A model generated the notes under the pieces. The model made no database searches. It saw only the letters and a list, made by a program, of their open reading frames with translations, and was not told where the DNA came from. A stretch of DNA of 60,280 nucleotides, the filler included, from Jimgerdemannia flammicorona (lineage: Eukaryota), in the NCBI GenBank assembly GCA_003990765.1. It is 3 parts of 3 records of this genome, joined end to end, with 100 filler letters (N's around TTAATTAATTAA, not from the genome) between each part and the next. Parts side by side here need not be neighbours in the genome. Positions count along the whole stretch, not along the records: positions 40,264 to 60,280 come from RBNJ01001779.1; 2 more parts are not named here. One strand, given 5' to 3'. The translations under genes were made by a program, and so were the position numbers. Positions 1 to 60,280 of this stretch are shown in pieces. How positions within the stretch are numbered: the stretch's first letter is position 1; each line of letters begins with the position of its first letter.

Positions 1-152
1 AAAAAAAAAAAAAAAAAATGAGCTAATAAAAAAAATATACTAAGTTACTATCTGAATTAGTTACTATAATTTAACCATATACTATACATATCAAGTATAC
101 TAAACAACCAGGACTACCCTATTATACTAACTTGTATAAATAATCTAGATAG

Positions 153-620
153 TGTAATGTAGTGAATACTTACTCTTGAAAGTACATTGGATTTCTGTAT
201 CTTGAAAACTTGACTGTTCTGACTCTTACAGAGTCTCTTGAAGTTGCAGGGGAGGGTGGGTGAGTTTGAAGTGTATCTGCCCACAGGCTTACTAGTTCCT
301 TTGCTATCTCTTTGCTTTTGAACTATTTCAATCTGAGGTTTATTCACTTGAAGATACTGGGTTATTTATACAAGTTTGCTAGCTATGAGATGGTTACTGG
401 GTTACATGACTAAGTTATGAGTCATTTAACACTTTGCGAAATATTTTGCCAGTTGCAAAATGCTATACTAAATCAAGAAGCTCGATCTTGTGTTTTGTGA
501 AATATTTTGCAAATGGCAGAATCAAGGACTGCTAACTATGTGGCTATACTACTTTGGGACTGGGTGCGATCAAGTATCTGTTCCCTATTTTCTTCTTCCA
601 AATCTGGTTATATCATCACA
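153..620 (-). repeat. 3' LTR of element A
   Basis: Near-identical to 6401-6868; differences are mostly transitions at ancestral CpG. Confidence 0.95.
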
Positions 621-1119
621 ACTTCCTCCTGAATAGATGATCTCGTCCCTGAAGTATTTATTCAAACTCCCAAGCTTCAATGGTCTGTATGGTCTTATAT
701 TATGTGATTTGTTATATTACTGTTTCCCAATGGTGTCATCTGACTTGGTTGAAGTCTGAGGGAGTCACTCCTCACAGGTGGGCTAGTGCTGGTTCATCCT
801 CTCAGAATAGCTTATGGATTCTCTTAGAAATGGTGATTTGGGAATAGGAGAGCTGGCATTCTGTGATCCAATTTTCTTTGGTCATTTCTGGGTCTTGGTT
901 GAGTACTTGGCCAAGTTTGAAGTACTCTTGAAATTCATTTCGATGCTGATAGGCCTTGAAGTGTGAAATTCGAGAGAGATGAGTCTACACAATACTTTAG
1001 ATACTGTCATAAGACTCCTCTATGGTCAGAGGCTCGGTGGTGCACCATTGTCTCTCGATGGCTCTTTGGGCAGCACTAGTGATCTTAAGTGCCATCACAG
1101 TACTTTTGTTACTGGCCAT
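617..1119 (-). pseudogene. Accessory ORF3 of element A (unknown function, ~167 codons)
   Basis: ATG at 1119 overlaps the IN end. One frame runs to the PPT/LTR, and all internal stops can be explained by C>T. Contains EYFKLGQVL...ISKRIHKLF. Confidence 0.75.
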
Positions 1120-2295
1120 GATATTTCTTGAGTCAGTTTCAGTGAATGATGGTGGGGATTATTGTGCCTGAGGGTTTTTGTAGCCAAAAGGTGGTCCCTT
1201 TTATATCTTGCACAAGGTAAGGTCCTTCCCACTTGGGCTCCAGTTTTCGTGACCATGAAGCTTCTACCATATTCTGATACACTAGGACTTTGTCTCCTAT
1301 CTTGATAATCTCCAAGGGTTTGTAGATCTTTTCTGCATTCCTCCATTATAGTGTCTGTACCTTGGTTATGTAATCTTTAGCCTTCTTCCTGATTTGGTGT
1401 AGTCTCCATATTTCCATGTCCACATGTTTCCATACAGCATCTCCATTGGATGATAGGGTTCCCTGAGAACATTCTTCTCTGAACAGCATTTCTCAAGAGG
1501 TAAAGTAGGTACTTTGTGATCAGATATCCCGGAGAGTGGATAATGCTATTGGCAGATAGTGATCCCAGTTCTCATAGTTATCATAGATCTTGGCAATAAC
1601 ATTCTTGAGAGTTTTGTTAGTCCTTTCTACTTGTCCATTTCCTTGAGGGTGATATGCTGTGGTCTGAATATGCTGGATCTTGTACTTCTTGTAGAGAACT
1701 TCAAAGAACTGGTTCACAAATTCCATTCCTCTATCTGTAGTTACTTGTGTTGAGATCTTGAACTGGCAGATGATTTCTTTGTGGAAGAAATCGGCAATTG
1801 ACTGTGCATTGGCTTCCATAAGGGATCCTGCTTCTATCCATTTTGTAAAAAGGTCTACGATGATGATGATGTATCGGTTACCAGTCAAAGTCAAGGGTAG
1901 AGGGCCAATTATATCCATTGCAATGTGGGCAAATGGTACTGGTTCTATGTGTGCTGATTCTGGAGCTTGATTTCATTAGTCTTGTTTCTGTTTCTAGCAT
2001 TTGTCACAGGTCTTGACGAATTGTCTGATATCTTCCTCTATCCCTGACCACCATATTGTTCTTCTTGCCTTGTCATATGTATTCGTTCCTCCTAGATAGC
2101 CAAGTTCATGTACTGATTTCATCGCTTGCTCCTTCTTGTGTTCTGGTATGACTAGTAGTTTTCCTTTCTTCAGTGTTTCTCTGTCAGTTTTGAATTTTTT
2201 CCATGTTCTGTTGATAATCATTTGTATCCATTCTTCCAGATATTGGGGTATCTTTCGCTGTCCCAGGTATGTGATAATTCCATAGTAGAGCTCCT
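1109..2295 (-). pseudogene. Integrase of element A
   Basis: Decayed HHCC (FVKTCDKC), MDIIGPLP, TDRGMEF, TTAYHPQGNGQVERTN, and C-terminal KLEPKWEGPY. Confidence 0.95.
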
Positions 2296-2309
2296 TATTC
2301 ATAATTGAT

Positions 2310-3720
2310 TTATTGGTTGGAGGTAGTTTGGGGTATCTGTGAGAGGGCATCTGTATTGGCATTGGTTCTTCCAGAGCGGTGTATGATGGTTACATCATAA
2401 ACTTGCAACTTCATTATCCATCTGGCATAGATTCCTTTGGGTTGTCCGGTTGTCAGTAGCCAGGTGAGAGCTGAGTGGTCTGTTTGGATGGTGAAGTATC
2501 TTCCAGCCAAGTAGTAGTAGAACTTTTCTATGGCCCAGATGACTGTGAGGCATTCCAACTTGTAGGATTCATATTCTTTTTCAGCTCCTCGGGTTCCATG
2601 GCTGAGGTATGTGATGATATACTCCACTTTATCTTTCTTTTGAGCTAGGACTACTCCTAGTCCTTGTGCAATTGCATCAGTCTGTAGGATGAATTCTTGA
2701 GTCCAGTCAGGTCTTCTGAGGATGGGTGCCTGGGTCAGTCTGACCTTGAGTTCATCAAATGCTTTTTGTTGTCTGCCAGTCCACTGGAACTTGGTATCCT
2801 TCTTGTTAAGTTCATAGATTGGTCCTGCAATATTAGAAAATCCTCTAATAAATCTGCGATAATAGGAGGCAAGTCCCATGAAGGCTTGGGCTTCTGTAAT
2901 AGTGGTGGGTCTTGGGTATGCTGCCACTGCTTGTATCTTGAGGGGGTCTGTGTTTGTTCCATCTTGGTTGATGATGTGGCCAAGATAGGAGATCTCGATT
3001 TCTGCAAATTTCTATTTTTTGGGCTTGATGTATAGGCCATGCTTTCTCAGTCTTTCCATTATTTGCCAGATGTGCTGCAGGTGTTCTTCTGGTGTCTGGC
3101 TGTAGATGATTACATCATCAACATAGACCATCATCCATCTTCCCATATCATAGCAGAAGATTTTGTTCATCATTCACTGGAAACTTGCTGGTGCATTGCA
3201 CATTCCAAATGGCATTCATAGGTAGACGTAGGTTCCACCTGGGGTGATAAAAGCTGAATTTTCGCTTGCCATGTCTGTGAGTCCAATTTGGTGGAATTCT
3301 GAGTATAAGTCCAAAGTGCTGTAGTACTATACTTCATCTTCCAGTATTATGAGGATGTCATTGATGAGAGGCAGTGATTGGCAATCCTTCTTGGTGACCA
3401 TGTTGAGCTTTCTGTAGTCAACACAGAGTCTTGGGGTGAATTCTCCAGGCTTGCTGCCCTTTTTTGGGACTAGTACAACAGGTGAGGACCAGGGGCTGCT
3501 GGCTTCTTTAATAATGCCGGCTTCTTCCATCTGCTTGATTTCTTCTCTGAGCCATTCTCGGTAGACTGGCAGAATAGGTCTTGCCTTCTGATAGATTGGT
3601 TCAGTGTCTCCAGTATCTACTTCATGATAGTAGTGTGGGGTCTTTCCTTTGATATCCTTGAAATCTGTGGCAAGGACATCTTCGAATTCGTGGAGTATTT
3701 TCTTGAGTTCTTTCTTGAGT
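2310..3720 (-). pseudogene. Reverse transcriptase + RNase H of element A
   Basis: SSPWSSPVVLVPKK, RLCVDYRKLN, MPFG, YVDD (~3115-3126), FMGLASYYRRFI, LQTDA, TDHSAL. Confidence 0.95.
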
Positions 3721-3819
3721 GGAAATTCATTTCCGATGGTGTAGCTGTGCTTGCTTGTGTTTTCCTCCTTCTTATGCTCGAGTTCAGTGATCTTGGTACT
3801 GGTGAATACTCCTCTTCCT

Positions 3820-4180
3820 GAGGATCCAAATTCTTTCTTTCCTCTTTTCATTTCCTCTAGCTTCTTAACTTCTATGATCTTTAGTTGTAGGATTGGAAAG
3901 ATCAACATTTGTGCCAGTTGGTTCTTCTTCTTGACTGGAAATGGAATTGTAGAATTGTGATTCCTAGCAATGAGTAGAATTTCTCTAGTATAGTCTGAAT
4001 TGATGACTCCTCCTTTGATTGTGATTTCACTTCTAGTCAGACTGCTTCTTGTCTTGAGAATCCTGACATGATCCTTTGGAATGGTCATCTCCAGTCCAGT
4101 TGCAAGTAGGGTGGTTGTCTGGGGTTCCAGTACAGTCTCTTCTACTGTAGCAATGTCCATTCTGGCTGCATTTTCTGACT
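3820..4180 (-). pseudogene. dUTPase domain of element A (between PR and RT)
   Basis: TGLEMTIP, RSSL, GGVINSDYT(G)EI, LAQML and RGKKEFGSSG correspond to trimeric dUTPase motifs II-V. Confidence 0.9.
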
Positions 4181-4597
4181 TATATTCTGGCAAGACTGCA
4201 TCAGGGTGGGTCTTTCGAATCTGACCTTGATTTCTTCTTCATCATCACTATCCTCTAGGAAGGCTGGTGGTTTATCATCTTCCTTCTTCTCTTCTTCCCT
4301 GATCTGTTTTTCGAGGGCTTTCTGCCTTCTTTCCTGGTGGATCTTCTTGATTCTGATGGTGCACTGGTAGCAATCATTGACATACTCTATATAGTATATC
4401 TTGATCTCATGAGGACAGACTCCTTGTGGTGCATAGCCTTCTGTGATCTTCTTATACCATTCTTCTTTACTCATCCATCCAACTTTCTTCTTCTTTAGAG
4501 TAGTTACCATATAAGCTTCCTCTTGCTCACTCTCTTCTTTCTCCATATCAGGCAGAACTCCTTTGTTGACATTGATGGGAATTCGTATCTTCTGTCC

Positions 4598-5041
4598 TCA
4601 GTAGGTGATCTGCATCTTCTGAGCATTGAGATCGATTACTGCCTTGGCTTTGTGAAGCCATTTATTACCGATGAGGATGTCATAGTTGGTGGCATTGGTT
4701 ACAATTATATCTACTGGGATTGTTGCTCCTCCAATCTTGATGGAAACATCTCTGATCTTTCCCAGAGATGTGGCTCTTATACCATCAGCTGTGACAAACA
4801 CCAGCTTAGTTGCTTCTTCCACATTCCAACCTAGGCAGTCTGCTGCCTTCTTGCTGAGGAGACATCCTCCTGCTCCCATATCAATGATGGCTTCAAAGAT
4901 TCTATCTTTAATTTGGCATGTTGCATAAGCAGAGGTTTTGCAATTATCCTCACTTTCTTCTTCTGAGTCCTCTTGAACATTATTGGCCTCAGTTATCTTC
5001 CATCCTTGTTCCTTAGTTGTTTCGGCAAGTCCAAACCTCAT
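4598..5041 (-). pseudogene. Retropepsin aspartic protease of element A
   Basis: AIIDMGAGGCLL (DTG>DMG via ACG>ATG) and YDILIGNKWL motifs. Confidence 0.9.
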
Positions 5042-6290
5042 TTGCTGTCTGAATGTTGGTATTTCTGTGAGCTGACCAAAGGTTGCATTGACCTTTTGTT
5101 GACTGGGGTCCTTAAAGATATCATACTTGAAGGACTTGGTCTTGCGAAGCTTCTTTTCTTTTTCTCCTTCACTGGCTGGAGTGGTTCCTCAGATAATATC
5201 TTGAACTGCTTGCTCCAGCTCCATATCTTGGTCCATCTCTTCAGCTTGGCTTTCTGTGGCAGTTTCCATCCACTTTTCCACTGGGTTCTTCTTGGGTCTT
5301 TCTGGTGGTCTCTTGTAGGGTTCTTTGCGAACATCCTTCTTGGTTGTCTGAGCAGAATAGGCCTCCTATTCCTCTTCATCGGATTCTCTGATTTCTTCAA
5401 AGGTGATTGTATTGGCCTGTTCCTTGTTTCATGAAGCATTGCTTGGTTGAGCCTTGTGCTTGGTTTTGCTCATGTATTCATAGGAGTAGTGGCCTTCTTC
5501 TCCACAGCTGTAGCAGGTACCTTTCTTCTTGTCTGAGGTGGTAGCAAACTTCTGAACAGGGTGGCAGTCTCTTCCTCGAATTTCCTTTACCACATCTCCT
5601 AGGTGGGCAGTCATTTCAGCAAACCTTTTGGCGAGTTCCTCCATAGGGTCACTGTTCTTTTGCTGCTCTGTAGCTTTTGGCTGAGGTGTGTTTTGATTAA
5701 TCATTGTGGTGGGGATCACACTGGTTGACTTAGGTACCTTGATTCTGACTTCTGTAACTCTCTCCATTGTATGGTCTTGTGGGTGTCTGGCTATCCAGTA
5801 TCACTGAGCATAGGTGACCTTTTGTGGCAGATCCAGAATTACTGGTGATGAGCAGATAGCCATGGCTATTTCTGGATGGACTCCTTTCATGAAGTTTGCT
5901 TTGGCTACTTGATCTCAGATAGCAGTGGCATAATCTGCAAGAATTATCTGATATCAGATTCTGGTATAGAATGTGTTTGGATCTTCACTCATTACTTGGC
6001 ATATTATATTGAGCTGATCCTTCAGGGCTTGCTTGATCTTATCTATATAATATGTATTTCAGAGCCAGGTCTTCTGTGCTATCAGTATAGCATCGGCATC
6101 ATTTCCTGCATGGGTTGTAGCTGTGAATGCTGCTCTGGCAGGACCTCATAGACTGAAAGGCATGAGGGCTACTTGCTGTGCTGCTGTCAGGGTCCTTACA
6201 GCAGTATACTGCTTGAAATCATCAATAAAGGTGATAATTGATTCATCTGAGGTATATCTATGGAATACTGGTGGTCTCATATCCATCTTA
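5038..6290 (-). pseudogene. gag of element A
   Basis: Decayed zinc knuckle CYSCGEEGHYSYEY (CX2CX4HX4C with the last C mutated) in ORF 5429-5767, located after the PBS. Confidence 0.8.
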
Positions 6291-6400
6291 TCTGGGTATT
6301 GGGGCTTGGTTTGTATGGTTGTTCAGGTAGTGGCAGTTGTTTGTTGTTCAGCTTGAAAGTGAGGGATTCATCTTGAATCACCAGCCAATGGGCACCAAGT

Positions 6401-6868
6401 TGTAACATAGCAGATACTTACTCTTGAAAGTACATTGGATTTCTGTATCTTGAAAACTTGACTGTTCTGACTCTTACAGAGTCTCTTGAAGTTGCAGCGG
6501 AGAGTGGGTGAGTTCAAAATGTATCTGCCCACAGGCTTACTAGTTCCTTTGCTATCTCTTTGCTTTTGAACTATTTTGATCTGAGGTTTATTCACTCGAA
6601 GATACTGGGTTATTTATACAAGTTTGCTAGCTATGAGATGGTTACTGGGTTATGTGGCTAAGTTATGAGTCATTTAACACTTTGCGAAATATTTTGCCAG
6701 TTGCAAAATACTATACTAAATCGAGAAGCTTGATCTCGCACTTTGCAAAATATTTCACAAATGGCAGAATTGAGGACTGCTAACTATGTGGCTATACTAC
6801 TTTGGAACTGGGTGCGATCAAGTGTCTGTTCCCTATTTCCTTCTTCCAAATCTGGTCATACCGTCACA
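6401..6868 (-). repeat. 5' LTR of element A
   Basis: Direct repeat of 153-620, followed on the minus strand by ACT+TGGTGCCC (PBS-like). Confidence 0.95.
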
Positions 6869-9085
6869 ATAGCTAAAGAAGGAAATATTACTAATAGTAA
6901 AGATCACTCTAACTCTAAAGGTTACCCTGACCTTAAAGGTCACTCTAATTATGAATATCTACTTGTAAATAGTCATTCTATAGTTAGCTATATAGTAACC
7001 AGATAGTAATTACAACTATATAAATAATTCAAAGATAAGAGTAAATAAACCTCAGTTTAAAATTAAAACTAAAAAGCAAAAGATAAGTCTGCCTACTATA
7101 CTTCAAGAGATATATCTATCAAAAGCCACTTGATCCTAAAGAAAAAAAATTACAATACTTAGAAGAAATATCCACTCTAAAGCTATTTATAGAAAATTAT
7201 AAGCTTAATATCTAATTTGTACTCCAGTTCTCTTTCTGATATAAAAAGTCTGCTATATTTTAGTTCACTTACCAGATAAGTCAGAAGAGAAGTCTGTTAT
7301 CTTGCCATAAAGTTAGTCTATCTGATATAATTTTATAGTGAATTTATTTATTCAAATGAAGCCAGTCTTTAATATAAAACTATATAATATTCAAAAAGCC
7401 TACTGATTCAGAAAAAATCCACATTATATATCTGTTAAACTAAGTAATCTGAGTTATATATCTACTAAATTAAGTAATTACAGAATCAGAAGAATTAAGA
7501 ATAGTCTCTAGAAGGTTACTCAGACTCACTATATCTTATCTGAGATCAGCAATATCACTCTTAGGATACTGAAGTATCTTTAGTTCCAGTAATAGTTCAG
7601 AAAGTAAATCAGAATTAAAACCAGAATCAGAATTAGAAAATAGTGATAATGAAATAATCATCTCAATACCTATCTTTACAGAATATCCAGAAGAAGACTC
7701 AAGGGAATTCCTTGATAGAATTAAAGAAATTATAGTTCTGAAAAATCTCTCTACTAAGTCCAACTCAGAGAACCAGTCAAGAGAATCTATAGAACAGTTA
7801 TCTATATAGTAGCAATCTGGAAAGCAAAATATGAAGCTATGATCTATTAGTTTATTGAGAAATACATAGAAAATAAAACCTGTCACAAGGCTTAAGAATC
7901 TATTATAAGAATAAAGATAAATCTTAGAGAATCACCCAGAGAATTCTTTACTAAAATTTAAAAATAATATATGTAATAATATTTAATACTACCAATCTAG
8001 ACATCATAGGTCCAATGATCTTTATAAATAGGATTCTCCTGAACATTATTCAGTATATTTACACTCTAGGTATCAGAAGACCTGAAGAATAAATAGATGC
8101 AGCTCAAGGATTTTTTTGATATCAGATAAGGAATTATCTGGAGTAATTATAATAAGAAGGATAACAAGGAAGATCTCTTGGTTAAAACTCTATAAGAACT
8201 CTTCTAAGGACAAGGAAGACCTGAAGAAAGAAAACTAGTCAAGGAATAAAAGAGAGAAAGAAATGAAATCTAAGATCTCAACTCTAAGTTAGATCAATTA
8301 ATTGGGAAAATTGAAAAACTCACTATATATGAAAAATTAAAACTACTAGCAGGACAACAGAGAGTACATACTATGAATAAATCAAGATTACTCATCCAGA
8401 GATAACAGGAGCTATCAGTTATAAGAAGAAAGAAGATATCCTATATAAGATTGAGCTCAAGTCCAATGCTTCTACTGTGGACAATTTGGATACTATACTA
8501 TAGAATATAATAACAGAAGAAATAATAAGAGAGACTCAGAACCATTAAATCAAAAGAATGAAACTCAGTACAAGAAGACCAAAGTCTACTCTATTAAAAA
8601 CTTTAAAGAGAAAAGTAACAGCAAAGATTACAGTAACCTAGATCTATACCCAGTTAAGATTATTATCAGAAAACAGTCTATCTAGTAGAGAAAAGAAAGA
8701 TATCTATAAGAAGACTATCCAGAAATATCAGTAGAAGAATTATTTAAGAAGAAGATAAAGAAAATAAAGAAGAGTAGATTGAAAAACCTTTCTGGTCTCT
8801 CTCACCTTTTGTTCTTAAAATAAATGAACTACTACTAGAGAATAAAGAAATAGAGTAAGAAGAACAGAAGTCTACTATCTCAAAGCTCAAAAAGAAGTAT
8901 ACTCTAAAGACTATATCCAGAGTTATCTATAATAAAGTCTGATAAAAGATTTAAGAAACCAAGATAGAAGTCTATCTCTTATAGTTCTTATAACTGATAT
9001 CTGCTAGAATTTGAAATAAACTGTTAAGAACTATAAGATCTAATACTGGCTGAGTCCCAATCCTATAATAAGAACCAATCCCAAC

Positions 9086-9380
9086 TAGTGCTCTCAAACA
9101 AATTGAATCAAATCAAATTGAGGTCATTTAAATTGAATTGAATTGAGGGTCCAATTTAACCCCTATTTTTAGAAATATAATAACTTGATGAAAATACATC
9201 CAAATTTAATGATCTTTAGTTTGTTGGATTTCTCTTATAAAGAGAAATCTAACAAGCTAATAATTATTAAATTTGGACATGTTTTTATCAAGTTATTACA
9301 TTTCTAAAAATAGAGTTTGAATTAAATCTCAAATCAAATTTGATTCAAATTTGATTCAATTTGATTTATTGAGAGTACTA
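9086..9380. mobile_element. Palindromic hAT-type MITE inserted in element B
   Basis: Ends TAGTGCTCTC / GAGAGTACTA. The whole element is a near-palindrome centred at ~9237. Flanks ATCCCAAC / GCCTCAAC fit a decayed 8-bp TSD. Confidence 0.85.
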
Positions 9381-11099
9381 GCCTCAACCACTATTTAGGC
9401 TGTAAAAAGACATATCAGTATATATATATCTATATAGAGATATTGGAGAACAAAAGGCAAAAATCCTTATTGATACAAAAGCAGCTATCTGTATCATTGC
9501 TAAATAATTCCTAGGCACCTTTCAATAGCCTATTGATGGACCATCCAACCTTAGCATCATAGTAGCAGATAGAGCCCAAACTCAAACTCTGGGAGAAGTA
9601 TGAAACATTACTACCTCCCTGAGTCATATTTAGTTTTTTATTCCAAAAGCTATTATTACTAAAGCTATTATTTATAATATAATCCTTAGTACTAACTAGA
9701 TGAAAGAAATGAATATAGTTATTGATATCAGTCTATAGATACTCAAATTAAACTATAGGAGAAAGAAGTACAGAATCAAGATAACTAGTTATAAGCAGTC
9801 AAAGAAAAAGAAGAAGATCACTATTCAGGAAGAGTATACTAGTAGTAAGAAATCTACTATAGAAGAAAAAGAAGAATCTAAAGATAGAAATAATTCTGGA
9901 CTTAACCCACAAATTAACATCATAGATGACAGGTCAGAAGACAATGTGTGGGCCAAATATATTATCTCTATTACAATTGAAGTTATTGCAAGACAAATCA
10001 AAGGATACCCCATCTATCTCAAAAGTATAAGTGCCCCAAATACTCCTCTAAGATCATTGGAACTAGAAATTTGTCTGATCTAGTCTGCTCTGAGTATAGA
10101 AGAAAAAAGAAGAAATATAAGTATACTGTAAAAATATCTACAATAAAAGCTACAGAATTATAAGTAATCTCAGATTAAGAAATATCTGAAGAAGAAACTT
10201 CTGAACAAGAGGTTCCCAAACAGAAGAAACTCCTGAACAAGAGGTTCCCAAACAGAAGGAGCTCTCTGAACTTATTTTCTAAGATGATACTTACTAAACA
10301 CCACTAGAAGATAATAACTCTTGGAATACTAAAGAAGAACTAAGTATAGTCACTATTGTCTAAAGATAAGAAACATATCAGAAAAGAACCTTTTGACTAG
10401 AAAGATATTAGCACTAAATAGTCTTCTACTCTCTCCAAGACTACTACTATTAGTACTATCTACTAGACTAATAAGAAAGACAGAGACCCTGTAGACCAGA
10501 AGTTCTAATCACAATTACTCAAATAACTATTTCTAAGAAACCACTACAATGTTGAAAAAGTATGCCAATGAATAAGACCACTTTATCTGAACAGAAGTAT
10601 AGCTCTTAGCTACTCTTCTCGCAATTTATAATAAGAATGAATACCAATTTCTAAGGTAGTAAGAAATCAATAACTAAGAACTACATTTCTGAGCAATGGG
10701 ATATTATAACTATAGAAAACATCCAGACTGCCAAAACTGTCTATATCAGAAGATTTATCTCATTCGAGATATTACTGTATATATATTAAAGAGAAGAGAT
10801 GACAGAGTTCAGATCTGAAGAAACCAGACTAAGAAATCAAAGAAGAAGGCTCTCAAGATCTATAATCTGTAAGAAGACATCCTAGTTCTCATCAGATATA
10901 TAACTTATCAAGAATGGGTAAAAGACACTATCAACTTTATTGAAACCATAGACCTTATAGAAAAGAGAGAAATCAACTACCTCTGAGATCCCTCTACTAG
11001 AGCCAGATGGCTGTATCTCAATCTTAGAGCCTGGGAGCTTATCTTCACTGGAGCCTTAGCTCAAGGACAACCTAAGTTCTAAAGATATCACCCAGTATA

Positions 11100-11500
11100 T
11101 CTTACTATATCCAAAGGCCAAACCTCTGACCAAAGCTCACCAGAAAGATGTGGGATATAATCTCTATAGTTTAGAAGATAAATATAATAAGCCTAGAAGA
11201 ATAATGATACTTAGCATAGAACTAGCTATATAGCTATCTAAAGGAATCTACATCCAACTAGTCTCAAGGTCTGGACTCACTAGACAAAAAATAACTATAA
11301 AAGGAAAAATAATAAACTCTGGATATATAGATAAAATCAAGGTCATCTTGAATAATAGTAATATAAAATGGTATCAAATCTATAAAGAACAAAAGATTAT
11401 ACAAGTAATCTTTATAAAAGTCATAACTCCCTAGCTATAAGAGGTCTCCAAACTAACTTAAGAAATAAAGCAAACTGAAGAATTTGAAAGCTCAGATAAA
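11100..11500 (+). pseudogene. dUTPase domain of element B
   Basis: KDVGYNLYS (DAGYDL), LVSRSGL, KIINSGYIDKIKVIL and EEFESS (GFGSS) decayed motifs. Confidence 0.8.
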
Positions 11501-14381
11501 AAAGAAGTATAGCTTTTTCAGATCAACTACTTCAAGAAGAATATCCCTCAGCAAGTATACTACCAATCAGTTAAGCTATACAAAAACCTCATCCTAGAAT
11601 TAAGAGAGCAGACTATCTTTAAAATCTTTATACTATCTAATTTTAGAAATCTCTTCTTTAAACTCAATAAAGACATCAAGAACCTAGATATAGAAGAATA
11701 TATGTTTTCTGATAAGATAAACCCCATATACTCCTAAGCAATCAACCAAATCTGGAAAAGCCTCATTCTATTAAAAAAAAGCATTATAGGCTATTTGGTA
11801 CTCTATCTCAATCAAATACATAGAGAAGTTTATAAACTAAACTTATTAGGAGATAGCAAAAGATCCTAGAAGAAAGAAAAGACCTCTTTGTGATCTAGGA
11901 GAAAGTGAAGTCTTTTACTAATATTGAAGAAGAATTGATATCTCAGCAATGGCAATAACTAGTAGAGTTTCTTCATAAATACCAAGACATCTTTACTACA
12001 GACTATAGCAATCTAATATATAACTTATTATACTACTATAGTATAAATATAGAAAATGCAATACTTATCTAGCAGAAGTCTTATAGAATACTCTATCACC
12101 TAAAGATATTCAAGAAGGAATATATTTAGAAACACTTAGATAATAGAGTTATCTAATCCACCACCAGTCTCTGGGCCAGCTCTATATTTAATATACCTAA
12201 GAAAAGAGAATGAAAACTCTATATAAACTACAGAAAGCTCAACTCAGTTACTAAAAAAGATATCTACTTCTTGCCCAAAAATGATGACCTCTTAGATCAA
12301 TTGCAAGATGCCAGATACTTCACCAGTATAGATCTTTTTGCAGAATTTCATAAGATCTCTATGGACCCCAAGAATATTCAGAAGACAGCTTTCCTTATTC
12401 TAAAAAATTATTTAAATACTTCTAAATATCCTTTGGACTTTGTAATATACCCCCCACCTTCTAAAGAATGATAAACTCAGTCTATGGCCCACTGATTCAC
12501 TACTGTCTAATTGTATATATAGATAATTCCAACATCTATTCAGTAAATTTTGAAGAATACCTACACTATCTAGAGAAATTCTTTAAGCTCATCTTAAGAA
12601 TCACCTGAGACTCAATACCAAGAAATACTACTTTAGAAAATAGAAACTCAAATTTTTTGAATTTATAGTTTCAAAAGAAGGAACTCATGTAGACCCAAAG
12701 AAAATTAAGAAGATTAATAACTGGCCAATATCTAAGACTCCAAAGGAAATATTATCATTCTTGATATTAATATTCTACTATAAGAGATTTATCAAGAACT
12801 TCACTCAAATTACTACTCCAATCTGAACTCTTCTCAAGAAAGAAGTATTATATAAATAGATAGAACTATAAAAACTAGTCTTCAAAGAACTTAAACACTA
12901 CATAACTACAGCAAAAATTCTTATATGGCCCAATCTATAAAAGCTATTCATCTTATATATAGATGTTTCTAAAGATAGCCTTAGAGCAGTTTTAGCCCAA
13001 AAAGAATCTAACTAGTAGTATTATATAATAGCTTATACAAGCTGAGCTATCAACTAGCAGTAAATTAATTATGGCAGCACTAAACTAGAATACCTTACAG
13101 TTATATAGGTGGTCACTTTGTTTAAGTACTATCTTATCAGAAAAATATTCACTCTGATAACTAACTATATTACTCTCAAATAGCTATTCAACTATAAGAA
13201 ATCTACCAGAATCCTTGTCTGCTGGATCCTTATTCTATAAGATTATAAATTACCATTATCTACAAAGTAGAGAAAGTCTATAACAATATTGATATACTTT
13301 TCTACCAACTCTAATAAACTAGAAGAAGGGTGTACTGAGGAACTATATTCTAAAGAAAGCTCTTTTAATCATTAAAGTACAAAAAGACCTCATCTAAAAA
13401 GAATACCAGAAAGCTCATCAAGGATAGATGAATATAGAAGAAAGGTTAAAAACAATACATTAACATTTGCCTAACCTCTAAATATAAATCAGAAATATAC
13501 TCAAGAAATGTAATATCTATCAGAAGTACCAAGAGAAGAAAAACTATCAAGTACTACTACAATTAATTATACTATCAGATAATATCTTTCAGAGATGGGA
13601 AGTAGATATTATTGGACTCCTACTAGTTATACTAAGAAGAAACAAATACATATATTCTAGTATTTATAGAATATCTGACCAAATGGTCTAAAGCTTTCTC
13701 AATAGAAATTATCAATGTCTTGACTATTGTTGGCCTCCTTCATAGCCTCATACTCAAATATAAACTCTCAGAAGAACTTATTTCTGACCAAGGTACAGAA
13801 TTTATCAATAATATAATTATAAGTTATATCTGAATTCACAAGATTCATCTCAAATTAACTATATAATACTACTTTCAAATTAATGATATAATAGAATGAA
13901 TAAACCAGACCATTAAGAAAGAACTTGTTTAAGTCAATTCTACTAACTGAGATATCTGCTTATCTGAGATCCTATGGGAAATTCAGAATACCCCTATTAT
14001 CTCTACTAAACAAAAGCCATTTGAGATAATGTTTACTAAAAAAAACCAGAACTACTAATCATGAGAATCTTAAAGACCTTCTCAAAAAGACAGAACAATT
14101 ACATAATCAAGTCTGAGCTCAGATAATCAAGGCTTAGAAAAGATAAAAGAAGTACTATAACCAGAAGTAGAAAGATCAGAAGATTAAGATTAAAGATCAA
14201 GTACTAGTTTGGAGAAGTATAATTGAAACAAACTTTGCTATCAAGCTAGAGTCTAAATGGAAAGGATCTTATCTCATATATAATATTAGAGGAACTAGCA
14301 TCTATTTAAGAAGTATGAATAGATAAATCCTGAAGACTCCAGTATACATCAATTATCTCAAGATATATCTATCTCCATATA

Positions 14382-14930
14382 ATGACTCAGAGAATTGACC
14401 AGTGTCTCCAGACCCTTATTCTCAGTTCTTTCTAAGTCCTACTTATTTCTCTGCCTCAGTTCTATCTACTTGAAGAAACTCTAATATAATTAATCTAAAA
14501 ATACCAAGAAAATCTTACTATTGTCCAGAGGCTGTTATAGATCTACTATCTATAGCTCTTCTACAATATTAGACAATTATTACAAAAGTAACTATATCTA
14601 AAGAGAACAGCTAGTATAACTCTCCAAGAAGTCTGAACTACAAAAAGGCTCTATACTTTATATAGATGAAATTTAGAAGTTCTGTCATAAGTCTATTTCT
14701 ACCTAACTGATATCTATCAGATAAATAAGATAATCTTCTAGAATACTTTCCAATAAGTAGATATCCTATTCTCTGAAGAACAGAAAGAAAACCCAGAACT
14801 AGAATGGAGTGATCCAGATTCAAAAGAAGATAATGATACCAGTATAGATATAAAAGATACTTATAAATATTAGAATAATAACTAAAGAACAGTCTAAGGA
14901 TAGACTATCTTTTAGGAGGAGCTGATGTGA
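14382..14930 (+). pseudogene. Accessory ORF3 of element B
   Basis: ATG at 14382 overlaps the IN end and one frame runs to the LTR: LFYNI(R/G)QLL...TTKRLYTLYR, similar to ORF3 of A. Confidence 0.7.
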
Positions 14931-15845
14931 TGAGCCAGTAGAAAAACATACTAAGTTACTATCTGAACTAGTTACTATAATTTAGCCATATATCATATCA
15001 AGTATATTAGATAATCAGAATATCAATTTATATAAATAACTCAGATAGCTAAAGAAGGAAATATTACTAACAGTAAAGATTACTCTGATCCTGAAGGTCA
15101 CTCTGACCTTAAAGATCATTCTGACCTTAAAGGTCACTCTGACTGTAAATTTTCACTCATAAATAACCATTCTATAGTTAGTTACATAGTAACTAAATAG
15201 TAATTATAACTGTATAAAATACTCCAAAGAAAAGAGTGAATAAACCTCAGTCTGAAATTGAAACTAAAAAGCAAAAGACAAGTCTGCCTACTATACTTCA
15301 AGGAATATATCTGTCAAAAGCCACTTGATTCTAAGAGAAAAGAATTACAATACTTAGAAGAAATATCTACTCTAAAATTACTTTTAGAAGATTGTAAGCT
15401 TGATATCGAATTTATCTCTAGTTTCCTTTCTGATACAAAGAGGTCCATTATATTTTGGTTCACTTATCAGATAAGTTAGAAGAGAAGTCCACTATCTTGT
15501 TATAAAATCAATCTACCTAATATAATCTTATAGTAAATTTATTCATACAAATGAAGCCAGTCTTTGATATAACTTTATTCAAGAATCCAAATTGTTTAAG
15601 AAGCTCACTAATTTAGAAAAAATCCACATTATCTACCAAACTGAGTTATCTGAGTTATCTACTAAATAGAGTTATCTGAGTTATTCACCAAACTGAGTTA
15701 TCTAAATTATCTGTCAAACTAAATTCTCTACCAAATTACCAATCTACTGCTTATTAAAAAATTCTGCCAAATCTATCACATTATGTCAGAAATTATATAT
15801 TTTTAGAAATCATTATACTATACTGAGAAATTGACCATCCTAGAT
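14926..15845 (+). repeat. 3' LTR of element B (~0.9 kb, with internal 18-bp and GAGTTATCT tandem repeats)
   Basis: Starts TGTGATGAGCC after the PPT; homologous to 18-152/6873-7480 and to 41515-42542. Confidence 0.85.
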
Positions 15846-16329
15846 AAGAAAACTACTATACTAATATTTCTTTCTAGATTTCTCTATATCTTGAGGTGAA
15901 ATTTGTCAGCAGTTTCTTTATTAAGATAGTACTTACTTACTCTACTGTCAATTTAGAGATAGATACATTCTGTATTGGTTTCTTATTAGATAGTGATGAC
16001 TTCTAGAGTAGTTTCTTCTTTCCAATCTTATGCTTCTCTAGCTTTATTATTGATATTCTTAATTTTGTCATTCTATTATTTCAGAATGATTGACTTATAT
16101 TTTTTAGATTTGAGAATATATATAATGTATTTTTCTATATATTCAAAATAGTATATCTTAATTCTATAAGAGTATTGTCCTATAAAAATAAATCTATTAG
16201 CAATATGCTAATACTATTTCTGATCTCAGTCTTGAGGTTCTTTAATGCAGACAATCTTCTATATCTTAGTCTTCTTCTTGACTTTGTCAGAGTATTTTTT
16301 TCATTAATCCAAAGGCTTTTTCTTCTCTA

Positions 16330-16680
16330 TTGGAGGGTAATAGTTTATTTATTTCATCCGCTTTGAGGTCATTATATATTACTTCAATGATGGCTTGAGT
16401 AATTTATTTTTCACATATGATTTTGATGGTCTTTTATCTAGTATTATATAGTAAGATCTTGATCTTATCTTTAAATTCTTGGTCTACAACTCCTTTAGCT
16501 ATACAGAGTCTCTTTTTTTTGACCAGACTACTCTTTTCTATAAGACAGATATAGGTTCTTTTAGAGACTTCTATTCTAATATCTATGTTAATAGTTGCTT
16601 ACTTATCTGGTTTAATAGTTACTTCTATGCTAGAGTAGAGATCATAGCCAGTATTAGATTTATATACTTTATCTGAAATC
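16330..16680 (-). pseudogene. dUTPase of element C (between gag and PR)
   Basis: (D)TGYDLYSSIEVTIKP...KSSLVKK...GVVDQEFKDKIKILL. Confidence 0.75.
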
Positions 16681-18063
16681 TTTATAGTAATGTAGAATCT
16701 CTTAATCTTGATTTTCTTAGAGGTTTCTTTAGGATCATCTTCTATCATAGTGATAGTATATGAGAAGGATGGTTCTTTATTTGTATTGATCTTCTTATCA
16801 GAGTATTCATGAGATATATGTCCTTTCTTTTTATAATGAAAGCATACTTCTTTCTTTATAAGTTCTTCTATTTCCTTGTTAAATAGTTTCTTGAATTCTT
16901 TATATAGTCTTGAGGACTTATTTCAGAGTTTATACTTCTTCTTAAATTGATGTTATTTATCTCCTTTATTGTTATTTCTATTGTCTTTTGATCTTTGAGC
17001 TATAAGAATAGTGGGTACTCTGATAATAGTTTATTCTAGATACTATTACTCATATGGGTAATTATAGAGTCATTCTTGTTTATGGATTTTTTCTGATAAC
17101 TATTTAGAGATGATATCAAAGAAGTAAGTAGCTTGTGTTCTATTTACAGTTTGTTCTTATTAGTTTTATTCTACTCCTATAGTATTTTAGGAGAATTTCT
17201 GGTCTTATAGCAAATGCTTTAAGATTTTCTTTTCTATCATTATAGAATTATAGGTTCTTGAGCTTGGTTCTAGCTTTAGCAATGTGGGCAGAGCTACAGA
17301 ACTGCTGAATAATTAGCTTCTTTAGATCTATAATAGCTGGATAGACTTTATAGTTAGAGTGATCATCATCTTTTTTACTTATATTAACTTTGGTATAGAT
17401 TTTCAGATAAGAGAGTATACTGGTAGGTTGTGTTATTATTGGGCAGCTGTGCCTGTGAAATATGTGGTAACCTTCTCTATTTGTGAGCTTACAGTTATAT
17501 AGAGATCTTTAATCTTATAGTATATATTATTATTAAGAGTACTATCTAACTTCTGATTATTATTTTATTCATTAGCATGGTAATTAGCATCAATTTGTTC
17601 TATGAATATTATTACCTAGTCTGCTTTGCCTTTGAATATAGTAAGGCCAAGGCCTTTTGTAGACTTATTTATTTCATTACTAAAATAAAGAGCTTGAGTG
17701 GGTATGGCTACTTGATCAGTCAATGCTATTATCTTATTATCTGCTGATATTATTCTGCTATCTCTGTTGTCTATTTAATAAGATAGTTGGAGTTCTTCTT
17801 CTATTATTATGGTATATTAATTATATTTTAGAGTTGATTTTTCTATAATATTTCTGAGGTGAGTAAGTTTGTAGGCTAGTGGTTTTTATAGAATAACTAT
17901 TAGATCTACTGTAATTTTTGATAGATTTAATATTCTTAGTAGTAGTTCTGTAATAATGCTGAGGCCACCAATGTTAAGTTTGGATATCTTTTCAATTATC
18001 TTCTTAGATCTAGATAATGTGATAGGGGTCTTGTTAGATCTTATAGCTTATAGTTCTTAATGC

Positions 18064-18726
18064 TAGATTATTCTTACTTGTATGTAGAGAATACAGTAAT
18101 AGAAGTGGAATTTCTTTTGATATATATAATATCCCTTATAGTTTAGAAAGGTCTTGACTTTATAATAGCAATCATTTGAGAGAAGGTTCAAAATATGTTT
18201 ACTTATAGTCTCAATAGATTCTCATATATATTTCTTATAAAAGTAACTGCTAACTAGCTTATTGAATTTCTCACTAAGTTCAGAAGTATAGAGAGCTTCT
18301 TTATTAAGTATGAGGAAAGTATTGAATATTTTTTAGATGATTTCATTGTTGAGTTTGTCAAACTCTTTTTAGCTGGTGTGAGTTTTGGTCTATTTGATAA
18401 TAATTCTATTAGATTTTTTAGCTTAAGTCTGGGGAGTATTCAGAGTAAAGATACTTCTTGACTATTGCTAACAATGTTAGTAATATTGACTAGTTCTGAT
18501 TATCTATAGTAGATTCTTGAAAGAAGATTACTCATAGATGGGAAATAACTTTTACTACTATCAAATTTAATAAATCTATATACTGATAGAATTAATATAT
18601 TATAGATAATGAATAGTGACTATCAGCCCTAAGTTTTGAGTTCTTGAGGAAGCACTGAGTTCTAATTGTCTATTGTAGCAGAGTCCAGGTATCACTTTTG
18701 AATTCTTATACTAGTAGAGGTACCAT
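18064..18726 (-). pseudogene. Decayed ORF inside the LTR of element C with an F-box-like motif
   Basis: Lies downstream of a TATA (~18851-18860) and upstream of the PBS. Reads FDKLNNEII(Q)KIFNTF...ELSEKFNKLV. Stops are C>T-derivable; one probable frameshift. Confidence 0.45.
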
Positions 18727-18924
18727 GCTTATATTCTAAGTTGATTAGGCTTGGAATTATTAACAAGTTGGATCTGAGGGTTCTGTGATAAGAATACTGC
18801 TTTAATTTTGTTTTTTGGAGAAAGAAGAGCTGAAGTTATAACACACAGAGTATTTATATATGTTTGAAGGCTATAACTAAATATGGTGCACTGGGTATAT
18901 CCATACACAGTTATACTACTTTAG

Positions 18925-20034
18925 GTATAAGCTCCTTTCTCTGCTACCTCACCGGTCACAAGGTTTGGTAGATGACCTTCCAAGTCCCCTTTCCCCTAAT
19001 ATTACCCCCTCTACCTCAGGTTGGTTTGCTGTGTCTGTAGGGGCATGGTGGGAGGAGGGCAATGGTGATGAGTTGCCCCTTTATCAGTGTCGGATCAGTG
19101 CTTCCTCCACTTTTTCACGGATTCTGGTACCTTCAGCTGCATCTGGGGTGTACCCGTTTTGGTGCAGCACCTTCTTCCTTTTGCCATCGCCAACAAGGAG
19201 TTGTCTCAGTGTGTCTTGGGCTACATAGAGAGTTGGCTGACCTTGGACATCAAGTGCTCAGTGTAGGTTACCTGCAGGTCCTCAGTGTCTGTGGTGGGGC
19301 CCTCTGGCTTTGGCGAGCTTCCCGGCAAGCACGGTTCTGGCATCGGTGACTGCTTTTCAGGTGTTGTCGGGATGGGAGGGGAGATGGCCATCACAGATAG
19401 GTGGAAGGGCGATTACGGTGAACCAGTAGGGTGCCAGGCTGGGGGCGGTCATTGGGGCTGGGGCAGGTGCTGCTTCAGTGGGGCCTTTTGATTGGTACGG
19501 CATGGTTAGGTGGTAGGTGTCACTATCGGCTTCTTTTGGCAGTCAGTGGGGTTGGGCCCCAGTCGTCAGGGGGGGTCAGGAGGCCTGAGGCTACCCATTT
19601 CAGGCATCTTGGCTGCACTCAACTAGAACCAGGAGCTGACACGGCAACATGATCGAGGCCCGCAGGCTTGAGTAGTGAGATATTGGGGGTTTCCTCCTGC
19701 CTCACGTATAAGTCCTTTACTCACCTCAACTGGGAGAACCAGGCCCTACTCACCGTGTTGTACTTTGATGAGGGTTTTTTATTTGCCTGTCATTCTCTTT
19801 GGGGTAGCAGGGGCTATTCTATTCGGCTCGGGCATGGCCTTATATATACGTTGGGTTCTCAGGCATGCGCTTTTGGTCATTGGCATATGGTTGGATTTCC
19901 CCTAGTGGTAGGGAGAGCATGGTGTGCAGAATGAGGTGCGGGCTTATCAGCCCTGCTGCGCCTGGCATGGTCAAGCTGCTGGACAATAGCTAGCCTAGGT
20001 TAATGGGGGGGCAGTGCTTGGTGGGTGGTGGGGG
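18925..20034 (+). mobile_element. Copy 1 (cut by contig end) of a 1.19-kb non-autonomous poly(A) retroposon
   Basis: Colinear with 49074-50190 and starts at the same 5' point. Confidence 0.85.
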
Positions 20035-20134
20035 NNNNNNNNNNNNNNNNNNNNNNNNNNNNNNNNNNNNNNNNNNNNTTAATTAATTAANNNNNNNNNN
20101 NNNNNNNNNNNNNNNNNNNNNNNNNNNNNNNNNN
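20035..20134. other. Artificial contig linker (N44-TTAATTAATTAA-N44)
   Basis: Six-frame-stop linker embedded in Ns. Confidence 0.98.
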
Positions 20135-20416
20135 ACGAAGTCGCGCTGAAACCAGGAATGGTGTATTTTTTTTTTTTTTTTGTTGTTTTAAATTTTGTAA
20201 TAATCGAAATAAATGCATATTGTGGTGGATGTGTGTTGTAATGCGAAAATCAAAAACGATTGGTCTTGAATTGCTGATCCTGAACCGGAATACCTTAATA
20301 AATTGTTCAAGGAGGTGGATAAGATAGAGGACCCAACCCTGAGAAGATGTTCATCTGAGTTATGCTCGGAACGTCGCATGTATTGGCATGCACAATAATA
20401 ATATGCAACTCCAGGA

Positions 20417-20616
20417 ATGAAGATGTTCAAGAAGGCGACTGAGGCAAACGCAGCACTACAGAGACACATTCCACCGGAGATTATAGGCACCATACTGCAA
20501 TTTTTGTTACCTAATATCTTACCTAATATCCCTATATTCCCGCTTGACCTCTTCGCCAACGCACTGGTCTGTAAATCCTGGTATCAAGAAGCAGTTACAA
20601 AGCCACCTGTCAAAGA
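20417..20616 (+). CDS. F-box domain-containing exon/ORF
   Basis: IPPEIIGTILQFL...DLFANALVCKSWYQEA matches the F-box consensus; the region retains CpG. Confidence 0.7.
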
Positions 20617-20676
20617 GTATATAGGAGTTATTAACATTGGGTTCGCCTTTTTTTTTTTTTTTTTTTTTTTTTTCAT

Positions 20677-21189
20677 GTGATATATACGATCCATGATCCA
20701 TATGACCCATATGATCATCGTAAAAAGGATGCATACGTCGATCTCAGTGGGCCCCTATTCGAGAACGACACGTTCATCGACACTATCGATGATGTCAATC
20801 ATCGGGATCGAGTCCTCGACCTCCTCAAAGTAGAAGCATTGCAAAGATTTAGGGATAACCTCATCGAAACAGCGCTCGCAAGCGTAGCCTATACCCTCGA
20901 AGACTTCTACAACGCCATCCAAGGGCGTTACATGTATTGGTGCTCCGGCACCTCTAACCGCCCCGAAGTGCTGCTTGGAGAACGAGCGCAGAGGTCCTAT
21001 CTGGCCCATTGGCAGAAAATGTCCATCCAATTCGAACGAGGCAATACCGACCTCCGAGGGTCATTGCCACCAACAGCTAGCCAGCAAATTGGCCTCGAGG
21101 GACTCCGTACTGAATACCCAGACTTAAACCGTGAACAACGAGAATTTGCCCGAAGGCGCTTTGCCCCCAACCGACCCCCGAGCCTTTAG
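20677..21189 (+). CDS. Hypothetical protein/exon, possibly spliced to the upstream F-box exon
   Basis: 170-codon CpG-rich open frame after a poly(T) tract; no recognisable family. Confidence 0.5.
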   Translation: MIYTIHDPYDPYDHRKKDAYVDLSGPLFENDTFIDTIDDVNHRDRVLDLLKVEALQRFRDNLIETALASVAYTLEDFYNAIQGRYMYWCSGTSNRPEVLLGERAQRSYLAHWQKMSIQFERGNTDLRGSLPPTASQQIGLEGLRTEYPDLNREQREFARRRFAPNRPPSL

Positions 21190-21475
21190 CTGACCGACTC
21201 CAGAGCCTCTGCTAGAAGCAAAAGTAGAAGTGAAATAGTATGGAGTCTGGTGTCTCAATATGAACGACGAACAACTAGAAGCAGCCTGAAGGCCCTTCAC
21301 CCCTAACCGACCGCCGAGCATGAACGCTAAAGGGCTTTTATTGAATGATCGCAATTTTGACACATTAACTCGGGAAAAAAATAAAACGGTTTTCATCATT
21401 GTTGTCTGCAATGTTTACTTATAAAGTAAAAGTCCAACATAAGATGGTTTATTGATGGGTGACTCCGAGGGGTCT

Positions 21476-21960
21476 TCAACTATCACGTATCCAGCAATCT
21501 TTATACAGGGAAAGACATTTATCATGCATAATCTTCACCACCTGTTCATTGCTCTGCAAATGCAGTGGAAGTTCAATCTCTTTAAGGGTTTCCCACCTAG
21601 TTATGACATTTACTATAAATAATAGTGATATTAGCAGACAATTTCTGAAGAAAACCTTTAGGAGATTCAAACAAATTTGTTGACAATCTATATTATTGAT
21701 TAACTCTGTAATGTTGTATCTGCTGAAATATACAAACTCTAGCAATGATAGCTTCACAATTTCCTCTAGTACCTTGTCATCAACAATTTTAATATTGTAT
21801 AAGATAATGGTTTTAAGATTTAGACACTCCAAAATGATCACATCTATTGAACAAACAATTGATCTTGGTAAAGGTAGAAAACATTTTGGAAAAAGTGGTG
21901 CCAGGTGTCACCTAAAGGACAAAATTCATAAGTTGGGCCATATTCTTTATTATCTTACCT
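21476..21960 (-). pseudogene. LRR (RNI-like, F-box/LRR-type) gene fragment
   Basis: Repeated CPNL/CLNLKTIILY/CLNLLKVFFRNC/LKEIEL motifs; CpG-depleted with stops. Confidence 0.6.
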
Positions 21961-21999
21961 AATATATATAGATTATCTAATTAATGCTTCTTTTTTGAT

Positions 22000-22291
22000 A
22001 GAGGGTGTCAGCAAGTTAGCCATCTATCATCTTGCCCATTGTGGTGGTGTAAAGCATATCTCAGATCTCTCATAATGAGACCTATAGTACTCTCAAATCC
22101 TTTCTTAAAGACACTATTGAGGATGCTATAATTTACACTAAGTATACCAAGATATTATATTGGCTCTAAAGAAAAATAGTATCTATACTTCTTGTTTTTA
22201 ATTATTATTTATTATACTATATATTATTGCTAATAAATCATCATATTCTTTATTCTAAAAATCAGACTTTATATGACTTTGATAGTATTAA
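22000..22291 (+). pseudogene. Decayed histone H4(-like) copy lacking its N-terminal exon
   Basis: GVSKLAIYHLAHCGGVKHISDL...ETYSTLKSFLKDTIEDAIIYTKYTK...DIILALKK [intron] QTLYDFD aligns with H4 [22 protein letters not shown]...[25 protein letters not shown]...DVVYALKR...RTLYGFG. Confidence 0.85.
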
Positions 22292-25200
22292 ATAATGTAT
22301 TCTCCACTATAATACCAGTAACTACATCAATGTTATTTTATAAAAACATAAAAAAAATATTAAAATCTACTATACATTATTAGTAAAATAAAAGATTATA
22401 TTATAAGTTTACTTATAGTATAATGAAGTATAAATTTAGTGATATATTAAATAAATACAGTCTCACTATTGAGATTTGACCACTAGTTTTCATAATATAG
22501 CTTTGCTTATTTATACTATTTGAGAATTACAGTTATATTATTCAGTTCTAGAAATAATGTGATTTCTTCTAAAGTGATATAGTCATCACTATATAACAAA
22601 CTGGATAACAATCTATGTATATTATATTTCTTTTATTTTTTTATATTATATCTTACTATTTATCTTGGTAATTCTATCCTTATTTATTATGGATCATAAT
22701 ATTATATCTGACAATTTATCTCAGACCTCTTTTTATTTAAACTATCCTAGGATTGTTTTGATCTAAGCCATATATTGGAAAAGTAGTTATATATGTCTAG
22801 GTATATGACTACTTCTCAAACATTATATAATATTATTCACAAAATATATATATATAATATCAGTTTATTATCTATCTTCTATATACTAGATTTTTAAAAA
22901 TATTCTACACTTATACTATACTAACAGTAGTACTATATTTGTAGCTAATAATCAGACTAGTATAGTTATTCTAAAATAGTATAGCTTATATTGACTCCTT
23001 ATACTGATATAAAATCTTAGGTTCAAACATCCTTTCTCTACTATAATTTAGATTATATAAACTTTTACAATATCTATCATATAGTTTTTAGAGAAAACTA
23101 ACTAGTAATATGATAATATATAAGAGTTCAGATAGATATACTGAGTTAGATAGATCTGAGATCTTCAGGTAGCAGTATTTTGGACAAGAGTATGATCTAG
23201 AGATATGTAGGTCACTTTAGTAGTATAAGTAGGTAGACAGAATCTGGAGAGTATTTAGTAACTAATATAAATAGCAGAAGAGAGAGATCCATGAGATTTG
23301 TGGATAAGATAAAGACAGGAAAGTGACTACTCAGAGCAGTAAAGCTGGGGTGAGGGACCTAGTAAGCACTGAGAGGGCTGAAGAGTTATTGGCTGGCAGA
23401 GCTGATATAGAAGCTGGTAGAGTTGTAGCTAAAGGACTATTAATGATAGTATGACTGAGAATCTGAAAAAAAAAATCCAGATATAACAGCTAATGGCAGA
23501 GCTGGACTAGTAGGATGAGAAAGAAAAGGAAACCTAATAAATAGTATAATGAGCCTGATGGTAGCTCTATTACTTAAGAAATCAATCTTGAAATTTACAG
23601 TCATATTATACTTCTAGAGACTGGTAGTGATAGTGAAGATAGTACTAGGGCTGATCTTGAAGTAGATGGCTGAAGTAGCTTCAATGAAGTTCTTGTGAGA
23701 GCTAAAAGAAGTTGAGGTAGACTTTGAGGAGATCAGACCATTAAAGGAGGCTTTGAAAACTAGACTGATGTTTAGAGAGATAGTGGTGCTGATAATAAGA
23801 TATTTGAGATAGAACTCTAGGATAGTTTAGTTCCTGATAAAAGAGATTCTCATAGTGATTACTATTGAAACTAGATAGAGGATAGAGAAGGTAATAGTAG
23901 AGTATAATATATAGTAGATATTAGATTCCAGGACTAAGAGAGAACAGTGTTCAGAACTGATAATATGGATATTCAGATCAGACTTACTGAAAGAGAGGCT
24001 ACTGAGAAGACTCAGAACTGGTCTTCAGTAATAATGTGAGAGATATTTATATATAAGATAATAGGGGTAAAGAAGAGTATAAAGGAGGAGAAGGATCTAC
24101 TAAAGATCCTGGAGGAGCTCAGTAGAGTGGTAGAGTATTAGGTAGTAGCTTAGAGAGCTTATAAGATATTAATATACTTGGAGGTAGTGAATGGAAAGAG
24201 ATGGCAGATAGATAAGGTACTGTCAGAGAAAGCTTAGGAGAGAAAGTAGCAGAAAGAGCTATTGGTAAGATTGAAGGATAAACCTATTGCTGAGATGGAT
24301 AAAATCTCTAGTGGGTCAATAGTGAGTGTTTGGGCTGAGAATAGAGCTAGAAGGATGTGGTAGAGAGTAGAGAGGCTAGGAATAAGTAGCTCTATAATAA
24401 GGATATACTTGAAGTCTAGGAGGAGAAGAAGAGACTAGAAGTGAGAACTAGTGCTCAGAATATAGAGAGTGAGGTAGATGTGGAGATGAGGGGTATATAT
24501 AGAATTCAGTTTGAGGTTCCTGATATCATGAAAGGAGGGCAGGTGGTTAGTATTATAGAGGAGAAACTATAGAATATTTTGGAGAAAGAGTAGAATGAGT
24601 TAGTAGGTATAGATACTGATGTCACAATATAGAGAAGAGAGAGACCATCCTCTCCTAATAGAAAGAGTATCAGAGACTTGATGTAGATGATCAAAATGAA
24701 GAATAGCTTGAATGTTAAGAAGCTAAGAGAGGTGAACTTATAGGTGATCAGTGAGAAATAGTGAAGAGTGTATATTGAGAAAGAATAGTCTAATGGAGAA
24801 ACTAAAGGCTAAAGTACTGACTGTCTTACTAGAGGAGGAGAGTTATGAGGTTGATAAGGCTTAAGAGGCTGAATTAGCAACAATTACAAGAAAGAGGGCT
24901 ACTTTTTAGTTTAAGCAATAATATAGTCTGTAATGTTGATAGGAGGCTTATAAGAAATACAAAGAGAATATAGAAAAGAAGGATAATAAAACAATTACTG
25001 AGATTTTAGCTAGACTGAAGATAAGAGAGGCTGAGATAGTGGAGGCTGTGATAGTATAGTCTGGACTTGGCTTATGAGGAGATATGTAAGTATAGAGTTG
25101 AGGAGTTGAGTTTATTCTATAATATTATCTCCTTATAAATAGTATACCTAATTTTTTTTTTACTAAATATCAATGGCTTAAGGGGATCTATGAGACATTA

Positions 25201-26087
25201 TAACATTTTTTCTTAAATATAGAGTTTGGATGTAGAAATATTTCTATTGTAGAATATATACTAAGAAGAGAACTTAGATGGACAGGAGTGGATAAGAGAA
25301 TGGAGTAGTATTACAGTTTAGAGGAATAAGGTTAAGATTCTGATATAAAGTGGCAAAGGCAATCTTTATAGAGTTGAGGACTAGAGGAGCCAATTGGTCT
25401 GGAGGGAGTGGTAGAGACTAGGGTAGAAGTCTGTTATTATTAGATCATATTATTACTCAGTAGTGTAAGATGATTGTATTGAGTAACTAAATAGATTTAT
25501 TGATTATAATATACTAGCTAAGGCAGGAGTTGATATACTTAGAGTAACTTCAATATGATCAAAGACCTAGTAATAGATAGAACTGATTGAGAAAGAAGTA
25601 CTGGAGGCTGTAGTAGAGGTCTTGACATTTAGAAGAAGATAGAGAGAGTTAGCTCCTTGGTAAATGCTAGCAGGGTGATGTAGGGTGATTATAGGATCTA
25701 TACTCACTAAGTAAATGGTCTTGAAATAAGGATTGACTAAATGCTAACAGCTGACTGTTAGGGGTTGAATGTTTGAAAGAGTTTAGAGGTGAAGTAGTAC
25801 CCATGGTCTGACTATTAGAGATTATTGGAGCATGGTTAGTTTGGTAGGAGTAGTGCTCTGAACAGATTGAAATCTTTGGTGATATCACTCTTTCTTTTGT
25901 TCATTTTCACTCTGTTTTTTTTTTCCTGTTACACTTTAGTGACATCACTCTTTCTTTTGTTCTCTCTCTTCTTTTATTCTTTCTTTGTTCTTTTTCTTTG
26001 TTCTTTTTCTTTCCTGCTGTATTACAAGTAAACAAAACAGTAACTCTTAATCATACATTGGTCTAGTCTACTCATTTTTACCCTACA

Positions 26088-26690
26088 ATGATTGTCAAAA
26101 GAGAGAGTATTCAAGGTGAAAATGTACTCTCTGCTGACAATGTTAAATTCTTTCTCATATAGGCAATATACAAGCTGCTCATCAAGAGCCAAAGAGGTAA
26201 TGGCAGTAGTAATAGCAGTAGTGATAGTGATGGTAGTGGTGATGACAATGGTGGTAGTGATGGTAGTAGTGATAGTGATGGTGGTGGTAATGGTAATGGT
26301 GGTGGCAATGGTAGAGATGAAGGAGAATTCCAGTAATAACTCATGGCAGCCCTTTGGATCTTGGAATTCACAGACCTCACAGCTATGTATGTGATAGTCT
26401 TTTTGAAGTAGCTGATAGTCAATATAGGTTACTCATTCTGCTGCTACTTATTTATTTATGTTTACTTTTTTAATTTCCCCTAGCATAACCCAATTCACCT
26501 TGTGCTTTTCTTAGGATCTATAGCTCTATAGTGAGATTTACTGACTTTATTCACAATATCTGGTCAAGATGAAGAAAGGCTGGCAGATATTACAGAGCAT
26601 GCCTTTGGTGGCTGAGCTGTTGAGTTAATATATTATATAGCAAAGGTCTCAAAAGAAACAGAAGCAAGCCTTTATGAGTAATCTTATATA
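26088..26690 (+). pseudogene. Cargo gene in the hAT element (Gly/Ser/Asp-rich linker, one intron), convergent with the transposase
   Basis: ATG at 26088, frame MIVKRESIQGENVLSADNVKFFL...GGGNGRDEGEF..LMAALWILEF. GTATGT donor at ~26387 and pyrimidine-rich TTAG acceptor at ~26515. Confidence 0.5.
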
Positions 26691-28409
26691 ACTCATGCAA
26701 CTCATCAGCATACAACTCACTCACTTATGCTCTTTTTCTAAAATACCCATCTCTATATTTTATTTAACTTTATTTTTATATAGTCTCCTCTAAAAAACAC
26801 TCACATGATACCCATATGATATCTGTACACAACCCATCTATATACAATCCATCTATATGCAACTCATCTGCATACAATCTATCTACATGTAACCCATCTA
26901 TATATAACTGTATGCAATCCACCTGTATACTTATATCAGCCCCTCAGATCAGGGCTCAGTTCTATTGGAAAGGAGAGTTCAAAGTTATCTGAGTTTAACC
27001 ATATCTGATATCTGATCAAATAGAGAAATTCAAGGACAAGATCTTTAGCATAAGTAGTACCAGAATCATCATCAAGGCTTGGGGGTCTATATTCAAATCA
27101 GAGCTAATCATTCTTAATCAAGAAGTCTATTGGCCAGCAGGAGTAACTAATGACAAAGAGAATTATATTATTATTAATGATCATGGAGAGGTAGTTACAA
27201 TGGTGGTAAGAAATCTCTATAGTGATGAGCTTCACCACCATATCAATTTATAAGAATTGTATCAAATACCAGATGGCAGAAAAGAGGGGGCAAAAAAAGC
27301 AAGGAAGGGGGGTTTGGACAGGAATTAGGTATACTGTAACACTGGTAAAGAGTGAGTTCTGGAGTTCTGAAATCCCCCACACTCATCTCTCTTTTTTTTT
27401 TTTTCCTTCTCAGATAATCACTCTCTCTGCTGACATACTCTTTTTGATATAATTTCAGAGATCCACAAGATTCTATACCCCTACTAGAACTTTAGAAGTA
27501 CTGTTGAAGAGCAAACTGTATGTGAGTATGACATAGCCTGTATGGTAATGGTGGCTATGATCTGGGGTTCTTTGAGCAGATTGGTAGAGCATATAAGCTT
27601 GGTAGTGATCTCAGTATAGCTGTATATATATTCTTGGTACAATTTAGTATACTATATGAGGTGAGAATTTTAGTGCTGCAGTCTGGGGGATTTCTGCAGC
27701 CCAGGGGGTTTCTGCCCCCCTGCATATAAAAAGGACTAACTGGATGCTATCTGTTTTAGTAGATTTCCAAGTTGGGGCTCCTGGGGCTAGACCAAGAGTA
27801 GGTATCCACCAGTACAGCCTGATAGTATGAGGTCCTAGACTAAGGGTTCACCCAACTGTATACTTATATCACATCAAGATATGTTAGGTACAATATTTCT
27901 CTGCTCACACATACAGACAACAATATTACTTCAGTAATATTTTATATCTCAGAAAGGAAGGGCCTAACCTGGGAGGATAGTAGCAGAGTCTAGTATAATC
28001 TCACCTATAGTTTCAGAGTTCTATTTGTTGTCAATATAGCTATTCTATTTCAATCACATAATTACCACAATACTGTTGCCTTCAAGAAGAGCTCACACAA
28101 TAGTCATCACACTCACAATGGATAACAAGCTTATTAAGGTCTGGGACCAGTGAGTGGAGCAGTTTTTGTAAGGGTTAAGCAATCTTTTATAAGGGTTCAG
28201 CAGTCATTTTATATGAGTTGAGCAGTCTTTTATAGGGGATTGGGCTGGAAGCTGGGTATCTCTTCTGTAGCACTAGTTTAGCCATTATGTTAGGTTCTAC
28301 TAACCCCTTGGCTCTGCTCTGTAGTGCCACCAGTGTGGTGTTGTGGTGCAGGGTCAGAGTGCTCATAGGACCTGAACTGGTGACAGAGCCCAAATCTGTA
28401 GTAGACTTT

Positions 28410-28550
28410 GACTACCAGAAGTACCCTTTGATCACTAGAAGTACTCTCTGACTGCTAAAAGTACCCTCTAACTACCAGAAGTACCCTCTAACTGCCAGAA
28501 GTACCCTCTAACTGCCAGAAGTACTCTCTGACCACTAGAAGCATCTTTTA
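28410..28550. repeat. Minisatellite, ~7 x 20 bp (ACTRCCAGAAGTACCCTCTR)
   Basis: Directly visible tandem units. Confidence 0.9.
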
Positions 28551-28569
28551 ACCCAGACTCAGACTCCTT

Positions 28570-29110
28570 GGCAGCTTGGGGTTGCCCCTATACTGCTGGC
28601 AGAGGACTGCAAATTTTGCATACTCTTTCTGTCAATCTCACTGATCCCCTGGCCCAGGTACAGGCTGCTTGGAGGTGCCCTATGCAGTTGACAGAGGGCT
28701 ATAAATTTTGTGTACTTCCTCTACCAACCCCCTCATCCTGAATACTTATAGCTTGGAGCTGCTCCTTATTACCAGCAGAGGGTAACAAATTTTGCATGCT
28801 CTCTCTGCTGACTCTATGCCCACTGACCTGGGCACTGATGGCTTGAGACTGCCTCTTGCTGCTAGTAGAGGATCACAAATTTTGCACACTCCCTCCACCT
28901 ATCCTGTCCCCTTCACCTACCCCTCTATCCTAGATACTTGTGGCTTGGGGCTGTCTCTTACTGCCAGCAGAGGACTGTAAATTTTGTGTGCTCCCTCCAC
29001 TGACTCTATGCCTACTGACTCTGCCCACTGATCTAGATACTGACAGCTTGGGACTGCTCTTACTGCTGGCAGAGGGCCACAAATTTTGCATACTCTCTCT
29101 ACTACCATCA
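28570..29110. repeat. Six-unit array of a ~55-60-bp conserved core separated by variable linkers
   Basis: Core GCTTGGGGCTGCYCYT..CTGCYRGCAGAGGRCYRCAAATTTTGCRYRCTCYCTC recurs six times. Confidence 0.85.
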
Positions 29111-29230
29111 ACTCCACTGACCACTGCCCTACTTGGACTAAAAACTCTGGGCTGAGTTCTAAGTTTTTTTATCCTTTTTATTTTTGAAGTATTAAATAAT
29201 CCACAAGGCCAATTAACTTATCTGCAAATC

Positions 29231-30333
29231 CTAGGACCTGCCAAATTTTAGTAGCCTAAGCCCCACTAAGATTTCAGACATATACATATATATCTGGATT
29301 GTCTCAGCATTCAGCATATACCTCTTAGGGACAACAAGATCTACCCCACCTATGAATACCCACTCAATGGGAGTACTGGAGGTAGGAATTGTCAGATAGT
29401 CCCAAGCCATACTACATAGTTTGAAAAAGTCTGTTTGATATAGCTGCATGCTCTGGTGGATAGTGAAGTAGTTAGAATGGTAGATTAAATTGGCCCAATA
29501 CAACCAACCACCTGCCTGACAACTCATCTTCTACCAGTTGAGCACCTCTGCATTCTCCAGCAGGATCATGTGGTCACTGGTAAGATAAATGGTGAGTTCA
29601 TCTATTGATGGTAGCTCTTCCACTAATGGCTCCATCTTCTTCTTTCTGCTGAAGTAAATATGAGACAGGAGGGATTCCTTGGTATATTCTTCCAGACTTT
29701 GACCAGAACCTTATAGTGGTGTATAGTTTTTCTGGTATATTTTGATTATGGCCTGCTTGGTTCTCTCAATGAAGTACTGCTCTCAGCCCTGATCTTTATA
29801 GTATTGTAACTTTAAGTGTGGATCCAGTACTGTTTAGAGAAAGAGAGTGAGTTTTTGCAGGAGTTTCTCTGTTTTTGAAAGAGACAATAGCCACATGCTG
29901 ACATATCTGTACTGATTGAGTATATAGTGATATTTGTTTTGGAGTAGTATTTTCTGAGCTTGCTTAGAACAACCTCTACAGTATCTCTCTGATCTAGACT
30001 TAACTGTAAATTACCACAACTCTCTAGTCTGTCCTCAAGCTAGTCCTCTAGCCAGTCAATCAGAAGGTTATATATTAGTATTGCAGAGCTTATTGTTGAG
30101 GTCATTTGTTTGACTATATCCTTCATACAATCATTGAAACACTGGCAGTTATATATGGTGAGGTATTATATTATACAGAGGTAGACAAAATGAGTGTAGG
30201 GCCAGAGCAATCATCACTTACTTTCAAAACTCTAACAATATTCCTAAGTACATCTCACTTGCTTTCTCCTAGAGCCTTGCCCCACATTTCCTTATTGACA
30301 GCTACCATTGAATCTATTGACTTTTTTTGTTTT

Positions 30334-30378
<45 letters not shown>

Positions 30379-31800
30379 TCTTCAATCATCTAAAATAAGT
30401 TACTTCAGCTGACCAAAGAAAAAAGAATACATACTATAGCAAACTCCAGCATGTGCTGGATTATTGTAAATGTTGAGTTTCAACATATATAGACATCTAA
30501 TATAAGCTCTTTTAGGGCTAAACTAATTGTCCTATACTATATAGTAAATTTGTCTTATTATTGTAGAGATGATCAGACCAATACAACCAGTTAGTACAGC
30601 TTGGAAACTATACTCAGGGCCCCTTCTCTCTTGAATGTTTTGTCTATATGTATAAGATAGTCCTGAACAGTGAGGTTCAGTATGTGGGTCTGGTATCACA
30701 TATAGCAGCTTTCTATACTAAAGATCACATTTTCCTATTTGAGGCTAACTACTAAAACTTGGAAAAATGTTGAGTTATTTGTAGCATTATCCATCATAAT
30801 AGTCAAAATCTGTACTTAAAATATTTGGTCAGCAAATTTATGTGAAAATAAATAACTAATAAAATCTGTTTTTGTTAGGATCTCTCTCAAAATACTGATC
30901 TAATAGCAAGTCTCCCTTTTTTATCTTGCTTGTGATCCCAAGCTCCCAAATACAACTAATAAAAGCATCTGCAATGTTGTCTTCAGAATGAGGGCCAGCA
31001 AGTTTGACAAAGTTAAGGATGAGAGATTTAAGCTGTCAATTGAGATCAATCTAATGACTAGTAATGCCCAGAAATGAAATTATATTAGTGGATATCCATG
31101 TGTTGATTGTAAATAAAATTTTGCCTACTGAATTCTGCTTATTGAATGTGAGATTAAATTAGTGAGCTCTTTATATATAATTCAGCTTGCAAAGATCATA
31201 GTGCTGCCCTTATTTATTTATTTTATCTGAAGTATCTGGTAAAGATTGTTATACTTCTTCCTATAGGCCTCCAGGACATCTTTGTGAATATGTAGTATCA
31301 GTACTTGGCAAATATAAATCATACTTGAGAAGACCAAAGATGCTATGCAATTGATCACTCTCAATAATTGTGAATGGCTAGTCTGTGTATATACTCTAGC
31401 AAATGAGCCAATTTTGAAATTCTACTAAAGAGTATGGCTAAATATTTTTGATTAAATAGGGTTTTTAGTACAGAAATAGTCAGGCAATCAGATAAACATA
31501 CCCACTACAGCTTGAATATCAATTTTATTTATCTCTATATTCTTTTTGATTTTGTCAGAATACTTGTCTTTTATGTATTAATATATGTTTGAAATCAAAC
31601 TACTATGTATTTTGAACTTCTGGCTATACAGTTTATGGGGGTAGATGAAACAATATTATATATGTGTTAAACAAAGTATTAGTTATATTATAGATACATC
31701 TTCTTTGTTTTTTTAAAAAAAAATTTATCCCAAACAACATCATCTTCCATCTTAGTATAATATTACCAGATTTTAGAGTGAGGATTATATAGAAGATGTG
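29231..31800 (-). pseudogene. hAT transposase (intron-containing, decayed)
   Basis: FTINTWISTN..SFLGITSH*ID (DxWT), GPHSEDNIA, MDNATNN, THILNL, DVYIC*NST (TRWNST), and hATC YLTIPTSSTPIEWVF. Confidence 0.9.
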
Positions 31801-31870
31801 GAACTATTGGAGATATTTGACTTGAAGTATCATCAGTACTGTAAACTGTTGAAGACTGATCTATCAACAT

Positions 31871-31908
<38 letters not shown>

Positions 31909-31959
31909 ATGTGTATTTATATGTGTGTATATTGTATATATAGATATATCCAGCATATG

Positions 31960-32330
31960 AGTCATGTGGAGGATTTAGATTGGAGAATTCAGATTGGAGA
32001 ATTTGGATTAGAGGATTCAGTTGAAAAATTTGAATGAGGATTCAGATTGAAGGATTCAAATTGGCAAATTTGAATTGGAGAATTTGAATTAGAGAATTCA
32101 GATTAAGTGATTCAGATTGAGTAATTCAGAATTGAGTAATTCAGATTAAGTGATTTGGATTGAGTGATTCAGATTGAGTGGTTTAGATGGGATGGTTTGA
32201 ATGGGGTAATTTGGATAGGTAATTCAGATAGAGCAATTCAGATGGAATAATTCAGATGGCTTCAGATTTGAGATTCAGATCAAACTGTCATGTGATGAAT
32301 CAAATCTAGATTTGATTCAAATTGACTCAT
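31960..32330. repeat. hAT subterminal tandem repeats (~15-bp GATTCAGATTG-type units)
   Basis: About 20 degenerate units adjacent to the TIR; a related GATTCAAATTTGATTC motif occurs in the MITE. Confidence 0.85.
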
Positions 32331-32699
32331 TCAGAGCACTAGGTAGAAGTAAGGATGGACCTGGATATTGACAACTCAATTCCTCCTTACTAGCTAAGAA
32401 GAATTTATAGGATACTTGGGTAGGGGATATTGGGTTGAAGATTATTTTTTAAAACTATAAGAGGCTCCTAATAGGGGTCTATTAAATGAGATTTAAGAAA
32501 GCTACTAGAGTATATTAGAGAGAAATAGGTGAGTTTGCTGAAAAGAAGCAGCAGAGGAGGATGAGGTGGGCCTCTGATAGGTTGGTCCAGTTGTAGATAG
32601 AATGAGCTGATCTGTTGAACCAGGGAATAGTGGATAATTTTTTTTTTTTTTTTATAGTCTCTTGGACTGCCCTTTATTACCAAAGTCTATAATGTATAC

Positions 32700-35600
32700 A
32701 ATACAATGCCACCCCTGTCCTCAACCAACACCCCGAGGGCCCAAACCCTCCCTCTCAACCTCCCCCTGCCCGAGCACCACCCAATTACCTACCACCCGAA
32801 CCCTCCCACCACTCTTCTGGGCAATACTCTGCACCAGACCCCTGCGGTACCCCCCACCCATCCCCTAACCTTGCCACCAACTATTCAAAATATCCAACAT
32901 CAACCATTCCCACCTAGCCATCTTGTCACCAACCCCCACCCAGCGCCCTTCCTTGAATACATAAACCCAGTACCCTGCCAGTCCAACCTACATAGCCAAA
33001 GCCCAACTAAGGGTCAGCCATTTGTCCCCAACTCCACCTACCATGCACCGGCAGAGCTCTCCTCACCTCCTCTCCTCCTCACCCTCTCTGGCCCCCATTC
33101 CTACCCTGTCTATAATACCCCTCCAAAACTCCCCCAAAACCTCGCATTCACTAAGCCAATGTTCAGGCATTTGTATCACTCCTCCCTCCTGACCAACATT
33201 GAAACAATCCTCGCACTTGAATACCCCACCATCCACCAAGTATCCAGACTGATAGTTCAACATCACATTCTGCCATAGAACCCTCCACTATACCACCCAG
33301 AACTTGGGGGGCAGCCACTGCTGCACCTGTTTGCTCCAAAGCCAGAGTCCATTCCAATTCCACTCCTCCCCAATTCCAACCCTCTGCCAGGCTTCTGGCC
33401 AAAGGTCCCTGCAGATACTCCAGACCCTCGCCAAGCTGAAAGTCCTCCACCAGGACCCCCCCCAAAAGAAGCCTGTCCCACTGCCATATCCACGGTCCCC
33501 AATCCTCCTCGGCTTCATCCCCTCACCACTGAAGTCCAATCTTCTTAGCACCATCCACCACCCCCTACCAAAAGCCCATAAACCGCATCTTCCTGCTCCC
33601 TTCCATGGCCACCATCGCAAGCAGATCTCTGGAGCCACCACATGGGGAGTACCAAACCTCCCACAACCTCTGCATGAGGGGCACCCACTCCCGCCCCCTG
33701 AGCTCGCTTGCCCTTCACAGCCACCAGACTCTCAGACATAGAAGTTGCCTAGTAAAGTCCACTAAGCCCAGCCCACCTCTTTCCAAGTGTAGTGTGAGCA
33801 CCTCCCAACCAACCTGGCTCTGCTGTCCTCCCCAGATCCATGACCTCGCCATCTTCAACAACTCCTTAATCACCCAGGTAGGAAGGTCCAAATGATATCC
33901 AATATACCACAGCTTCGGCATCTAGTATACATTCAACACCATCACTCTTCTGGCAAGGGACATATGCTGGCCTCCCCATCTCAGCAAAACATCACCCCAC
34001 TCCAGAAGTTTATGGTTCCACCATACCCGGGGAAGAAGGGATCCAAACACTGAGAAGTAGATCCCCAAGTAGTGCACTGGTTCACCTGCTAGCACCACCA
34101 TCCCAATAACATTGCCACCAACAATTCCAGCACCCAGCACTAGCATCTCACATTTGTGCCAGTTAAGTTTAGCACCAGAACCCTGCTCATACCATTCCAC
34201 AGTTCTCTGTAGCTTTCCCACATCTCCCAAGGAGCCCAGCCCGACCACCATATCATCAGCAAAGGCCCCCACCTTCCAGTTTACCCCTAAAATGTCCAAG
34301 CCTCCAATCTTATGCCGAATCCTGTCCAATAGCAGCTCCAGGGAGAGAGCATACAATATGGGTGACAATGGGTCCCCTTGTGGCACCCCGCGTCCCAGGG
34401 GAAAGGTTACCCCCCAGTAGTTATTAATGACCAATGCTGCCTGACTGTCCTCTAAGAGGCTGATTAATGCTCTTTGGACCCTTGGCGGGACACTAATCCA
34501 CTTCAGCACTCCTTTCAGCCATAATCTCCACACTCTATCATAAGCCTTCTCCTGGTTCAGAAATACCAATCTGCCATCCACCCCTGTCGCCTGAGCACCT
34601 TCAATCACTCCATGAACCCAGGCTGTCCCATCCCAAATCAACCAACCACCGACAAACCCACATTGCTCCACACCAAGAACCTGCTGGGCGATGCTCTGCA
34701 ACCTCACCACCAAGATTTTTGTCACCAATTTGCGATCCATATCGAGAAGTATAATCGGCCGCTAGTTCTTCCAGTCCTCACACCTTCCCTTGTCCTTAAA
34801 GAGCAAAGAGACCAGTCCTAAGCGCTGTCCCCCAATCCAGGCCCCAGACCGAAGAACTCCATCACACATAGCAGTTATTTCCTCTAGCACCACACCCACC
34901 CCGGCCATCTTCTGCCAAAAATCTCAGGGAAGCCCATCCTCTCCTGGAGCCGTCCCCTTACTCGTTGAGGCCACAATCCTGCAAATCTCCTCACCACTCA
35001 CTGGGTCCCCCAATGCCCCAAGACCCATTGCAGGGTCTGGATACCAATCCCCCAGCTGTCTTTCAATGTTCAGGGCATCCAATCCCCCATCCTCCTCACT
35101 CCAAAGATTCCTCCACTAGGTTCGTAGTAGGTCCAGAATTGCCAGCGTCCCCACCACCAGCTCACCATTCTCATCCAAAACCCCCTCCCACCACTGCCTC
35201 ATACGTCATGCTTGTAACAACCATGACAAGAATCTGGTAGGCCTCTCCCCCTCCTCAAGCCCCTGCCACCACAGGTGAGCCACCATTCCCTGCAACTGCT
35301 CCTCCTCCTCTCTACATAGTACCCCTTTGAGCTTCTCCACCTCCTGCTGTATTCTTACAATACGCCAATCAGTCATGGCCCCCTCCTCCAGCACACCTGC
35401 CCATCTCTCCATAAGTGCTGCTAGACGCCGCGAGGCCCACAGTACCTGCCACCTTCACTGGGCACACTTTCCTTTCCCTGCTTCCCTCCAATACTCCTGA
35501 GCCTTCACCTTCAGCCTTCTCCAGTGGTCCCCAATCTCCAGTCCTTGTTTCTGCCACCTACCTATGTTTCCAACCACCTCTGATTCCCATCTCTCCCACA

Positions 35601-36374
35601 ACACCTTATCCTCTAACAGGGAAGAATTCAGTCACCAATGTCCAGGCCCATCCTCATTTCCCCCAAACCTCCCCCCTCCTAGCAGCCCCCAGTGATCAGA
35701 CCATGGGCACCATATGACCTCCAGCGCTGCCCAGACATCTGTCCCCCAACACTCTGCCATTAGAACCCAGTCAATCCTAGAGCCCAGTCCTGCCACCCAG
35801 TGGGTGTACACCTGCCGATCAGCCCAAAAATGTCTTCCTGAGTCCACTAGAGAACACACCCTCTCCATCTCCAACCAGTCACCCAACCCACCACTTTCAC
35901 TCCACATGCCTCTTCCACCATCAGTTCTGTCCAACTCCTTATCCTGTACCATGTTGAAGTCACCCCCCATACAGTCTAACCCAACTTCTCTCAGCACACC
36001 AGCCTCCTTCAATCCGTGGATCCACTCCACCCTCTCTCCCCTCTCTCAGCTGGGCAGTAACAGGACCCGACTGTCAGTGGGTCCCATCCAGGCCTCCTCC
36101 ACACTCCCCACACCACCCGAGACCCCCAATGTCCAATGTTCCCAATGTCCCCCATCCCTTTCTGAATGAGAATATACACTTTTCCCCTCCAAACTGCTAT
36201 ACCCCCCCATTCCTTAGTCCAATCCTATAAGTCTACATCTGCCTCATAACGAATATCCTACAGTAAGAAGAGGTCCGCATCCAGTCCCTTAAGTCAACCA
36301 AAAATATACTTCCTCCTAGCCGACCCCCGTAGCCCATTAATGTTCAATGAGAAAATCCTAGTTGTACTGTTCAT
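32700..36374 (-). pseudogene. LINE ORF2 (APE endonuclease, RT, C-terminal CCHC)
   Basis: FSLNINGL, GGDFN, SRID, SDH; QEKAYDRV, GVPQGDPLSP, FADD; ERGGLGL; KCEDC...EHWLSEC. Confidence 0.93.
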
Positions 36375-36405
36375 ATTGAAGAAAAGTTGCAATAGAGAAC
36401 CCAAT

Positions 36406-38148
36406 CTATAATTCCATGCTCATCCCATCTCCAGCCAGATCCAAGCGCCACTTAGCTTCCACTTCCCCCTTGGCATTATCCTGAGCATCCAGTGCTCCCA
36501 AGATTTCCTGACATTCCACTCTGTCCACTTCCTCTATATTAGCCCTGTAGTCCAAGCAGACAGCGCGCCACTTCTCCAGTCCCTTCCTTGAATTCCACAA
36601 AAAATATGCTCTGTCACTTGTGATCCTCCTAAGTTCCTCCTCCCTCTGATCATCAATCTGATACTCAACCAACTCCAGGAGGACCGCTAGGATCTCATTC
36701 CTCATCTTCCTCAGCACCTCCTCCCCCTGTAGGATCTCCTCCCAATGCTTCTCCTCCAATATCCTGAAGTCCTCACCCCCTAGCTCTTCAGCTGCCACCC
36801 CTTCCAAGGTCTTCCACATCCACTTCTCCTCATCCACTGCCTTCACCGCCCCCTGAGCAATTTGTCCTCCATCCACCTCAGTGTCCACCAGTATGCTCCT
36901 TCTCACCGACTTATCCCACTCCTCATCTGGCACATCTATCAGCTCCTCCTCTCCCTCTGCCCCATCTGGAACAATATACTGAGGGTGCACCCCCTTACCC
37001 ATTTCGGCATCCACCTCCAAATAGCCTTCCCTCCTCTCCCCACTGCCAATCTGAACTCCGCCCTAGGCCAACTCTCCCCCTTCAGCCCAGGCGCTCTCCC
37101 GTGATCCTGCAACTCCCTCCCCTGAGCTTCCACCAGCCACACTCTCACCCAACTTCGCCAACAGCTCCTTCTGGATCCTCCTCCCCTGTATCTTTTCCCA
37201 GGCCCCCTTCTCTATCCGGACCCTCTTTCCATCTACCTCCCCAACTACTGTCCTGGCCTCAAACTCCTGCCAGGCCAATTTCCTCCTCGCCACTGCCCCT
37301 TCCAGGTCCTCCAGAGCTTCCAACAGGTCCTCCTCCTCCTCCGGAGTCCCCTTCACCCTGGTGACCTTACACTCCACTGGTCCCCACCTCAGTGCCGCTG
37401 GCCAGTCCCTCGACTTCCCCGTATTCTCCTTCCCAGCCAGCCTCACCCTGACATCAACATTGCCAGTTCTAAGCTCCGTGCCCTCCCAGACCTTGAAACC
37501 AACATCCACAATCTCACCATACTCCTTGACCACCTCTACCACCAACTCTCTGGTCCTTTCCTTAGACACCATCGGGAGGTCCAACACCATCAACTGCACC
37601 ACTCGGGGGTCCCAGTGCATGCACTGGGCCATAGGTACCACAACTCCGCCAACCATCACCCCCTTCTCCATGGCCACCAACAAGGCATCCTCCTCCTCAA
37701 ACCCCACCTCAACCCCTTCCTTCCCCCTCAAGAACTTCACCGAAGCAGCTCCCTTAGCCTCCTATGCCACCAGTCCCAGAATCATCCTCGCCATCACTGC
37801 CAAGCCCCAGAAGTACATTGTGATTATGAATTCCGACCTCGACTTCTTGAGTAATGGGGCCGACACCATGCCTGTCACCCCATCAGCCAGGTCTCCAGGT
37901 CTTGTGCCCCCTCCAAGTCCCAAATTGCCAACTGCTGTCACATCTGGATTTTTTGCCAGATCCCCAGTCACAGCCCCATCAACCATCATATCTCCAGCCC
38001 CTACTCCGGCCCCTTCCCTACCACCAGAAGTACGCTGGGGTACACCTCCCTGACCCCCAGCAGTAGCCATCGATGCCTTTCCCAGATCCAGCCAACCATC
38101 TAGCCCAGAAGCCATCTTCTCCATTCTGACCTTGTCAGCAAAGGTCAA
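36406..38148 (-). pseudogene. LINE ORF1 (RRM-like, acidic coiled-coil C-terminus)
   Basis: ORF pieces 37762-38148, 37063-37740 (VLDLP...YGEIVDV...RTGNVDVRVRL) and 36406-37020. Confidence 0.75.
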
Positions 38149-38419
38149 CCTCTCTCCTCCTCTCTGCCTCAGACCACCCCTCTCTCCACCACCAGGGCCT
38201 CAGCTAGCCATTGAGGCCCCTGGCATCCCCAAACCATCTTCCCTCCTCCCCACCTGCTGCCAGCCAAATGCGCCATCACCCCCCTGGCCAGTATGCTCAC
38301 CAGCTCGATTGTTGCCATCCATGTTGTTAGTTGTCGGACACCAAAAATATTGTAAAAAGTGTTGTCGGAGTCTTGTGTCACCCAAATGTTACTGGTGAAA
38401 GATGTGTTTTTTTCTGCTA

Positions 38420-40120
38420 ATACCCACTCTACAGTAAGCTAACTATCTCCTACACTACTTACTAGCCGAGATCTCAAGTCCTCCCAGCAGCCTCCCTCAC
38501 CTGCTGGCCTTTGCTCTACACCCAGTCTATTCCCTACTTTTATCCAAAAGTCCCTCAAAATCTCATACTCTCCCAGCCAATGTTCTGGTGTCTGCACAAG
38601 TCCCCCAGCTTACTCTACATTGTAGCACTCCTCATAATCTAAATGGCCACTATCTACCAGATGCCCAGTGCAGAAATTCAACATGATATTCCTCTTCAGC
38701 ATTCACCACCATACCACCCAGTACTTGGGAGGAAGCCACCTCTGTACCTCAGTACTCTATGACCAGATACCTGCCCAGTCCTACTTCTCGCCAATCCCTG
38801 CTACCTGCCAGCCACTTGGCCAAAGATCCTGGCCAAGACCCTGCTGATATTGCACTCTATCCCCAATATTAAACTCAGTAAGTGAAGTACTCCCCAGGAG
38901 TAGTCTATCTTATTGCCACATATCTGGACCCCACATTACCTCTCTCTCATTACCTTGTCAGTGCAGGCCAATTCAGTGTGCACTATCTACATACCACTCC
39001 TCACCAAAAGCCCTTAAACTGCAGTCACTAATTTCCATTCAGCTCTACCAAAGAGAGCAGATCTCTCAAGGACCCTTGAGGGGAAGTTCTCATCTCCCAC
39101 ACCTTCTGCAGTAGTGACACCCAACCCCCTCCCTATAGTTCAGCAGCTCTCTTCAACCACCAGGCTCGCAAGCAGTGTAACCTCTTAGGGAAATCCACAA
39201 GGCCAAGACCTCTCCTGACCACTAGTGTTGCAAGAGTATCCCAACTGATCTGGGACCTCCTTTCTACCCAAATCCATCTCTAGCTATCTTAATCAGCCTC
39301 TTCATCACCCAAGCTGGGAAGTCTAGGTGATAGGCCACATACTATAGCTTGGGGAACCAGTAGATATTCAGAATCAATACCTGCTCTATCAGAGAGATAT
39401 AGTGGCCCCCCCAACCTCTAAGGGCCTCTCCCCAAATGATCACCCTGCTCTTCCACCACACTTATGACAAGACAGATCCATATACAGAAAGGAAGATGCC
39501 CAGATACTGCACCATCTCACCAATAGGGACAATTGTTCCAATGACATCCCCACTTACTAGCTCATTCTCTAGTACTATTGTCTCATACTTATACTAGTTG
39601 AGCCTCACTCCAGAGTGAGTCTCATACTATTCTACCATCTCCTTAAGTGTCTCAACATCTACTACAGACCCAAGTCTAACTACTATGTCATTAGCAAAGG
39701 CCCCAATCTTCCACACTATACCATATATAGAGAGCCCTGCCACCTTCTAGTAAATCCTATCCATCAAAGGTTCTAATGAAAGGACATAGAGAATAGGAGA
39801 CAAAGGGTCCCCCTGAGGAACTCCTCTTTCCAAGGAGAATACCAGACCTTGGTGACCATTATACATCAGTGCTGCCCAACTGCTCTCTAGCAGATTCAAC
39901 ATAGAAGCCTGAAAATGTGAGGGAACCCCAATTTGATCCAACACCTTGCCCAGCCAAACTCACTATATACAGTCATAGGTCTTCTCCTAGTCCAAAAAGA
40001 CCAACCTTCTATCTAGTCTACAAGCCTGGGCCCCTTCAATGACATCATGCACCCATACTGTCCCATCCTATATAAGTCTGTCTCCAACAAAGCCCCACTG
40101 CTCCTTCCCTACCACTTTTG
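38420..40120 (-). mobile_element. Second, more decayed L1/Tx1-like LINE fragment (RT to C-terminus)
   Basis: ERGVPQGDPLSPILYVLSLEPL at 39747-39944; colinear with ORF2 of the neighbouring LINE. Confidence 0.85.
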
Positions 40121-40163
40121 AGGTATATATATTATATATATTCTCCATGTTTTTTTTTTTTTT

Positions 40164-40263
40164 NNNNNNNNNNNNNNNNNNNNNNNNNNNNNNNNNNNNN
40201 NNNNNNNTTAATTAATTAANNNNNNNNNNNNNNNNNNNNNNNNNNNNNNNNNNNNNNNNNNNN
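40164..40263. other. Artificial contig linker
   Basis: Same N44-TTAATTAATTAA-N44 structure. Confidence 0.98.
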
Positions 40264-40657
40264 GGGGTGCCAGGCTATGGATATTCATGAGGGGCAGAGG
40301 GGGTGTGGCTCGGTTGACAATGGCATTCCAAATGTCAGCACGGATACAGTTGTAGATCTCGGTGGTCATGTTTGTGTGTTTGGAAGTTGTGGTTGTTGTT
40401 TGTTTTGGTTCTCTTATTTGACGCGTCTTGGTGCTCAGTATATATGCATTTGGTCCTGATTGGTAATGTTCCGTTTGTGTAGATCTTGTGTTCCGTGACT
40501 TCATATTGACTCAGCTTTGTACGCTGTGACTTCGGTTTGACTCAGCTTCATGATCAAGCAGGTGATTTCCAGATTTGTTCGGAGGTCGCGTGTGATTTCA
40601 GTGGCTTGTTCAGAGGGTGACGTATAATTTCGGTGGCTTGGAGGTTGTGCACTTACA
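40264..40657 (-). mobile_element. Probable start of a young LTR (TGTAAG...) with a TATA and an ORF start, inserted into a LINE
   Basis: Sharp junction with the LINE at 40657 beginning TGT on the minus strand. CpG retained. TATATA at 40439-40444 and ATG at 40369 (MTTEIYNCIRADIW...). No partner LTR is visible. Confidence 0.45.
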
Positions 40658-40659
40658 GT

Positions 40660-41380
40660 ATGAGAGAGATCTATGGTCTGAGATATAGCAGAAGGTAGAG
40701 ATTGAAGAAGAGTGAGATTGAAATGGTATTTGGTTATAGAGCAAGCAGATAGCAAGATGGATTCCCCCCAAGTTCTAGATAGTATGGTGAAGACTTTTAT
40801 GATACAATATAATATTAAACTACTAGTTGGGTCATTTTGGTAGAAGGAGGTATCTGAGAGTGTGAGGAGTATCTGAATATTAAATAGAAGAGAGGAGTGA
40901 TACAGATATCTAATCATTGGCTAGGAGAGTATAAGGTAAGGAGGGATTTTTAGAATACAATTGAGGAGTGACTGAAAGTGTACCCATCTGGGCTGATGGT
41001 GGGAGGGAGATGGAGTGATCTCTAAAGAAGACTGGTAGGAGGTTGGGGGGTAAGTAGCTAATATTGAGATAAGTACTAGCTATTTGGATCAGGCTTACTG
41101 GACATTAGTTATATATATTTGAGGATAGTCAATAGTTGATACTAGGGATGAGAGTTGCTAGATGGAAGTGGTTGATGTTAGACTTATTGAATAAGTAGTA
41201 GAGAGAGTAGGATACTAGTAGGAGATATTAGCAGTAACTAGTAGAGATAATTTATAGGAAGAGTGAGAAGAGAATTAGGGTAGCAGAGAAGATAACAGTA
41301 TTTCAGAGGAATGATATATAAGAGAGAGAGCTTTCTTGTAAAATTAGATGATTTAGTAATAAAATAGAAGTTCTTAGGAC

Positions 41381-41412
<32 letters not shown>
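40660..41412 (+). mobile_element. 3' end of an L1/Tx1-like LINE with poly(A) tail
   Basis: Homologous to 32640-33420 (reverse); AATAAA...GACTAT(A)n at 41357-41412. Confidence 0.85.
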
Positions 41413-41414
<2 letters not shown>

Positions 41415-41514
41415 GTTTGACTTGAGCTCTTAGTTACTTTGTTAAAAGTAACAAAATATTTAATAGTTTCTAGTATCTTTGTAATATTTAGTAGTATAAT
41501 AATCAAATATGAAT

Positions 41515-44500
41515 ACAATGGTCAATTTTTAGATTAGTTTCCTTATTAGAATAGTTCTTAGATATAGTAGCAATTTGTATAAAGTAAGTGACAGTAGATA
41601 ATTTTTATATAGTATGATAATCTCCAAGTTAGGTAATTTCTGCATAATGATCTTGTATAGTATAAATAAATTTTTATGCATTTTTTTTATAATAATCTTA
41701 TATAGTATAAATGGATTTCTTATATGATTTCTGTATGAATTCCTTATATGATGATCTTGGCAGTATTCCTTAATAGGTAGTGGGTTGGTAGATAACTCAA
41801 TTTGGTAGACAATTTAATAACTTTGGATAATGCAGATTCTTTCTGAATTAATAGACTTTTTGAATAGTAGTAGATATGAATTCTTGAGCAAAGTTATATT
41901 AGAGACTGACTTTATTTATATAAAGTTATATTAAAAGACTGGCTTTGTAGTAAGATTTCTATGGTGGATTTTTTGGATAAAGTTATATCAAAGATTAGCT
42001 TTATTTATATAAATAAGTTTATTGTAAAGTTGTATTAAATAGACTAGCTTTATGATAAGAGAGACTTCTCAAAAATGGCAACTTTTTCTTAAGCAGTGGG
42101 TTTCTCTTCAAAAGACAGTGAAGTTTTTTTCTCAAACTCAGTGATAAATCTCAAGCTTTATATTGAAAAGTAGACTAGAGTTAAGAAATATGTTTGAATT
42201 TTTAACTGAGGTTTATTTACTCTTATCTTTAGAGTATTTTATATAGTTATAATTGCTATTTAGTTGCTATATAGCTAATTATAATGTAGCTATTTTAGAT
42301 ATAAGTATTTAGATCCTATATAGTATTCAGATTATATAGTATTCAGATTCTATATAGTATTCAGATTATATATAAGATCAATTTCTAATTTGTTAAGTCT
42401 GATTATTTATATAAATTGATATAATAAAGCAGTTCTAGATAACTTAGAATATTTTTGACTACTTTTTATAACTATGACTACCTTGTATACCCACTATAAT
42501 ATCTAGCTAATTTGAATAATATATTTTTTATGACTTATTACAATAGCCTCTACTAAAGAGTAGTCTGTTTCAGACTATTTTTTAGTTATTATTTTAGTAT
42601 CTATAAGTGTCTTTAGCATCAATATCTGTACTATTATCTCTATTGATATCTGAGTTACTCCATTTCTCAGACTCTTCCTCTTCTCTTGAAAATAAAATTT
42701 CAATACTACTAATAAGACTCAGATAGATAGTTATATTTATTATTTATATATTATTTAAGGAGAACTATATCTATAATAATATAATAGTATTTATTTATAG
42801 AATATACAGAGTCTGTCTGCAATAATAATATCTCTTTATAATAAGTCTGTGATATTTCTAATATAGGTCTGCTCTGGTACTAAAAGGTTTTGCAACTATT
42901 CACTAATTACATAGTAAGTCTGCAGTTAGTGAACTTAAAATAAGTATCTGACCAGGAAGAGATTTTCCTGATAGATCTGAATTTACTAGAGAGAGTTTCT
43001 ATAGACTTCTTGAAATTGGGAAAGAGAAACTGATAGGGCTTGAAAGGAGCTAAGAATAAAAGTTTGGAGATACTAGTCAATTTTCTGAGTTATAGTTCTG
43101 AAAAAAAATATATCTTAAACAATTGATATATATTAATATTCTCAGAGTTTATTTATCTATACTTTTTAAATAGATGCTAGTTTTTCTGATATTGTGTACA
43201 ATATTAGATCCTTTCTATTTGGGTTCTAGTTTAGCAATAAAGTTTGTTTTGATTATGTTTTTCCAAACTAGGACTTAATCTCTAATCTTGATCTTCTGAT
43301 CCTTCTATTTCTGGTTATAGTACTTCTTTTGTCTTTTTTGGGCCTTGATTATCTGAGCTCAGGCTTGATTACATAATTATTCTACTTTTCAAGAAGATCT
43401 CTGAGGTTCTTATAATCAGCAGTTTTAGTTTTCTTAGTAAATATTATCTTGAATAACTTTTGTTTAGTAGAGGCCACAGAGATATTTCAAATTTCCCATA
43501 GGATCTCAGATAAGCAGAGATCTCAATTTGTAGGATTGACTCAGGCAAGTTCTTTTTTGATAGTCTGGTTCATTCATTCTATCATATCATTAGTTTGAGA
43601 GTAGTATAATATAGTCTGTTTGAGATAAATCTTATAAATTCAGATATAACTTGTAATTATATTATTGATAGATTCTGTATCTTAGTCAGAAATAAGTTCT
43701 TCTAAGGATCTATATCTGAGTGTGAGTCTATAGAGAAGGCCAATAATAGTCAGAGCATCAGTGATTTCTATTGAGAAAGCCTTGGACTATTTGGTCAGAT
43801 ATTTTATAAATACTAAGATATATTTATTTTTTCTTGGTATTACTAATAGAGATCTAATAATATCTACTCTCTATCTTTAGAAGATATTGTCAGATAGTGT
43901 GATTGATTGTAATAGTACTTGATAGTTCTTCTTTCTTTAGTACTTCTAATAAGTAATATATTTCTTGAGTATATCTCAGATCTATATTCTGAGATTAGAC
44001 CAATATTAGTATATTATTTATAGCTTTTCTTCTATATTTATTTGTCCTTGGTGGGCTTTCTGATATTCTTTTTGAATAATATCTTCTTATACTTTGATAG
44101 TCAGAGGAGCTTTCTTTAGGATGTAGTTTCTTAGTATACTCTTCTTTTAGTTTATTGAAATTGGTAAGAAAGTATATCAACATTATTGTGTGTTTTTTTT
44201 ACTTTATAGATAATGGTGATTTTGTAATCTTAAGGATAAAAATTCAGTAGATGAGAATTTCAGTAGATTTCTTATAATTGAATAGCCATTTGAGAGAGAT
44301 ATAATCAGTTATTAAAGTAAACCTTTTTCTGATAAGATAGTGCTTAAACAGAATAACTGTCTATATCATTACAAGATATTCTAGTTTTATATTATCATAA
44401 TTGACTTACTGCTAGTTGGTAGCTCAACTTGCATAAGCTATCATATAGTACTACTGATTTGGGTCCTCTTGGACTAGAACTACTCTAAGACCATCTTTCA

Positions 44501-45911
44501 AAGTATCTATATATAAGATGAATAACTTCTATAGATTAGATCATATAAGAATTAGTACTATAGTTATATAGTGCTTGCATTTCTTAAAGGCTAGTTCTTA
44601 TAGTTCCTTTAATTTATATAGTACTTCTTTCTTGAAAAGAATTCAAATTAGAGCAGCAATTTGGATGAAGTTTCTAATAAATCTTCTGAAGTAGAATACT
44701 AATATCAAAAATGATAGTATTTTCTTCAGAGTCTTGGGTACTGGCTAGTTATTAATCTTCTTGGTTTTCTTTGAGTCTATATAGATTCCTTCTTTTGAAA
44801 CTATAAATCTGAAGAATTCAAGTTTCTGTTTCCCAAAGTAGTATTTTTTAGTATTGAGTCTTAGGTAATTCTTATAGGTAAGCTTGAAGACTTCTTCTAG
44901 ATAGTATAGGTATTCTTTAAAATTTACTAAATAGATATTGGAATCATCTATATATATAATCAGATAGTAGTAAATTAGTGGACCATAAACTGAGTTTATT
45001 ATTCTTTGAAAGGTAGGGGGTATATTATAAAGTTCAAAGGATATTTAGAGATACTCAAACAGTTTTTCTAGAGTAAGAAAAGCTGTCTTCTGAATATCTT
45101 TAGGATCTATAAGAACTCATAGAATTCTGTAAAAAGATCCATACTATTAAAATATCTAATATCTTGTAACTGATCTAAGAGGTCATTGATTCTGGACAAG
45201 GAATAAGTATCTTTTTTGATGACTGAATTGAGCTTCCTATAGTCTATACAGAGTCTCTATCTTCCTTTCTTTGGTACAATAAGTATAGGGCTGATCCAAG
45301 AACTAGTAGAGGGTTAGATAACTCTATTATTTAAGAGTTCTTGAATGTATTTCTTTTTGAATATTTTTAGATGATGAGATATTCTATAAGACTTTGTCAG
45401 ATAGATATTGCATTTCTTATATTTATATTATAATGATATAATGGGTTATATGGCAGATTACTATAATCAGTAGTGAAGATATTTTAATATTTGTGGAGAA
45501 GTTCTACTAGTTGCTACCATTATTGAAGTATCAATTATTCCTAATATTAATGAAAGACTTTGCTTTCTTCTGGATTGCAGAGGGGTCTTTTCTTTCTTCT
45601 GGGACCTTTTTCCATTTCTTGATAGATATATCTTATAAATTTCTCTATAAGTTCAGTTAAGATAGAGTACTAGATATCCTATAATAGTTTCTTTTAGCAA
45701 GATGATGCTTTTTTAGCTCTAGTTGATTGCTCAAGAGTGTACAGAGTTCATCTTGTCAGAGAATATATATTCTTCAATGTCTAGATTCTTGATATCTTTA
45801 TTAAGTTCAAAGAAAAGATTTCTTAGATCAGATAGTATAAAGATTTCAAAAACAGTTTACTCTTCTAGTTCTAGAATGAGATTTTTGTAGAGTTTGATTA
45901 GTTGGCAGTAC
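41515..45911 (-). mobile_element. Gypsy element D (B family): post-dUTPase domain, RT, RH, IN, ORF3, 3' LTR
   Basis: Reverse complement is colinear with 11560-15845. LTR 41515-42542 starts TGTAATAAGTC after the PPT; ORF3 at ~42545-43093. Confidence 0.88.
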
Positions 45912-46729
45912 AGTCAGCCCATTGGCTATAAATCCTATTCTATCTCTTATTGATACTCAATATTATTGCTAATATTGAAATCTATTACTAGTGAACTATT
46001 TAATAAAAGTCTATCCTACCTCTATATTATAGATCTATATTGTGCTCTCTTGTAAGAGAGTTACTTGTTAGAGTAACTATTATGTAGTTCTGAAAGGGTT
46101 TTCTGGAAGTTCTGGATATTCTGAAAGACTATTTTCTTATAATCAAGATCAATTTTATATAGAGTACATCCTCTATACTTATTGATTTCAAGATTGAGTT
46201 GATATCTCAACCAAAGTCCTTATTTGAACTAATTCTGGATATTCAGGATTTTCTATATTTCAGGAAGTTTAAGAAACTAAGACCAGCTTAATTGAATCAG
46301 CATATTACTGCAGACAATACCCAATTAGGAAATTTTGTGATAAGGTTAAGAGTGGGACCTAACAGAGAGCAGATTTACTTAAGAGTAGTTTGTGGATCAT
46401 TAAATAGGTTTATTCACTATTCATGATATTACTATACTAGAAGTAGTTGTATGAAGGGATATTGTAGAGAAGTGTTCAGAAATGTTTTTGTATATTTGAG
46501 TCTAATATTCTGAGGTCTAGAGGAGGGAGTATTTATACTAATAGGAGGCTATCTGGACTAGACTAGATATAGATATAGTACTTAGTACCTTACTGAGTTA
46601 GAATACAGTCATATAGTATAAGAGTGATCTGATATATCAAGAGATCATCTGACTGCTGAATTAGTTTACAGTCATATTATATAAGGCTAATCTAACTATA
46701 CTATGACTGCTAGACTATCTATAGATTTA

Positions 46730-47700
46730 GATACTATCTGAGTAGTCTTCAATGACATCACCATTGATGATATTATCTCTGATAAAGTAGTTATCTAGGA
46801 AGAGTTGTTTGTAGATTAATTCTCTTTGTATGCTGAGGTAATAATATATTGGGACTTTATCACCATTCTATAGGATAGCATCATCTGTCTCATATATTAG
46901 ATAAGGAGTTAGTAAGTAAAGGAGAGGTACATTATCTTCACTTTCATCAGATTCACTATCTGTATACCTTCTATAGGTAATGGTACTATGAGTTGTAGGA
47001 TTGTAATATGCTGGTAGTTGTACTTTATGTCACTTATACTCAGATAGTGGGGTTGTTGGTTCAATCTTGAGAGTTGTTTGGAGATATAGATTGTATTCTC
47101 TAGTCTCTTCATTATAGTTGAAATAATTAGGAGTAAATGCAAGTTGATACTTGTACTAGTAATCATTATTACAATAAGTCTCATAGATGGTTATAAACTA
47201 TTATAAGTTTGTCAGCAGTATTGATGGAGTAATTAGGGTTAGCAGAGATTCTTAGCTTGAGGTCATGTTGGTGTCAGAGGGATCATTATCTTCTACTTTG
47301 TCATTGTTGAATTGAATTATATCATAGATATCCTTCATGGTATATCTGACTTGGGACATTTGTAGGATATGATCATTGGGGTGTGGGAAGATTCTGTCTA
47401 TGGTCTGAATGTACTCAATATACTTGTGATTAATTTCTTATATCATATTATCAATCTGGCTATAGGACAGAGTAGCAACTATATCAGTAGTAGTAATTCA
47501 GAAATAGGAAATAAAGGTGCTATACTCATAAAAGAGTTCTCAGTATTTGTAGATAATAAGCTTCTGGTGTTGAGATATCTGAGTAATATCTGTATTATAA
47601 TAGTATTTGACCATATCTTTTAGAAGGCAGCTGATCTGATAGTAGCTTGAGATTTGTCCAATTCAGTGGGTCTTGCTAAGTATGTTCAGAGTATTCCCCA
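46730..47700 (-). pseudogene. Long accessory ORF3 of element E
   Basis: One frame of ~320 codons with only C>T/G>A-type stops: SSYYQISCLLK...KY*ELFYEY...ITTTDIVATLSYSQIDNMI, then an acidic extension. Confidence 0.65.
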
Positions 47701-48160
47701 AATAGCCACCACCCACCTAAGGTAAGCCATTCCTTTCCTACCCCCCCTATCAATCAATCTCTCAAGTTCTCCCACCTCCCCCATACTTCACCTTCACCTC
47801 TCCTACATCTCACCTCCAAGTGTTCACTGATAGCCTGCCAAAAGTCCCCCAACATCTCACACTCTCCTAGCCAATGTTCTGGTATCTATACAAAGCTCCC
47901 TTTCTGCCCTACATTATGGCACTCCTCACAGTCAAAGCAACCCTCTATAATAAGATGCTCTGAGCAGAAGTTGAGCATTATATTCCTTCACAGCATATGT
48001 CACCAAACCACCCAGTACTTTGGTGGCATCTACTTACACACTGCAGCACTCCAGGTCCAAACACCATACCAGTTCCACTCTTCTCCAATTCCAACTCCTT
48101 GCCAATCACTAGGCTATAGATCTTGGTCCAGTCCCCTTTGGCATTCCATCCCATCACCAA
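47700..48160 (-). mobile_element. LINE C-terminal fragment interrupting element E's 3' region
   Basis: 47830-48130 matches 38545-38850 and 33290-33420. Confidence 0.75.
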
Positions 48161-48599
48161 TGTTACTTTCAATATCTTTGTCAAGGCCTTCTAATTTTGT
48201 TCTAGTATTATTATACCATTTGGATGGTCAAAAGTCCAGTAAGGTCTATTTTTTCAGAAAGTGGTATGCTCATAGTATAGTTGTCTAATATATTGGATTC
48301 ATATATTAAAGGGTTATGTATTCAATACTATATATCAGAAGTGATTCTGATATCATTCACTGCTGGAGAATTTCCTCTAAGGAATCTTCTTAAATGTCTA
48401 TATCTCATTTTCCACCAGTGGTATGGGGAGAATAGGCTGGCATTTAGTTTTGCTATTTTTCTAGAGGGTCAGTATTCTTTTGTCTTGTCTTGCTGAGTTC
48501 TTGATTTTATTCATGATAATTATAATATTCAGGAGAGTAATACATATATAGTATATACTGATAGATATAAGAGTGTTTGGGTTTCAGTTATTCAAGGAA

Positions 48600-48760
48600 T
48601 CATATTCTTGAACTAAGTCAGTAGTATTCTGAAGATTGGTCTTGGGTTCCTATGTTGTATTATAAATTGGATAACCTTTCCATTTGACAAGATACTCTGG
48701 ATGGTTCTTGTGACTATATTTGTTGAGAATTTGTTCAACTTTGTATTCTTCTTAGTTATT
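48600..48760 (-). pseudogene. Chromodomain at the integrase C-terminus of element E
   Basis: EEYKVEQILNK...EYLVKWKGYPIYNTT*EPKTNL. Confidence 0.9.
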
Positions 48761-49073
48761 AATAATGATAGGTACAGGTGGTTTTGTGGTTTAGTTCAGA
48801 AATAGCTTGTCATCATTTTTATTGTATTGCTTGAGACATTGGATATTGAAGACTAGATGAATCTTAATAGTATCTAGTAGTACCAATTTGTAGGAGATTG
48901 GAGAGACTTGTGTGATAACTTCAAATGATCTAATAAATTTGCTGTTCAGCTTTATAGATGGTCTGTGCTTGAGATTATCAACTCAGTATCCTTGGATGTC
49001 CAGTAAAACTTTTTCTCTAATATTGAAAGTTTCTTCTTAGCAGTATTAATTAATATACTGTAACTGTTGTTCT

Positions 49074-50263
49074 GTAGTGCCTCTTTCTCCACTATCTTAC
49101 TGGTCACAATAGTTTGGTAGGCAATCTTCCAAGTCCACTTTCCATAATTATTACCCTCTTTACCTCAAGTTAGTTTATTGTACCTATTGCAGGACAGTGG
49201 GAAAGAGGCAATAGTAATGAGTTGTCCCTTTATCAGTGTCAGATTGGTGTCTTCTCTACTTTTTTACAGTTTCTGGTGCCTTTGGCTGTATCTAGAGTAC
49301 ATCTGTTTTGGTATAGCATCTTCTTCCTTTTGCTATTGCCAACAAGATATTGTCTTGGTGTATCTCAGGCTATATAGGAAGTCAGCTGACCTTGGACATT
49401 AAGTGCTCAGTATAGATTACCTGCAGGTTCTTGATACCTGTAGTGGGGCCCTCTGGCTTTGGTGAGCTTCCTAGTGAGCATGGTTCTGGCATAGGTGACT
49501 GCTTTTTGAGTATTGTCAGGATGGGAGGGGAGATGGCCATTACAGATAGGAGGAAGGGCGATAATAGTGAACCAGTAGAGTACCAGGCTGGGGGCAGTCA
49601 TTGGGGCTGGGGTAGGTGCTGCTTTGGTAGGGCCTTTTGATTGGTGCGGTACAGTTAGGTAGTAGGTATCACTCTTAGCTTCTTTTGGCAAGTTGGCAGG
49701 TTGGGCCCCGGTCATCAGTGGGAGTCAGAGGACCCAAGGCTACCCATTTCAGGCATCTTGGCTGTACTCAACTAGAACTGGGAGCTGATATAGCAATATG
49801 ATTGAGGCCTACAGGCTTGAGTAGTGGGGTATTGGGGGTCTTCTCCTATCTTATATATGTATAAGTTCTTTACTCACTTTGACTGAGAGAACCAGGTCCT
49901 ACCCACTGTGTTGTGCTTTGATGAGAGTTTTTCTTTGCCTGTCATTCTCTTTGGGATGGTAGGGGCTATTCTATTTGGTTCAGGTATGGCTTTATATATA
50001 TATTGGGTTCTTGGGCATATACTTTTGGTCATTAGCATATGGTTGGGTTTCTCCTGGTAGTAGAGAGAGTATGGTGCACAGAATAAGGTATGGACTGCCA
50101 TAGGCCCTGCTGCATCTGATATGGTTGAGCTGCTAGACAATAGCTAGTCTAGGTTAATGGGGGGACAGTGCTTGATGGGTGGTGAGAGAGAGTTTTGGCC
50201 TATATAGTCTAGATTCTCTTCTAATAAAAATCTATGGGACATTGAGTCTGTTAAAAAAAAAAA
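49074..50263 (+). mobile_element. Complete 1.19-kb non-autonomous poly(A) retroposon (copy 2)
   Basis: AATAAA at 50223-50228 and A11 at 50253-50263. 14-bp TSD GTRACTGTTGTTCT at 49060-49073 / 50264-50277. The integrase frame of E rejoins when it is removed. Confidence 0.9.
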
Positions 50264-53200
50264 GTGACTGTTGTTCTTAGGCTTGTGATAAGTTCTCAAT
50301 TGTAATCTGGCTTAAGTTACATATTCAGAGTAGGAATTCTTTAATGACTTTAATTGTAGAGGATTCATCAGTAGTTTGGATAAGTATCAGGGAGGTATTT
50401 GGGTTTTGTCCTATATTAGTAAAGAATGGGGTCATTCTAAGAGAGGTTTGCTTGCTATTGTTATAGGCAAACTCCACTGCAGTGAGATGTTTATGCCAAT
50501 TATCTTATTTATAGGAAATATAGTTCCTTAGCATTTATTCTAGAGTTTGGTTCATTCTTTCAGTTTGGCCATTAGTTTTGAAGTAAAAGACTATGGATAG
50601 TATAAGTTTCATTTCAAGGTATATATGAAGGGCTTTCTAAAAATAGCTGGTAAATTTCAGGTCTCAATTACTAATAATGATCTTAAGAAGATCATAATAG
50701 TGGAAGATATTGTCAAACAAGAGTGTGGCTATGTCTGGTGCTGTTGTAGTAGTAGTAGTTGATACAAAGTGGGCTTATTTGCTGAGATAGTTTATAAAGA
50801 CAATAATTGCATCTTTCTTATTCTTGGTTCAGGGTAGTTGTATAATAAAGTCTATAGCAATTAGTAGATAGTACTGAGATAGGGTGGAGTAGGTCAGGTT
50901 TTGCTAGTATTGAGAACTTGTTATATTGGTAGATATCACAGAAAGTAATATAAGTCTTTAGCTGATCTGCTATATAGGGCCAATAGAAGTTTCAGGAAAT
51001 AACTTCATAATATTTGTCAAATCCTAAATGTCTGACTATAGGAGTATCATGACATTTGAATAGGATAGTCCTTTGGAAGTCTCAGTTGTTTGGAATATAC
51101 AATCTGTCCTTATAGTAGATAGCATTGTCCTTTAGTTGGTATTGATGGTACTGAGTGTATTTGTCAGTATTGTCACTATTCAGGATTTCTCAGAGTGCTT
51201 GAGCTTTCTTATCATCAGCATATGCTATGATAATTTATTCTATAATAGAGTTTATAACCAAGGTGAGGGTTTGGATAACTTCTTTAATTAGTGATCTGAA
51301 GATTGCATCAGCAATAATATTTTCCTTGTCATTATAATACTGGATTTTATAGTTAAAGTTGGTGAGAACTTTTATCCATCTGACTTGCTTTCAGAAAAGA
51401 GTAGCCTGGGTCTTGATATTGACTAATGACTTGTGGTCAGTCAATATAGTGAAGTGTGCTCTTTCTAAGTATGGTTGCTATTTGATCAGAGTATCTATAA
51501 TGGCTAACATTTCCTTCTCATGAGTTATATAGTTGATTTTAGTATCATTGAACTTGCAAGAGTGTTAGGCCACAGGATGTTCTTCTTGCATAAGTACTGC
51601 TCCAAGAGCTAAGTCAGAGACATTAGTAGTAACTTTATATAATAGGGTAGAATTTGCTGCTTGAAGCACTGAAGTGGTTATCAAGATATCTTTCAGTACT
51701 TAAAAGACTGTATCTTGTTCAGGTCTTCAATTTACAAGATTGTTGAAGTCTTTCTCTTGTTTTATGGTCCAGGGTTGTTGTTCTTTCTTATTGTACTTAG
51801 TCATTTAAGTAAGAGCAGTAGCAATTTTAACAAAGTTGGCAACAAATCACCTGTAATAGTTTTCTAATCCTAGGAATGACTAGAGGTCTTTCAGCTTCTT
51901 GGGTCTAGGCCAATCCTTGATTGTGGAGATTTTGCTGGGGTCTACTTTGATTCTATTTAGCATGACAATGTATTCAAGGAATTGAATTTCTTTCAGGAGA
52001 AATTTGTATTTGCTAAGTTTTGCAAAGAGTCAGTTTTCTCAGAGTTTTAGTAGTACTAGTTCAAGGTGTTCAAGATGTTCCTCCAGGGTTTTGCTGAAGA
52101 CTAGAATGGCATCAATGTTGATAATAACAAATTTATCTAAATATAGATATAGGATAGTGTTCATTAGTATCTGGAAGGTTGCAGGAGTATTAGTTAAGCT
52201 AAAAGGTATAACCAGGAACTCGAAGTGTCTATAGTAAGTTCAGAAGGCTGTCTTATTGATGTCTTCTTCTTTTATGGCAATTTGCTAGTAGCTATTTCAC
52301 AGGTTAAAAGAGCTCATAAATTGTAAGTTGGTAAGCCTATCAAATATTTTATTAATTCTGAGTAGTAGGTAACAGTTCTTAATGATCTGTTTGTTAAGAT
52401 TATAGTAATCTATACATATTCTTAGGTCTTCTCCTTTCTTGACAACAAAGAGGACTAGTGCACTATAGGGTGATACACTGGGTCTAATAAATCCTTATTC
52501 TAGGAGTTTGTTAATTTCTTTCTTGAGTACATCGATTTCTCTCAGAGATATGTAGTAGATTGACTTGAAGGCTGGCTTAGCATCTGAAATAGTCTTGATG
52601 GTATAATCTACTGCTCATTTAGGTGGTAGGCCTTTCAGGAGTTTCTTTGGGAATATGTCTTAGAATTTCTAGAGTAGGGGTCTAATATGGCTATCAACTT
52701 TGGAAAAGTCTTCTTCAGAGTTCTCAGGTTCTTCTTTGGATAGATAGATGGGGATGGCAAAGAGAGGGCATTTCTTGGGCCAATTTCTTAAGTTGTAGCT
52801 TATTGATATAGGTGATCTTTGGTCCAGGATCACTGGAACTGAGTGGGTCCCTTTTGCCTTATAGTTTGAAGTTGTGGTATCCTTTCTTGATAGTTAGGAA
52901 ATAGTTTATCCAATCAATTATAGGGTTCTCTTGTTTCAATTATGAGGTCTCAAGGATAATTTCATTATCAAAAAGTGTTATAATCTAGAGATTAATATGT
53001 ACTTGATAGTTATTAATTCAGAAGGGTAGATTGTAGACTTTCTTGTTAATGATATGTGAGGTTTCATCAGTTATAGTAACTACTTGAGTCTATTATACTG
53101 GAGAGATGAAGACCTTGAGTCTGTTGGCTGTTTCTTTATTGATGAAGTTGCCTGAGACACTACTATCTATCATAATCTTGACAGGTGCTCAGTTGACAAA

Positions 53201-53786
53201 AGCTTGAAGTATAAGCAGTTTATCTGATCCAATAGTGGTAATTTTGGTTATAAGAGCCTTCTTTCTATTAGTTCTTCTTTGAGCTAGTTCATTGATACAA
53301 GAGAAGCAATCATTGATCATTTGGAAAGAGTATATTCTAATACCATAGAGATATCAGCCACTGGGTATATATCTGTTGTGAAATACTTGGAATGGAGGGA
53401 GCAAAAACAAACTGTTTATTGCTAATTCTTATGTGCTTTTACGCATAGCAATTAGTGATGTTTACATGATGACATAGTCAAGGAAGGCTGTGCCACTATA
53501 TATTGAGTTGTAACCTACATATTTCAATACTCTCACTCAATGAGATATGCAAATTCCCAAACTGCAATACTAAGCTATAACTACTGCAAATCTCGCTGCA
53601 ATGTTCAGACCACTATCTAGAAACCAAAAAACACCTGAATTATCTGCTTAAAGCTCGAAAAATAGGTTGAAAAGTAGAAATGTGAATATTCGTAGATAAG
53701 CAATGTTGGTAGAAATCACCAATATAGGAATCAATGTTAAAGAAGCTTGCTGTCGCTCTATTATCCTATCTCATCCCGAATTGTCC

Positions 53787-56700
53787 TTAATTACCAGCAT
53801 AGAGTCCTGTAATACCCATTCCTTGCACGCATAAGTTAAACTTTGCCTTTGGAAGGGCTTTAGTCAATGAATCTACCATCATATATTCTGTTGGGGTATA
53901 TTCAAGGTGTATAGTGCCGTTTTCCATGCATTCATGTATGAAATGATGCTGTATGTCAATGTGTTTCGTTCTGGTGTGATGTATAGGGTTCTTCGCCAAA
54001 GCAATCGTTGATTGGTTATCTTGCTGGAGTAGCATAGAGTGCCGTTGCTTGAATCCTAGCTCCTTTAACAGTTCTCGAAGCCAGATAGCCTCCTTTGTTA
54101 CCATTGACAATGCTTGATATTCCACTTGTGTAGAGGATATTGCCACTAAAGGTTGCTTATACATTTGCTATGAAATGGCTCCATTGTTTACTTTAAAGAT
54201 GTATCCAGTCATAGACCTTCTGTCATCTAAGTCACTGGCCCAATCGGCATCATAAGAACTAAGTAGGCATATAGTACTCCTGCTTTGCCTATTATCACCA
54301 CCCAAACTGAGCATATAGTCTACAGTTCCTTTGATGTACCTGAAAATTCGCTTGATTGCCATCCAATGTGAATTATTGTAGCATGACAAGTATTGCGCCA
54401 CTTTGTTGACTGCAAATGATATGTCAGGTCTCATTCTGAGCATAAGATATATGAGGGATCCTACAGCTTGTCGATAGGGGATGTTGTTATTTTCGAGTGT
54501 AGTTCTAGACTTCTTTAACCTCACAGATGTCTCTATCAGTGTTCCGACTGGCTTGTACTTGCTCATGCCAAATTGCTCGAGTATTGTCTAAATGTAGACT
54601 TCTTGGCTTAGGTGTATAGTATGTGTGCTCCTATCATGTACGATGGATATCCCCAAAAGGAAAGATGCATCACCCATATCTGTCATCTTGAACTTCTTGC
54701 GTAATACCATCTTTACTTCATTGATCTCACTTGTCATCCTGACCAGAATGATATTGTCAACCCAAATTTCCAGGTATACTGTTCCTGAGGATGTATGATG
54801 AGTATATATACATAGGTCTGCTTCACATCATTTGAACCCATTCTCTTCTATGAGATAATCATTGATCTTTCAATTCCACAGTCTCGCCACCTGTTTTATG
54901 CCATAGAGGCCTTTGCGTAATCTGCATACTAACTTCTTCTCATTGTCATAGAGTTCATATCCTTGTGGTTGAAGAATGTATAGTTCGGTATCCATGTCTC
55001 CATTTAGGAAGGCTATCTTAATGTCCATTTGATGTATCTCATAGTCATACTTGGCTCCAATTGTAAGAAGTATTCTAAGCGAAGTAAGCTTAAATACCAG
55101 GGAAAATATTTCATCGTAGTCAACTCCAAAGTCTTGTAAATACCCCTTTGCCACAAATCGGGCCTTGTATCATTCTATGCTGCCATTGCTATCATGTTTA
55201 ATTTTATACACCCATCAGGATCCTATGGCTTGTTGATTTGCTGGAAGAGGGACCAAGTCTCATGTGTCATTCTCGATGAGTGAGTTATACTCCTCATCCA
55301 TAGCCTTTTTCCACTCCTTTTTATCATTCGAATGAATGGCTTCATCATAGTGTGCTGGCTCATCAGTCATTGCTATGTAAGCACATTCACAGGCATAGTT
55401 CACATGATATTGTTTGCGACGAGATGACTTGGGTGGGTTCCAGTAATTTCCCAGATCCGCTTGGACTTCATTTTCCATCCCAGATTTGTACTTCTTCTTA
55501 TCCTTTGGAAAGGTATCCTCTTCGTCATCCTTGTCCATAATTTCTGTTATCCTTGGTTCTTGCAACTTCATTTCCATTTGAATGGGTTGTATTTTCACTA
55601 GCATAGGTCTCAAGGATGTCTTTGGCATAGTCTTCGATGTCATTCTAGGTGTAGATGTTGTTCTGCTAGCCTTTGCAGTTGGCGTAGATGTCGCTGGCTG
55701 TACCATCGAATTCACCATCAGATTTGAGATAGAAATTTCCATGTAAATTTCCTGCTTAGTCTCCTTGAACTGTACGTCACATGAAATGATCATACGTTGT
55801 TTCTGCGGGTTCCAAAGTTTGTATCCCGCTCTATCATATCCAAGGAATATATGCTTATCTGCCTTAGGTTCAAACTTGCCTCAGTTGCCACCTTTGTCCA
55901 GAATGTATGCCTCACTTCCAAATATGTGTAAGTGTGAAATGTCAGACTTGGATCCATTCCATAATTTCTCAGGGGTAAGATTGCTATTGTTCCTGGATTG
56001 CTTACCGGGATCCTTGCTTAGAGCTCGAGAGAAATAATGATTTCGAATATATGCTGCCATATTCACTGCTTCCGCCCAAAAGGACTTCGGTAAGCTGGCT
56101 GTATTTATCATCATTCTAGCCATTTCCACTACCATTCAATTGAATCATTCTACCATGCTGTTTTGCTGAGGTGTATAAGGGGCTGTCATAGAGTGCTGTA
56201 TACCATTCTTCTTCAAGAAGTGTCTGAAACCTTTGTTGATGTATTCTTTGCCATTATCTGAGTGTAGGGTTTGTATTCTATGTCTCATCTCATTCTCCAT
56301 AGCTGCCTTGAATTCCCAGAATTTGTCGAATGCCTTGTTTTTCCCTGCAATGAAATATATGTGGACTTTGCATGTATAATCATCAATGAATGTAATAAAA
56401 TACTTCTTCCCAGAGTGTGATGTCATTCGCATGGGGCCACAAATATCCGTATGAATCAAATCGAGAATGCTGGCTGCTCGCTTCATTCGTTCCTGAAAAG
56501 GTTGCCGGGAAGCCTTGTTTGCCATATATCCATCGCAAAAGAAATCCGGTGGCGTATAGTCTAGTAAACCATACATGGACTTACTCCTTATCATCCATTC
56601 CAGGCTTGTCTTGCCGAATGTCCTAAGTGTTCATGCCATATATGCCAGAGATCCTCTCCAGTCATAGTTGCAGAATATGCGAATGATGCGCCACTTGGCA

Positions 56701-58210
56701 TGCCATTGATTGTATATAGATTCCCCTTTTTTGATACATACATTAACTCCTTATTGTTCTTCAGATTGATTACCATTACACCATTTGGGCATATATTTAC
56801 TCCTCTGTCCCTGCGAGCCATCATCCGGCCTATTGAGAAGAGGTTCTTACCTATATCTGGAGTGTATAGTACATCCACAAAGGTGCCTGAAGGTTCATCA
56901 ACATTTCCATATAGATGTATACCTACGTTGCCTTTCCCTTGAGTGTAAATGATGTTATTGTCACCTAGCTTGATAGGTATGAGATGCTCGAACTTCTCAT
57001 ACATAGAGAACTACTCCCGGTGAGCCATCACATACTGTGTTGCACCCGAATCCATGAGCCAGACCTCTTCGCTGCATGCATAAGTACTGTTCAGCATATA
57101 GCTTACATTTGCGCTGGCACCGACATTGATGTCACCATTTTTCGCTGTCTGAAAAGTGTTTTGTTGACCAGGATTTGTAGATGTCGAACTGGTGGAATTG
57201 CATCTGCAACTGGTGGTTGGTTCCGAATTTCCTCCTATTTCAATGGTTTCTGCATATGGATAGGTCACCGCTTCTGTAAAGAATAGACCTCCGCCACTGC
57301 TGTTTTCATTATTGGTGTCCACCACATTTGCCTGCCATTGTCCTTGCTGTTGGCCACCCTTTTCCTTCTTCTTGTGGTTGCAGTCCTGCTCACGATGTCC
57401 ACACTTATTACAGTAAAAGTATTTACCATCGAATTTCTCACATTGCTGGCCTCGACCTTTGTTTGACTTGCCTTTGCCTTGTCCACATGCTCTGCTATAG
57501 AATGCTTTCTCATCATATTCCTCATTGGTGTTGTTGCTGCCTAGCCTTGTTTCCTCATTTAAAAGGCTTGTGACGACGTGCTTATAATCTGATAATCTGC
57601 CAGATTCCCTCATAGCAGTGACAACCATGTTGTATGCTTTGGGAAGGCCTCGTATAAGAGCCAGGACTTTATCTTCATCCTTGATGGTGTCCGCCAGCAT
57701 AGATATAAGGGAATTCACTTGATTCGCTAGCTTGTCGACTTGATTGACATAGTCCCAGATGCTCTCCTTGGACTTAATTCAAAGATTGAATAGTTGCACC
57801 TTTAAGTGGAATCTGTTTGATGTAGATGCCTATTGATGGTGATTGCATAAAATCTCCCAGACTTCATTCGCCATCATAGCGTTGATTATCAGCTTCATTT
57901 GCATGTTCGAAAAGGTGAACGTAATCTCCCTTAGTGCTTTGCAATCTTTTGCGACGTCATATGTCATTACTTGCACCTGTGGCTTCCAGTAGTCCTCCAA
58001 ACCACATTCTTCTAGGAGATTTTTCATATGGTATGCCCATATGGCATAGTCCTTACCATCAAAGACAGGAATTGTCCTCTTTACCATTGACGTTGGCACC
58101 ACTGCTAGAATGTTCGTCATCATGGAAGCGAAACCCATTCCAGCTGTGTTTGTGTTTGTATTACCAGAACTTGGTGGTGCACTGCTAGCACTGCTTGGAC
58201 TAGTAGCCAT
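53787..58210 (-). pseudogene. Copia gag-pol polyprotein
   Basis: FDGKDYAIW; CNKCGHREQDC; WLMDSGAT; LIHTDICGP; HQMDIKIAFLNG; GLYGIKQ; DADWASD; DNQSTI...RTKHIDI. Confidence 0.95.
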
Positions 58211-58260
58211 TGTATAGCATAGTGTAGCATATGTATAAGAGGGGTGTATAGCCGCTAAGC

Positions 58261-58273
58261 AGGGCTTATAACC
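58261..58273 (-). promoter_or_regulatory. Copia PBS of the half-tRNA-iMet type
   Basis: GGTTATAAGCCCT just inside the 5' LTR is one G>A away from GGTTATGAGCCC, the anticodon-arm PBS of Ty5/copia. Confidence 0.8.
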
Positions 58274-58483
58274 TTTTGTTATAGAATACTTGGAATAGAG
58301 GAAGCAAAAACAAACTGTTTATTGCTAATTCTTATACACTTTTATGTATCACAATTAGTGACATTTACATGATGACATAGTCAAGGAAGGCTGCACCACC
58401 ATATATTGAGTTGTAACCTACATATTTCAATAATATCTATCTTCAATTTTCTTATAGAATTGTTCTTCTTTGTTTATAATAGA

Positions 58484-58900
58484 TTAGGCTGAGGTCTTAT
58501 TTGATGAGCCAAATCCTTTAGATCCTTGGATGGTGGGCAGTAGTTCTGAGACTTCCTTGACTGTCAGAGTTGATTTTATTTTCTCAAATAGGATCTGTAT
58601 AATATAGAAACCAATAGAGATCTTGAATAGTATCCAACTGTGGTTTTGGATGAGGATAATAATTTTGTCTGTATAATCTTCATCAATGACTCTTCTTTTT
58701 ACTGAGAGTTCTTTCAATCCTAGACTATTGCAATAGCATATTCTTCTAACATATTCTTCAGGGATTTGGATACTGATTCCTATATAGACTTACTTGACTT
58801 CTTAGTTGGAAACTGTAGCTTCTTTGGTTGCATATGGGTCATATCTAGCTGCCTTTTGACTTTCTTTGGTTAGGGCCTTGGTAGTTTGCCTTAACTTGAC
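58484..58900 (-). pseudogene. dUTPase of element E (between gag and PR)
   Basis: KAARYDPYA (AAGYDL), VIDEDYTDKI and QGSKGFGSS motifs. Confidence 0.88.
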
Positions 58901-60120
58901 AAAGTCCAGTATTCTGATAGTCAGGTTATTGAGGTGGTACAGAGTAGTAACAGTTGCTTGTATTGCTGTTTGGGGTTTTTAGTTAGGGCAGGCATTGGCC
59001 ATATATTCTGTCTTTCAGTAATAGAAGCATGCTCTGCTTCTTCAAAGTTCATTTCTTTCTCCTTTGGTGGGTTTCTTAAAGGTACTCAGCTGGATGGATT
59101 CATGATTTCTAGGTGTCCATAAGATGGATATGGAGGGAGCTCAAGATACTTTATACTTGGGTTCTTTCTTGGTCCAAGTCTTTTCCTTATTATTGAATTG
59201 TCTTTGGGGCAGAATTAGTCCAGCTGTTAGGATTTGCTTGACCATTTACCAGGTACTATTGTTGGTGATCACAACTAACTAGATAGTCTTGTTCTCAGAT
59301 TTTTCTTATAAGTCATTCAGATAGTACATCAAATAAATAGTCTGCTCTTATACTATTTCATACTTCATCATTGGCAATATATCCTAGGCCAACAGTGTTT
59401 AGAAGTGACTCAAGTTTTGTACAGAAGGTTTTGAATTCCTCCTTACCATATATATCAAATTTGAGATTATGGAGTTTGACTCAAGATTCAGTGATCATGA
59501 TTTTACTATAGTATTGAGCAATTATGAGTTATTTGAGTCCAGGGACTACAGAATAGACTCTATATCCTGGAGTATTATTTGCTGTATTTTGGGCAACTAC
59601 TGCCAGTTGGATGTCCCATGTGAGGGGTTTTTTAGAAAGAATTTACCACCATTCTTTGGCAGGTCCTCAGAAGAATGTAATAACTCAATAGACATAGGCT
59701 ATAGTAATAGCAAAGAGTTGTTCCAGAGTGTGGTCTTGATTGTTTGTCAGAAGATAGTCAGTAACTTGCTCATTAGTCCATTGATTGGCTTCAAAGTTAG
59801 TATCAACTACACTAATAAAGCTTTGGACTTCTTGTATAGTACCATTGAAGGTAGGTAGGCTCAGATTTTTGATTGATCAGATCTGTTCAGCTAAGGTAGT
59901 AATGGTTGCTGCCATTATAGCTACCTGGGCTATAAGGTCTAGAATCTGTTGATTTGCCATATTGTTTACTAGAGGTAGTTAGACTACTGGTAGTAGTGTA
60001 ACTGGTACTACTTAAGGTACTGATACAGAGTATGAGGATGTTCTTTGAGTCTATGTAAGTTACCAGAGTAGTAGTTGTGGGTCTGGAGTAAGAGCTTAAT
60101 AGATAGCTATCTGTTGCTGT

Positions 60121-60280
60121 TGTCACGTAGTGGTTGCTGAGTCCTTCAAATATGCCAGATTCTCTTCAAGGTGTATCTCTTAGACTAACTCAAGTTGTTA
60201 TAAGCAAGTTCTTATTGGAGTGCCTTCCCAAGGTCTTATAGTCCTCAAACTTCTTATCTTTAACTGTCTTGTTATCTCTT
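60121..60280. repeat. Possible end of a further LTR insertion (TGTCACGTAG...)
   Basis: Abrupt TGT start resembling element A's TGTAACRTAG; no partner copy in the window. Confidence 0.35.

Follow-up and report, generated by a model that had tools for sequence, protein, structure and literature searches.

What kind of gene lies in the 3′ part of three decayed Gypsy elements, and is it one and the same gene in all of them? For most LTR retrotransposons, gag and pol are generally considered sufficient. A preliminary description of the present locus had claimed a third open reading frame (ORF3) between the integrase and the 3′ LTR in three different Gypsy families, termed here A, B (with a second copy, D) and E. 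The window, i.e., the entire stretch of 60,280 nucleotides that was analyzed, is a nest of decayed transposons according to self-comparison and Pfam scans, and ORF3 was followed from these decayed copies to open homologs, to its signs of selection and to its predicted fold.

The third reading frame in its setting

Linkers (N...TTAATTAATTAA...N) at 20035-20134 and 40164-40263 indicate that the window consists of three joined contigs. Apart from the elements given below, it contains non-LTR elements and other fragments. The main parts of the Gypsy elements are as follows:

153-621, minus strand: 3′ LTR of element A, 92.5% identical to the 5′ LTR at 6401-6869 (self-comparison)
620, minus strand: start of the element A 3′ LTR, TGTGATG (sequence)
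1120-5800, minus strand: gag, PR, dUTPase, RT, RNaseH and integrase of element A, without chromodomain (Pfam; GPY/F-type integrase end)
14923 to about 15675, plus strand: 3′ LTR of element B, beginning TGATGTGATG (self-comparison, sequence)
45910-43023, minus strand: element D, the other copy of the B family, truncated and 79% identical to B
48584-48745, minus strand: chromodomain of chromovirus E with the pol stop at 48584-48586 (Pfam Chromo, E-value 3e-10)
about 48823-49009, minus strand: SH3/GPY-F module of chromovirus E (Pfam SH3_Tf2-1, E-value 1e-9)
51301-52527, minus strand: RNaseH and RT of chromovirus E (Pfam scans)
58487-58861, minus strand: dUTPase of chromovirus E, beyond a Copia insertion (Pfam scans)

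The gag of element A is of the CCHC type. A chromodomain was detected by Pfam in family E and is absent from families A and B; the claim that ORF3 is common to chromoviral (E) and non-chromoviral (A, B) lineages therefore stands, the Chromo domain being confined to the pol of E. All three families also share a dUTPase between PR and RT, and they may thus represent a single lineage and not the breadth of Gypsy diversity. When aligned between the families, their pol domains exhibit only about 27-45% protein identity. The same placement of a dUTPase, between PR and RT, is mentioned for some basidiomycete families in passages of Novikova et al. 2010 (PMC2864245).

The third frame of elements A, B and D comprises the following features:

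658-1119, minus strand: ORF3-A, 153 codons and a natural stop TAA at 658-660; a decayed copy with 7 internal stops
1076-1119, minus strand: overlap of ORF3-A, from its ATG (1117-1119), with the integrase end (stop 1076-1078); ORF3 in the +1 frame
621-632, minus strand: PPT of element A, TCAGGAGGAAGT (AGGAGGAAG at 622-630)
14382-14885, plus strand: ORF3-B, 167 codons and a stop at 14883-14885; 12 internal stops
14914-14922, plus strand: PPT of element B, AGGAGGAGC, with the 3′ LTR next to it, from 14923
42590-43093, minus strand, lower end approximate: ORF3-D of the B family; start now ATA

In element A, the frame is located between the integrase end and the PPT/LTR, on the sense strand of the element, with the ATG placed 44 nt ahead of the integrase stop. 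The limits originally proposed for it, 617-1119, were correct at the start, and the end has to be moved from 617 to the natural stop. Likewise, the ATG at 14382 was correctly placed in element B, where it overlaps the integrase stop (14396-14398) by 17 nt, again in the +1 frame, and the frame closes at its natural stop instead of at 14930. An ATG that overlaps the integrase end is thus a feature of both elements, as had been described. The further statement that the frame runs to the PPT requires correction, since the ORF ends about 27 nt before it (27 nt in A). The two elements agree in the position, strand and +1 frame of ORF3, as well as in this distance of about 27 nt to the PPT. For element D, proposed to carry the frame at 42545-43093, the upper end was retained, the lower end was shifted to about 42590, and the initiator codon has become ATA. 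Past about codon 100 the D frame is disturbed and its alignment is no longer clean.

The arrangement in element E is more elaborate:

46727-47701, minus strand: E ORF, codons ~44 to ~360 and a stop TAA at 46727-46729; 10 internal stops
47705-48190, approximate, minus strand: 3′ piece of a LINE (non-LTR) element where codons 1 to ~43 of the E ORF would be expected; similar to 38544-38871 and 33122-33408
40264-40369, minus strand: a second, little-decayed N-terminus of the E ORF, first 35 codons; 91% identical to residues 1-35 of the database protein P0022

The pol stop of E is followed by an AT-rich spacer of about 0.3-0.4 kb, the LINE piece and then the ORF from codon ~44 onward. The limits of 46730-47700 given previously needed small adjustments only: the frame starts at 47701, one base away, and terminates with the stop at 46727-46729. 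The first ~43 codons are missing from this copy, and homology to P0022 begins at residue 44 (window position 47695). The second N-terminal copy breaks off where its contig ends. The sequence upstream of it, at least 330 bp long, is devoid of integrase-like coding, and its alignment with the spacer that follows pol in E did not reach significance (score 239, compared to a null of 218 +/- 18). A search for the missing N-terminus in the spacer produced a score that was equaled or exceeded by 408 of 500 shuffles. Apparent matches to the N-terminus inside a 1.1-kb repeat were discarded, as they look compositional.

The sequence 3′ of the E ORF was compared with LTRs, with shuffled sequences scoring as high in 5/200 cases for the near-intact family-A element described below (L001), 74/200 for A and 41/200 for B. 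LTR-like signals, TATAAATA and GTGAATAAACCT, which resemble those of family-A LTRs, also occur 3′ of the E ORF; as evidence they are weak. Given its adjacency and its likeness to the ORF3s of A and B, the E ORF is probably part of chromovirus E, with good though incomplete confidence.

Open homologs and purifying selection

One objection to a third gene is that there is none, and that chance frames and motifs have been picked out of decayed, AT-rich non-coding DNA. The window copies considered by themselves are compatible with this view. Their stop density is at chance for A and B: the three sense frames of the ORF3-A region hold 7, 11 and 8 stops where 9.7 are expected (7-8 as against 9.7), and those of the ORF3-B region hold 14, 12 and 12 where 12.9 are expected (12-14 as against 12.9). 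Smith-Waterman alignment of the decayed A, B, D and E translations stays inside the range of shuffles and of all 36 frame pairs, and with the ORF3s as tblastn queries the window yields zero cross-hits at an E-value of up to 10. The stop-density test is uninformative for A and B, since Q, R and W codons have been turned into stops. In E, the frame has 10 stops in 300-323 codons, compared to about 20 expected, and one of the off-frames has 40.

Open homologs were found for all three families, which confirms the claim of a third ORF between integrase and 3′ LTR and the expectation that natural copies would be open. The X-read translation of A (P0001) retrieved 8 proteins, with E-values from 6e-75 to 1e-42, among 19 candidates. 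With cluster members added, family A comprises 15 proteins, of which three (P0006, P0015 and P0019) are complete at 153 aa, the others being cut by short contigs. The open family-A proteins have the same terminal stop as the window copy, which is 80% identical to P0006. The B translation matches an open protein of 172 aa (P0024, E-value 3e-29) and a partial one (P0025), the only two hits among 12 candidates. Likewise, the E ORF has two hits only among 1.84 billion representatives, namely P0021 (247 aa, E-value 2e-80) and P0022 (128 aa, E-value 4e-26). In tblastn against the window E ORF these two proteins score E-values of 6e-90 and 2e-32, respectively, and their overlap yields a full E ORF of about 360 aa. 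A homolog search with P0022 recovered itself alone among 6 candidates, and scans of viral contigs with A1, P0021 and P0022 as queries gave zero loci. A search of sequencing runs listed small shares (0.05-0.10) in soil-metagenome runs and in one coded organism, with no RNA data containing ORF3 among the runs listed. Judging by the type of element and by these soil relatives, the host is probably a fungus.

The open homologs also permit the internal stops of the window copies to be judged. The preliminary description had attributed them to C>T/G>A-type changes, which applies throughout to A, where 7/7 fall in columns in which open homologs have Q, R or W, and nearly so to E, with 9/10 at R, Q or W columns. 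For B, 8/12 stops fall at Q or W columns of P0024, the sole open full homolog, and the remaining 4/12 cannot be judged against a protein that is only 39% identical.

A near-intact family-A element, L001, was found on a metagenome contig of 6479 bp, as the one relative among 309 pattern matches. It codes for a gag-PR-dUTPase-RT-RNaseH frame of 1281 aa, an integrase with one break and an open ORF3 at 5795-6253. The ATG of this ORF3 (5795) precedes the integrase stop (5836-5838) by 44 nt and is in the +1 frame, exactly as in element A. L001 is also devoid of a chromodomain, and its PPT, which is the same tract, and its LTR start match those of element A. The DNA identity between the two elements is 64-84% over their whole length.

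Comparison of the window copy with L001 yields an ORF3-A dN/dS of 0.07 (NG86) or 0.14-0.17 (YN00), based on 131-146 of 138-153 codons in one pair from family A only. The corresponding values for gag, PR-dUTPase, RT-RH and integrase are 0.07-0.27, and the two off-frames of the ORF3-A stretch give 1.1-3.5. All of these figures are rough, because dS is saturated; the frame-specific contrast is nonetheless clear. The ORF3 of family A is thus under purifying selection, comparable to that on gag and pol, and the dN/dS below 1 that had been predicted is observed for this family. The open homologs, L001 and the frame-specific dN/dS (0.07-0.17 in frame, above 1 out of frame) together refute the chance-ORF reading, which retains a practically negligible probability, and the ORF3 of family A is almost certainly a genuine gene. 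ORF3 is best explained as a third gene of a Ty3/Gypsy lineage that also bears a dUTPase.

Likeness among the families and the predicted fold

Whether the three ORFs derive from one ancestor is a question of a different order, since they might be unrelated or have arisen independently in the same slot between integrase and PPT, their motif reflecting convergence or chance among helical proteins. The pairwise statistics, taken singly, leave room for such an origin. BLASTP of P0019 against P0022 gives an E-value of 0.034 over 56 residues, and hhalign gives pairwise P values of 0.0032 for A-B, 0.17 for A-E and 0.16 for B-E, with probabilities of 0.4-10%. The window translations do not rise above chance, the lengths differ (153, 172 and ~360 aa), and the family profiles are very shallow (Neff 1.3-2.5).

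Against an independent origin, the pairwise alignments share a single register, in which Y66, Y60 and Y61 of A, B and E correspond, a G follows four residues later and IAxR...LF about 30 residues later, so that the motifs are equally far from the start. Merging the families raised the score, as expected of true relatives: A versus B+E gave a P value of 2.2e-4 (7.8e-5 with -M first), A+B versus E 0.0084, and B versus trimmed E 0.027. The observed score for A versus B+E was 33.9, compared to 12.1 for the reversed alignment. Shuffling of the B+E columns gave 12.0 +/- 2.3 (maximum 19.8) and shuffling in blocks of 8 columns gave 15.6 +/- 3.2 (maximum 27.1), with 0/150 reaching the observed score in either case. 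The profile-profile significance on which the claim of homology was to stand or fall was thus attained once families were merged, the A-E and B-E comparisons remaining weak singly.

In a MAFFT alignment, the first ~115 residues of all families align with few gaps, and two motifs occupy matching positions in all three, i.e., [YF][YF]x[IL]GxxL (residues 60-73) and IA/TAxRxxxL[FY] (residues 90-105). The shared pattern noted in the decayed translations is therefore real, and the intact homologs of B and E do carry the G that had been restored by undoing a G>A change (YYAIGEQL and YYQIGRLL). Together with the agreement of A and B in position, strand, frame and distance to the PPT, these sequence comparisons make a shared ancestral ORF3 probable, and independent or chance origin correspondingly rather improbable.

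The protein appears to be composed of a conserved N-terminal domain of ~115 aa and a C-terminus that differs by family. The tail of B has a net charge of -18 after residue 115 and P0021, the C-terminal region of the E protein, has a net charge of -36; family A has a short acidic, aromatic end only and no acidic tail proper. The highest 19-residue Kyte-Doolittle mean is 0.19-0.97 in the six intact proteins, and maxima below 1.0 indicate no TM segment. By hydropathy, none of the six shows the signal peptide and TM anchor by which an env would be recognized, and no env or fusion glycoprotein family was matched in Pfam (E-values up to 5) or BFVD (E-values up to 0.001). The view that ORF3 is not an env gene is therefore borne out. 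Pfam Chromo gave no hit in the ORF3 proteins, and the same library finds this domain in the pol of E.

Modeling by AF2 gave a mean pLDDT of 51 with the family-A alignment and 55 with the three-family alignment. The latter model is all-helical (helices 2-25, 33-58, 61-75, 81-88, 92-113 and 121-151), which agrees with the helical protein postulated earlier, as far as a predicted model can. Its best part is residues 61-110, with a pLDDT of 70-78. Helices 61-75 and 81-88, a three-residue turn and helix 92-113 would form a helix-turn-helix (HTH)-like unit that holds both motifs, a reading confined to about 50 residues, as the models are poor as a whole. The ORF3 product is proposed, from these models, to be a small all-alpha protein of the cytosol or nucleus, and the earlier interpretation is supported in part, namely in treating ORF3 as a separate, conserved, helical, non-env gene.

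Searches for known relatives of this fold were largely negative. Neither a DNA-binding family, HTH domains of the XRE or Myb kind included, nor any other family was matched in Pfam, PHROGs or NCBIfam. The best E-value in a PDB sequence search was 0.13, and the best HTH candidate in a profile search was the TrfB repressor, with an E-value of 0.73. Foldseek returned nothing at an E-value of 0.001 or below from PDB or BFVD (best 0.66-0.99). VIA-align recovered only the N-terminal hairpin (residues 1-53) among generic helical hairpins with Z of at most 6.5, and it barely probed the core. The neighbors in the ESM Atlas were unnamed clusters, with an HTH_3 cluster only at rank 30, and these clusters were largely identical for the A and B queries.

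Expression, possible role and known counterparts

The ORF3 ATG is kept in A, L001 and B with an A at position -3, and the database proteins all begin at it. Read back from the ATG in L001, the ORF3 frame continues through 13 codons until a stop closes it, and a stop is found there in window A too. With somewhat better than even odds, expression of ORF3 would rely on an internal promoter or on an RNA that is subgenomic or spliced. Coupled termination-reinitiation, as proposed in the preliminary description, seems unlikely.

Another scheme would deny ORF3 an independent translation altogether, making it a C-terminal extension of integrase, produced by +1 frameshifting and serving as an integrase accessory domain. 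The frame itself invites this idea, as ORF3 is in +1 relative to integrase, which it overlaps by 44 nt in A/L001 and by 17 nt in B, and +1 frameshifting serves gag-pol in Ty1/Ty3. The 13 open codons before the L001 ATG are also in its favor. The retained ATG with its A at -3, at which the database proteins start, argues against a fusion, as do the stop that closes the frame 13 codons earlier in both the window copy and L001 and the E ORF, which seems to lie 0.3-0.4 kb beyond the pol stop. Such a fusion is thus very improbable.

Extra ORFs in LTR retrotransposons are an already known kind. Plant Ty3/Gypsy elements (Tat, Ogre and Athila) carry aORFs and env-like ORFs, mostly of unknown function, which are, like ORF3, lineage-specific ORFs adjoining gag-pol. 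The Athila-type ORFs are env-like with TM segments, whereas the ORF3 proteins have none. Extra ORFs of plant Ty3/Gypsy elements are also mentioned in passages of Novikova et al. 2010 (PMC2864245), where a figure legend names an "additional ORF" of some fungal Gypsy elements. The latter resembles ORF3 in being an extra ORF of unstated function in fungal Ty3/Gypsy elements; the legend passages give no sequence family, cross-family conservation or selection test for it, and from them its identity with ORF3 cannot be told. Bdelloid rotifer LTR retrotransposons are reported to have captured ORF3s (PMC5408684), which are likewise third ORFs across diverse retroelement families of one host group. They differ in belonging to another host group, and the present ORF3 proteins are without any Pfam domain. 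In Muszewska et al. 2011 (PMC3248453), searched by term, no passage describing such an ORF came up. Full-text literature searches for it returned one relevant item, the figure legend of PMC2864245, and within their reach a selected non-env protein family spanning chromoviral and non-chromoviral Gypsy elements appears to be undescribed.

A third gene which is selected as strongly as gag and pol, and which has no recognizable relatives, suggests that the life cycle of these elements includes an unrecognized step, for which regulation, targeting or defense against host silencing are candidates. The best-supported guess, at a probability of roughly 0.35-0.45, is that ORF3 may encode a nucleic-acid-binding regulator of the element. 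This suggestion draws on the three-helix core, modeled with moderate confidence, on the acidic tails, on the 3′-terminal position of the gene and on the analogy with regulators of complex retroviruses. According to this scheme, ORF3 would begin at its own ATG, in the +1 frame inside the last integrase codons (A, B), and its product would probably arise by reinitiation or through a message that is subgenomic or spliced, and not as a part of Pol. The core (61-113) would act as an HTH-like nucleic-acid-binding unit, the acidic aromatic tails would serve as the effector part, and the protein would regulate the element through its own LTR DNA or RNA, as a transactivator or an anti-silencing factor.

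In foamy viruses, the transactivator gene Tas/Bel1 occupies the 3′-terminal region that separates pol/env from the 3′ LTR. As a 3′ gene with DNA-binding and acidic activating parts, it may serve as a working analogy in the case of B and E. The acidic tail is lacking in family A, and the likeness is one of analogy, with no homology detected.

The gene may be real and shared, and its product still not a nucleic-acid-binding regulator. It could instead have a structural or life-cycle role, for example as a chaperone of particles or RNA, as an adaptor for nuclear import or the targeting of integration, or as a factor in copy-number control or self-restriction. The same gene-level evidence would apply to it, no DNA-binding family was matched in any library, and the long predicted helices 1-58 and 121-151 would suit protein-protein contacts. 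A role in targeting is conceivable, given that A and B are without the chromodomain that E has; E, however, has both the chromodomain and the ORF, so that the ORF does not simply stand in for a chromodomain. The part of the protein that is modeled best, three helices with a short turn, also speaks against this alternative, and nothing observed directly favors any of these roles. This alternative is accordingly held to be a minority prospect, below that of the nucleic-acid-binding regulator.

The U3 of family-A LTRs contains tandem 18-21 nt units with short palindromes, which are candidate binding sites only. A more specific form of the regulator proposal, which is doubtful as a whole, is that these are complex LTR retrotransposons, in which a dUTPase-bearing Gypsy lineage, probably fungal, would encode a sequence-specific regulator of a new HTH-like protein family with acidic effector tails. 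This protein would bind the repeated palindromic U3 units and serve either as an activator of LTR transcription or as a protection of new copies against host cytosine methylation and deamination. Its expression would depend on a subgenomic message, as for the regulatory genes of complex retroviruses.

VANC, a protein of VANDAL DNA transposons, recognizes its own element and counteracts DNA methylation. The comparison with ORF3 crosses both transposon class and kingdom and is pure analogy, made attractive by the old copies examined here, which are almost free of CpG. CpG is nearly absent from old copies in the genome of the window. As the host erases CpGs from such copies, the idea that the element encodes a counter-measure or a transactivator can be put to the test, and the small, soluble-looking protein, together with the natural intact sequences, makes direct biochemical tests feasible.

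Shared dUTPase and nested insertions

The three Gypsy families of the window, represented by element A (minus strand), element B (plus strand) and the chromodomain-bearing chromovirus E (minus strand), all carry a dUTPase between the protease and the RT, and this common position suggests that they form a single lineage. The dUTPase-bearing stretches lie at 10,800-11,500, 3330-4238 and 58487-58861 (chromovirus E) in the window, and at 2715-3100 in L001, a near-intact family-A element of 6479 bp on a metagenome contig.

Element A (153-6869), flanked by 18-152 and 6870-7478, sits within the 5' LTR of element B. The stretch at 18-152 aligns with the beginning of the element B 3' LTR (14930-15048), and ATAG, a likely target-site duplication, is present at each flank of element A. 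Two further features concern chromovirus E:

53374-58432, minus strand: Copia element with gag, beta-barrel, rve, SH3-like and RVT_2
49083-50184 and 18935-20030: two copies of a GC-rich 1.1-kb repeat, 81% identical to each other

The Copia element, which shows short terminal matches at its ends (53374-53529 versus 58277-58432), interrupts chromovirus E between dUTPase and RT. In the integrase of chromovirus E, the zinc-binding module and the SH3-like one are separated by the first repeat copy, probably an insertion, e.g., a solo LTR; the second copy runs up to a contig end.

LTR repeats and CpG depletion

Tandem units with short palindromes occur in the U3 of the family-A LTRs, both in L001 (174-277 and 6396-6479) and in the window (433-522 and 6678-6770). 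The LTR ends of L001 are unlike each other, because one carries four copies of a 21-nt unit containing GCCAAATGGC and the opposite one five copies of an 18-nt unit containing AGATCT; the contig may represent a collapsed or chimeric assembly.

The CpG observed/expected ratio declines from 0.44 in the intact L001 to 0.17 in element A (counted over 153-6869), 0.02 in element B (6869-15675) and 0.00 in element D, a truncated copy of the B family (42517-45910). In elements B and D, CpA/TpG is likewise low and TpA is raised. Such a dinucleotide pattern fits strong methylation-linked C-to-T decay in old copies.

Contig joins and other elements

The window is an artificial joining of three contigs, with the same linker (44 N, TTAATTAATTAA, 44 N) at 20035-20134 and 40164-40263, and the neighbourhood across either join is therefore uninformative. 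The remaining features are as follows:

32670-38400, minus strand: GC-rich non-LTR element (GC 0.48-0.54) with little decay; its N-terminus is endonuclease-like, RVT_1 lies at 33925-34761, and the element ends in poly-A near 32670
38543-38871, 40688-40922 (inverted) and 47838-48165: more 3' pieces of the same non-LTR kind
29234-29530, minus strand: hAT-type dimerisation domain fragment (E 6e-5)
20402-20677, plus strand: weak F-box-like match (E 3e-4, under the Pfam cut-off)

Follow-up and report, generated by a model that had tools for sequence, protein, structure and literature searches.

At positions 49079–50263 (+) of the window, by which is meant the whole 60,280-nt stretch of Jimgerdemannia flammicorona DNA that was analysed, lies a full-length retroposon copy of the subfamily designated A. 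The copy is heavily deaminated and stands at 84% to the inferred state of its subfamily. It is bounded by a 14-bp target site duplication (TSD; 49060–49073 and 50264–50277, both +), reported in the earlier note without mention that its two arms differ by one transition (A/G). Five extra letters, apparently untemplated, separate the left TSD from the element (49074–49078, +); a few such letters are present at the 5′ ends of other copies too and differ from copy to copy, and the family thus begins at 49079, not at 49074 as first proposed. The plus-strand AATAAA polyadenylation signal (50223–50228) and the poly(A) tail (11 A's, 50253–50263) were correctly recognised at the outset. A nearly invariant TATATA(G), not assigned to a strand, occupies 50201–50207 within an invariant block before AATAAA and, from its sequence, may be either a sense-strand 3′-processing element or an antisense TATA box. 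At the other end, a pyrimidine-rich head (49079–49118, +) is like the opening ∼38 nt of the L1-like LINEs resident in this genome and opens a 5′ module (49079–49650, +) common to both deep lineages of the family, between which 12 of 576 columns differ.

A second plus-strand copy, of subfamily B, spans 18931–20034, carries an antisense intron at 19724–19636 and is cut by an assembly gap from 20035, before its tail and TSD. This copy exists as claimed and is 81% identical to the first, but its first family base is 18931 rather than 18925. C-to-T or G-to-A changes make up 145 of the 206 substitutions between the two copies, and the window as a whole is strongly CpG-depleted.

Copy number, subfamilies and decay of the family

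The abundance of the family was determined in the 231-Mb host assembly (35,354 contigs). Exact deamination-tolerant matches numbered 3,124 for a 35-nt head pattern and 3,503 for a 35-nt tail pattern, both lower bounds, with controls giving 0 in each case. The element is real and is present in at least 3,500 copies, an estimated share of roughly 1.5% of the genome (∼3,500 copies of ∼1 kb in 231 Mb); pieces of the family are also contained in sequencing runs X1, X3 and X7. The 60 best-scoring copies have one common start, the same tail and different TSDs. Since score-ranked samples favour full-length copies, the truncation rate was taken from tail-picked samples only. The main one comprised 90 of the first 100 listed places (four at contig starts and the last six were left out), of which 58 extend to the fixed start (with an insertion in one), 28 are 5′-truncated at staggered points and four are cut by contig or stretch ends. 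The fixed 5′ end proposed in the earlier note therefore holds for about two thirds of the copies (58 of 86 informative), the other 28 being staggered truncations. An earlier tail-picked set gave 12 full starts and three truncations among 15 informative loci, with five more cut by contig ends. TSDs were found in 49 of the 90 loci and, as anticipated, differ between copies; they are 9–26 nt as called, mostly 13–17 nt, begin with A in 35 of 49 and are preceded by T in 26 of 49. Contig ends and decay account in part for the 41 loci where no TSD was found. Most copies have a long genomic poly(A), and the upstream flanks of full-length copies have no common continuation. Poly(A), variable TSDs, a fixed 5′ end and thousands of copies bear out the initial description of a defined, probably LINE-dependent unit inserted by target-primed reverse transcription.

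Two further observations were made on these samples. Some 5′ truncations cluster at a CACGTG palindrome beside the island that holds the intron donor described below, at element positions ∼763–780 (window-equivalent ∼49845–49860); four of the 28 truncations in the main tail-picked sample and two of the three in the earlier one fall there (L082, L095, L224, L229, L259 and L286), and the palindrome may mark a reverse transcriptase (RT) pause site or an internal start. Several copies are inserted inside other copies of the family (L067, L068, L073 and L090), often in opposite orientation, an arrangement expected to form inverted repeats locally.

Three young subfamilies (A, B and C) were distinguished, together with older haplotypes. 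Subfamily C agrees with the others over its first 570 and last 120 nt but is diverged in the middle. Old and young 5′ haplotypes are each present in both lineages, which indicates that 5′ modules have been exchanged between them. Inserted copies decay by C-to-T and G-to-A change, most strongly at CpG, the rates for subfamilies A/B being 0.52/0.23 at CpG, 0.20/0.05 at CpA and 0.11/0.02 at CpC. A search of PMC12543289 gave no passage on deamination in this group.

A dependent element and its probable LINE partner

The element has no enzyme of its own and no tRNA-type promoter, as had been noted from the sequence. Neither an RT nor any other Pfam domain was identified in the six frames of the second, subfamily B copy (0 families), no strict A box lies in the element, and 0 tRNA genes were predicted in five loci. 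Rfam gave no match at gathering score in that copy or in three loci, only sub-threshold chance ones. Loose A-box-like and B-box-like matches are present, but not in the arrangement of a tRNA promoter, and the sense strand holds 7–8 internal runs of at least four T's (8 in subfamilies A and B). The 5′ end, inspected for ribozyme motifs, had no Rfam match, left its first 11 nt unpaired when folded and scored a z of about −1; no 120-nt window of the plus strand of B or C, or of the minus strand of B, fell below a z of −1.5. A small hairpin precedes AATAAA in both 3′ folds (z of +0.5 and −1.9), in a block whose invariance leaves covariation uncountable.

A decayed full-length L1-like LINE, with head, ORF1, endonuclease, RT and poly(A), occupies 32650–38403 (−) of the window, and sequence evidence makes a LINE of this kind the most likely agent to mobilise the element in trans. 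Among solved structures, human LINE-1 ORF2p was the best match to its RT (E 1e-18, other RTs reaching 8e-10 or weaker), and a homologue at 36% identity bears endonuclease, RT and zf-RVT. A 14-nt LINE-head pattern gave 2,096 matches in the genome as against 16 for a control, and 27 of 30 sampled matches then lead into an ORF1 relative. With at least 2,096 LINE heads fitting one 14-nt pattern, full-start L1-like copies must be common and several diverged LINE families must have one head. A decayed LINE-type head motif at window position 23030 (+) suggests that one further old LINE starts there.

When the first 45 nt of the element were compared with 30 LINE heads, the score was reached by 0 of 500 shuffles, in a test that is partly circular, the LINE heads having been collected with a pattern chosen after the likeness was noticed. 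Beyond the search pattern, plain deamination-blind scoring was not significant (43–87 of 500 shuffles), while anchored deamination-aware scoring was equalled by 14 of 1,000 shuffles and by 3 of 1,095 other 23-mers of the element. The element head thus resembles the heads of the L1-like LINEs of this genome over a short and partial stretch of ∼38 nt, and is likely to act as an internal Pol II core promoter. The 3′ tail, through which a partner LINE had been expected to be recognised, is not shared: the 75-nt tail did no better than shuffles against seven LINE tails from one LINE group, although a GAGTCC motif after AATAAA is alike in element and LINE tails (2–34 of 500 shuffles). The lack of a common tail agrees with the account that L1 recognises poly(A) in a relaxed manner (PMC3747384). 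A rarer LINE partner with a common tail may exist, given that one LINE group was sampled. Searches for partner LINEs with PF14529 found no other LINE kinds; PF13966 gave no match, nor did its control, and PF00078 gave only 483-nt RT matches, read as Gypsy from their length alone.

Between AATAAA and poly(A), LINE tails hold a short inverted repeat, AGTCC...GGACT (window 32655–32700 (−), L125, L135 and L216); the words AGTCC and GGACT are found in the element tail too, in swapped order. Directly after the LINE tail in L125 (positions 1100–1735) stands an array of ∼9-nt repeats, followed by unique sequence, AATAAA and poly(A).

Element and LINE were also found joined. In L070 the 5′ 539 nt of the element run into a LINE 3′ region, and in L232 and L272 LINE 3′ sequence is joined directly to truncated element tails, both parts having the same orientation at all three junctions. 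These junctions look like template switches, of the kind that gives U6-L1 chimeras; being single cases in which contigs end or the partner arm is missing, they could also be nested insertions. Considered together, the fixed 5′ end, the truncations, the differing TSDs, the LINE-like head, the lack of a common tail and the LINE-element junctions point to a Pol II-type, non-autonomous retroposon like Eg-R1, Sadhu or NARTc.

We are confident, short of certainty, that the family is best explained as a high-copy, non-coding, non-autonomous, LINE-dependent retroposon with a LINE-like promoter head. Pol II would start at the fixed pyrimidine-rich site, set by an internal promoter within the LINE-related head, and the resulting 1.17-kb RNA would be cleaved and polyadenylated after TATATA/AATAAA, signals that are present and whose use is presumed. 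The ORF2 protein of a LINE, the enzyme presumed from the products seen, would then bind the poly(A), nick a T/A-rich site and reverse-transcribe the RNA, leaving TSDs mostly of 13–17 bp, a few extra 5′ letters and a 5′ truncation in one third of the copies. Template switches during this process would account for the LINE-element junctions and for the mosaic subfamilies.

The systems closest to this retroposon come from fungi, plants and trypanosomes. Eg-R1 and related non-LTR elements of Blumeria graminis and hordei are non-autonomous fungal elements with thousands of copies and a conserved 5′ region that are taken to be transcribed by Pol II (10.1101/242271; PMC10648671). The present element is like that group in its copy number, its lack of A and B boxes, its internal T runs, AATAAA and TSDs. 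However, Eg-R1 is ∼670 bp long, encodes the ROPIP1 peptide and has genomic copies without a poly(A) tract, whereas the element studied here is 1.17 kb long, lacks a coding signal and has a long genomic poly(A); in a comparison made by description only, the Eg-R1 genome lists Tad1 LINEs and the LINEs here are L1-like. Sadhu of Arabidopsis is a low-copy, non-coding family of ∼900 bp with poly(A), no identified driver, TSDs of 7–16 bp and both sense and antisense expression (PMC2848041). Non-coding character, poly(A), a T before an A-rich TSD start, the lack of Pol III boxes and a polypyrimidine patch are features of both. The 5′ CAATCGTTSC motif of Sadhu is absent here, the head opening directly with its pyrimidine run, and the low copy number of that plant family contrasts with the thousands of copies and the head like that of resident LINEs in the present one. 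In trypanosomes, the non-autonomous NARTc and RIME have the 5′ head of their LINEs, L1Tc and ingi (PMC1874656; PMC3383444), and this head is an internal Pol II promoter (PMC1874656). The pairing with a LINE, apparently by way of the 5′ head and not of the 3′ tail, recalls NARTc, yet the likeness here is partial (∼38 nt) and is not to the Pr77 sequence, a 77-nt segment that folds as an HDV-like ribozyme; the present head matches no Rfam ribozyme. No publication on this family was found, Repbase and most subscription papers being outside the scope of the search, and the family is apparently an undescribed one within the Pol II-type non-autonomous retroposons, a known class that has received little study. 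The copy census, the likeness of the head to LINE heads and the antisense intron are the new findings.

An antisense intron and its conserved islands

On the minus strand, a GT-AG intron (49785–49877, −; 93 nt here and 89 nt in subfamily B) has its ends in conserved islands. The acceptor block differs at one of 55 columns and the donor block (GTGAGT) at none of 20 between C-type (n = 19) and AB-type (n = 51) copies, whereas the neighbouring blocks differ at 47 of 128, 39 of 60 and 93 of 266 columns (35–65%). The subfamily B copy has two GTGAGT sites of the donor-like kind pointed out earlier; at window-equivalent 49877 GTGAGT is the state of the family, and at the other site 53 of 60 copies read GTGGGT. 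One contig of run X6 lacks an 89-nt segment with GT..AG ends that extends exactly from this donor to this acceptor; it has a depth of 2.8 and 88 letters on its shorter side, the reads having been placed at 80% likeness. Nine skip joints were found in four runs, the X6 contig being the only one with GT..AG ends and the other three runs lacking it. The RNA nature of run X6 is a guess, its organism is only a relative, and its contigs give neither start, strand nor level.

A spliced antisense RNA without coding function may be made from the minus strand. A selected antisense promoter near the 3′ end together with the intron, yielding a spliced RNA that affects the silencing or expression of the element itself, is a possibility that we regard as tentative; it adds to the LINE-dependent retroposon explanation and does not replace it. 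The islands and the X6 contig argue for it, as does the nearly invariant TATATAG at the 3′ end, which faces the antisense direction. On the other side, X6 also has an unspliced contig across the 89-nt intron, and the same junction would arise if a host transcript ran on into a copy. The 55-nt island exceeds what a splice signal needs and is tandemly duplicated in subfamily C, fitting instead a factor-binding site, and with sequence being exchanged between lineages the islands could stem from conversion. Of the 49 AB-type copies that have the donor site, 16 no longer carry its G (about the 90th percentile of CpC decay), with losses scattered over young and old copies. Moreover, TATATA is palindromic and lies where, by a yeast motif, we presume a 3′-processing element to be. 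The narrower proposal that a gene-less retroposon, made up of a LINE-type promoter head and a tail of its own, kept an antisense promoter and a functional intron across two old, otherwise diverged lineages and thousands of insertions, their spliced RNA tuning or evading host silencing, appears somewhat doubtful. An antisense intron would in any case persist, not being removed from the sense RNA that gets copied. Were the proposal true, an antisense intron would be under selection in an element that is non-autonomous and purely parasitic.

Parallels exist among other retroelements. HeT-A and TART produce spliced antisense non-coding RNAs, HeT-A from a promoter near its 3′ end (PMC2615633), and antisense, non-coding, intron-containing transcripts are described for transposable elements of Blumeria hordei (PMC10648671). 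The evidence there consists of RACE or long reads, as against one contig and conservation here; splicing in HeT-A was suggested to use cryptic sites, whereas the ends of one intron are conserved across lineages here. The reason why retroelements keep spliced antisense RNAs has been called elusive (PMC2615633), and the present family, if its antisense intron is functional, would offer a natural system for that question.

Alternative origins and other features of the window

If the copies were instead processed retrocopies, derived from a single host non-coding gene or a few of them, with promoters outside the copied sequence and no self-propagation, they would also end in AATAAA and poly(A), and the 5′-TOP-like pyrimidine start after a frequent extra G fits an mRNA retrocopy. 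Nevertheless, a family of thousands, divided into three or more subfamilies besides older haplotypes, with mosaic 5′ modules and the LINE-like head, indicates successive self-propagating masters, and the upstream flanks lack the common continuation noted above. This origin is considered improbable.

The central proposal of the earlier note, a captured minus-strand protein gene whose own TATA and introns are kept through retrotransposition, was less probable still, and the minus strand encodes no maintained protein. The frame in question (49230–49740, −; 169 codons) has no start codon and one fixed stop, a TGA at 49407–49409 (−) that was passed over by an ellipsis when the frame was described as common to both copies; it was judged non-coding. 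All 31 copies compared have the TGA, which is fixed in subfamilies A and B, older copies having a 1-nt deletion here, and further fixed stops stand at 49740 and 49749, just upstream of the frame. A single stop in 169 codons might seem to speak for a gene; yet 8–13 fixed stops occur in each of the six frames, and stretches so long are expected at 60% GC, since same-composition single-base shuffles gave a 110-codon open frame in 471 of 500 cases and, in 409 of 500, a frame of 169 codons with a single stop. Differences between A and B, at eight synonymous to nine non-synonymous, are the most synonymous of the six frames and so favour the gene; a plus frame has seven synonymous and nine non-synonymous. 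Transversions common to at least three of 203 copies or pieces were synonymous in five of 21, against a neutral expectation of 0.23. This agrees with neutral substitution in the frame.

The fixed stop and one common 1-nt indel fall inside a possible 51-nt GT-AG intron (49370–49420, −), whose removal would take out the fixed stop. This candidate was not supported: no spliced contig was seen, and X6 contigs cross it unspliced. In addition, a 1-nt deletion combined with a 1-nt insertion throws the frame into a stop in nine of 62 copies, each of them old and both lineages being represented, and the insertion lies outside any intron. The longest ATG-started minus ORF varies from 49 codons in B (spliced or not) to 104 in A and 103 in C, the last two arising under different splice forms. 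A protein search with the frame returned one match of 651 candidates and two matches among 1.84 billion representatives; both protein matches are hypothetical proteins and singletons, which depart from the frame and resemble decayed family copies. In the protein alignment the row for L077, read in the wrong frame, was left out of use. No Pfam family and no Atlas match was found for the frame, and in JGI metagenomes 0 of 254 pattern matches were confirmed, a 28-nt pattern giving 0 matches.

The regulatory signals assigned to this gene fared similarly. The TATA motif TATATATAA (49992–50000, −) is present in both window copies but in only six of 60 copies overall; within the motif most copies have a G (44 of 60) and a C (45 of 60) instead. 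Both window copies thus reached it through deamination, and it is a decay product rather than the family state. TGA/CAA pairs do occupy the two codons named as traces of ancestral CGA; however, TGA/CAA/CGA columns occur in all six frames, because any CpG site gives them. As to the introns, an antisense GT-AG intron does survive in copies, but with no protein gene around it. For genome reading in general this is a caution, as a lost gene can be simulated by the TATA-like motifs and the CGA/TGA/CAA patterns that deamination makes.

A plus-strand ATG-started ORF of 95 codons, present in all three young subfamilies, was also considered. It was set aside because, as we read the alignment, old copies acquire a stop in it through their 1-nt deletion and because no plus frame exceeded seven of 21 synonymous common transversions.

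A classical Pol III SINE with an origin in tRNA, 5S or 7SL RNA could have the fixed 5′ end, poly(A), TSDs and high copy number, but is scarcely credible with no tRNA, no Rfam match at gathering score, no strict A box, a length of 1.17 kb and 7–8 internal T runs that would end Pol III transcription.

Other repeats are present in the window. A Gypsy-like element with gag, protease, RT and integrase pieces (1500–5800, −) and a Copia-like element (53700–58400, −), names that we take from ORF motifs, are both broken by stops. An AT-rich 2.9-kb repeat occurs twice in opposite orientation (11558–14452 and 43023–45910) at 79% identity. The only stretch with near-normal CpG content, 20135–21900, contains ORFs at 20635–21189 (+, no Pfam family) and 21476–21907 (−) and is probably a host gene island.
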